Assembly (NCBI GenBank): GCA_964016885.1
Contig: CAXHJY010001633.1
Span: 1 to 64,000, forward strand
Direction of reading: 5' to 3'
Length of the DNA: 64,000 nt
Source of the DNA: Eledone cirrhosa
Taxonomy: Eukaryota
The notes beneath the pieces are model-generated. The model had not been told where the DNA came from. It did not search any database and saw only the letters and a program-made list of their open reading frames with translations. Positions 1 through 64,000 of the stretch are shown in pieces; position 1 is the first letter of the stretch, and the number at the start of each line of letters is the position of its first letter. The translations under genes were made by a program, and so were the position numbers.

Positions 1-3000
1 ATACACTCTATACTAAAACCCTACTATTACGACACTCCTATACTATAACACCTATATACACTCTAATACTATAACCCTATATACACTCTATACTATAACC
101 CTATATACACTCTATACTATAACACCTATATTACACTCTATACTATAACACTTATATACACTCTATACTATAACCCTATATACACTCTAGACTATAACCC
201 TATATACACTCTATACTATAACACCTATATACACTCTATACTATAACCCTAAATCACTCTAACTAAAACCCTATATACACTCATATTACCTATAACACCT
301 ATATACACTCTATACTATAACCCTATATACACTCTATACTATAACCCTATATACACTCTATACTATAACCCCTATATACACTCTATACTATAACCCTATA
401 TACACTCTATACTATAACCCTATATACACTCTATACTATAACCCTATATACAACTAACTATACTATAACCCAATATACACTCTATACTATAACCCTATAT
501 ACACTCTATACTAACCCTATAACACTATACTATAACACCTATACACACTCTATACTATAACACTATATACACTCTATACTATACACTATTTCTTACTATA
601 ACCCTATATACACTCTATACTATAACACCTATATACACTCTATACTATAACCCCTATATACAACTCTATACTATAACACCTATATACACTCTATACTATA
701 ACCCTATTTACACTCTATACTATACCCTATATACACTCTATACTATAACACCTATACACACTCTATACTATAACACCTATAACACTCTATACTATAACAC
801 CTATATACACTCTATACTATAACCCTATATACACTCTACTATAACCCTATACACTCTAACTATAACACCTATATACACCTCTATACTATAACCCTATATA
901 CACTCTATACTATAACCCTATATACACTCTATACTATAACACCTATACACACTCTATACTATAACACCTTATACACTCTATACTATAACACCTATGTATA
1001 CCCTCCTATACTATAACCCTATATACACTCTATACCTATAACACCTATATACACTCTTAATACTATAACCCTATATACACTCTATACTATAACACCCTAT
1101 ATACACTCTATACTATAACCCTATATACACTCTATACTATAACCCTATATACACTCTATACTATAACACCTATACACCACTCTATACTATAACACCTATA
1201 TACATTCTATACTATAACACCTTTATACACTCTATACTATAACCCTATATACACTCTATACTATAACCCTATATACACTCTATAACTATAACACCTTATA
1301 CACACTCTATACTATAACCCTATATACACTCTATACTATAACCCTATATACACTCTATACTATAACCCTATATACACTCTATACTATAACACCTATATAC
1401 ACTCTATACTATAACCCTATATACACTCTATACTATAACCCTATATACACTCTATACTATAACACCTATATACACTCTATACTATAACACCTATATACAA
1501 TCTATACTATACCCTATATACACTATATACTATAACGCTATATACACTCTATACTATAACACCTATATACACTCTATACTATAACACCTATATACACTCT
1601 ATACTATAACCCTATATACACTCTATACTATAACCCAATATACACTCTATACTATAACACCTATATACACTCTATACTATAACACCTATACACTCTATAC
1701 TATAACCCTATATACACTCTATACTATAACCCTATATACACTCTATACTATAACACCTATATACACTCTATACTATAACACCTATATACAATCTATACTA
1801 TAACCCTATATACACTCTATACTATACCCTATATACACTCTATACTATAACATCTATATACACCTCTATAACTAATAACACCTATATACACTCTATACTA
1901 TAACCCTATATACACTCTATACTATAACCCTATATACACTCTATACTATAACACCTATATACACTCTATACTATAACCCTATATACACTCTATATACTAA
2001 AACCCTATATACACTCTTATACTATAACACCTATATACACTCTATACTATAACACCTATATACACTCTTACTATAACCCTATATACACTCTATACTATAA
2101 CCCTATATACACTCTATACTATAACACCTATATACACTCTATACTATAACCCTATATACACTCTATACTATAACCCTATATACACTCTATACTATAACAC
2201 CTATATACACTCTATACTATAACCCTATATACACTCTATACTATAACACCTATATACACTCTATACTATAACACCTATATACACTCTATACTATAACCCT
2301 ATATACACTCTATACTATAACCCTATATACACACTATTACTATAACACCTATACACACTCTATACTATAACACCTATATACACTCTATACTATAACCCTA
2401 TATACACTCTATAACTATAACCCTATATATACTCTATACTATAACACCTATACACACTCTATACTATAACACCTATACACACTCTATACTAATAAACACC
2501 TATATACACTCTATACTATAACCCTATATACACTCTATACTATAACACCTATATACGCTCTATACTATAACCCTATATACACTCTATCCTATAACCCTAT
2601 ATACACCTCTATACTATAACCCTATATACACTCTATACTATAACCCTATATACACTCTATACTATAACACCTATATACACTCTATACTATAACCCTATAT
2701 ACACTCTTTACTATAACCACTATATACACTCTATACTATAACACCTATACACACTCCTATACTATAACACCTATATACACTCTATACTATAACACCTATG
2801 TATACTCTATACTATAACCCTATATACACTCTATACTATAACACCTATATACACTCTATACTATAACCCCTATATACACTCTATACTATACCACCTATAT
2901 ACACTCTATACTATAACCCTATATACACTCTATACTATAACCCTATATACACTCTATACTATAACACCTATACACACTCTATACTATAACACCTATATAC

Positions 3001-6000
3001 ACTCTATACTATAACACCTATATAACACTCTATACTATAACCCTATATACACTCTATACTATACCCTATATACACTCTATACTATAACACCTATATACAC
3101 TCTATACTATAACCCTATATACACTCTATAACTATAACCCTATATACACTCTATACTATAACACCTATACACACTCTATACTATAACACCTATATACACT
3201 CTATACTATAACACCTATGTATACTCTATACTATAACCCTATATACACTCTATACTATAACACCTATATACACTCTATACTATAACCCTATATACACTCT
3301 ATACTATAACACCTATATACACTCTATACTATAACCCTATATACAACTCTATACTATAACCCTATATACACTCTATACTATAACACCTATACACACTCTA
3401 TACTATAACACCTATATACATTCTATACTATAACACCTATATACACTCTATACTATAACCCTATATACACTCTATACTATAACCCTATATACACTCTATA
3501 CTATAACACCTATACACACTCTATACGATAACACCTATATACACTCTATACTATAACCCTATATCCACTCTATACTATAACCCTATATACACTCTATTAT
3601 ATAAAAAATACTATAACACCTATACACACTCTACTATAAACCCTATATACACTCTATACTATAACCCTATATACACTCTATACTATAACACCTATATACA
3701 TCTCTATACTATAACACCTATATACACTCTATACTATAACCCTATATACCCTCTATACTATAACCCTATATACACTCTATACTATAACACCTATATACAC
3801 TCTATACTATAACACCTATATACATCTATACTATAACCCTATATACACTATATACTATAACCCTATATACACTCTATACTATAACACCTATATACACTCT
3901 ATACTATAACACCTATATACACTCTATACTATAACCCTATATACACTCTATACTATAACCCTATATAGACTCTATACTATAACACCTATATACACTCTAT
4001 ACTATAACCCTATATACACTCTATACTATAACCCTATTACACTCTATACTATAACACCTATATACACTCTATACTATAACACTTATATACACTCTAATAC
4101 TATAACCCTATATACACTCTATACTATAACCCTATATACACTCTATACTATAACACCTATATACACTCAATACTATAACACCTATATACACTCTATACTA
4201 TAACACCCTATATACACTCTATACTATAACCCTATATACACTCTATACTATAACCCTATATACACTCTATACTATAACCCTATATACACTCTATACTATA
4301 ACCCTATATACACTCTATACTATAACACCTATATACACTCTAATACTATAACCCTATATACACTCTATACTATAACCCTATATACACTCTATACTATAAC
4401 CCTATATACACTCTATACTATAACCCTATATACACTCTATACTATAACACCTATATACACTCTATACTATAACCCTATATACACTCTATACTATAACCCT
4501 ATATACACTCTATACTATAACACCTATACACACTCTATACTATAACACCTATATACACTCTATACTATAACACCTATGTATACTCTATACTATAACCCTA
4601 TATACACTCTATACTATAACACCTATATACACTCTATACTATAACCCTATATACACTCTATACTATAACACCTATATACACTCTATACCTATAACCCTAT
4701 ATACACTCTATACTATAACCCTATATTACACTCTATACTATAACACCTATACACACTCTATACTATAACACCTATATACACTCTATACTATAACACCTAT
4801 ATACACTCTATACTATAACCCTATATACACTCTATACAATAACACCTATATACACTCTATACTATAACCCTATATACACTCTATACTATAAACCCTATAT
4901 ACACTCTATACTATAACACCTATACACACTCTATACTATAACACCTATATACACTCTATACTATAACACCTATGTATACTCTATACTATAACCCTATATA
5001 CACTCTATACTATAACACCTATATACACTCTATACTATAACCTATATACACTCTATACTATAACACCTATATACACTCTATACTATAACCCTATATACAC
5101 TCTATACTATAACCCCTATATACACTCTATACTAAAACACCTATACACACTCTATACTATAACACCTATATACATTCTATATTATAACACCTATATACAC
5201 TCTATACTATAACCCTATATACACTCTATACTATAACCCTATATACACTCTATACTATAACACCTATACACACTCTATACGATAACACCTATATACACTC
5301 TATACTATAACCCTATATCCACTCTATACTATAACACCTATACACACTCTATACTATAACACCTATATACACTCTATACTATAACACCTATGTATACTCT
5401 ATACTATAACCCTATATACACTCTATACTATAACACCTATATACACTCTATACTATAACCCTATATACACTCTATACTATAACACCTATATACACTCTAT
5501 ACTATAACCCTATATACACTCTTATACTATAACCCTATATACACTCTATACTATAACACCTATACACACTCTATACTATAACACCTATATACATTCTATA
5601 CTATAACACCTATATACACTCTATACTATAACCCTATATACACTCTATACTATAACCCTATATACACTCTATACTATAACACCTATACACACTCTATACG
5701 ATAACACCTATATACACTCTATACTATAACCCTATATCCACTCTATACTATAACCCTATATACACTCTATACTATAACACCTATACACACTCTATACTAT
5801 AACCCTATATACACTCTATACTATAACCCTATATACACTCTATACTATAACACCTATATACACTCTATACTAATAACACCTATATAACAACTCTATACTA
5901 TAACCCTATATACACTCTATACTATAACCCTATATACACTCTATACTATAACACCTATATACACTCTATACTATAACACCTATATACAATCTATACTATA

Positions 6001-9000
6001 ACCCTATATACACTATATACTATAACCCTATATACACTCTATACTATAACACCTATATACACACTCTATACTATAACACCTATATACACTCTATACTATA
6101 ACCCTATATACACTCTATACTATAACCCTATATACACTCTATACTATAACACCTATATACACTCTATACTATAACACCTATATACACTCTATACTATAAC
6201 CCTATATACACTCTATACTATAACCCTATATACACTCTATACTATAACACCTATATACACTCTATACTATAACACCTATATACAATTTATACTATACCCT
6301 ATATACACTACTATACTATAACCCTATATACACTCTATACTATAACATCTATATACACTCTATACTATAACACCTATATACACTCTATATACTATAACCC
6401 TATATACACTCTATACTATAACCCTATATACACTCTATACTATAACACCTATATACACTCTATACTATAACCCTATATACACTCTATACTATAACCCTAT
6501 ATAACACTCTATACTATAACACCTATATACACTCTATACTATAACACCTATATACACTCTATACTATAACCCATATACACTCTATACTATAACCCTATAT
6601 ACACTCTATACTATAACACCTATATACACTCTATACTATAACCCTATATACACTCTATACTATAACCCTATATACACTCTATACTATAACACCTATATAC
6701 ACTCTATACTATAACCCTATATACACTCTATACTATAACACCTATATACACTCTATACTATAACACCTATATACACTCTATACTATAACCCTATATACAC
6801 TCTATACTATAACCCTATATACACACTATACTATAACACCTATACACACTCTATACTATAACACCTATATACACTCTATACTATAACCCTATATACACTC
6901 TATACTATAACCCTATATATACTCTATACTATAACACCTATACACACTCTATACTATAACACCTATACACACTCTATACTATAACACCTATATACACTCT
7001 ATACTATAACCCTATATACACTCTATACTATAACACCTATAATACACTCTATACTATAACCCTATATACACTCTATACTATAACCCTATATACACTCTAT
7101 ACTATAACCCTATATACACTCTATACTATAACCCTATATACACTCTATACTATAACACCTATATACACTCTATACTATAACCCTATATACACTCTATACT
7201 ATAACCCTATATACACTCTATACTATAACACCTATACACACTCTATACTATAACACCTATATACACTCTATACTATAACACCTATGTATACTCTATACTA
7301 TAACCCTATATACACTCTATACTATAACACCTAATACACTCTATACTATAACCCTATATACACTCTATACTATAACACCTATATACACTCTATACTATAA
7401 ACCCTATATACACTCTATACTATAACCCTATATACACTCTATACTATAACACCTATACACACTCTATACTATAACACCTATATACACTCTATACTATAAC
7501 ACCTACTACTACACTCTATACTATAACCCTATATACACTCTATACTATAACCCTATATACACTCTATACTATAACACCTATATACACTCTATACTATAAC
7601 CCTATATACACTCTATACTATAACCCTATATACACTCTATACTATAACACCTATACACACTCTATACTATAACACCTATATACACTCTATACTATAACCC
7701 CTATGATACTACTCTATACTATAACCCTATATACACTCTATACTATAACACCTATATACACTCTATACTATAACCCTATATACACTCTATACTATAACAC
7801 CTATATACACTCTATACTATAACCCTATATACACTCTATACTATAACCCTATATACACTCTATACTATAACACCTATACACACTCTATACTATAACACCT
7901 ATATACACTTCTATACTATAACACCTATATACACTCTATACTATAACCCTATATACACTCTATACTATAACCCTATATACACTCTATACTATAACACCTA
8001 TACACACTCTATACGATAACACCTATATACACTCTATACTATAACCCTATAATCCACTCTATACTATAACCCTATATACACTCTATACTATAACACCTAT
8101 ACACACTCTATACTATAACCCTATATACACTCTATACTATAACCCTATATACACTCTATACTATAACACCTATATACACTCTATACTATAACACCTATAT
8201 ACACTCTATACTATAACCCTATATACACTCTATACTATAACCCTATATACACTCTAATACTATAACACCTATATACACTCTATACTATAACACCTATATA
8301 CAATCTATACTATAACCCTATATACACTATATACTATAACCCTATATACACTCTATACTATAACACCTATATACACTCTATACTATAAACACCTATATAC
8401 ACTCTATACTATAACCCTATATACACTCTATACTATAACCCTATATAGACTCTATACTATAACACCTATATACACTCTATACTATAACCCTATATACACT
8501 CTATACTATAACCCCTTATATACACTCTATACTATAACACCTATATACACTCTATACTATAACACTTATATACCACTCTATACTATAACCCTATATACAC
8601 TCTATACTATAACCCTATATACACTCTATACTATAACACCTATATACACTCTATACTATAACACCTATATACACTCTATACTATAAACCCTATAAACACT
8701 CTATACTATAACCCTATATACACTCTTACTATAACCCTATATACACTCTATACTATAACCCTATATACACTCTATACTATAACCCTATATACACTCTATA
8801 CTATAACACCTATATACACTCTATACTATAACCCTATATACACTCTATACTATAACCCTATATACACTCTATACTATAACCCTATATACACTCTATACTA
8901 TAACCCTATATACACTCTATACTATAACACCTATATACACTCTATACTATAACCCTATATACACTCTATACTATAACCCTATATACACTCTATACTATAA

Positions 9001-12000
9001 CACCTATACACACTCTATACTATAACACCTTATATACACTCTATACTATAACACCTATGTATTACTCTATACTATAACCCTATATACACTCTATACTATA
9101 ACACCTATATACACTCTATACTATAACCCTATATACACTCTATACTATAACACCTATATACACTCTATACTATAACCCTATATACACTCTATACTATAAC
9201 CCTATATACACTCTATGACTATAACCCTATACACACTCTATACTATAACACCTATATACACTCTATACTATAACACCTATATACACTCTATACTATAACA
9301 CCTATATACACTCTATACTATAACCCTATATACACTCTATACTATACACCTATATACACTCTATACTATAACCCTATATACACTCTATACTATAACCCAT
9401 ATATACACTCTATACTATAACACCTATACACACTCTATTACTATAACACCTATATACACTCTATACTATAACACCTATGTATACTCTATACTATAACCCT
9501 ATATACCACTCTATACTATAACACCTATATACACTCTATACTATAACCCTATATACACTCTATACTATAACACCTATATACACTCTATACTATAACCCTA
9601 TATACACTCTATACTATACCCCTATATACACTCTATACTATAACACCTATACACACTCTATACTATAACACCTATATACATTCTATACTATAACACCTAT
9701 ATACACTCTATACTATAACCCTATATACACTCTATACTATAACCCCTATATACACTCTATACTATAACACCTATACACACTCTATACGATAACACCTATA
9801 TACACTCTATACTATAACCCTATATCCACTCTATACTATAACCCTATATACACTCTATACTATAACACCTATACACACTCTATACTATAACCCTATATAC
9901 ACTCTATACTATAACCCTATATACACTCTATACTATAACACCTATATACACTCTATACTATAACACCTATATACACTCTATACTATAACCCTATATACAC
10001 TCTATACTATAACCCTATATACACTCTATACTATAACACCTATATACACTCTATACTATAACACCTATATACAATCTATACTATAACCCTATATACACTA
10101 TATACTATAACCCTATATACACTCTATACTATAACACCTATATACACTCTATACTATAACACCTATATACACTCTATACTATAACCCTATATACACTCTA
10201 TACTATAACCCTATATAGACTCTATACCTATAACACCTATATACACTCTATACTATAACCCTATATACACTCTATACTATAACCCTATATACACTCTATA
10301 CTATAACACCTATATACACTCTATACTATAACACCTATATACACTCTATACTATAACCCTATATACACTCTATACTATAACCCTATATACACTCTATACT
10401 ATAACACCTATATACACTCTATACTATAACACCTATATACACTCTATACTATAACCCTATACACTCTATACTATAACCCTATATACACTCTATACTATAC
10501 ACCTATACACACTCTATACTATAACACCTATATACACTCTATACTATTACCCTATATACACTCTATACTATAACCCTATATACACTCTATACTATAACAC
10601 CTATACACACTCTATACTATAACCCTATTACACTCTATACTATAACCTTATATACACTCTATACTATAACACCCATATACACTCTATACTATAACACCTA
10701 TATACACTCTATACTATAACCCTATATACACTCTATACTATAACCCTATATACACTCTATACTATAACACCTATATACACTCTATACTATAACACCTATA
10801 TACACTCTATACTATAACACCTATATACACTCTATACTATAACACCTATATACACTCTATACTATAACCCTATATACACTCTATACTATAACCCTATATA
10901 CACTCTATACTATAACACCTATATACACTCTATACTATAACACCTATATACACTCTATACTATAACCCTATATACACTCTATACTATAACCCTATATACA
11001 CTCGATACTATAACACCTATATACACTCTATACTATAACACCTATATACACTCTATACTATAACCCTATATTACACTCTATACTATAACCCTATATACAC
11101 TCTATACTATAACACCTATATACACTCTATACTATAACCCTATATACACTCTATACTATAACCCTATATACACTCTATACTATAACACCTATATACACTC
11201 TATACTATAACCCTATATACACTCTATACTATAACACCTATATACACTCTATACTATAACACCTATATACACTCTATACTATAACCCTATATACACTCTA
11301 TACTATAACCCTATATACACTCTATACTATAACACCTATATACACTCTATACTATAACACCTATATGCACTCTATACTATAACCCTATATACACTCTATA
11401 CTATAACCCTATATATACTCTATACTATAACACCTATACACAATCTATACTATAACCCTATATACACTCTATACTATAACCCTATATACACTCTATACTA
11501 TAACACCTATATACACTCTATACTATAACACCTATATACACTCTATACTATAACCCTATATACACTCTATACTATAACCCTATATACACTCTATACTATA
11601 ACACCTATATACACTCTATACTATAACCCTATATACACTCTATACTATAACCCTATATACACTCTATACTATAACACCTATATACACTCTATACTATAAC
11701 CCTATATACACTCTATACTATAACACCTATATACACTCTATACTATAACACCTATATACACTCTATACTATAACCCTATATACACTCTATACTATAACCC
11801 TATATACACACTATACTATAACACCTATACACACTCTATACTATAACACCTATATACACTCTATACTATAACCCTATATACACTCTATACTATAACCCTA
11901 TATATACTCTATACTATAACACCTATACACACTCTATACTATAACACCTATACACACTCTATACTATAACACCTATATACACTCTATACTATAACCCTAT

Positions 12001-14940
12001 ATACACTCTATACTATAACACCTATATACACTCTATACTATAACCCTATATACACTCTATACTATAACCCTATATACACTCTATACTATAACCCTATATA
12101 CACTCTATACTATAACCTATATACACTCTATACTATAACACCTATATACACTCTATACTATAACCCTATATACACTCTATACTATAACCCTATATACACT
12201 CTATACTATAACACCTATATACACTCTATACTATAACACCTATATACAACTCTATACTATAATCCTATATACACTCTATACTATAACCCTATATACACTC
12301 TATACTATAACACCTATATACACTCTTTACTATAACACCTATATACACTCTAATACTATAACCCTATATACACTCTATACTATAACCCTATATACACTCT
12401 ATACTATAACACCTATATACACTCTATACTATAACCCTATATACACTCTATACTATAACCCTATATACACTCTATACTATAACACCTATATACACTCTAT
12501 ACTATAACCCTATATACACTCTATACTATAACACCTATATACACTCTATACTATAACACCTATATACACTCTATACTATAACCCTATATACACTCTATAC
12601 TATAACCCTATATACACTCTATACTATAACACCTATATACACTCTATACTATAACACCTATATACACTCTATACTATAACCCTATATATACTCTGTACTA
12701 TAACACCTATACACACTCTATACTATAACCCTATATACACCCTATACTATAACCCTATATACACTCTATACTATAACACCTATATACACTCTATACTATA
12801 ACACCTATATACACTCTATACTATAACCCTATATACACTCTATACTATAACCCTATATACACTCTATACTATAACACCTATATACACTCTATACTATAAC
12901 ACCTATATACACTCTATACTATAACCCTATATACACTCTATACTATAACCCTATATACACTCTATACTATAACACCTATATACACTCTATACTATAACCC
13001 TATATACACTCTATACTATAACCCTATATACACTCTATACTATAACACCTATATACACTCTATACTATAACACCTATATACACTCTATACTATAACCCTA
13101 TATACACTCTATACTATAACCCTATATACACTCTATACTATAACACCTATATACACTCTATACTATAACACCTATATACACTCTATACTATAACCCTATA
13201 TACACTCTATACTATAACCCTATATACACTCTATACTATAACACTTATACACACTCTATACTATAACACCTATATACACTCTATACTATAACCCTATATA
13301 CACTCTATACTATAACCCTATATACACTCTATACTATAACACCTATACACACTCTATACTATAACCCTATATACACTCTATACTATAACCCTATATACAC
13401 TCTATACTATTACACCTATATACACTCTATACTATAACACCTATATACACTCTATACTATAACCCTATATACACTCTATACTATAACCCTATATACACTC
13501 TATACTATAACACCTATATACACTCTATACTATAACACCTATATACACTCTATACTATAACCATATATACACTCTATACTATAACCTTATATACACTCTA
13601 TACTATAACACCTATATACACTCTATACTATAACACCTATATACACTCTATACTATAACCCTATATACACTCTATACTATAACCCTATATACACTCTATA
13701 CTATAACACCTATATACACTCTATACTATAACACCTATATACACTCTATACTATAACCCTATATACACTCTATACTATAACCCTATATACACTCTATACT
13801 ATAACACCTATATACACTCTATACTATAACACCTATATACACTCTATACTATAACCCTATATACACTCTATACTATAACCCTATATACACTCTATACTAT
13901 AACACCTATATACACTCTATACTATAACCCTATATACACTCTATACTATAACCCTATATACACTCTATACTATAACACCTATATACACTCTATACTATAA
14001 CCCTATATAAACTCTATACTATAACACCTATATACACTCTATACTATAACACCTATATACACTCTATACTATAACCCTATATACACTCTATACTATAACC
14101 CTATATACACTCTATACTATAACACCTATATACACTCTATACTATAACACCTATATACACTCTATACTATAACCCTATATACACTCTATACTATAACCCT
14201 ATATATACTCTATACTATAACACCTATACACACTCTATACTATAACCCTATATACACTCTATACTATAACCCTATATACACTCTATACTATAACACCTAT
14301 ATACACTCTATACTATAACACCTATATACACTCTATACTATAACCCTATATACACTCTATACTATAACCCTATATACACTCTATACTATAACACCTATAT
14401 ACACTCTATACTATAACACCTATATACACTCTATACTATAACCCTATATACACTCTATACTATAACCCTATATACACTCTATACTATAACACCTATATAC
14501 ACTCTATACTATAACACCTATATACACTCTATACTATAACCCTATATACACTCTATACTATAACCCCATATACACTCTATACTATAACCCTATATACACT
14601 CTATACTATAACCCTATATATACTCTATACTATAACCCTATATACACTCTATACTATAACCCTATATACACTCTATACTATAACCCTATATACACTCTAT
14701 ACTATAACACCTATATACACTCTATACTATAACCCTATATACACTCTATACTATAACCCTATATACACTCTATACTATAACACCTATATACACTCTATAC
14801 TATAACCCTATATACACTCTATACTATAACCCTATATACACTCTATACTATAACCCTATATACACTCTATACTATAACCCTATATACACTCTATACTATA
14901 ACCCTATATACACTCTATACTATAACCCTATATACACTCC
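1..14940. repeat. Tandem array of interspersed 24-bp and 25-bp units (about 600 copies); candidate telomeric or terminal repeat
   Basis: Units TAACCCTATATACACTCTATACTA (24) and TAACACCTATATACACTCTATACTA (25) are read directly. The + strand is almost G-free. The - strand reads TATAGGGTTATAGTATAGAGTGTA toward base 1. The array runs off the window start and ends abruptly at about 14940. Confidence 0.97.
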
Positions 14941-15172
14941 GTACCTCTTCTATTCTCCTCTTCTTTGCCCACTACTTCCTGAGAGTGTTGCGGTGGCAGA
15001 GTCCTGAAACACTTCTTCCAGCTGGTCCTGTCAGAAGCAACCATCTCCAACTGATCTGGCTGGATTCCCAAGCGTGACCAGCTCATGTTATCTAACGTTC
15101 TTTCTCTTCTTCTACCCCTGGCTCTCCTACCAGTTGATTTAGCCCGTAAAATCTGTTCAGCGATTCTTTCCT
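14941..15172 (-). mobile_element. 3'-terminal fragment of an RTE-clade (Rex3/Expander-like) LINE ORF
   Basis: Manual minus-strand translation: ERIAEQILRAKSTGRRARGRRRERTLDNMSWSRLGIQPDQLEMVASDRTSWKKCFRTLPPQHSQE. This fits the RTE C-terminal signature GxRxRGRPxxRW...WxRLGI...VAxDRxxW...LPP. It has no start codon, so it is absent from the ORF track. Confidence 0.8.
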
Positions 15173-16252
15173 AAGACTTTCTAACCCCACGTGATTACAC
15201 CTTATACTTTAACCCCTAATACACTATACACTTTTTACTTCTTAAATGGTATTATGTGTATTGAAGGTGATTTCTGATATGCAACCCCCCAAAAAATTAT
15301 GAGATGACTAAACTGTGAAGTGAACGCACGTCTCTGATATGATATCCCCTCCCCAAAACATATAATTATCTATTCTTCTATTGATTTGAGATTGACTTTC
15401 ATAACGTTCCTGTATAGTTATCTGAACCTGATCATTTCCCTTAGTTATGTCTTACAGCGTTGTCTCCCTTACCATCCGATTATTTCACTGCAGAGTTATT
15501 TCCCATTTGTACATCATTTGTATTTGTTATATATTTAACAAGTGCCGATTTCTTGTAGTCTTTTTATTGCCTCATGTGGGATGTTAAATGCTGCGATACC
15601 GCCAGCGACAATCTGGTGCGTTCGACTCCCAGCCCAGGCTTCGCTTCTAGTCAGGCTGAAGAGGACAAACTGTCAAAGTATCTGCCGCTCTCCCATAAGC
15701 TTGTGGCAGTGGAGTCTTCTGACGTTCTTTGCCAACACCTTTCGACCACATCCTTACTCACTTCTATCAGGGCAGAGTTGGCTACCCGTGGTGGAATAGC
15801 TGTTTCAGCGTGTCTTCCTCGCCATACTCAGAAGTAATGTCTTCTCCATCCTGTCTGCCGAGACGAAGAGGTGCAATGGATATCTAGCGCGACAGGTGCT
15901 GTGAAACTGGGTAGACCAGCAGTACCGTTGGTAGGGGTCGAAACTGCCAAAGTCAACCTCAACGACCGATGAACCTGGAGTTCTGTGTCCCCTGGCTGCA
16001 TGTTTATTTATTTTAAAATAGTCTTTTAAGGTTACACAACAGTTAGTTCACCATAGCGAGAATAATTGTTTCACCTTAGCGGATCCTCAGCTCGTAATGG
16101 ACCTGGTTATAGGAACAGGAAGGATATACTCCACCTGGATCCTCACATTTAACTTGGGATGTTTCATGTTGTTGAGTGCTTACCTCAGGGTACTTCAAGA
16201 TCTACCAATTGGGGTATATAATGCCCTAACAGCATATAATGTAATATAACAT

Positions 16253-16254
<2 letters not shown>

Positions 16255-16333
<79 letters not shown>
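16255..16333. repeat. (TA)n microsatellite
   Basis: Direct read. Further (TA)n tracts lie near 18905-18950, 20195-20250, 20545-20570, 20868-20935, 21410-21513, 22021-22080, 22312-22336 and 22673-22712. Confidence 0.97.
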
Positions 16334-16334
<1 letters not shown>

Positions 16335-16739
16335 TGGTAAACGGAAAAGAAAATGCTGACAAATTGTTCACAGTGAAAAATAGTTTAATTAGGAATAAGT
16401 GAGAATTAGTAATAGTATTGTTTAGTATTCAGTTTTGGTGATAAGTTTTACCGGTTGCGCATTTCTAATGCTTTTCAAAAATAATTTTGAGATAGAGCGT
16501 CCGTGAAGTTTGCTCTGATCTGGTTAGTTTTGGAAATTCTACCTGTTTTATGTGAAAAAAGTGGCTCCAGATGTATTAAAATAAGTTTTGCGCCAATTCG
16601 TGTTGCAAAAATTCTTGTGGTCAAAACAATTTTGATTGGTCGGTAGAGGTCATGTGAATGTTAAAAATTGATTTTGCGCCAAATGTAGGTTTGTGTCGGC
16701 TGATTGAGAAGTCACTGAAAAATAAGTCTTTCAAAACAA

Positions 16740-16741
<2 letters not shown>

Positions 16742-16777
<36 letters not shown>

Positions 16778-16990
16778 TAGTAGTAGTAAAGAGGTTCGTT
16801 GTTGTGATAATGGTCAGCAGGGATGTGTGTGCGAACCGCAGCCTGTTGACAGTTCAAATGCCTATTAAGACAAGTGTGTGTAGCAGAGTAATTCGTGGTA
16901 GAGGGATGGTCAGTAGGAATGTGTCTGTAAGTGTGTGGGGGATATTTTAACATGTTAAAAGATATTTTTCAGCTCTTGTCTTATACGGAG

Positions 16991-17028
<38 letters not shown>

Positions 17029-17092
17029 CTCTTTGTATGTTAATGTACGCGTGTGTATGTGTGTGTGTATATATGTGTGTGTGTGTGTATAT

Positions 17093-17129
<37 letters not shown>

Positions 17130-17130
17130 G
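16742..17130. repeat. (TG)n and mixed (TG/TA)n microsatellites downstream of the Penelope ORF
   Basis: (TG)n runs at about 16744-16775 and 16993-17130. Confidence 0.9.
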
Positions 17131-17571
17131 GTGGACCAGTATTTTTGTGATACTGGTAAAATGGTGTACATTATTCGATATTTTCAGTAAAAACGATTCT
17201 CTCAATAGAACATCAAAAACCTTAGTAATAAAAGGTGTGAAATGATATATAGTATTGACAATACCAAGGTGTGTGTGAGTGTCCAGATTGTACGTACTAC
17301 AAGGGGAATCCATTAGGCCTTGCCGTATTGGAATACTTGTATACAAATATGTATGCGCCCATCAGTGTGCAATGCATGTGTGCGTTTATGTATGTGTGTG
17401 TGTCGGCACGTTTATATCTATAGACATCAAAAGGTATGCAAATTTGTGTATATTTGTGTTGCACCATAGAACATGTGTGTTTACGTATGTCATTGTGTTT
17501 ATATGTGAATAGAAATGTATGCTGATGTAGGTATGTATGTTGACGTGTGTATGTTGTCTGACGGGTTCGTC

Positions 17572-18546
17572 TTAGGGAGAAGTGTTTAGACGAGGTCCGT
17601 ATTTGTTAATAAAGTGAGATTCCTTGCTGATGCGCTGGGTGTGGGTGGCATTATCTTTAAATTTGTAGAGGGGAAAGATTCTGAAGTTGGGATGATTTTG
17701 GGCGGCACAGGTATCAATGTGTTCACTCAGTGGTATTTTCTTGTATTTCCGTATTTTAATTTGGGATCTATGGACAGTCATGCGTTGGCGGAGGCTGTTT
17801 TGGGTCTGGCCTATGTATTGTTCTCGACAACCTGAGCAAGTTAATACATATATTAGATTTTCTGATGCGCATGTGAAATTGTGTTTTACTATAAAACGTT
17901 GTCCTTCTTTGAAATAGAATTCAGAACCCTCTATTAGGTTGATGCATATGCCACAGTTGGGTCTATCGCATTTTTTTACTCTGGGTTTCGTTGTTGTGGT
18001 TGGCAATACTTTGGCATGTGTTAGGATGTTTTTCATTGACTTGGATTGTCTTTTGCTCTTTATGATATCGTGTGTTCGTAGGATTTGGTTCATTCTATGG
18101 TCCTTTTTCAACACAAGGATGTTCTGGAGGATGGTGTCAAAGGCCTCATTGTTGAGGGGGTTGTGTGTGGAGATGTATGGAAGAGCTTTTAGTTTCGGTT
18201 GATTTACTTTAGGGTGTCTAAGGTCCTGTGTACTGAGTTTTAGGGCACGTTGGATTCCATTGTCAATTAGTGATGCAGAGTAGTCCCTGCCTATGAGTGT
18301 GTCCTTTAGTTCTTGTAGCCGTAAGTAACAGGTGTTTTTATTGGAGACTATAGTACAGATTCTCTTGGCTAAGTTGTAGGGAATATTAATTTTAACGTGT
18401 CTAGGGTGGCAAGATTTGAAAGGAAGATATTGCTTGGAGTCTGTGGGCTTGTAGTATATGTCTGTTTCTATTTTTTTGTTATGGATCTTAATGAGGATGT
18501 CGAGGAAGGGGAGTTGTTGATGGCTGTATTCCATCGTGAAGTTAAT
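17572..18546 (-). mobile_element. 5'-truncated Penelope-like retroelement (probably Neptune-type): RT C-terminal/thumb region plus GIY-YIG endonuclease
   Basis: ORF 17572..18654 contains INFTME..LPFLDILI..TDIYYKPTD..YLPFKSCHP (PLE RT C-terminus), a linker Cys motif CDRPNCGIC..C, and NLIYVLTCSGCREQYIGQT..LRQRMTVH..EH..KE..FI (GIY-YIG with CCHH). Homology stops at a short (TA)n near 18546. The RT catalytic DD motif is missing, and the first ~36 aa come from adjacent DNA. Confidence 0.93.
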
Positions 18547-18794
18547 ATATATATATATAATGTCCTTACCAGCTACGTACGCTACGTATGTTATCTTGAG
18601 GATCAACTTGTTCAACATCAGCCGATGAAAATGAACCGGAAAATGTTTACTCAAAGGGGCGAAAATAAAGATAAGTATGTTGCCTTACCTTGGATTTTTT
18701 ACCTACCTATTACTAGTATTTATATATTGTTGTTGTTATCTACCATGACTGAATCTTAACTATCTACTATGTCAGGGTATGTCATGCATCATCT

Positions 18795-18861
18795 TATTTT
18801 ATCTGATGAGGACGTACTGTTGAAGTTAGCTCAGTACCTCTGAAATATGTATAATAAAATA
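18795..18861 (+). ncRNA. Type I hammerhead ribozyme with minimal stem III (PLE pLTR type)
   Basis: Stem I TATTTTAT/ATAAAATA; core CTGATGA (18803-18809); stem II GGACGTACTG/CAGTACCTCT with one mismatch; GAAA (18842-18845); near-palindromic ATATGTAT stem III; cleavage triplet AUA. Confidence 0.8.
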
Positions 18862-18902
18862 TACTTGATCAAACGAATGTCTATTTTTGTTAATATTTTG
18901 AA

Positions 18903-18949
<47 letters not shown>

Positions 18950-18951
<2 letters not shown>

Positions 18952-19088
18952 CGAAGGAAATGTGGTACGGAACTAGATGGACCATAACGCACCAAAGTAC
19001 TCAATACTTAGGGCAGTAGAGTGGGTAATAGGAACGAGTAGGACCCCGACGGCTGAGCTCAAGCCGTTTCGACGGCTAATTCTGGACA
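18950..19088 (-). mobile_element. PLE pLTR 3' fragment carrying the 3' half of a hammerhead; homologous to 21890-22021
   Basis: The minus strand reads GTC-GAAA-CGGCT-TGAGCTC-AGCCG-TC-GGGG...CCTATTACCCACTCTACTGCCC...CCACATTTCCTTCGT-(TA)n. A diverged copy is on + at 21890-22021. Confidence 0.65.
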
Positions 19089-19097
19089 TATATATAT

Positions 19098-19135
19098 AGA
19101 GAGAGAGAGGGGGGAGAGAGAGAGAGAGAGAGAGA

Positions 19136-19187
<52 letters not shown>
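19098..19187. repeat. (GA)n microsatellite
   Basis: Direct read. Confidence 0.95.
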
Positions 19188-19189
<2 letters not shown>

Positions 19190-19729
19190 TGGCTTCTACA
19201 GGATTAGAACTGTTTCATTAGAAGCCATCTCTATGTCAAACTTGATATTTACACTCTACTAATGTGTATTGAGTACCTTACTTACTATGGTTACCCCCGA
19301 TTGAACCCGGGACTCACACCACACACACGTACGCACACACAGAGTGGACTCAGGCTATTTTTATCCAGAATAATCTCTATTGTCCCGCTTTCATCAGTCT
19401 AACTTGAGTTGTCCCCCTTGTCGACCACCTTGCGTATCACCGGCCAACCTCATATAGTCTTCCGTTTCGGCTGAGCCATTACTCGAGTTCAAAATCCCCA
19501 AGGTGAAACATGAGTCCCCAAAAATGGTTTTCTAACTGTTGTGGAACTAACTTTATACCGAACTCGTCCCATGGACTGAGTGCTCTATTTACTAAGGATA
19601 TAACCTCCAGGGTTCTACCACACATTATATATATGATACCATTTTATTATACAGTGATGTGAGATTGCTTTTTCTAATAACCAATTTTTCACAATCTTAT
19701 TAATTTGTATTTGAGACACGTTGGCTGAG

Positions 19730-20189
19730 AGCTTATGACGGGAGCGGAACTATTTGATTTCTAATCTCCTGCCACCACGTAAACTTATAAATCGGTGGCC
19801 GGTCGGGGATACCATTGTATCAGATCCCAGTCGCTAATCACTTTACTGTGTTGGCCATCACAAGCAGTCATAGCAGGCACGAACTGGAGTCGAATTCTGT
19901 TGATCGATTGGTTATTGATTAGGCGAAACCCGCTGATGAAGCCACATGCGCCGATTATTCATTATTGCATAATATATGCGGACAGAGGGTGCAGTGCACC
20001 CACCCTACTGCTGCATTAAGTGTGGCAGAAACTCGAGTTCGGGAACTACTATAGGCACCCGTTTACGTGTGTTGTATTGAAGCGAATAACTATGTGAATA
20101 CTCTGGGAGTGTATCCTACATTACCTATTGAGTACGCTGAGATGCAACCGGTCCTGGCATTGATACCTATGCTGGGCCCGTCAACTTCT

Positions 20190-20192
<3 letters not shown>
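19730..20192 (+). mobile_element. About 460-bp hammerhead-containing dispersed repeat, copy 1 (pLTR or retrozyme-like)
   Basis: Aligns by eye to 20943-21410, sharing AGCTTATG..GGAGCGGAA, the identical block GAATTCTGTTGATCGATTGGTTATTGATTAGGCGAAACCCGCTGATGAAGCCACATGC, and TTACCTATTGAGTA.GCTGAGAT. It ends in (TA)n. Confidence 0.8.
19929..20043 (+). ncRNA. Type I hammerhead ribozyme with extended stem II
   Basis: Stem I CCCG/CGGG; CTGATGA (19933-19939); GCCACA/TGTGGC closing a ~75-nt insert; GAAA (20028-20031); perfect palindrome ACTCGAGT as stem III; triplet GUU. Confidence 0.7.
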
Positions 20193-20250
<58 letters not shown>

Positions 20251-20254
<4 letters not shown>

Positions 20255-20362
20255 GGAGGGAAGAAAAAAATGGCTTCACTTGTGCTTTCAACAAATTTAT
20301 TTTCTTCACAAAATCCAAAAAGAATTTTTTTCCCGGATTAGAAAAAATTTTTCTTAAAAAAA

Positions 20363-20395
<33 letters not shown>

Positions 20396-20502
20396 TTAAT
20401 AAAAATATTTGCTAATCCGGGAAAAAAATTCTTTTTGGATTTTGTGAAGAAAATAAATTTGTTGAAAGCACAAGTGAAGCCATTTTTTTCTTTCCTCCTG
20501 TC
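20251..20502. repeat. Fold-back inverted repeat, arms of about 90 bp
   Basis: GACAGGAGG...TTCCCGGATTA (20251-20340) is the reverse complement of TAATCCGGGAA...CCTCCTGTC (20413-20502). The spacer is A/TA/T-rich. Confidence 0.93.
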
Positions 20503-20539
20503 TTAATATACCTAACTGTACCAAGGATTACACACATTT

Positions 20540-20566
<27 letters not shown>

Positions 20567-20572
<6 letters not shown>

Positions 20573-20723
20573 GAATTAAAAAGAACAGAAAGATGCAGTA
20601 AAAGAGATTGATTTGGTTCTTACGTACGTTTCAATAGACATCAAATTGATGTCTATTGAAACGTACGTAAGAACCAAATAAATCTCTTTTACTGCATCTT
20701 TCTGTTCTTTTTAATTCTTTATA
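20567..20723. repeat. Near-perfect palindrome (arms of about 78 bp) containing a hammerhead 3' half
   Basis: Centre near 20644 (GACATCAA-A-TTGATGTC). The right arm contains GAAA-CGTACG-TA, i.e. a palindromic stem III plus a GUA site. Confidence 0.92.
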
Positions 20724-20863
20724 CACGCCCCGGAAGATAGCTAAACTGGAGTATACACCTTTTTTCTGCATTTCGTTGAGCACCACTCTGTTGTAAGCTG
20801 ACATTCCCCTACACGGTACATAACACTGTGTCCTGGAAAACATTAATGCACTTGTGCATAACC

Positions 20864-21514
<651 letters not shown>

Positions 21515-21703
21515 CTACAGCAGGTACAGTGAATTTTTGTAAATTTATTTTAAAACTTTTTCTTATTTGCTAAACCTTGATTATATATATATATATATAT
21601 ATATAATTTTTTCCTTCCCCTTAAATCTCCGCCCCCCCCCCTTTAATGTCTTTCCACCACTCCCCCTCACACACTCGGAACTCTTCTCCTTCCCACTTTT
21701 CTC

Positions 21704-21734
21704 CCGATGAAGGGCTTATGCCCGAAACGGCATC
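21704..21734 (+). ncRNA. Degenerate hammerhead-like motif
   Basis: CCGATGA-A-GGGC-TTAT-GCCC-GAAA-C. The core has U4>C and stems I and III do not pair, so it is probably inactive. Confidence 0.4.
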
Positions 21735-21825
21735 CCCCACATCCCACTCTCAAGCGTGAACCTAATACTAACACTGTTTGTACTGCATCTTCGTTTTTGT
21801 TTTCTGTTTTAACTTTATATATATA

Positions 21826-21942
21826 TAGGAAAAGAGTCAGAACCCCGACGGCAGAGCTCAAGCCGTTTCGACAGCTATTTCTGAACTGAAATAGGTGTCG
21901 AAACGGCTGAGCTCTGCCGTCGGGGTTCTGACTATTTTCCTA
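21826..21942. repeat. Fold-back inverted repeat (arms of about 55 bp) containing a hammerhead 3' half
   Basis: TAGGAAAAGAGTCAGAACCCCGACGGC...CTATTTC pairs with GAAATAG...GTCGAAACGGC...GCCGTCGGGGTTCTGACTATTTTCCTA. The right arm continues to (TA)n at 22021. Confidence 0.9.
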
Positions 21943-22019
21943 TTACCCACTCTACTACCCAAAGTATCAAGTAATCTGGTGCGTTATGGTCCACCTGGTT
22001 CCTTACCACACTTCCTTCG

Positions 22020-22077
<58 letters not shown>

Positions 22078-22085
<8 letters not shown>

Positions 22086-22257
22086 ATACTTGGGGAGGGT
22101 CATATTTGCGTAATATTGCCAGAATTAATAACAGAACACACTCACTGTATGGTTGGTTAAGACAGCGAGAAGCGAAAACCAACCAAACAGTGAGTGTGTT
22201 CTGTTATTAATTCTGGCAATATTACGCAAATATGACCCTCCCCAAGTATAACAATAT
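22078..22257. repeat. Fold-back inverted repeat, arms of about 80 bp
   Basis: ATATTGTTATACTTGGGGAGGG...TGGTTGGTT pairs with AACCAACCA...CCCTCCCCAAGTATAACAATAT around a ~19-nt loop. Confidence 0.93.
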
Positions 22258-22519
22258 CTGTTTCGACACACGATTTCATATAAAAACCTCGCAAAACTAA
22301 CTCATCGCCGCTATATATATATATATATATATATATGGTCGTTTTAACTGCTGCTATTTCTAGTGGCAGTATATTGACCTTTCCGCCCCTGCCTTCTATC
22401 TTTACACACGGCACTAGACAAAATTGTTTCTTCATCATACACTCTCATCCTGGAACAGTTCTGTATGGCACCAGTTCGTGATTTGAACTCAGGAATTTTA
22501 TATTCTCCGAGTGAGAAGA

Positions 22520-22603
22520 ACCCTCTGACGAAAGTCTTCATCTCAATGGATTTCCGCATGGATTATCCATTTATTTTGAGACTTGAAACTGCGCGGTAGG
22601 GGT
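22520..22603 (+). ncRNA. Type I hammerhead ribozyme, the best-formed copy in the window
   Basis: Stem I ACCCT/GGGGT; CTGACGA (22525-22531); stem II AAGTCT/AGACTT extended by AATGGA/TCCATT; GAAA (22585-22588); near-palindromic ACTGCGCGGT stem III; triplet GUA. Its 3' tail (22611-22672) recurs at 21520-21582. Confidence 0.85.
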
Positions 22604-22670
22604 AATTATAGCAGGTATAGTGAACTTTTTAAAATTTATTTTAAAACTTTTTCTTATTTGCTAAACCTTG

Positions 22671-22717
<47 letters not shown>

Positions 22718-22884
22718 ATAAGCTGCGACTATACATATAGTTTTGCCTTTTAAGTAAGTACCTATAAGCTATCAGTCATTTCAAAGTCACAATCTCGATG
22801 TTTTTTCTAATTCGAAGATTATAATTTCAAGATTCTATGTACAGCTACATTGATCATCTCAGATAATTCCCTTCATCATAATTT

Positions 22885-23090
22885 CTAATTTAGGTATATA
22901 GTCAATAATTTGATGGAGAGGAGATATCGATTAGATCGAACCCAAGATTTGGGTGCTGCTCTATCGAACCCGGAAAATTGAAAACCATCGTTGGCCTCGG
23001 CTGGATTTGGAATCGGAACGTAATTGGTTCTAACTATAAGCCACAATGCATTTTGTCAGACGCTCTACCGATTCTGCCAATCTACCACTC
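22885..23090 (-). mobile_element. Degenerate tRNA-derived SINE (Octopus-type)
   Basis: The minus strand reads TGGCAGAATCGGTAGAGCG (A box) ... TTACGTTCCGATTCCAAATCCAGCCGAGG (decayed B box) ... GGGTTCGATCTAATCGA..TCCCATCAAATT. It resembles the abundant Octopus SINE consensus as I recall it; not checked by search. Confidence 0.7.
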
Positions 23091-23276
23091 TCGATAATTG
23101 AGATAATAACCACAATGTTGTACAGAGTTGAATTGGAAAGTTAAAGGACACCAATTTAACTATTAAACTAAACACAAACCCGTTAAAGAATGTATTGTTG
23201 GTAAACTACTACAAATGTACTGATACTTAATCATTACTGTAAAAAAACATTTATAGAGATTTTATGTAAAGGTGGC

Positions 23277-26200
23277 TGGAGGTGCGGTAAGGGTGTTGGA
23301 CTGACCATCAGGATGTTGTAGGTTCAATTGCTAGACTGGGTTGTGTTCTGTGGAGGTGTGTGGCCTAGTGGTAAGGGTGTTGGACTGACCATCAGGATGT
23401 TGTAGGTTCAATTGCTGGACTGGGTTGTGTGTTGTGTTCTGTGGAAGAGTGTGGTCTAGTGGTAAGGGTGTTGGACTGACCATCATAATGTTGTAGGTTC
23501 AATTGCTGGACTGGGTTGTGTGTTGTGTTCTGTGGAGGTGTGTGGTCTAGTGGTAAGGGTGTTGGACTGACCATCAGAATGTTGTAGGTTCAATTGCTGG
23601 ACTGGGTTGTGTGTTGTGTTCTGTGGAAGAGTGTGGTCTAGTGGTAAGGGTGTTGGACTGACCATCAGGATGTTGTAGGTTCAATTGCTAGACTGGGTTG
23701 TGTGTTGTGTTCTGTGGAGGTGTGTGGCCTAGTGGTAAGGGTGTGGGACTGACCATCAGGATGTTGTAGGTTCAATTGCTGGACTGGGTTGTGTGTTGTG
23801 TTCTGTGGAGGTGTGTGGCCTAGTGGTAAGGGTGTTGGACTGACCATCAGAATGTTCTAGGTTCAATTGCTGGACTGGGTTGTGTGTTGTGTTCTGTGGA
23901 AGAGTGTGGTCTAGTGGTAAGGGTGTTGGACTGACCATCAGAATGTTGTAGGTTCAATTGCTGGACTGGGTTGTGTGTTGTGTTCTGTGGAAGAGTGTGG
24001 TCTAGTGGTAAGGGTGTTGGACTGACCATCAGAATGTTGTATGTTCTATTGCTAGACTGGGTTGTGTGTTGTGTTCTGTGGAGGTGTGTGGCCTAGTGGT
24101 AAGGGTGTTGGACTGAAAACAGGATGTTGTAGGTTCAATTGCTGGACTGGGTTGTGTGTTGTGTTCTGTGGAAGTGTGTGGCCTAGTGGTAAGGGTGTTG
24201 GACTGACCATCAGGATGTTGTAGGTTCAATTGCTAGACTGGGTTGTGTGTTGTGTTCTGTGGAGGTGTGTGGCCTAGTGGTAAGGGTGTTGGACTGACCA
24301 TCAGAATGTTGTAGGTTCAATTGCTGGACTGGGTTGTGTGTTGCGTTCTGTGGAAGAGTGTGGTCTAGTGGTAAGGGTGTTGGACTGACCATCAGAATGT
24401 TGTAGGTTCAATTGCTGGACTGGGTTGTGTGTTGCGTTCTGTGGAAGAGTGTGGTCTAGTGGTAAGGGTGTTGGACTGACCATCAGAATGTTGTAGGTTC
24501 AATTGCTGGACTGGGTTGTGTGTTGTGTTCTGTGGAGGTGTGTGGCCTAGTGGTAAGGGTGTTGGACTGACCATCAGAATGTTGTAGGTTCAATTGCTGG
24601 ACTGGGTTGTGTGTTGTGTTCTGTGGAGGTGTGTGGCCTAGTGGTAAGGGTGTTGGACTGACCATCAGAATGTTGTAGGTTCGATTGCTGGACTGGGTTG
24701 TGTGTTGTGTTCTGTGGAGGTGTGTGGCCTAGTGGTAAGGGTGTTGGACTGACCATCAGGATGTTGTAGGTTCAATTGCTAGACTGGGTTGTGTGTTGTG
24801 TTCTGTGGAGGTGTGTGGCCTAGTGGTAAGGGTGTGGGACTGACCATCAGGATGTTGTAGGTTCAATTGCTGGACTGGGTTGTGTGTTGTGTTCTGTGGA
24901 GGTGTGTGGCCTAGTGGTAAGGGTGTTGGACTGACCATCAGAATGTTGTAGGTTCAATTGCTGGACTGGGTTGTGTGTTGTGTTCTGTGGAGGTGTGTGG
25001 CCTAGTGGTAAGGGTGTTGGACTGACCATCAGGATGTTGTAGGTTCAATTGCTGGACTGGGTTGTGTGTTGTGTTCTGTGGAGGTGTGTGGCCTAGTGGT
25101 AAGGGTGTTGGACTGACCATCAGAATGTTGTAGGTTCAATTGCTAGACTGGGTTCTGTGTTGTGTTCTGTGGAAGTGTGTGGCCTAGTGGTAAGGGTGTT
25201 GGACTGACCATCAGGATGTTGTAGGTTCAATTGCTAGACTGGGTTGTGTGTTGTGTTCTGTAGAGGTGTGTGGCCTAGTGGTAAGGGTGTTGGACTGACC
25301 ATCAGGATGTTGTAAGTTCAATTGCTAGACTGGGTTGTGTGTTGTGTTCTGTGGAAGTGTGTGGCCTAGTGGTAAGGGTGTTGGACTGACCATCAGGATG
25401 TTGTAGGTTCAATTGCTAGACTGGGTTGTGTGTTGTGTTCTGTGGAGGTGTGTGGCCTAGTGGTAAGGGTGTTGGACTGACCATCAGGATGTTGTAGGTT
25501 CAATTGCTAGACTGGGTTGTGTGTTGTGTTCTGTGGAAGTGTGTGGCCTAGTGGTAAGGGTGTTGGACTGACCATCAGGATGTTGTAGGTTCAATTGCTA
25601 GACTGGGTTGTGTGTTGTGTTCTGTGGAGGTGTGTGGCCTAGTGGTAAGGTTGTTGGACTGACCATCAGGATGTTGTAGGTTCAATTGCTAGACTGGGTT
25701 GTGTGTTGTGTTCTGTGGAGGTGTGTGGCCTAGTGGTAAGGGTGTTGGACTGACCATCAGGATGTTGTAGGTTCAATTGCTAGACTGGGTTGTGTGTTGT
25801 GTTCTGTGGAGGTGTGTGGTCTAGTGGTAAGGGTGTTGGACTGACCATCAGGATGTTGTAGGTTCAATTGCTAGACTGGGTTGTGTGTTGTGTTCTGTGG
25901 AGGTGTGTGGTCTAGTGGTAAGGGTGTTGGACTGACCATCAGGATGTTGTAGGTTCAATTGCTAGACTGGGTTGTGTGTTGTGTTCTGTGGAGGTGTGTG
26001 GCTTAGTGGTAAGGGTGTGGGACTGACCATCAGGATGTTGTAGGTTCAATTGCTGGACTGGGTTGTGTGTTGTGTTCTGTGGAGGTGTGTGGCCTAGTGG
26101 TAAGGGTGTTGGACTGACCATCAGAATGTTGTAGGTTCAATTGCTGGAATGGGTTGTGTGTTGTGTTCTGTGGAGGTGTGTGGCCTAGTGGTAAGGGTGT

Positions 26201-29200
26201 AGGACTGACCATCAGAATGTTGTAGGTTCAATTGCTGGACTGGGTTGTGTGTTGTGTTCTGTGGAAGTGTGTGGCCTAGTGGTAAGGGTGTTGGACCGAC
26301 CATCAGGATGTTGTAGGTTCAATTCCTAGACTGGGTTGTGTGTTGTGTTCTGTGGAGGTGTGTGGCCTAGTGGTAAGGGTGTTGGACTGACCATCAGAAT
26401 GTTGTAGGTTCAATTGCTAGACTGGGTTGTGTGTTGTGTTCTGTGGAAGTGTGTGGTCTAGTGGTAAGGGTGTTGGACTGACCATCAGAATGTTGTAGGT
26501 TCAATTGCTAGACTGGGTTGTGTGTTGTGTTCTGTGGAGGTGTGTGGCCTAGTGGTAAGGGTGTTGGACTGACCATCAGGATGTTGTAGGTTCAATTGCT
26601 AGACTGGGTTGTGTGTTGTGTTCTCTGGAGGTGTGTGGTCTAGTGGTAAGGGTGTTGGACTGACCATCAGGATGTTGTAGGTTCTATTGCTAGACTGGGT
26701 TGTGTGTTGTGTTCTGTGGAAGTGTGTGGTCTAGTGGTAAGGGTGTTGGACTGACCATCAGAATGTTGTAGGTTCAATTGCTAGACTGGGTTGTGTGTTG
26801 TGTTCTGTGGAGGTGTGTGGCCTAGTGGTAAGGGTGTTGGACTGATCATCAGGATGTTGTAGGTTCAATTGATGGACTGGGTTGTGTGTTGTGTTCTGTG
26901 GAAGTGTGTGGTCTAGTGGTAAGGGTGTTGGACTGACCATCAGGATGTTGTAGGTTCAATTGATGGACTGGGTTGTGTGTTGTGTTCTGTGGAGGTGTGT
27001 GGCCTAGTGGTAAGGGTGTTGGACTGATCATCAGGATGTTGTAGGTTCAATTGCTGGACTGGGTTGTGTGTTGTGTTCTGTGGAGGTGTGTGGCCTAGTG
27101 GTAAGGGTGTTGGACTGACCATCAGGATGTTGTAGGTTCAATTGCTAGACCGGGTTGTGTGTTGTGTTCTGTGGAGAGGTGTGGCCTAGTGGTAAGGGTG
27201 TTGGACTGACCATCAGGATGTTGTAGGTTCAATTGCTAGACTGGGTTGTGTGTTGTGTTCTGTGGAGGTGTGTGGCCTAGTGGTAAGGGTGTTGGACTGA
27301 CCATCAGGATGTTGTAGGTTCAATTCCAGGACTGGGTTGTGTGTTGTGTTCTGTGGAGGTGTGTGGCCTAGTGGTAAGGGTGTTGGACTGACCATCAGGA
27401 TGTTGTATGTTCAATTGTTGGACTGGGTTGTGTGTTGTGTTCTGTGGAGGTGTGTGGCCTAGTGGTAAGGGTGTTGGACTGATCATCAGAATGTTGTAGG
27501 TTCTATTGCTAGACTGGGTTGTGTGTTGTGTTCTGTGGAGGTGTGTGGCCTAGTGGTAAGGGTGTTGGACTGACCATCAGGATGTTGTAGGTTCAATTGC
27601 TAGACTGGGTTGTGTGTTGTGTTCTGTGGAGGTGTGTGGCCTAGTGGTAAGGGTGTTGGACTGATCATCAGAATGTTGTAGGTTCAATTGCTGGACTGGG
27701 TTGTGTGTTGTGTTCTGTGGAGGTGTGTGGCCTAGTGGTAAGGGTGTTGGACTGACCATCAGAATGTTGTAGGTTCAATTGCTGGACTGGGTTGTGTGTT
27801 GTGTTCTGTGGAAGTGTGTGGCCTAGTGGTAAGGGTGTTGGACTGACCATCAGGATGTTGTAGGTTCAATTGCTAGACTGGGTTGTGTGTTGTGTTCTGT
27901 GGAAGTGTGTGGCCTAGTGGTAAGGGTGTTGGACTGACCGTCAGGATGTTGTAGGTTCTATTGCTAGACTGGGTTGTGTGTTGTGTTCTGTGGAGGTGTG
28001 TGGCCTAGTGGTAAGGGTGTTGGACTGACCATCAGAATGTTGTATGTTCAATTGCTAGACTGGGTTTTGTGTTGTGTTCTGTGGAGGTGTGTGGCCTAGT
28101 GGTAAGGGTGTTGGACTGACCATCAGAATGTTGTAGGTTCAATTGCTGGACTGGGTTGTGTGTTGTGTTTTGTGGAAGTGTGTGGCCTAGTGGTAAGGGT
28201 GTTGGACTGACCATCAGAATGTTGTATGTTCAATTGCTAGACTGGGTTGTGTGTTGTGTTCTGTGGAGGTGTGTGGCCTAGTGGTAAGGGTGTTGGACTG
28301 ACCATCATAATGTTGTAGGTTCAATTGCTAGACTGGGTTGTGTGTTGTGTTCTGTGGAGGTGTGTGGGCTAGTGGTAAGGGTGTTGGACTGACCATCAGA
28401 ATGTTGTATGTTCAATTGCTGGACTGGGTTGTGTGTTGTGTTCTGTGGAGGTGTGTGGCCTAGTGGTAAGGGTGTTGGACTGACCATCAAAATGTTGTAG
28501 GTTCAATTGCTAGACTGGGTTGTGTGTTGTGTTCTGTGGAGGTGTGTGGCCTAGTGGTAAGGGTGTTGGACTGACCATCAGAATGTTGTATGTTCAATTG
28601 CTAGACTGGGTTTTGTGTTGTGTTCTGTGGAGGTGTGTGGTCTAGTGGTAAGGGTGTTGGACTGACCATCAGGATGTTGTAGGTTCAATTGCTGGACTGG
28701 GTTGTGTGTTGTGTTCTGTGGAGGTGTGTGGCCTAGTGGTAAGGGTGTTGGACTGACCATCAGGATGTTGTAGGTTCAATTCCAGGACTGGGTTGTGTGT
28801 TGTCTTCTGTTGAGGTGTGTGGCCTAGTGGTAAGGGTGTTGGACTGACCATCAGAATGTTGTAGGTTCAATTGCTAGACTGGGTTGTGTGTTGTGTTCTG
28901 TGGAGGTGTGTGGCCTAGTGGTAAGGGTGTTGGACTGACCATCAGAATGTTGTAGGTTCAATTGCTGGACTGGGTTGTGTGTTGTGTTCTGTGGAGGTGT
29001 GTGGCCTAGTGGTAAGGGTGTTGGACTGACCATCAGGATGTTGTATGTTCAATTGCTAGACTGGGTTGTGTGTTGTGTTCTGTGGAGGTGTGTGGCCTAG
29101 TGGTAAGGGTGTTGGACTGACCATCAGGTTGTCGTGGGTTCATTTGCTAGACTTGGTTGTGTGTTGTGTTCTGTGGAGGTGTGTGGCCTAGTGGTAAGGG

Positions 29201-32200
29201 TGTTGGACTGACCATCAGAATGTTGTAGGTTCAATTGCTAGACTGGGTTGTGTGTTGTGTTCTGTGGAAGTGTGTGGCCTAGTGGTAAGGGTGTTGGACT
29301 GACCATCAGGATGTTGTAGGTTCAATTGCTGGACTGGGTTGCGTTCTGTGGAGCTGTGTGGCCTAGTGGTAAGGGTGTTGGATTGACCATCAGGATGTTG
29401 TAGGTTCAATTGCTGGACTGGGTTGTGTGTTGTGTTCTGTGGAGGTGTGTGGCCTAGTGGTAAGGGTGTTGGACTGACCATCAGAACGTTGTAGGTTCAA
29501 TTGCTGGACTGGGTTGTGTGTTGTGTTCTGTGGAGGTGTGTGGCCTAGTGGTAAGGGTGTTGGACTGACCATCAGGATGTTGTAGGTTCTATTGCTGGAC
29601 TGGGTTGTGTGTTGTGTTCTGTGGAGGTGTGTGGCCTAGTGGTAAGGGTGTTGGACTGACCATCAGAACGTTGTAGGTTCAATTGCTGGACTGGGTTGTG
29701 TGTTGTGTTCTGTGGAGGTGTGTGGCCTAGTGGTAAGGGTGTTGGACTGACCATCAGGATGTTGTAGGTTCTATTGCTGGACTGGGTTGTGTGTTGTGTT
29801 CTGTGGAGGTGTGTGGCCTAGTGGTAAGGGTATTGGACTGACCATCAGAACGTTGTAGGTTCAATTGCTGGACTGGGTTGTGTGTTGTGTTCTGTGGAGG
29901 TGTGTGGCCTAGTGGTAATAGTGTTGGACTGACCATCAGAATGTTGTAGGTTCAATTGCTGGACTGGGTTGTGTATTGTGTTCTGTGGAGGTGTGTAGCC
30001 TAGTGGTAAGGGTGTTGGACTGACCATCAGGATGTTGTAGGTTCAATTGCTAGACTGGGTTGTGTGTTGTGTTCTGTGGAGGTGTGTGGCCTAGTGGTAA
30101 GGGTGTTGGACTGACCATCAGGATGTTGTAGGTTCTATTGCTGGACTGGGTTGTGTGTTGTGTTCTGTGGAGGTGTGTGGCCTAGTGGTAAGGGTGTTGG
30201 ACTGACCATCAGAACGTTGTAGGTTCAATTGCTGGACTGGGTTGTGTGTTGTGTTCTGTGGAGGTGTGTGGCCTAGTGGTAAGGGTGTTGGACTGACCAT
30301 CAGGATGTTGTAGGTTCTATTGCTGGACTGGGTTGTGTGTTGTGTTCTGTGGAGGTGTGTGGCCTAGTGGTAAGGGTGTTGGACTGACCATCAGAACGTT
30401 GTAGGTTCAATTGCTGGACTGGGTTGTGTGTTGTGTTCTGTGGAGGTGTGTGGCCTAGTGGTAATAGTGTTGGACTGACCATCAGAATGTTGTAGGTTCA
30501 ATTGCTGGACTGGGTTGTGTGTTGTGTTCTGTGGAGGTGTGTGGCCTAGTGGTAAGGGTGTTGGACTGACCATCAGGATGTTGTAGGTTCTATTGCTGGA
30601 CTGGGTTGTGTGTTGTGTTCTGTGGAGGTGTGTGGCCTAGTGGTAAGGGTGTTGGACTGACCATCAAAATGTTGTAGGTTCAATTGCTAGACTGGGTTGT
30701 GTGTTGTGTTCTGTGGAGGTGTGTGGCCTAGTGGTAAGGGTGTTGGACTGACCATCAGAATGTTGTATGTTCAATTGCTAGACTGGGTTTTGTGTTGTGT
30801 TCTGTGGAGGTGTGTGGTCTAGTGGTAAGGGTGTTGGACTGACCATCAGGATGTTGTAGGTTCAATTGCTGGACTGGGTTGTGTGTTGTGTTCTGTGGAG
30901 GTGTGTGGCCTAGTGGTAAGGGTGTTGGACTGACCATCAGGATGTTGTAGGTTCAATTCCAGGACTGGGTTGTGTGTTGTCTTCTGTTGAGGTGTGTGGC
31001 CTAGTGGTAAGGGTGTTGGACTGACCATCAGAATGTTGTAGGTTCAATTGCTAGACTGGGTTGTGTGTTGTGTTCTGTGGAGGTGTGTGGCCTAGTGGTA
31101 AGGGTGTTGGACTGACCATCAGAATGTTGTAGGTTCAATTGCTGGACTGGGTTGTGTGTTGTGTTCTGTGGAGGTGTGTGGCCTAGTGGTAAGGGTGTTG
31201 GACTGACCATCAGGATGTTGTATGTTCAATTGCTAGACTTGGTTGTGTGTTGTGTACTGTGGAGGTGTGTGGCCTAGTGGTAAGGGTGTTGGACTGACCA
31301 TCAGGTTGTCGTGGGTTCATTTGCTAGACTTGGTTGTGTGTTGTGTTCTGTGGAGGTGTGTGGCCTAGTGGTAAGGGTGTTGGACTGACCATCAGAATGT
31401 TGTAGGTTCAATTGCTAGACTGGGTTGTGTGTTGTGTTCTGTGGAAGTGTGTGGCCTAGTGGTAAGGGTGTTGGACTGACCATCAGGATGTTGTAGGTTC
31501 AATTGCTGGACTGGGTTGCGTTCTGTGGAGCTGTGTGGCCTAGTGGTAAGGGTGTTGGATTGACCATCAGGATGTTGTAGGTTCAATTGCTGGACTGGGT
31601 TGTGTGTTGTGTTCTGTGGAGGTGTGTGGCCTAGTGGTAAGGGTGTTGGACTGACCATCAGAACGTTGTAGGTTCAATTGCTGGACTGGGTTGTGTGTTG
31701 TGTTCTGTGGAGGTGTGTGGCCTAGTGGTAAGGGTGTTGGACTGACCATCAGGATGTTGTAGGTTCTATTGCTGGACTGGGTTGTGTGTTGTGTTCTGTG
31801 GAGGTGTGTGGCCTAGTGGTAAGGGTGTTGGACTGACCATCAGAACGTTGTAGGTTCAATTGCTGGACTGGGTTGTGTGTTGTGTTCTGTGGAGGTGTGT
31901 GGCCTAGTGGTAAGGGTGTTGGACTGACCATCAGGATGTTGTAGGTTCTATTGCTGGACTGGGTTGTGTGTTGTGTTCTGTGGAGGTGTGTGGCCTAGTG
32001 GTAAGGGTGTTGGACTGACCATCAGAACGTTGTAGGTTCAATTGCTGGACTGGGTTGTGTGTTGTGTTCTGTGGAGGTGTGTGGCCTAGTGGTAATAGTG
32101 TTGGACTGACCATCAGAATGTTGTAGGTTCAATTGCTGGACTGGGTTGTGTATTGTGTTCTGTGGAGGTGTGTGGCCTAGTGGTAAGGGTGTTGGACTGA

Positions 32201-35200
32201 CCATCAGGATGTTGTAGGTTCAATTGCTAGACTGGGTTGTGTGTTGTGTTCTGTGGAGGTGTGTGGCCTAGTGGTAAGGGTGTTGGACTGACCATCAGGA
32301 TGTTGTAGGTTCTATTGCTGGACTGGGTTGTGTGTTGTGTTCTGTGGAGGTGTGTGGCCTAGTGGTAAGGGTGTTGGACTGACCATCAGAACGTTGTAGG
32401 TTCAATTGCTGGACTGGGTTGTGTGTTGTGTTCTGTGGAGGTGTGTGGCCTAGTGGTAAGGGTGTTGGACTGACCATCAGGATGTTGTAGGTTCTATTGC
32501 TGGACTGGGTTGTGTGTTGTGTTCTGTGGAGGTGTGTGGCCTAGTGGTAAGGGTGTTGGACTGACCATCAGAACGTTGTAGGTTCAATTGCTGGACTGGG
32601 TTGTGTGTTGTGTTCTGTGGAGGTGTGTGGCCTAGTGGTAATAGTGTTGGACTGACCATCAGAATGTTGTAGGTTCAATTGCTGGACTGGGTTGTGTGTT
32701 GTGTTCTGTGGAGGTGTGTGGCCTAGTGGTAAGGGTGTTGGACTGACCATCAGGATGTTGTAGGTTCAATTGCTAGACTGGGTTGTGTGTTGTGTTCTGT
32801 GGAGGTGTGTGGCCTAGTGGTAAGGGTGTTGGACTGACCATCAGGATGTTGTAGGTTCTATTGCTGGACTGGGTTGTGTGTTGTGTTCTGTGGAGGTGTG
32901 TGGCCTAGTGGTAAGGGTGTCGGACTGACCATCAGGATGTTGTAGGTTCAATTGCTAGACTGGGTTGTGTGTTGTGTTCTGTGGAGGTGTGTGGCCTAGT
33001 GGTAAGGGTGTTGGACTGACCATCAGGATGTTGTAGGTTCAATTGCTGGACTGGGTTGTGTGTTGTGTTCTGTGGAGGTGTGTGGCCTAGTGGTAAGGGT
33101 GTTGGACTGACCATCAGGATGTTGTAGGATCTATTGCTGGACTGGGTTGTGTGTTGTGTTCTCTGGAGGTGTGTGGTCTAGTGATAAGGGTGTTGGACTG
33201 ACCATCAGAATGTTGTAGGTTCAATTGCTGGACTGGGTTGTGTGTTGTGTTCTGAGGAAGTGTGTGGCCTAGTGGTAAGGGTGTTGGACTGACCATCAGG
33301 ATGTTGTAGGTTCAATTGCTGGACTGGGTTGTGTGTTGTGTTCTGTGGAAGTGTGTGACCTAGTGGTATGGGTGTGGGACTGACCATCAGGATGTTGTAG
33401 GTTCAATTGCTAGACTGGGTTGTGTGTTGTGTTCTGTGGAGGTGTGTGGCCTAGTGGTAAGGGTGTTGGACTGACCATCAGAATGTTGTAGGTTCAATTG
33501 TTGGAATGGGTTGTGTGTTGTGTTCTGTGGAGGTGTGTGGCCTAGTGGTAAGGGTGTTGGACTGACCATCAGAATGTTGTAGGTTCAATTGCTGGACTGG
33601 ATTGTGTGTTGTGTTCTGTGGAGGTGTGTGGCCTAGTGGTAAGGGTGTTGGACTGACCATCAGGATGTTGTAGGTTCTATTGCTAGACTGGGTTGTGTGT
33701 TGTGTTCTGTGGAGGTGTGTGGTCTAGTAGTAAGGGTGTTGGACTGACCATCAGGATGTTGTAGGTTCAATTGCTGGACTGGGTTGTGTTCTGTGGAGCT
33801 GTGTGGCCTAGTGGTAAGGGTGTTGGATTGACCATCAGGATGTTGTAGGTTCAATTGCTGGACTGGGTTGTGTGTTGTGTTCTGTGGAGGTGTGTGGCCT
33901 AGTGGTAAGGGTGTTGGACTGACCATCAAAATGTTGTATGTTCAATTGCTAGACTGGGTTGTGTGTTGTGTTCTGTGGAAGTGTGTGGCCTAGTGGTAAG
34001 GGTGTTGGATTGACCATCAGGATGTTGTAGGTTCAATTGCTGGACTGGGTTGTGTGTTGTGTTCTGTGGAGGTGTGTGGCCTAGTGGTAAGGGTGTTGGA
34101 CTGACCATCAGAACGTTGTAGGTTCAATTGCTGGACTGGGTTGTGTGTTGTGTTCTGTGGAGGTGTGTGGCCTAGTGGTAAGGGTGTTGGACTGACCATC
34201 AGAATGTTGTAGGTTCAATTGCTGGACTGGGTTGTGTGTTGTGTTCTGTGGAAGTGTGTGGCCTAGTGGTAAGGGTGTTGGACTGACCATCAGAATGTTG
34301 TATGTTCAATTGCTAGACTGGGTTTTGTGTTGTGTTCTGTGGAGGTGTGTGGCCTAGTGGTAAGGGTGTTGGACTGACCATCAGAATGTTGTAGGTTCAA
34401 TTGCTGGACTGGTTTGTGTGTTGTGTTCTGTGGAGGTGTGTGGCCTAGTGGTAAGGGTGTTGGACTGACCATCAGGATGTTGTAGGTTCAATTGCTGGAC
34501 TGGGTTGTGTGTTGTGTTCTGTGGAGGTGTGTGGCCTAGTGTTAAGGGTGTTGGACTGACCATCATGATGTTGTAGGTTCTATTGCTGGACTGGGTTGTG
34601 TGTTGTGTTCTCTGGAGGTGTGTGGTCTAGTGGTAAGGGTGTTGGACTGACCATCAGAATGTTGTAGGTTCAATTGCTGGACTGGGTTGTGTGTTGTGTT
34701 CTGAGGAAGTGTGTGGCCTAGTGGTAAGGGTGTTGGACTGACCATCAGGATGTTGTAGGTTCAATTGCTGGACTGGGTTGTGTGTTGTGTTCTGTGGAAG
34801 TGTGTGACCTAGTGGTATGGGTGTGGGACTGGCCATCAGGATGTTGTAGGTTCAATTGCTAGACTGGGTTGTGTGTTGTGTTCTGTGGAGGTGTGTGGCC
34901 TAGTGGTAAGGGTGTTGGACTGACCATCAGAATGTTGTAGGTTCAATTGTTGGAATGGGTTGTGTGTTGTGTTCTGTGGAGGTGTGTGGCCTAGTGGTAA
35001 GGGTGTTGGACTGACCATCAGAATGTTGTAGGTTCAATTGCTGGACTGGATTGTGTGTTGTGTTCTATGGAAGTGTGTGGCCTAGTGGTAAAGGTGTTGG
35101 ACTGACCATCAGGATGTTGTAGGTTCTATTGCTAGACTGGGTTGTGTGTTGTGTTCTGTGGAGGTGTGTGGCCTAGTGGTAAGGGTGTTGGACTGACCAT

Positions 35201-38200
35201 CAGGATGTTGTAGGTTCTATTGCTAGACTGGGTTGTGTGTTGTGTTCTGTGGAGGTGTGTGGTCTAGTGGTAAGGGTGTTGGACTGACCATCAGGATGTT
35301 GTAGGTTCAATTGCTGGACTGGGTTGTGTTCTGTGGAGCTGTGTGGCCTAGTGGTAAGGGTGTTGGATTGACCATCAGGATGTTGTAGGTTCAATTGCTG
35401 GACTGGGTTGTGTGTTGTGTTCTGTGGAGGTGTGTGGCCTAGTGGTAAGGGTGTTGGACTGACCATCAAAATGTTGTATGTTCAATTGCTAGACTGGGTT
35501 GTGTGTTGTGTTCTGTGGAAGTGTGTGGCCTAGTGGTAAGGGTGTTGGATTGACCATCAGGATGTTGTAGGTTCAATTGCTGGACTGGGTTGTGTGTTGT
35601 GTTCTGTGGAGGTGTGTGGCCTAGTGGTAAGGGTGTTGGACTGACCAGCAGAACGTTGTAGGTTCAATTGCTGGACTGGGTTGTGTGTTGTGTTCTGTGG
35701 AGGTGTGTGGCCTAGTGGTAAGGGTGTTGGACTGACCATCAGAATGTTGTAGGTTCAATTGCTGGACTGGGTTGTGTGTTGTGTTCTGTGGAAGTGTGTG
35801 GCCTAGTGGTAAGGGTGTTGGACTGACCATCAGAATGTTGTATGTTCAATTGCTAGACTGGGTTTTGTGTTGTGTTCTGTGGAGGTGTGTGGCCTAGTGG
35901 TAAGGGTGTTGGACTGACCATCAGAATGTTGTAGGTTCAATTGCTGGACTGGGTTGTGTGTTGTGTTCTGTGGAGGTGTGTGGCCTAGTGGTAAGGGTGT
36001 TGGACTGACCATCAGGATGTTGTATGTTCAATTGCTAGACTGGGTTGTGTGTTGTGTTCTGTGGAGGTGTGTGGCCTAGTGGTAAGGGTGTTGGACTGAC
36101 CATCAGGTTGTCGTGGGTTCATTTGCTAGACTTGGTTGTGTGTTGTGTTCTGTGGAGGTGTGTGGCCTAGTGGTAAGGGTGTTGGACTGACCATCAGAAT
36201 GTTGTAGGTTCAATTGCTAGACTGGGTTGTGTGTTGTGTTCTGTGGAGGTGTGTGGCCTAGTGGTAAGGGTGTTGGACTGACCATCAAAATGTTGTATGT
36301 TCAATTGCTAGACTGGGTTGTGTGTTGTGTTCTGTGGAAGTGTGTGGCCTAGTGGTAAGGGTGTTGGATTGACCATCAGGATGTTGTAGGTTCAATTGCT
36401 GGACTGGGTTGTGTGTTGTGTTCTGTGGAGCTGTGTGGCCTAGTGGTAAGGGTGTTGGATTGACCATCAGGATGTTGTAGGTTCAATTGCTGGAATGGGT
36501 TGTGTGTTGTGTTCTGTGGAGGTGTGTGGCCTAGTGGTAAGGGTGTTGGACTGACCATCAGGATGTTGTAGGTTCAATTGCTGGACTGGGTTGTGTGTTG
36601 TGTTCTGTGGAGGTGTGTGGCCTAGTGGTAAGGGTGTTGGACTGACCATCAGGATGTTGTAGGTTCTATTGCTGGACTGGGTTGTGTGTTGTGTTCTGTG
36701 GAGGTGTGTGGCCTAGTGGTAAGGGTGTTGGACTGACCATCAGAATGTTGTAGGTTCAATTGCTAGACTGGGTTGTGTGTTGTGTTCTGTGGAGGTGTGT
36801 GGCCTAGTGGTAAGGGTGTTGGACTGACCATCAGGATGTTGTAGGTTCAATTGCTGGACTGGGTTGTGTGTTGTGTTCTGTGGAAGTGTGTGACCTAGTG
36901 GTATGGGTGTGGGACTGACCATCAGGATGTTGTAGGTTCAATTGCTAGACTGGGTTGTGTGTTGTGTTCTGTGGAGGTGTGTGGCCTAGTGGTAAGGGTG
37001 TTGGACTGACCATCAGAATGTTGTAGGTTCAATTGTTGGAATGGGTTGTGTGTTGTGTTCTGTGGAGGTGTGTGGCCTAGTGGTAAGGGTGTTGGACTGA
37101 CCATCAGAACGTTGTAGGTTCAATTGCTGGACTGGGTTGTGTGTTGTGTTCTGTGGAGGTGTGTGGCCTAGTGGTAAGGGTGTTGGACTGACCATCAGAA
37201 TGTTGTAGGTTCAATTGCTGGACTGGGTTGTGTGTTGTGTTCTGTGGAAGTGTGTGGCCTAGTGGTAAGGGTGTTGGACTGACCATCAGAATGTTGTATG
37301 TTCAATTGCTAGACTGGGTTTTGTGTTGTGTTCTGTGGAGGTGTGTGGCCTAGTGGTAAGGGTGTTGGACTGACCATCAGAATGTTGTAGGTTCAATTGC
37401 TGGACTGGGTTGTGTGTTGTGTTCTGTGGAGGTGTGTGGCCTAGTGGTAAGGGTGTTGGACTGACCATCAGGATGTTGTAGGTTCAATTGCTGGACTGGG
37501 TTGTGTGTTGTGTTCTGTGGAGGTGTGTGGCCTAGTGTTAAGGGTGTTGGACTGACCATCATGATGTTGTAGGTTCTATTGCTGGACTGGGTTGTGTGTT
37601 GTGTTCTCTGGAGGTGTGTGGTCTAGTGGTAAGGGTGTTGGACTGACCATCAGAATGTTGTAGGTTCAATTGCTGGACTGGGTTGTGTGTTGTGTTCTGA
37701 GGAAGTGTGTGGCCTAGTGGTAAGGGTGTTGGACTGACCATCAGGATGTTGTAGGTTCAATTGCTGGACTGGGTTGTGTGTTGTGTTCTGTGGAAGTGTG
37801 TGACCTAGTGGTATGGGTGTGGGACTGGCCATCAGGATGTTGTAGGTTCAATTGCTAGACTGGGTTGTGTGTTGTGTTCTGTGGAGGTGTGTGGCCTAGT
37901 GGTAAGGGTGTTGGACTGACCATCAGAATGTTGTAGGTTCAATTGTTGGAATGGGTTGTGTGTTGTGTTCTGTGGAGGTGTGTGGCCTAGTGGTAAGGGT
38001 GTTGGACTGACCATCAGAATGTTGTAGGTTCAATTGCTGGACTGGATTGTGTGTTGTGTTCTATGGAAGTGTGTGGCCTAGTGGTAAAGGTGTTGGACTG
38101 ACCATCAGGATGTTGTAGGTTCTATTGCTAGACTGGGTTGTGTGTTGTGTTCTGTGGAGGTGTGTGGCCTAGTGGTAAGGGTGTTGGACTGACCATCAGG

Positions 38201-41200
38201 ATGTTGTAGGTTCTATTGCTAGACTGGGTTGTGTGTTGTGTTCTGTGGAGGTGTGTGGTCTAGTGGTAAGGGTGTTGGACTGACCATCAGGATGTTGTAG
38301 GTTCAATTGCTGGACTGGGTTGTGTTCTGTGGAGCTGTGTGGCCTAGTGGTAAGGGTGTTGGATTGACCATCAGGATGTTGTAGGTTCAATTGCTGGACT
38401 GGGTTGTGTGTTGTGTTCTGTGGAGGTGTGTGGCCTAGTGGTAAGGGTGTTGGACTGACCATCAGGATGTTGTAGGTTCAATTGCTGGACTGGGTTGTGT
38501 GTTGTGTTCTGTGGAGGTGTGTGGCCTAGTGTTAAGGGTGTTGGACTGACCATCATGATGTTGTAGGTTCTATTGCTGGACTGGGTTGTGTGTTGTGTTC
38601 TCTGGAGGTGTGTGGTCTAGTGGTAAGGGTGTTGGACTGACCATCAGAATGTTGTAGGTTCAATTGCTGGACTGGGTTGTGTGTTGTGTTCTGAGGAAGT
38701 GTGTGGCCTAGTGGTAAGGGTGTTGGACTGACCATCAGGATGTTGTAGGTTCAATTGCTGGACTGGGTTGTGTGTTGTGTTCTGTGGAAGTGTGTGACCT
38801 AGTGGTATGGGTGTGGGACTGGCCATCAGGATGTTGTAGGTTCAATTGCTGGACTGGGTTGTGTGTTGTGTTCTGTGGAGGTGTGTGGCCTAGTGGTAAG
38901 TGTGTTGGACTGACCATCAGGATGTTGTAGGTTCAATTGCTGGACTGGGTTGTGTGTTGTGTTCTGTGGAGGTGTGTGGCCTAGTGTTAAGGGTGTTGGA
39001 CTGACCATCATGATGTTGTAGGTTCTATTGCTGGACTGGGTTGTGTGTTGTGTTCTCTGGAGGTGTGTGGTCTAGTGGTAAGGGTGTTGGACTGACCATC
39101 AGAATGTTGTAGGTTCAATTGCTGGACTGGGTTGTGTGTTGTGTTCTGAGGAAGTGTGTGGCCTAGTGGTAAGGGTGTTGGACTGACCATCAGGATGTTG
39201 TAGGTTCAATTGCTGGACTGGGTTGTGTGTTGTGTTCTGTGGAAGTGTGTGACCTAGTGGTATGGGTGTGGGACTGGCCATCAGGATGTTGTAGGTTCAA
39301 TTGCTAGACTGGGTTGTGTGTTGTGTTCTGTGGAGGTGTGTGGCCTAGTGGTAAGGGTGTTGGACTGACCATCAGAATGTTGTAGGTTCAATTGTTGGAA
39401 TGGGTTGTGTGTTGTGTTCTGTGGAGGTGTGTGGCCTAGTGGTAAGGGTGTTGGACTGACCATCAGAATGTTGTAGGTTCAATTGCTGGACTGGATTGTG
39501 TGTTGTGTTCTATGGAAGTGTGTGGCCTAGTGGTAAAGGTGTTGGACTGACCATCAGGATGTTGTAGGTTCTATTGCTAGACTGGGTTGTGTGTTGTGTT
39601 CTGTGGAGGTGTGTGGCCTAGTGGTAAGGGTGTTGGACTGACCATCAGGATGTTGTAGGTTCTATTGCTAGACTGGGTTGTGTGTTGTGTTCTGTGGAGG
39701 TGTGTGGTCTAGTGGTAAGGGTGTTGGACTGACCATCAGGATGTTGTAGGTTCAATTGCTGGACTGGGTTGTGTTCTGTGGAGCTGTGTGGCCTAGTGGT
39801 AAGGGTGTTGGATTGACCATCAGGATGTTGTAGGTTCAATTGCTGGACTGGGTTGTGTGTTGTGTTCTGTGGAGGTGTGTGGCCTAGTGGTAAGGGTGTT
39901 GGACTAACCATCAAAATGTTGTATGTTCAATTGCTAGACTGGGTTGTGTGTTGTGTTCTGTGGAAGTGTGTGGCCTAGTGGTAAGGGTGTTGGATTGACC
40001 ATCAGGATGTTGTAGGTTCAATTGCTGCACTGGGTTGTGTGTTGTGTTCTGTGGAGGTGTGTGGCCTAGTGGTAAGGGTGTTGGACTGACCAGCAGAACG
40101 TTGTAGGTTCAATTGCTGGACTGGGTTGTGTGTTGTGTTCTGTGGAGGTGTGTGGCCTAGTGGTAAGGGTGTTGGACTGACCATCAGAATGTTGTAGGTT
40201 CAATTGCTGGACTGGGTTGTGTGTTGTGTTCTGTGGAAGTGTGTGGCCTAGTGGTAAGGGTGTTGGACTGACCATCAGAATGTTGTATGTTCAATTGCTA
40301 GACTGGGTTTTGTGTTGTGTTCTGTGGAGGTGTGTGGCCTAGTGGTAAGGGTGTTGGACTGACCATCAGAATGTTGTAGGTTCAATTGCTGGACTGGGTT
40401 GTGTGTTGTGTTCTGTGGAGGTGTGTGGCCTAGTGGTAAGGGTGTTGGACTGACCATCAGGATGTTGTATGTTCAATTGCTAGACTGGGTTGTGTGTTGT
40501 GTTCTGTGGAGGTGTGTGGCCTAGTGGTAAGGGTGTTGGACTGACCATCAGGTTGTCGTGGGTTCATTTGCTAGACTTGGTTGTGTGTTGTGTTCTGTGG
40601 AGGTGTGTGGCCTAGTGGTAAGGGTGTTGGACTGACCATCAGAATGTTGTAGGTTCAATTGCTAGACTGGGTTGTGTGTTGTGTTCTGTGGAGGTGTGTG
40701 GCCTAGTGGTAAGGGTGTTGGACTGACCATCAAAATGTTGTATGTTCAATTGCTAGACTGGGTTGTGTGTTGTGTTCTGTGGAAGTGTGTGGCCTAGTGG
40801 TAAGGGTGTTGGATTGACCATCAGGATGTTGTAGGTTCAATTGCTGGACTGGGTTGTGTGTTGTGTTCTGTGGAGCTGTGTGGCCTAGTGGTAAGGGTGT
40901 TGGATTGACCATCAGGATGTTGTAGGTTCAATTGCTGGAATGGGTTGTGTGTTGTGTTCTGTGGAGGTGTGTGGCCTAGTGGTAAGGGTGTTGGACTGAC
41001 CATCAGGATGTTGTAGGTTCAATTGCTGGACTGGGTTGTGTGTTGTGTTCTGTGGAGGTGTGTGGCCTAGTGGTAAGGGTGTTGGACTGACCATCAGGAT
41101 GTTGTAGGTTCTATTGCTGGACTGGGTTGTGTGTTGTGTTCTGTGGAGGTGTGTGGCCTAGTGGTAAGGGTGTTGGACTGACCATCAGAATGTTGTAGGT

Positions 41201-44200
41201 TCAATTGCTAGACTGGGTTGTGTGTTGTGTTCTGTGGAGGTGTGTGGCCTAGTGGTAAGGGTGTTGGACTGACAAACAGAATGTTGTAGGTTCAATTGCT
41301 GGACTGGGTTGTGTGTTGTGTTCTGTGGAGGTGTGTGGCCTAGTGGTAAGGGTGTTGGACTGACCATCAGGATGTTGTATGTTCAATTGCTAGACTGGGT
41401 TGTGTGTTGTGTTCTGTGGAGGTGTGTGGCCTAGTGGTAAGGGTGTTGGACTGACCATCAGGATGTCGTGGGTTCATTTGCTAGACTTGGTTGTGTGTTG
41501 TGTTCTGTGGAGAGGTGTGGCCTAGTGGTAAGGGTGTTGGACTGACCATCAGGATGTTGTAGGTTCAATTGCTGGACTGGGTTGTGTGTTGTGTTCTGTG
41601 GAGGTGTGTGGTCTAGTGGTAAGGGTGTTGGACTGACCATCAGGATGTTGTAGGTTCAATTGATGGACTGGGTTGTGTGTTGTGTTCTGTGGAGGTGTGT
41701 GGCTTAGTGGTAAGGGTGTTGGACTGACCATCAGGATGTTGTAGGTTCAATTGCTAGACTGCGTTGTGTTGTGTTCTGTGGAGAGGTGTGGCCTAGTGGT
41801 AAGGGTGTTGGACTGACCATCAGGATGTTGTAGGTTCAATTGCTAGACTGGGTTGTGTGTTGTGTTCTGTGGAGGTGTGTGGCCTAGTGGTAAGGGTGTT
41901 GGACTGACCATCAGGATGTTGTAGGCTCAATTGCTGGACTGGGTTGTGTGTTGTGTTCTGTGGAAGTGTGTGGCCTAGTGGTAAGGGTGTGGGACTGACC
42001 ATCAGGATGTTGTATGTTCAATTGTTGGACTGGGTTGTGTGTTGTGTTCTGTGGAGGTGTGTGGCCTAGTGGTAAGGGTGTTGGACTGATCATCAGAATG
42101 TTGTAGGTTCAATTGCTGGACTGGGTTGTGTGTTGTGTTCTGTGGAGGTGTGTGGCCTAGTGGTAAGGGTGTTGGACTGACCATCAGAATGTTGTAGGTT
42201 CAATTGCTAGACTGGGTTGTGTGTTGTGTTCTGTGGAAGTGTGTGGCCTAGTGGTAAGGGTGTTGGACTGACCATCAGGATGTTGTAGGTTCAATTGCTA
42301 GACTGGGTTGTGTGTTGTGTTCTGTGGAAGTGTGTGGCCTAGTGGTAAGGGTGTTGGACTGACCATCAGGATGTTGTAGGTTCTATTGCTAGACTGGGTT
42401 GTGTGTTGTGTTCTGTGGAGGTGTGTGGCCTAGTGGTAAGGGTGTTGGACTGACCATCAGAATGTTGTATGTTCAATTGCTAGACTGGGTTTTGTGTTGT
42501 GTTCTGTGGAGGTGTGTGGCCTAGTGGTAAGGGTGTTGGACTGACCATCAGAATGTTGTAGGTTCAATTGCTGGACTGGGTTGTGTGTTGTGTTTTGTGG
42601 AAGTGTGTGGCCTAGTGGTAAGGGTGTTGGACTGACCATCAGAATGTTGTATGTTCAATTGCTAGACTGGGTTGTGTGTTGTGTTCTGTGGAGGTGTGTG
42701 GCCTAGTGGTAAGTGTGTTGGACTGACCATCATAATGTTGTAGGTTCAATTGCTAGACTGGGTTGTGTGTTGTGTTCTGTGGAGGTGTGTGGGCTAGTGG
42801 TAAGGGTGTTGGACTGACCATCAGAATGTTGTATGTTCAATTGCTGGACTGGGTTGTGTGTTGTGTTCTGTGGAGGTGTGTGGCCTAGTGGTAAGGGTGT
42901 TGGACTGACCATCAAAATGTTGTAGGTTCAATTGCTAGACTGGGTTGTGTGTTGTGTTCTGTGGAGGTGTGTGGCCTAGTGGTAAGGGTGTTGGACTGAC
43001 CATCAGAATGTTGTAGGTTCAATTGCTGGACTGGGTTGTGTGTTGTGTTCTGTGGAGGTGTGTGGCCTAGTGGTAAGGGTGTTGGACTGACCATCAGGAT
43101 GTTGTAGGTTCAATTGCTAGACTGGGTTGTGTGTTGTGTTCTGTGGAGGTGTGTGGCCTAGTGGTAAGGGTGTTGGACTGACCATCAGAATGTTGTAGGT
43201 TCAATTCCAGGACTGGGTTGTGTGTTGTCTTCTGTTGAGGTGTGTGGCCTAGTGGTAAGGGTGTTGGACTGACCATCAGAATGTTGTAGGTTCAATCGCT
43301 GGACTGGATTGTGTGTTGTGTTCTATGGAAGTGTGTGGCCTAGTGGTAAGTGTGTTGGACTGACCATCAGGATGTTGTAGGTTCAATTGCTGGACTGGGT
43401 TGTGTGTTGTATTCTATGGAAGTGTGTGGCCTAGTGGTAAGGGTGTTGGACTGACCATCAGGATGTTGTAGGTTCAATTGCTAGACTGGGTTGTGTGTTG
43501 TGTTCTGTGGAAGTGTGTGGCCTAGTGGTAAGGGTATTGGACTGACCATCAGGATGTTGTAGGTTCTATTGCTAGACTGGGTTGTGTGTTGTGTTCTGTG
43601 GAGGTGTGTGGCCTAGTGGTAAGGGTGTTGGACTGACCATCAGGATGTTGTATGTTCAATTGCTAGACTGGGTTGTGTGTTGTGTTCTGTGGAGGTGTGT
43701 GGCCTAGTGGTAAGGGTGTTGGACTGACCATCAGAATGTTGTAGGTTCAATTCCAGGACTGGGTTGTGTGTTGTGTTCTGTTGAGGTGTGTGGCCTAGTG
43801 GTAAGGGTGTTGGACTGACCATCAGGATGTTGTAGGATCTATTGCTGGACTGGGTTGTGTGTTGTGTTCTCTGGAGGTGTGTGGTCTAGTGGTAAGGGTG
43901 TTGGACTGACCATCAGAATGTTGTAGGTTCAATTGCTGGACTGGGTTGTGTGTTGTGTTCTGAGGAAGTGTGTGGCCTAGTGGTAAGGGTGTTGGACTGA
44001 CCATCAGGATGTTGTAGGTTCAATTGCTGGACTGGGTTGTGTGTTGTGTTCTGTGGAAGTGTGTGACCTAGTGGTATGGGTGTGGGACTGACCATCAGGA
44101 TGTTGTAGGTTCAATTGCTAGACTGGGTTGTGTGTTGTGTTCTGTGGAGGTGTGTGGCCTAGTGGTAAGGGTGTTGGACTGACCATCAGAATGTTGTAGG

Positions 44201-47200
44201 TTCAATTGTTGGAATGGGTTGTGTGTTGTGTTCTGTGGAGGTGTGTGGCCTAGTGGTAAGGGTGTTGGACTGACCATCAGAATGTTGTAGGTTCAATTGC
44301 TGGACTGGATTGTGTGTTGTGTTCTATGGAAGTGTGTGGCCTAGTGGTAAAGGTGTTGGACTGACCATCAGGATGTTGTAGGTTCTATTGCTAGACTGGG
44401 TTGTGTGTTGTGTTCTGTGGAGGTGTGTGGCCTAGTGGTAAGGGTGTTGGACTGACCATCAGGATGTTGTAGGTTCTATTGCTAGACTGGGTTGTGTGTT
44501 GTGTTCTGTGGAGGTGTGTGGTCTAGTGGTAAGGGTGTTGGACTGACCATCAGGATGTTGTAGGTTCAATTGCTGGACTGGGTTGTGTTCTGTGGAGCTG
44601 TGTGGCCTAGTGGTAAGGGTGTTGGATTGACCATCAGGATGTTGTAGGTTCAATTGCTGGACTGGGTTGTGTGTTGTGTTCTGTGGAGGTGTGTGGCCTA
44701 GTGGTAAGGGTGTTGGACTGACCAACAAAATGTTGTATGTTCAATTGCTAGACTGGGTTGTGTGTTGTGTTCTGTGGAAGTGTGTGGCCTAGTGGTAAGG
44801 GTGTTGGATTGACCATCAGGATGTTGTAGGTTCAATTGCTGGACTGGGTTGTGTGTTGTGTTCTGTGGAGGTGTGTGGCCTAGTGGTAAGGGTGTTGGAC
44901 TGACCATCAGAACGTTGTAGGTTCAATTGCTGGACTGGGTTGTGTGTTGTGTTCTGTGGAGGTGTGTGGCCTAGTGGTAAGGGTGTTGGACTGACCATCA
45001 GGATGTTGTAGGTTCAATTGCTGGACTGGGTTGTGTGTTGTGTTCTGTGGAAGTGTGTGGCCTAGTGGTAAGGGTGTTGGACTGACCATCAGAATGTTGT
45101 ATGTTCAATTGCTAGACTGGGTTTTGTGTTGTGTTCTGTGGAGGTGTGTGGCCTAGTGTTAAGGGTGTTGGACTGACCATCAGAATGTTGTAGGTTCAAT
45201 TGCTGGACTGGGTTGTGTGTTGTGTTCTGTGGAGGTGTGTGGCCTAGTGGTAAGGGTGTTGGACTGACCATCAGGATGTTGTAGGTTCAATTGCTGGACT
45301 GGGTTGTGTGTTGTGTTCTGTGGAGGTGTGTGGCCTAGTGGTAAGGGTGTTGGACTGACCATCAGGATGTTGTAGGTTCTATTGCTGGACTGGGTTGTGT
45401 GTTGTGTTCTCTGGAGGTGTGTGGTCTAGTGGTAAGGGTGTTGGACTGACCATCAGAATGTTGTAGGTTCAATTGCTGGACTGGGTTGTGTGTTGTGTTC
45501 TGAGGAAGTGTGTGGCCTAGTGGTAAGGGTGTTGGACTGACCATCAGGATGTTGTAGGTTCAATTGCTGGACTGGGTTGTGTGTTGTGTTCTGTGGAAGT
45601 GTGTGACCTAGTGGTATGGGTGTGGGACTGACCATCAGGATGTTGTAGGTTCAATTGCTAGACTGGGTTGTGTGTTGTGTTCTGTGGAGGTGTGTGGCCT
45701 AGTGGTAAGGGTGTTGGACTGACCATCAGAATGTTGTAGGTTCAATTGTTGGAATGGGTTGTGTGTTGTGTTCTGTGGAGGTGTGTGGCCTAGTGGTAAG
45801 GGTGTTGGACTGACCATCAGAATGTTGTAGGTTCAATTGCTGGACTGGATTGTGTGTTGTGTTCTATGGAAGTGTGTGGCCTAGTGGTAAAGGTGTTGGA
45901 CTGACCATCAGGATGTTGTAGGTTCTATTGCTAGACTGGGTTGTGTGTTGTGTTCTGTGGAGGTGTGTGGCCTAGTGGTAAGGGTGTTGGACTGACCATC
46001 AGGATGTTGTAGGTTCTATTGCTAGACTGGGTTGTGTGTTGTGTTCTGTGGAGGTGTGTGGTCTAGTGGTAAGGGTGTTGGACTGACCATCAGGATGTTG
46101 TAGGTTCAATTGCTGGACTGGGTTGTGTTCTGTGGAGCTGTGTGGCCTAGTGGTAAGGGTGTTGGATTGACCATCAGGATGTTGTAGGTTCAATTGCTGG
46201 ACTGGGTTGTGTGTTGTGTTCTGTGGAGGTGTGTGGCCTAGTGGTAAGGGTGTTGGACTGACCATCAAAATGTTGTATGTTCAATTGCTAGACTGGGTTG
46301 TGTGTTGTGTTCTGTGGAAGTGTGTGGCCTAGTGGTAAGGGTGTTGGATTGACCATCAGGATGTTGTAGGTTCAATTGCTGGACTGGGTTGTGTGTTGTG
46401 TTCTGTGGAGGTGTGTGGCCTAGTGGTAAGGGTGTTGGACTGACCATCAGAACGTTGTAGGTTCAATTGCTGGACTGGGTTGTGTGTTGTGTTCTGTGGA
46501 GGTGTGTGGCCTAGTGGTAAGGGTGTTGGACTGACCATCAGAATGTTGTAGGTTCAATTGCTGGACTGGGTTGTGTGTTGTGTTCTGTGGAAGTGTGTGG
46601 CCTAGTGGTAAGGGTGTTGGACTGACCATCAGAATGTTGTATGTTCAATTGCTAGACTGGGTTTTGTGTTGTGTTCTGTGGAGGTGTGTGGCCTAGTGGT
46701 AAGGGTGTTGGACTGACCATCAGAATGTTGTAGGTTCAATTGCTGGACTGGGTTGTGTGTTGTGTTCTGTGGAGGTGTGTGGCCTAGTGGTAAGGGTGTT
46801 GGACTGACCATCAGGATGTTGTATGTTCAATTGCTAGACTGGGTTGTGTGTTGTGTTCTGTGGAGGCGTGTGGCCTAGTGGTAAGGGTGTTGGACTGACC
46901 ATCAGGTTGTCGTGGGTTCATTTGCTAGACTTGGTTGTGTGTTGTGTTCTGTGGAGGTGTGTGGCCTAGTGGTAAGGGTGTTGGACTGACCATCAGAATG
47001 TTGTAGGTTCAATTGCTAGACTGGGTTGTGTGTTGTGTTCTGTGGAGGTGTGTGGCCTAGTGGTAAGGGTGTTGGACTGACCATCAAAATGTTGTATGTT
47101 CAATTGCTAGACTGGGTTGTGTGTTGTGTTCTGTGGAAGTGTGTGGCCTAGTGGTAAGGGTGTTGGATTGACCATCAGGATGTTGTAGGTTCAATTGCTG

Positions 47201-50200
47201 GACTGGGTTGTGTGTTGTGTTCTGTGGAGCTGAGTGGCCTAGTGGTAAGGGTGTTGGATTGACCATCAGGATGTTGTAGGTTCAATTGCTGGAATGGGTT
47301 GTGTGTTGTGTTCTGTGGAGGTGTGTGGCCTAGTGGTAAGGGTGTTGGACTGACCATCAGGATGTTGTAGGTTCTATTGCTGGACTGGGTTGTGTGTTGT
47401 GTTCTGTGGAGGTGTGTGGCCTAGTGGTAAGGGTGTTGGACTGACCATCAGAATGTTGTAGGTTCAATTGCTAGACTGGGTTGTGTGTTGTGTTCTGTGG
47501 AGGTGTGTGGCCTAGTGGTAAGGGTGTTGGACTGACCATCAGGATGTTGTAGGTTCTATTGCTGGACTGGGTTGTGTGTTGTGTTCTGTGGAGGTGTGTG
47601 GCCTAGTGGTAAGGGTGTTGGACTGACCATCAGAATGTTGTAGGTTCAATTGCTAGACTGTGTTGTGTGTTGTGTTCTGTGGAGGTGTGTGGCCTAGTGG
47701 TAAAGGTGTTGGACTGACCATCAGAATGTTGTAGGTTCAATTGCTGGACTGGGTTGTGTGTTGTGTTCTGTGGAGGTGTGTGGCCTAGTGGTAAGGGTGT
47801 TGGACTGACCATCAGAATGTTGTAGGTTCAATTGCTGGACTGGGTTGTGTGTTGTGTTCTGTTGAGGTGTGTGGCCTAGTGGTAAGGGTGTTGGACTGAC
47901 CATCAGGATGTTGTATGTTCAATTGCTAGACTGGGTTGTGTGTTGTGTTCTGTGGAGGTGTGTGGCCTAGTGGTAAGGGTGTTGGACTGACCATCAGGAT
48001 GTCGTGGGTTCATTTGCTAGACTTGGTTGTGTGTTGTGTTCTGTGGAGAGGTGTGGCCTAGTGGTAAGGGTGTTGGACTGACCATCAGGATGTTGTAGGT
48101 TCAATTGCTGGACTGGGTTGTGTGTTGTGTTCTGTGGAGGTGTGTGGTCTAGTGGTAAGGGTGTTGGACTGACCATCAGGATGTTGTAGGTTCAATTGAT
48201 GGACTGGGTTGTGTGTTGTGTTCTGTGGAGGTGTGTGGCTTAGTGGTAAGGGTGTTGGACTGACCATCAGGATGTTGTAGGTTCAATTGCTAGACTGGGT
48301 TGTGTTGTGTTCTGTGGAGAGGTGTGGCCTAGTGGTAAGGGTGTTGGACTGACCATCAGGATGTTGTAGGTTCAATTGCTAGACTGGGTTGTGTGTTGTG
48401 TTCTGTGGAGGTGTGTGGCCTAGTGGTAAGGGTGTTGGACTGACCATCAGGATGTTGTAGGCTCAATTGCTGGACTGGGTTGTGTGTTGTGTTCTGTGGA
48501 AGTGTGTGGCCTAGTGGTAAGGGTGTGGGACTGACCATCAGGATGTTGTATGTTCAATTGTTGGACTGGGTTGTGTGTTGTGTTCTGTGGAGGTGTGTGG
48601 CCTAGTGGTAAGGGTGTTGGACTGATCATCAGAATGTTGTAGGTTCAATTGCTGGACTGGGTTGTGTGTTGTGTTCTGTGGAGGTGTGTGGCCTAGTGGT
48701 AAGGGTGTTGGACTGACCATCAGAATGTTGTAGGTTCAATTGCTGGACTGGGTTGTGTGTTGTGTTCTGTGGAAGTGTGTGGCCTAGTTGTAAGGGTGTT
48801 GGACTGACCATCAGGATGTTGTAGGTTCAATTGCTAGACTGGGTTGTGTGTTGTGTTCTGTGGAAGTGTGTGGCCTAGTGGTAAGGGTGTTGGACTGACA
48901 ATCAGGATGTTGTAGGTTCTATTGCTAGACTGGGTTGTGTGTTGTGTTCTGTGGAGGTGTGTGGCCTAGTGGTAAGGGTGTTGGACTGACCATCAGAATG
49001 TTGTATGTTCAATTGCTAGACTGGGTTTTGTGTTGTGTTCTGTGGAGGTGTGTGGCCTAGTGGTAAGGGTGTTGGACTGACCATCAGAATGTTGTAGGTT
49101 CAATTGCTGGACTGGGTTGTGTGTTGTGTTTTGTGGAAGTGTGTGGCCTAGTGGTAAGGGTGTTGGACTGACCATCAGAATGTTGTATGTTCAATTGCTA
49201 GACTGGGTTGTGTGTTGTGTTCTGTGGAGGTGTGTGGCCTAGTGGTAAGGGTGTTGGACTGACCATCATAATGTTGTAGGTTCAATTGCTAGACTGGGTT
49301 GTGTGTTGTGTTCTGTGGAGGTGTGTGGGCTAGTGGTAAGGGTGTTGGACTGACCATCAGAATGTTGTATGTTCAATTGCTGGACTGGGTTGTGTGTTGT
49401 GTTCTGTGGAGGTGTGTGGCCTAGTGGTAAGGGTGTTGGACTGACCATCAAAATGTTGTAGGTTCAATTGCTAGACTGGGTTGTGTGTTGTGTTCTGTGG
49501 AGGTGTGTGGCCTAGTGGTAAGGGTGTTGGACTGACCATCAGAATGTTGTAGGTTCAATTGCTGGACTGGGTTGTGTGTTGTGTTCTGTGGAGGTGTGTG
49601 GCCTAGTGGTAAGGGTGTTGGACTGACCATCAGGATGTTGTAGGTTCAATTGCTAGACTGGGTTGTGTGTTGTGTTCTGTGGAGGTGTGTGGCCTAGTGG
49701 TAAGGGTGTTGGACTGACCATCAGAATGTTGTAGGTTCAATTCCAGGACTGGGTTGTGTGTTGTCTTCTCTTGAGGTGTGTGGCCTAGTGGTAAGGGTGT
49801 TGGACTGACCATCAGAATGTTGTAGGTTCAATCGCTGGACTGGATTGTGTGTTGTGTTCTATGGAAGTGTGTGGCCTAGTGGTAAGTGTGTTGGACTGAC
49901 CATTAGGATGTTGTAGGTTCAATTGCTGGACTGGGTTGTGTGTTGTATTCTATGGAAGTGTGTGGCCTAGTGGTAAGGGTGTGGACTGACCATCAGGATG
50001 TTGTAGGTTCAATTGCTAGACTGGGTTGTGTGTTGTGTTCTGTGGAAGTGTGTGGCCTAGTGGTAAGGGTATTGGACTGACCATCAGGATGTTGTAGGTT
50101 CTATTGCTAGACTGGGTTGTGTGTTGTGTTCTGTGGAGGTGTGTGGCCTAGTGGTAAGGGTGTTGGACTGACCATCAGAATGTTGTAGGTTCAATTGCTG

Positions 50201-53200
50201 GACTGGGTTGTGTGTTGTGTTCTGTGGAAGTGTGTGGCCTAGTGGTAAGGGTGTTGGACTGACCATCAGGATGTTGTATGTTCAATTGCTAGACTGGGTT
50301 TTGTGTTGTGTTCTGTGGAGGTGTGTGGCCTAGTGGTAAGGGTGTTGGACTGACCATCAGAATGTTGTATGTTCAATTGCTAGACTGGGTTTTGTGTTGT
50401 GTTCTGTTGAGGTGTGTGGCCTAGTGGTAAGGGTGTTGGACTGACCATCAGAATGTTGTAGGTTCAATTGCTGGACTGGGTTGTGTGTTGTGTTCTGTGG
50501 AGGTGTGTGGCCTAGTGGTAAGGGTGTTGGACTGACCATCAGGATGTTGTAGGTTCAATCGCTGGACTGGGTTGTGTTCTGTGGAGGTGTGTGGCCTAGT
50601 GGTAAGGGTGTTGGATTGACCATCAGGATGTTGTAGGTTCAATTGCTGGACAGGGTTGTGTGTTGTGTTCTGTGGAAGTGTGTGGCCTAGTGGTAAGGGT
50701 GTTGGATTGACCATCAGGATGTTGTAGGTTCAATTGCTGGACTGGGTTGTGTTCTGTGGAGGTGTGTGGCCTAGTGGTAAGGGTGTTGGATTGACCATCA
50801 GGATGTTGTAGGTTCAATTGCTGGACTGGGTTGTGTGTTGTGTTCTGTGGAGGTGTGTGGCCTAGTGGTAAGGGTGTTGGACCGACCATCAGGATGTTGT
50901 AGGTTCTATTGCTAGACTGGGTTGTGTGTTGTGTTCTGTGGAGGTGTGTGGCCTAGTGGTAAGGGTGTTGGACTGACCATCAGAATGTTGTAGGTTCAAT
51001 TGCTAGACTGGGTTGTGTGTTGTGTTCTGTGGAGGTGTGTGGTCTAGTGGTAAGGGTGTTGGACTGATCATCAGAATGTTGTAGGTTCATTTGCTGGACT
51101 GGGTTGTGTGTTGTGTTCTGTGGAGGTGTGTGGCCTAGTGGTAAGGGTGTTGGACTGATCACCAGGATGTTGTAGGTTCAATTGCTAGACTGGGTTGTGT
51201 GTTGTGTTCTGTGGAGGTGTGTGGCCTAGTGGTAAGGGTGTTGGACTGACCATCAGAATGTTGTAGGTTCAATTGCTAGACTGGGTTGTGTGTTGTGTTC
51301 TGTGGAGGTGTGTGGCCTAGTGGTAAGGGTGTTGGACTGACCATCAGAATGTTGTAGGTTCAATTGCTAGACTGGGTTGTGTGTTGTGTTCTGTGGAGGT
51401 GTGTGGTCTAGTGGTAAGGGTGTTGGACTGATCATCAGAATGTTGTAGGTTCATTTGCTGGACTGGGTTGTGTGTTGTGTTCTGTGGAGGTGTGTGGCCT
51501 AGTGGTAAGGGTGTTGGACTGACCATCAGAATGTTGTAGGTTCATTTGCTGGACTGGGTTGTGTGTTGTGTTCTGTGGAGGTGTGTGGCCTAGTGGTAAG
51601 GGTGTTGGACTGACCATCAGGATGTTGTAGGTTCAATTGCTGGACTGGGTTGTGTGTTGTGTTCTGTGGAGGTGTGTAGCCTAGTGGTAAGGGTGTTGGA
51701 CTGACCATCAGGATGTTGTAGGTTCAATTACTGGACTGGGTTGTGTTCTCTGGAGGTGTGTCTCCTAGTGGTAAGGGTGTTGGACTGACCATCAGGATGT
51801 TGTAGGTTCAATTGCTGGACTGGGTTGTGTGTTGTGTTCTGTGGAGGTGTGTGGCCTAGTGGTAAGGGTGTTGGACTGACCATCAGGATGTTGTAGGTTC
51901 AATTGCTGGACTGGGTTGTGCTCTGTGGAGGTGTGTGGCCTAGTGGTAAGGGTGTTGGATTGACCATCAGGATGTTGTATGTTCAATTGCTGGACTGGGT
52001 TGTGTGTTGTGTTCTGTGGAGGTGTTTGGCCTAGTGGTAAGGGTGTTGGACTGACCATCAGAATGTTGTATGTTCAATTGCTAGACTGGGTTGTGTGTTG
52101 TGTTCTGTGGAGGTGTTTGGCCTAGTGGTAAGGGTGTTGGACTGACCATCAGAATGTTGTATGTTCAATTGCTAGACTGGGTTGTGTGTTGTGTTCTGTG
52201 GAAGTGTGTGGCCTAGTGGTAAGGGTGTTGGACTGACCATCAGAATGTTGTAGGTTCAATTGCTAGACTGGGTTGTGTGTTGTGTTCTGTGGAAGTGTGT
52301 GGCCTAGTGGTAAGGGTGTTGGACTGACCATCAGAATGTTGTAGGTTCAATTGCTAGACTGGGTTGTGTGTTGTGTTCTGTGGAGGTGTGTGGCCGAGTG
52401 GTAAGGGTGTTGGACTGACCATCAGAATGTTGTAGGTTCAATTGCTAGACTGGGTTGTGTGTTGTGTTTTGTGGAGGTGTGTGGCCTAGTGGTAAGGGTG
52501 TTGGATTGACCATCAGGATGTTGTAGGTTCAATTGCTGGACTGGGTTGTGTGTTGTGTTCTGTGGAGGCGTGTGGCCTAGTGGTAAGGGTGTTGGATTGA
52601 CCATCAGGATGTTGTAGGTTCAATTGCTGGACTGGGTTGTGTGTTGTGTTCTGTGGAGGTGTGTGGCCTAGTGGTAAGGGTGTTGGATTGACCATCAGGA
52701 TGTTGTAGGTTCAATTGCTGGACTGGGTTGTGTGTTGTGTTCTGTGGAGGTGTGTGGCCTAGTGGTAAGGGTGTTGGATTGACCATCAGGATGTTGTAGG
52801 TTCAATTGCTGGACTGGGTTGTGTGTTGTGTTCTGTGGAGGCGTGTGGCCTAGTGGTAAGGGTGTTGGATTGACCATCAGGATGTTGTAGGTTCAATTGC
52901 TGGACTGGGTTGTGTGTTGTGTTCTGTGGAGGTGTGTGGCCGAGTGGTAAGGGTGTTGGACTGACCATCAGAATGTTGTATGTTCAATTGCTGGACTGGG
53001 TTGTGTGTTGTGTTCTGTGGAAGTGTGTGGCCTAGTGGTAAGGTTGTTGGATGGACCATCAGGATGTTGTAGGTTCTATTGCTAGACTGGGTTGTGTGTT
53101 GTGTTCTGTGGAGGTGTGTGGCCTAGTGGTAAGGGTGTTGGACTGACCATCAGGATGTTGTAGGTTCAATTGCTGGACTAGGTTGTGTGTTGTGTTCTGT

Positions 53201-56200
53201 TGAGGTGTGTGGCCTAGTGGTAAGGGTGTTGGACTGACCATCAGGATGTTGTAGGTTCAATTGCTGGACTGGGTTGTGTGTTGTGTTCTGTGGAGGTGTG
53301 TGGCCTAGTGGTAAGGGTGTTGGACTGACCATCAGAATGTTGTAGGTTCAATTGCTAGACTGGGTTGTGTGTTGTGTTCTGTGGAAGTGTGTGGCCTAGT
53401 GGTAAGGGTGTTGGACTGACCATCAGAATGTTGTAGGTTCAATTGCTAGACTGGGTTGTGTGTTGTGTTCTGTGGAGGTGTGTGGCCTAGTGGTAAAGGT
53501 GTTGGACTGACCATCAGAATGTTGTAGGTTCAATTGCTAGACTGGGTTGTGTGTTGTGTTCTGTGGAAGTGTGTGGCCTAGTGGTAAGGGTGTTGGACTG
53601 ACCATCAGAATGTTGTATGTTCAATTGCTAGACTCGGTTGTGTGTTGTGTTCTGTGGAGGTGTGTGGCCTAGTGGTAAAGGTGTTGGACTGACCATCAGA
53701 ATGTTGTAGGTTCAATTGCTAGACTGGGTTGTGTGTTGTGTTCTGTGGAGGTGTGTGGCCTAGTGGTAAAGGTGTTGGACTGACCATCAGAATGTTGTAG
53801 GTTCAATTGCTAGACTGGGTTGTGTGTTGTGTTCTGTGCAAGTGTGTGGCCTAGTGGTAAGGGTGTTGGACTGACCATCAGAATGTTGTAGGTTCAATTG
53901 CTGGACTGGGTTGTGTGTTGTGTTCTGTGGAGGTGTGTGGCCTAGTGGTAAGGGTGTTGGACTGACCATCAGGATGTTGTAGGTTCAATTGCTAGACTGT
54001 GTTGTGTTCTGTGGAGGTGTGTGGCCTAGTGGTAAGGGTGTTGGACTGACCATCAGGATGTTGTAGGTAAAATTGCTAGACTGGGTTGTGTTCTGTGGAG
54101 GTGTGTGGCCTAGTGGTAAGGGTGTTGGACTGACCATCAGAATGTTGTAGGTTCAATTGCTAGACTGTGTTGTGTTCTGTGGAGGTGTGTGGCCTAGTGG
54201 TAAGGGTGTTGGACTCACCATCAGGATGTTGTAGGTTCAATTGCTAGACTGGGTTGTGTTCTGTTGAGGTGTGTGGCCTAGTGGTAAGGGTGTTGGACTG
54301 ACCATCAGAATGTTGTAGGTTCAATTGCTAGACTGGGTTGTGTGTTGTGTTCTGTGCAGGTGTGTGGCCTAGTGGTAAAGGTGTTCGACTGACCATCAGA
54401 ATGTTGTAGGTTCAATTGCTGGACTGGGTTGTGTGTTGTGTTCTGTGGAGGTGTGTGGCCTAGTGGTAAGGGTGTTGGACTGACCATCAGAATGTTGTAT
54501 GTTCAATTGCTAGACTGGGTTGTGTGTTGTGTTCTGTGGAAGTGTGTGGCCTAGTGGTAAGGTTGTTGGATGGACCATCAGGATGTTGTAGGTTCTATTG
54601 CTAGACTGGGTTGTGTGTTGTGTTCTGTGGAGGTGTGTGGTCTAGTGGTAAGGGTGTTGGACTGATCATCAGAATGTTGTAGGTTCATTTGCTGGACTGG
54701 GTTGTGTGTTGTGTTCTGTGGAGGTGTGTGGCCTAGTGGTAAGGGTGTTGGACTGACCATCAGAATGTTGTAGGTTCAATTGCTGGACTGGGTTGTGTGT
54801 TGTGTTCTGTGGAGGTGTGTGGCCTAGTGGTAAGGGTGTTGGACTGACCATCAGGATGTTGTAGGTTCAATTGCTGGACTGGGTTGTGCTCTGTGGAGGT
54901 GTGTGGCCTAGTGGTAAGGGTGTTGGATTGACCATCAGGATGTTGTATGTTCAATTGCTGGACTGGGTTGTGTGTTGTGTTCTGTGGAGGTGTTTGGCCT
55001 AGTGGTAAGGGTGTTGGACTGACCATCAGAATGTTGTATGTTCAATTGCTAGACTGGGTTGTGTGTTGTGTTCTGTGGAGGTGTTTGGCCTAGTGGTAAG
55101 GGTGTTGGACTGACCATCAGAATGTTGTATGTTCAATTGCTAGACTGGGTTGTGTGTTGTGTTCTGTGGAAGTGTGTGGCCTAGTGGTAAGGGTGTTGGA
55201 CTGACCATCAGAATGTTGTAGGTTCAATTGCTAGACTGGGTTGTGTGTTGTGTTCTGTGGAAGTGTGTGGCCTAGTGGTAAGGGTGTTGGACTGACCATC
55301 AGAATGTTGTAGGTTCAATTGCTAGACTGGGTTGTGTGTTGTGTTCTGTGGAGGTGTGTGGCCGAGTGGTAAGGGTGTTGGACTGACCATCAGAATGTTG
55401 TAGGTTCAATTGCTAGACTGGGTTGTGTGTTGTGTTTTGTGGAGGTGTGTGGCCTAGTGGTAAGGGTGTTGGATTGACCATCAGGATGTTGTAGGTTCAA
55501 TTGCTGGACTGGGTTGTGTGTTGTGTTCTGTGGAGGCGTGTGGCCTAGTGGTAAGGGTGTTGGATTGACCATCAGGATGTTGTAGGTTCAATTGCTGGAC
55601 TGGGTTGTGTGTTGTGTTCTGTGGAGGTGTGTGGCCTAGTGGTAAGGGTGTTGGATTGACCATCAGGATGTTGTAGGTTCAATTGCTGGACTGGGTTGTG
55701 TGTTGTGTTCTGTGGAGGTGTGTGGCCTAGTGGTAAGGGTGTTGGATTGACCATCAGGATGTTGTAGGTTCAATTGCTGGACTGGGTTGTGTGTTGTGTT
55801 CTGTGGAGGCGTGTGGCCTAGTGGTAAGGGTGTTGGATTGACCATCAGGATGTTGTAGGTTCAATTGCTGGACTGGGTTGTGTGTTGTGTTCTGTGGAGG
55901 TGTGTGGCCGAGTGGTAAGGGTGTTGGACTGACCATCAGAATGTTGTATGTTCAATTGCTGGACTGGGTTGTGTGTTGTGTTCTGTGGAAGTGTGTGGCC
56001 TAGTGGTAAGGTTGTTGGATGGACCATCAGGATGTTGTAGGTTCTATTGCTAGACTGGGTTGTGTGTTGTGTTCTGTGGAGGTGTGTGGCCTAGTGGTAA
56101 GGGTGTTGGACTGACCATCAGGATGTTGTAGGTTCAATTGCTGGACTAGGTTGTGTGTTGTGTTCTGTTGAGGTGTGTGGCCTAGTGGTAAGGGTGTTGG

Positions 56201-59200
56201 ACTGACCATCAGGATGTTGTAGGTTCAATTGCTGGACTGGGTTGTGTGTTGTGTTCTGTGGAGGTGTGTGGCCTAGTGGTAAGGGTGTTGGACTGACCAT
56301 CAGAATGTTGTAGGTTCAATTGCTAGACTGGGTTGTGTGTTGTGTTCTGTGGAAGTGTGTGGCCTAGTGGTAAGGGTGTTGGACTGACCATCAGAATGTT
56401 GTAGGTTCAATTGCTAGACTGGGTTGTGTGTTGTGTTCTGTGGAGGTGTGTGGCCTAGTGGTAAAGGTGTTGGACTGACCATCAGAATGTTGTAGGTTCA
56501 ATTGCTAGACTGGGTTGTGTGTTGTGTTCTGTGGAAGTGTGTGGCCTAGTGGTAAGGGTGTTGGACTGACCATCAGAATGTTGTATGTTCAATTGCTAGA
56601 CTCGGTTGTGTGTTGTGTTCTGTGGAGGTGTGTGGCCTAGTGGTAAAGGTGTTGGACTGACCATCAGAATGTTGTAGGTTCAATTGCTAGACTGGGTTGT
56701 GTGTTGTGTTCTGTGGAGGTGTGTGGCCTAGTGGTAAAGGTGTTGGACTGACCATCAGAATGTTGTAGGTTCAATTGCTAGACTGGGTTGTGTGTTGTGT
56801 TCTGTGCAAGTGTGTGGCCTAGTGGTAAGGGTGTTGGACTGACCATCAGAATGTTGTAGGTTCAATTGCTGGACTGGGTTGTGTGTTGTGTTCTGTGGAG
56901 GTGTGTGGCCTAGTGGTAAGGGTGTTGGACTGACCATCAGGATGTTGTAGGTTCAATTGCTAGACTGTGTTGTGTTCTGTGGAGGTGTGTGGCCTAGTGG
57001 TAAGGGTGTTGGACTGACCATCAGGATGTTGTAGGTAAAATTGCTAGACTGGGTTGTGTTCTGTGGAGGTGTGTGGCCTAGTGGTAAGGGTGTTGGACTG
57101 ACCATCAGAATGTTGTAGGTTCAATTGCTAGACTGTGTTGTGTTCTGTGGAGGTGTGTGGCCTAGTGGTAAGGGTGTTGGACTCACCATCAGGATGTTGT
57201 AGGTTCAATTGCTAGACTGGGTTGTGTTCTGTTGAGGTGTGTGGCCTAGTGGTAAGGGTGTTGGACTGACCATCAGAATGTTGTAGGTTCAATTGCTAGA
57301 CTGGGTTGTGTGTTGTGTTCTGTGCAGGTGTGTGGCCTAGTGGTAAAGGTGTTCGACTGACCATCAGAATGTTGTAGGTTCAATTGCTGGACTGGGTTGT
57401 GTGTTGTGTTCTGTGGAGGTGTGTGGCCTAGTGGTAAGGGTGTTGGACTGACCATCAGAATGTTGTATGTTCAATTGCTAGACTGGGTTGTGTGTTGTGT
57501 TCTGTGGAAGTGTGTGGCCTAGTGGTAAGGTTGTTGGATGGACCATCAGGATGTTGTAGGTTCTATTGCTAGACTGGGTTGTGTGTTGTGTTCTGTGGAG
57601 GTGTGTGGTCTAGTGGTAAGGGTGTTGGACTGATCATCAGAATGTTGTAGGTTCATTTGCTGGACTGGGTTGTGTGTTGTGTTCTGTGGAGGTGTGTGGC
57701 CTAGTGGTAAGGGTGTTGGACTGACCATCAGAATGTTGTAGGTTCATTTGCTGGACTGGGTTGTGTGTTGTGTTCTGTGGAGGTGTGTGGCCTAGTGGTA
57801 AGGGTGTTGGACTGACCATCAGGATGTTGTAGGTTCAATTGCTAGACTGGGTTGTGTGTTGTGTTCTGTGGAGGTGTGTGGCCTAGTGGTAAGGGTGTTG
57901 GACTGACCATCAGAATGTTGTAGGTTCAATTGCTAGACTGGGTTGTGTGTTGTGTTCTGTGGAGGTGTGTGGCCTAGTGGTAAGGGTGTTGGACTGACCA
58001 TCAGAATGTTGTAGGTTCAATTGCTAGACTGGGTTGTGTGTTGTGTTCTGTGGAGGTGTGTGGTCTAGTGGTAAGGGTGTTGGACTGATCATCAGAATGT
58101 TGTAGGTTCATTTGCTGGACTGGGTTGTGTGTTGTGTTCTGTGGAGGTGTGTGGCCTAGTGGTAAGGGTGTTGGACTGACCATCAGAATGTTGTAGGTTC
58201 ATTTGCTGGACTGGGTTGTGTGTTGTGTTCTGTGGAGGTGTGTGGCCTAGTGGTAAGGGTGTTGGACTGACCATCAGGATGTTGTAGGTTCAATTGCTGG
58301 ACTGGGTTGTGTGTTGTGTTCTGTGGAGGTGTGTGGCCTAGTGGTAAGGGTGTTGGACTGACCATCAGGATGTTGTAGGTTCAATTACTGGACTGGGTTG
58401 TGTTCTCTGGAGGTGTGTCTCCTAGTGGTAAGGGTGTTGGACTGACCATCAGGATGTTGTAGGTTCAATTGCTGGACTGGGTTGTGTGTTGTGTTCTGTG
58501 GAGGTGTGTGGCCTAGTGGTAAGGGTGTTGGACTGACCATCAGGATGTTGTAGGTTCAATTGCTGGACTGGGTTGTGCTCTGTGGAGGTGTGTGGCCTAG
58601 TGGTAAGGGTGTTGGATTGACCATCAGGATGTTGTATGTTCAATTGCTGGACTGGGTTGTGTGTTGTGTTCTGTGGAGGTGTTTGGCCTAGTGGTAAGGG
58701 TGTTGGACTGACCATCAGAATGTTGTATGTTCAATTGCTAGACTGGGTTGTGTGTTGTGTTCTGTGGAGGTGTTTGGCCTAGTGGTAAGGGTGTTGGACT
58801 GACCATCAGAATGTTGTATGTTCAATTGCTAGACTGGGTTGTGTGTTGTGTTCTGTGGAAGTGTGTGGCCTAGTGGTAAGGGTGTTGGACTGACCATCAG
58901 AATGTTGTAGGTTCAATTGCTAGACTGGGTTGTGTGTTGTGTTCTGTGGAAGTGTGTGGCCTAGTGGTAAGGGTGTTGGACTGACCATCAGAATGTTGTA
59001 GGTTCAATTGCTAGACTGGGTTGTGTGTTGTGTTCTGTGGAGATGTGTGGCCGAGTGGTAAGGGTGTTGGACTGACCATCAGAATGTTGTAGGTTCAATT
59101 GCTAGACTGGGTTGTGTGTTGTGTTTTGTGGAGGTGTGTGGCCTAGTGGTAAGGGTGTTGGATTGACCATCAGGATGTTGTAGGTTCAATTGCTGGACTG

Positions 59201-62200
59201 GGTTGTGTGTTGTGTTCTGTGGAGGCGTGTGGCCTAGTGGTAAGGGTGTTGGATTGACCATCAGGATGTTGTAGGTTCAATTGCTGGACTGGGTTGTGTG
59301 TTGTGTTCTGTGGAGGTGTGTGGCCTAGTGGTAAGGGTGTTGGATTGACCATCAGGATGTTGTAGGTTCAATTGCTGGACTGGGTTGTGTGTTGTGTTCT
59401 GTGGAGGTGTGTGGCCTAGTGGTAAGGGTGTTGGATTGACCATCAGGATGTTGTAGGTTCAATTGCTGGACTGGGTTGTGTGTTGTGTTCTGTGGAGGCG
59501 TGTGGCCTAGTGGTAAGGGTGTTGGATTGACCATCAGGATGTTGTAGGTTCAATTGCTGGACTGGGTTGTGTGTTGTGTTCTGTGGAGGTGTGTGGCCGA
59601 GTGGTAAGGGTGTTGGACTGACCATCAGAATGTTGTATGTTCAATTGCTGGACTGGGTTGTGTGTTGTGTTCTGTGGAAGTGTGTGGCCTAGTGGTAAGG
59701 TTGTTGGATGGACCATCAGGATGTTGTAGGTTCTATTGCTAGACTGGGTTGTGTGTTGTGTTCTGTGGAGGTGTGTGGCCTAGTGGTAAGGGTGTTGGAC
59801 TGACCATCAGGATGTTGTAGGTTCAATTGCTGGACTAGGTTGTGTGTTGTGTTCTGTTGAGGTGTGTGGCCTAGTGGTAAGGGTGTTGGACTGACCATCA
59901 GGATGTTGTAGGTTCAATTGCTGGACTGGGTTGTGTGTTGTGTTCTGTGGAGGTGTGTGGCCTAGTGGTAAGGGTGTTGGACTGACCATCAGAATGTTGT
60001 AGGTTCAATTGCTAGACTGGGTTGTGTGTTGTGTTCTGTGGAAGTGTGTGGCCTAGTGGTAAGGGTGTTGGACTGACCATCAGAATGTTGTAGGTTCAAT
60101 TGCTAGACTGGGTTGTGTGTTGTGTTCTGTGGAAGTGTGTGGCCTAGTGGTAAGGGTGTTGGACTGACCATCAGAATGTTGTATGTTCAATTGCTAGACT
60201 CGGTTGTGTGTTGTGTTCTGTGGAGGTGTGTGGCCTAGTGGTAAAGGTGTTGGACTGACCATCAGAATGTTGTAGGTTCAATTGCTAGACTGGGTTGTGT
60301 GTTGTGTTCTGTGGAGGTGTGTGGCCTAGTGGTAAAGGTGTTGGACTGACCATCAGAATGTTGTAGGTTCAATTGCTAGACTGGGTTGTGTGTTGTGTTC
60401 TGTGCAAGTGTGTGGCCTAGTGGTAAGGGTGTTGGACTGACCATCAGAATGTTGTAGGTTCAATTGCTGGACTGGGTTGTGTGTTGTGTTCTGTGGAGGT
60501 GTGTGGCCTAGTGGTAAGGGTGTTGGACTGACCATCAGGATGTTGTAGGTTCAATTGCTAGACTGTGTTGTGTTCTGTGGAGGTGTGTGGCCTAGTGGTA
60601 AGGGTGTTGGACTGACCATCAGGATGTTGTAGGTAAAATTGCTAGACTGGGTTGTGTTCTGTGGAGGTGTGTGGCCTAGTGGTAAGGGTGTTGGACTGAC
60701 CATCAGAATGTTGTAGGTTCAATTGCTAGACTGTGTTGTGTTCTGTGGAGGTGTGTGGCCTAGTGGTAAGGGTGTTGGACTCACCATCAGGATGTTGTAG
60801 GTTCAATTGCTAGACTGGGTTGTGTCCTGTTGAGGTGTGTGGCCTAGTGGTAAAGGTGTTGGACTGACCATCAGAATGTTGTAGGTTCAATTGCTAGACT
60901 GGGTTGTGTGTTGTGTTCTGTGCAGGTGTGTGGCCTAGTGGTAAAGGTGTTCGACTGACCATCAGAATGTTGTAGGTTCAATTGCTGGACTGGGTTGTGT
61001 GTTGTGTTCTGTGGAGGTGTGTGGCCTAGTGGTAAGGGTGTTGGACTGACCATCAGAATGTTGTATGTTCAATTGCTAGACTGGGTTGTGTGTTGTGTTC
61101 TGTGGAAGTGTGTGGCCTAGTGGTAAGGTTGTTGGATGGACCATCAGGATGTTGTAGGTTCTATTGCTAGACTGTGTTGTGTGTTGTGTTCTGTGGAGGT
61201 GTGTGGCCTAGTGGTAAGGGTGTTGGACTGACCATCAGGACGTTGTAGGTTCTATTGCTAGACTGGGTTGTGTGTTGTGTTCTGTGGAAGTGTGTGGCCT
61301 AGTGGTAAGGGTGTTGGACTGACCATCAGAATGTTGTAGGTTCAATTGCTAGACTGGGTTGTGTGTTGTGTTCTGTGGAAGTGTGTGGCCTAGTGGTAAG
61401 GGTGTTGGACTGACCATCAGAATGTTGTAGGTTCAATTGCTAGACTGGATTGTGTGTTGTGTTCTGTGGAGGTGTGTGGCCTAGTGGTAAAGGTGTTGGA
61501 CTGACCATCAGAATGTTGTAGGTTCAATTGCTAGACTGGGTTGTGTGTTGTGTTCTGTGGAAGTGTGTGGCCTAGTGGTAAGATTGTTGGACTGACCATC
61601 AGAATGTTGTATGTTCAATTGCTAGACTGGGTTGTGTGTTGTGTTCTGTGGAGGTGTGTGGCCTAGTGGTAAGGGTGTTGGACTGACCATCAGAATGTTG
61701 TAGGTTCAATTGCTAGACTGGGTTGTGTGTTGTGTTCTGTGGAGGTGTGTGGCCTAGTGGTAAAGGTGTTGGACTGACCATCAGAATGTTGTAGGTTCAA
61801 TTGCTAGACTGGGTTGTGTGTTGTGTTCTGTGCAAGTGTGTGGCCTAGTGGTAAGGGTGTTGGACTGACCATCAGAATGTTGTAGGTTCAATTGCTGGAC
61901 TGGGTTGTGTGTTGTGTTCTGTGGAGGTGTGTGGCCTAGTGGTAAGGGTGTTGGACTGACCATCAGGATGTTGTAGGTTCAATTGCTGGACTGGGTTGTG
62001 CTCTGTGGAGGTGTGTGGCCTAGTGGTAAGGGTGTTGGATTGACCATCAGGATGTTGTATGTTCAATTGCTGGACTGGGTTGTGTGTTGTGTTCTGTGGA
62101 GGTGTTTGGCCTAGTGGTAAGGGTGTTGGACTGACCATCAGAATGTTGTATGTTCAATTGCTAGACTGGGTTGTGTGTTGTGTTCTGTGGAGGTGTTTGG

Positions 62201-64000
62201 CCTAGTGGTAAGGGTGTTGGACTGACCATCAGAATGTTGTATGTTCAATTGCTAGACTGGGTTGTGTGTTGTGTTCTGTGGAAGTGTGTGGCCTAGTGGT
62301 AAGGGTGTTGGACTGACCATCAGAATGTTGTAGGTTCAATTGCTAGACTGGGTTGTGTGTTGTGTTCTGTGGAAGTGTGTGGCCTAGTGGTAAGGGTGTT
62401 GGACTGACCATCAGAATGTTGTAGGTTCAATTGCTAGACTGGGTTGTGTGTTGTGTTCTGTGGAGGTGTGTGGCCGAGTGGTAAGGGTGTTGGACTGACC
62501 ATCAGAATGTTGTAGGTTCAATTGCTAGACTGGGTTGTGTGTTGTGTTTTGTGGAGGTGTGTGGCCTAGTGGTAAGGGTGTTGGATTGACCATCAGGATG
62601 TTGTAGGTTCAATTGCTGGACTGGGTTGTGTGTTGTGTTCTGTGGAGGCGTGTGGCCTAGTGGTAAGGGTGTTGGATTGACCATCAGGATGTTGTAGGTT
62701 CAATTGCTGGACTGGGTTGTGTGTTGTGTTCTGTGGAGGTGTGTGGCCTAGTGGTAAGGGTGTTGGATTGACCATCAGGATGTTGTAGGTTCAATTGCTG
62801 GACTGGGTTGTGTGTTGTGTTGTGTGGAGGTGTGTGGCCTAGTGGTAAGGGTGTTGGATTGACCATCAGGATGTTGTAGGTTCAATTGCTTGACTGGGTT
62901 GTGTGTTGTGTTCTGTGGAGGCGTGTGGCCTAGTGGTAAGGGTGTTGGATTGACCATCAGGATGTTGTAGGTTCAATTGCTGGACTGGGTTGTGTGTTGT
63001 GTTCTGTGGAGGTGTGTGGCCGAGTGGTAAGGGTGTTGGACTGACCATCAGAATGTTGTATGTTCAATTGCTGGACTGGGTTGTGTGTTGTGTTCTGTGG
63101 AAGTGTGTGGCCTAGTGGTAAGGTTGTTGGATGGACCATCAGGATGTTGTAGGTTCTATTGCTAGACTGGGTTGTGTGTTGTGTTCTGTGGAGGTGTGTG
63201 GCCTAGTGGTAAGGGTGTTGGACTGACCATCAGGATGTTGTAGGTTCAATTGCTGGACTGGGTTGTGTGTTGTGTTCTGTGGAGGTGTGTGGCCTAGTGG
63301 TAAGGGTGTTGGACTGACCATCAGGATGTTGTAGGTTCTATTGCTAGACTGTGTTGTGTGTTGTGTTCTGTGGAGGTGTGTGGCCTAGTGGTAAGGGTGT
63401 TGGACTGACCATCAGGACGTTGTAGGTTCTATTGCTAGACTGGGTTGTGTGTTGTGTTCTGTGGAAGTGTGTGGCCTAGTGGTAAGGGTGTTGGACTGAC
63501 CATCAGAATGTTGTAGGTTCAATTGCTAGACTGGGTTGTGTGTTGTGTTCTGTGGAAGTGTGTGGCCTAGTGGTAAGGGTGTTGGACTGACCATCAGAAT
63601 GTTGTAGGTTCAATTGCTAGACTGGATTGTGTGTTGTGTTCTGTGGAGGTGTGTGGCCTAGTGGTAAAGGTGTTGGACTGACCATCAGAATGTTGTAGGT
63701 TCAATTGCTAGACTGGGTTGTGTGTTGTCTTCTGTGGAAGTGTGTGGCCTAGTGGTAAGGGTGTTGGACTGACCATCAGAATGTTGTATGTTCAATTGCT
63801 AGACTGGGTTGTGTGTTGTGTTCTGTGGAGGTGTGTGGCCTAGTGGTAAGGGTGTTGGACTGACCATCAGAATGTTGTAGGTTCAATTGCTAGACTGGGT
63901 TGTGTGTTGTGTTCTGTGGAGGTGTGTGGCCTAGTGGTAAAGGTGTTGGACTGACCATCAGAATGTTGTAGGTTCAATTGCTAGACTGGGTTGTGTGTTG
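23277..64000 (+). repeat. 91-bp satellite (about 450 copies, runs past the window end) derived from a tRNA-related SINE head
   Basis: Unit GGAGGTGTGTGGCCTAGTGGTAAGGGTGTTGGACTGACCATCAGGATGTTGTAGGTTCAATTGCTGGACTGGGTTGTGTGTTGTGTTCTGT. The 91-bp period is also visible in the ORF track spacing. It contains an A box TGGCCTAGTGG and a B-box-like GGTTCAATTGC. Shorter 82-89-bp deletion variants occur. Confidence 0.97.

Follow-up and report, generated by a model that had tools for sequence, protein, structure and literature searches.

The outer part of the 64,000-bp window analysed here (the whole stretch of Eledone cirrhosa DNA presented above) is a tandem array of 24- and 25-bp units that was built by recombinational copying of blocks marked by point variants, and fresh telomerase synthesis is ruled out as the writer of ~540-14,400. 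This is probably a genuine array, satellite-like and in telomere orientation, that lies at or near an octopod chromosome end and would have grown outward from a 24-bp seed by homology-driven block copying. The telomere-like repeat is apparently undescribed: the literature searched, which took in part of the PMC5405514 supplement and had the TeloBase database and bioRxiv supplements outside its scope, yielded no description of the 24/25-bp unit, of an octopus telomere motif or of an octopus telomerase. Cephalopod chromosome ends have barely been studied, and the array offers both a candidate 24-mer probe and a legible growth history.

Form A of the unit is 24 bp long (297 units) and reads CCCTATATACACTCTATACTATAA on the plus strand, while form B (25 bp, 213 units) is one base longer. 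GC skew on the plus strand is about -0.98 over 1-14,000; the minus strand is G-rich and runs 5' to 3' toward position 1, which is telomere polarity if position 1 is the outer side. Form A keeps the 8-base telomere core TAGGGTTA (p 0.012, post hoc) and form B does not. The whole unit agrees with (TTAGGG)4 at 12 of 24 positions (p 0.30), which leaves descent of the array from that sequence unsupported. G-quadruplex scores of the two forms are low (0.54 and 0.36, vs. 1.5). The 24-bp motif had 0 matches in metagenome contigs and 0 in viral contigs, and a lone bacterial match was put down to chance. Of particular interest is the order of the units. The 24-bp forms come in runs of exactly two in 118 of 164 runs, against 41 expected if random, and AA doublets make up 30 of the 38 runs of 24-bp forms in the unduplicated inner part (p 5e-14, inner 143 units); this fixed run length, extending as it does to the inner part, indicates that local unit order has been copied as well.

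The initial annotation reported rare variants recurring at fixed offsets, and at 17 of its 18 sites the motif is found exactly as quoted, lying 3-4 bp before the coordinate given; at the remaining one, ~7705, the variant is present in damaged form without an exact match. Offsets between rare, monomer-free 21-mers peak at 4480, 4080, 420, 2180, 4500, 2320, 1780 and 6260 bp. When the monomers are encoded as unit classes, as had been proposed, the top autocorrelation falls at a lag of 182 units (0.567, vs. a shuffle mean of 0.365 and maximum of 0.455, the null being the maximum over lags in 200 shuffles of the 609 units). The best pair of blocks, 1267-4743 vs. 5754-9224, spans 141 units and scores 125, compared with null maxima of 19 in 50 shuffles, of 26, 26 and 40 under Markov models of order 2, 3 and 4 (50 runs each), and of 26 in 200 module shuffles; the block signal of the proximal part alone is weak (p 0.033). 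These block scores, together with the variant counts by zone and the gapped unit alignments, bear out the earlier argument that de novo telomerase could not have copied point variants in kilobase blocks. Rather than the uniform or random unit order, free of copied variant blocks, that a telomerase-made tract would have, ~540-14,400 contains nested multi-monomer blocks with private mutations, as in higher-order-repeat satellites, and the recombinational copying of variant-marked blocks that goes with ALT or satellite telomeres.

Two of the periods first listed, 419 bp and 1.77 kb, stand, but 4.49 kb is not a period of its own: it is a composite of 166 units (4.09 kb) + 17 - 1, arising because the 4.09-kb block later gained a 419-bp (17-unit) duplication. 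The list had also missed an older duplication of ~114 units (2.8 kb) and a 98-bp AABB repeat, which runs over 12,729-13,927 inside P1, and the block structure, though real, extends from ~370-540 to ~14,400 rather than over 900-10,300. Gapped unit alignments place every period in one hierarchy of 98 bp, 2.8 kb, 419 bp, 1.77 kb and 4.09 kb (Table 1), with 2.12 copies for 419 bp, 1.97 for 1.77 kb and ~2.3 for 4.09 kb.

Table 1. Block map of the array and its inner junction, from the outer side inward.
Feature	Position	Strand	Basis or remark
Tandem array, 609 units	1..14939	-	24-bp form A, 25-bp form B and point variants
Outermost ~22 units, noisy; no inner source block matched	1..538		Unit alignment
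Q3, start of third 4.09-kb copy, with 4-unit deletion	369..1633		38-unit run at lag 90
Q2, outer 4.09-kb copy, 182 units = 166 + 17 - 1	1634..6125		Alignment to Q1
Recent tandem duplication of 17 units (419 bp), specific to Q2	4917..5753		1 substitution in 346 bp compared
Q1, inner copy of 166-unit (4.09-kb) block	6126..10208		Block scan and unit alignment
U'/U, 72-unit (1.77-kb) tandem duplication	7010..10499		70-unit run, 3 mismatches; 64 of 72 units in gapped alignment
P2, outer copy of oldest large (~114-unit, 2.8-kb) duplication	6471..11455		Alignment to P1
P1, inner copy of 2.8-kb duplication	11456..14270		Unit alignment
18 units at the inner end (15 are 24-bp forms)	14515..14939		Abrupt start, without degenerate gradient
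3' end of high-copy retroelement-like repeat, fused directly to array	14940..15200	-	ORF 14928-15170
Possible degenerate remnant, ~2 units of array repeat (weak)	15181..15232	-	Post hoc p 0.007-0.017, interval 15,151-15,300

Unit by unit, Q2 aligns to Q1 with 156 matches, 10 mismatches and 16 gap columns, and P2 to P1 with 109 matches, 3 mismatches and 94 gap columns, P2 having been enlarged later by the 17- and 72-unit duplications (203 = 114 + 17 + 72). U' and U each contain an older 17-unit duplication, and variants D, F, G, H, I, J and M lie here. Of the 67 units in 1-1634, 56 match block U, and Q3 resembles the unmodified block, not the modified start of Q2. Copies differ by gains and losses of whole units. 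In a low-noise zone, 1,227 bp compared between P1 and P2 contain 9 substitutions (0.73%); the divergences of U/U' (0.09%) and Q1/Q2 (0.23%) are within noise, so the order of duplications is not confirmed by them. Private substitutions number 16 in 4,667 bp inside and 4 in 4,505 bp in the next zone outward (p 0.012). Import of the variant-rich island at ~9.3-10.1 kb from another end was considered and is not needed once P1 and P2 are aligned.

The blocks, their nesting and their non-random unit order are plain, and the nested copies and gapped alignments show that the assembled array is a product of recombination, as first proposed; the enzymology would be unequal sister exchange or strand-invasion/break-induced copying. 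With the order of events read from the nesting, growth would have begun with an A-rich seed of the 24-bp unit bearing the core, after which the 98-bp AABB repeat would have formed and the 2.8-kb duplication produced P2 from P1. Point mutations would then have accumulated in the outer copy, P2, and the internal 419-bp and 1.77-kb duplications of this mutated copy would have made them the recurring variants. Finally the 4.09-kb block would have been copied ~2.3 times, with small gains and losses afterwards.

We lean slightly toward placing the array at the chromosome terminus itself. Sequence noise rises from 0.2% to 4.8% edits toward position 1 (the latter figure being that of the first kilobase), which suggests a contig end, and this gradient, the polarity, the abrupt inner junction and the core in form A are together consistent with a chromosome end. 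Nearly as probable, though somewhat short of an even chance, is a subtelomeric or interstitial satellite at which the assembly stopped, with ordinary satellite turnover producing the blocks and telomerase-made TTAGGG forming the true tip. That hexamer, determined by FISH in the octopod Amphioctopus areolatus, is the sole experimentally determined cephalopod motif citable in 2026, according to part of a genome paper of that year (PMC13218726), but the window has no TTAGGG tract, just 4 + 3 isolated hexamers, and a satellite would not call for the polarity, the retained core or the abrupt junction. The gradient from old edge to young interior also fits a satellite severed by a contig break. A 91-bp satellite 8 kb inward, which is not terminal, has block copies of its own (runs of 24, 22 and 21 units; top autocorrelation 0.188 vs. 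a shuffle maximum of 0.136), and higher-order repeats have a precedent in Arabidopsis (PMC11406999, in part). Rough depth ratios, which give no true copy number, correspond to 4-26 array-equivalents; octopods have 2n=60, or ~120 chromosome ends (PMC5646656, in part), and the lower figure leans against 15 kb per end. Reads of RAD runs X3 and X4 on array bins numbered 0 and were uninformative. If the array is terminal, octopods join the few animals with non-canonical ends, telomerase loss becomes directly testable, and assemblers learn which end motif to use; if not, it is an ordinary though well-resolved satellite.

The repeat adjoining the array, a putative RTE-LINE, has a summed contig depth of 10^4-10^5 and gave no match in a Pfam search. 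No contig piece spans the array junction among the 16 listed of 18,608. An Rfam search over 14,000-25,000 returned 25 matches, all under the gathering score, with no telomerase RNA. The window also holds a Penelope ORF; among the 120 matches listed for it, octopods account for 5 of the 7 named, including the best named, which fits an octopod host.

A true telomere kept by recombination alone, in the ALT-like manner that the initial annotation suggested, with telomerase lost or unused in the octopod lineage, is a more tentative reading. Block copying, the half of the suggestion that holds, extends to ~0.4-0.5 kb from the start of the window, and the outer end of the 4.09-kb unit lies only 14 units past that of the earlier 2.8-kb copy, as would fit copying from the then-terminus (a single, post hoc observation); the 419-bp and 1.77-kb events, however, are internal and not anchored at the end. 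The telomerase-free half does not follow from the array: the outermost 538 bp fit none of its predicted continuations (ranks 132-441 of 559), the 91-bp satellite has blocks too, there are the Arabidopsis precedent and the TTAGGG report, and in a cuttlefish TERT (CAE1228149.1) motifs T, A, B' and C all look intact. (Unit 2 was tried as a noisy M variant that would extend the third copy to position 1, but 6 classes are equally close to it in edit distance, and the idea was dropped.) Of 26 mollusc-like representatives, 20 were looked up, 15 of which had names, and none was an octopod TERT, although this survey covers the best 150 of 4,637 matches and relatives more than 50% identical stand behind one representative. 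The cuttlefish protein is first or second best match for 1 of the 134 TERT-like proteins compared, namely itself, even though the collection includes octopod proteomes; a word search for TERT showed no cephalopods among 22 matches, nor among the 120 listed of 676, and the ESM Atlas has phylum-level clusters only. In a tree, one protein, P0318, joined the cuttlefish TERT with support 0.83, yet it is 32% identical and bivalves match it better, and it was set aside. Cephalopod names are absent from the listing of animal telomerase RNAs in the PMC8480181 supplement. It is with reserve that we suggest that in an octopod lineage a 24/25-bp end repeat took the place of TTAGGG and is extended by recombination that copies the array from its terminus, and that telomerase was lost or sidelined once this lineage and cuttlefish had diverged; a small further share of probability, beyond this, goes to a 24-nt-template telomerase at octopod ends. 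Were the suggestion true, this would be a further lineage with natural ALT, in an animal that is short-lived, semelparous and large-brained, and its array would log each extension event.

Rolling-circle growth, raised in the initial annotation for the array at large, could apply to the 4.09-kb period only, where a circle of that size or a resolved t-loop (a mechanism described in part of PMC6702307) may have made Q1-Q2-Q3 as ~2.3 head-to-tail copies, with Q3 following the unmodified block. We consider this unlikely: the other large periods all have ~2 copies, those of 419 bp and 1.77 kb lie within older blocks, two rounds of unequal exchange would give the same outcome, and the third copy is untraceable over the last 538 bp.

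Still less probable is a yeast-like telomerase with a 24-nt template, perhaps in two alleles corresponding to forms A and B, that seeds the end and adds to it, with the inner array being remade by recombination. The A-rich seed at the abrupt junction looks like a healed end, and the outer 538 bp match no inner block, but that outer part is too noisy to be read as new synthesis and the fixed AA doublets are unlike stochastic template use. Such a template would to our knowledge be far longer than animal repeats. Among yeasts, repeats of more than 20 nt do occur, and in Candida tropicalis two types come from two RNA alleles (PMC7857110, in part).

An assembly artefact, in which reads of different ends or haplotypes were joined through the generic similarity of A and B units, is comparably improbable: the array's noise is indeed insertion-rich (62 insertions, 28 deletions) and of a low-coverage kind, and the Q1/Q2 junction is sharp and without a shared marker, but noise does not step there (p 0.4 and 1.0), both Q copies carry the 17- and 72-unit duplications, the nesting is coherent with private gains and losses, and among 407 unit pairs 0 of the 10 doubly noisy ones share their error (12.8 expected under independence), so that the array is not one pasted consensus. 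Forms A and B both occur at high depth in the short-read contigs X1 and X2, possibly from the source sample, over the 60 bp of array compared.

The presumed end resembles several known systems, compared here from excerpts of the cited papers. Chironomus and Anopheles, with satellite telomeres maintained by recombination (PMC9498494, PMC13234504), likewise have long arrays of non-canonical tandem units evolving blockwise, but Chironomus units are ~350 bp rather than 24/25 bp, and in these dipterans lack of telomerase and terminal position are proven, while the octopod array is known from its sequence. In telomerase-positive Arabidopsis, higher-order repeats lie proximally inside telomeres: blocks of variant units recur, some with private mutations, and are attributed to slippage together with unequal crossing over (PMC11406999). 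Each of those blocks comprises a few 7-bp units, set within a tip that is uniform and made by telomerase, whereas the octopod blocks reach 166-182 units and the assembled sequence has no uniform tip. The naturally telomerase-negative Pleurodeles waltl, Meloidogyne and Microstromatales yeasts (10.1101/2022.03.25.485759, PMC10844300, PMC13234504) likewise carry G-skewed, oriented repeats of non-canonical or variant sequence where contigs end, but there TERT absence and terminal location were demonstrated (by FISH, and BAL31 in the newt), and a decapod cephalopod, unlike them, keeps TERT. In Meloidogyne the repeats are at one end per chromosome only, which would fit the low copy estimate of the octopod array. 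Finally, the long telomerase repeats of Candida albicans, Kluyveromyces lactis and the two-type Candida tropicalis (PMC7857110) are also units of more than 20 nt, in two forms one base apart and with a TTAGGG-like core, which in the octopod array form A alone keeps; yeast repeats are templated singly, however, while in the octopod array the A/B order is fixed in AA doublets and copied in kilobase blocks.

The end array, the 24/25-bp telomere-like repeat that occupies positions 1-14,939 as a single tandem array, is a genuine, well-resolved nested duplication. A dynamic-programming parse divides it into 609 units, of which 297 are form A (24 bp), 213 form B (25 bp, A with one inserted base) and 42 variant C, the rest being rarer point variants, D-N. 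The initial annotation had reported rare variants recurring at fixed offsets, and of its 18 motif sites, 17 are exact, give or take 3-4 bp, and that at ~7705 is a damaged copy; offsets of rare 21-mers peak at 4480, 4080, 420, 2180, 4500, 2320 and 1780 bp. With the monomers encoded as letters and self-compared by gapped alignment in unit space, every period resolves into nested duplications, copied beyond chance (longest block score 125 vs. null maxima of 19-40). The 4.49-kb spacing is real but is not a single basic period, being the sum of 4.09 kb and a 419-bp duplication private to one copy, less one unit.

Features of the end array and of its neighborhood
Feature	Position	Strand	Description
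P1, inner copy of the oldest large duplication	11,456-14,270		109 units match P2, 3 mismatches
P2, outer copy	6,471-11,456		203 units = 114 + 17 + 72
Penelope-type ORF with GIY-YIG endonuclease domain	17,572-18,684	-	370-codon open frame, element remnant
Near-perfect palindromes beside (AT)n tracts	20,259-20,494; 20,585-20,705; 21,824-21,941; 22,126-22,210		sub-threshold miRNA-like matches
91-bp satellite	23,340-64,000	G-rich strand = +, opposite to end array	449 copies

The alignment of P1 and P2, the copies of the 2.8-kb (~114-unit) duplication, has 94 gap columns, mostly later 17- and 72-unit duplications. U and U', the copies of the 72-unit duplication, match at 64 of 72 units (lag 72), while the inner and outer copies of the 4.09-kb block, Q1 (166 units) and Q2 (182 units), give 156 matches, 10 mismatches and 16 gap columns. 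Positions 1-1,634 are a partial third copy of that block, agreeing with U in 56 of 67 units and having a deletion of four units; for the outermost 538 bp, none of the predicted continuations fits (ranks 132-441 of 559). None of variants D, F, G, H, I, J and M occurs inward of 10,250; most plausibly they arose by mutation in the outer P copy and were multiplied by subsequent duplications. A 14-unit stretch beyond P2's outer end (6,126-6,470; copy at 1,634-1,976) carries G without its usual neighbors I and M, which would reflect an earlier, short, non-adjacent copy or else recurrent mutation. Of 164 runs of 24-bp forms, 118 contain exactly two units (41 expected), so local unit order was copied as well; the same holds for 30 of 38 runs in the unduplicated inner 143 units.

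About 14.4 kb of the end array was thus copied in blocks, which is beyond telomerase synthesis, since telomerase adds one unit at a time. Of the recombination or rolling-circle growth proposed earlier, the block copying bears out recombination, and a rolling circle is possible for one period alone (4.09 kb, ~2.3 copies). The blocks would have arisen through homology-driven duplication, whether unequal exchange or strand invasion followed by copying; passages of PMC6702307 describe self-priming by t-loops, with a rolling-circle variant. The 419-bp and 1.77-kb events, of about two copies each, are internal to older blocks and hence uninformative about a chromosome end. The 4.09-kb block has its limit 14 units past P2's outer end, a hint, from one post hoc case, of end-anchored copying. 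At 16 in 4,667 bp, the inner zone has a higher density of private substitutions than its neighbor (4 in 4,505 bp, with p 0.012) and than the two outer zones (14 in 8,992 bp; p 0.034), so the array is older inward, but a satellite truncated at a contig break would show the same pattern.

That the array is a telomere is suggested by several features. C predominates on its + strand (GC skew about -0.98), so the G-rich strand is directed to position 1, as at a left-hand telomere. The edit rate against the unit library climbs outward, with 0.2% for the innermost kb and 4.8% for the outermost, and the edits are rich in insertions (62 insertions, 28 deletions, 33 substitutions), which would fit long-read coverage thinning near a contig end. 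At 14,940 the array begins abruptly, with 24-bp forms as 15 of its 18 innermost units, and abuts the 3' end of a repeat that is high-copy and retroelement-like, presumably an RTE, in which a Pfam search found no match. Just inside that fragment, 15,181-15,232 is a weak candidate for a degenerate remnant of the 24-mer; if it is one, the element inserted into the edge of an older array. Also on the side of a telomere, form A shares an exact 8-base stretch with TTAGGG repeats (post hoc p 0.012), which has 292 copies in the array and none in the rest of the window, and the 64-kb window has no TTAGGG tract. This telomere-like 8-base core, TAGGGTTA, is confined to form A, and A-type units are nearly always paired; speculatively, the pairs might be paired sites for a dimeric TRF-like protein. 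Against a telomere, the unit is otherwise not TTAGGG-like and has a low G-quadruplex score; the depth ratio suggests 4-26 array-equivalents, which are no copy number, fewer than the ~120 ends expected for 2n=60 (PMC5646656); and PMC13218726, in the part consulted, cites TTAGGG of Amphioctopus areolatus as the sole experimentally determined cephalopod motif. The 91-bp satellite, whose unit we take to resemble the tRNA-derived head of a SINE, is nearly free of indel noise and has block duplications too (runs of 24, 22 and 21 units, with lags underestimated because fused units were skipped), which counts against both a telomere and a telomerase-free end.

A telomerase-free end is further weakened by telomerase-positive Arabidopsis, with higher-order repeats within its telomere tips (passages of PMC11406999), and we think it rather unlikely that the array is terminal and TERT lost. 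With baits from metagenome loci, a mollusc-weighted profile run over 1.84 billion representatives gave 4,637 matches. Among the 150 listed, 26 are mollusc-like; 20 of these were looked up and 15 have usable names, one being a cuttlefish TERT with motifs T, A, B' and C intact. None of these 15, from the best 150 of 4,637, is an octopod TERT. Among 134 proteins compared (131 from the listed matches, three from word searches), the cuttlefish TERT was first or second match for the cuttlefish representative alone. An octopod TERT could lie inside that representative's cluster or rank lower, so the search supports neither TERT loss nor its exclusion. The metagenome contigs (L001-L012) carry TERT fragments from the host or other eukaryotes, one (L004) matching stony-coral TERT at 68-77%. 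Word searches found no cephalopods in PMC5405514, a survey of TERT (main text plus 11 of the 18 supplement files), in PMC8480181, a survey of telomerase RNAs, or in the TeloBase paper PMC10767889 (main text and supplement for these two).

A false join between reads of two similar ends is an improbable source of the blocks, and one pasted consensus is excluded by unshared errors (of 407 aligned unit pairs, 10 have noise in both copies, where independence predicts 12.8, and 0 of these 10 have a common error), by an unchanged noise level on the two sides of the Q1/Q2 junction (p 0.4 and 1.0) and by 9 substitutions in 1,227 bp between P1 and P2 in the low-noise zone. Contigs from two short-read runs of one sample, X1 and X2, possibly the source sample, contain both A and B; summed depth at 14,902 is 37,311 and 17,364, about one-fourth with the B insertion, vs. 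4.8 and 7.06 in the unique flank. Among the short-read pieces listed (16 of 18,608), none spans the array/flank junction. The two runs differ in base at 15,587, each in single contigs, which may mean that the flank is heterozygous or has a second, similar locus.

Five of the seven named matches to the Penelope ORF are octopods, the best named being Argonauta (55% over 99%) and Octopus vulgaris (63% over 50%), among 120 of 162 matches listed, of which the top ones carry no species name. An octopod host is very likely. Bearing an endonuclease, the element is not of the telomere-restricted type. The palindromes may be foldback elements or assembly chimeras.

Our literature search found neither the 24/25-bp motif nor, including the consulted part of PMC8166319, an octopus telomere description. 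The unit length is akin to that of yeast telomerase repeats (passages of PMC7857110), but the fixed doublets of 24-bp forms speak against fresh templating. If terminal and coupled with TERT loss, the array would belong among such telomerase-free ends; it behaves like the recombination-kept satellite ends of Chironomus and Anopheles (passages of PMC9498494 and PMC13234504) and brings to mind those of telomerase-negative newts (10.1101/2022.03.25.485759, in part) and Meloidogyne (PMC10844300, in part).
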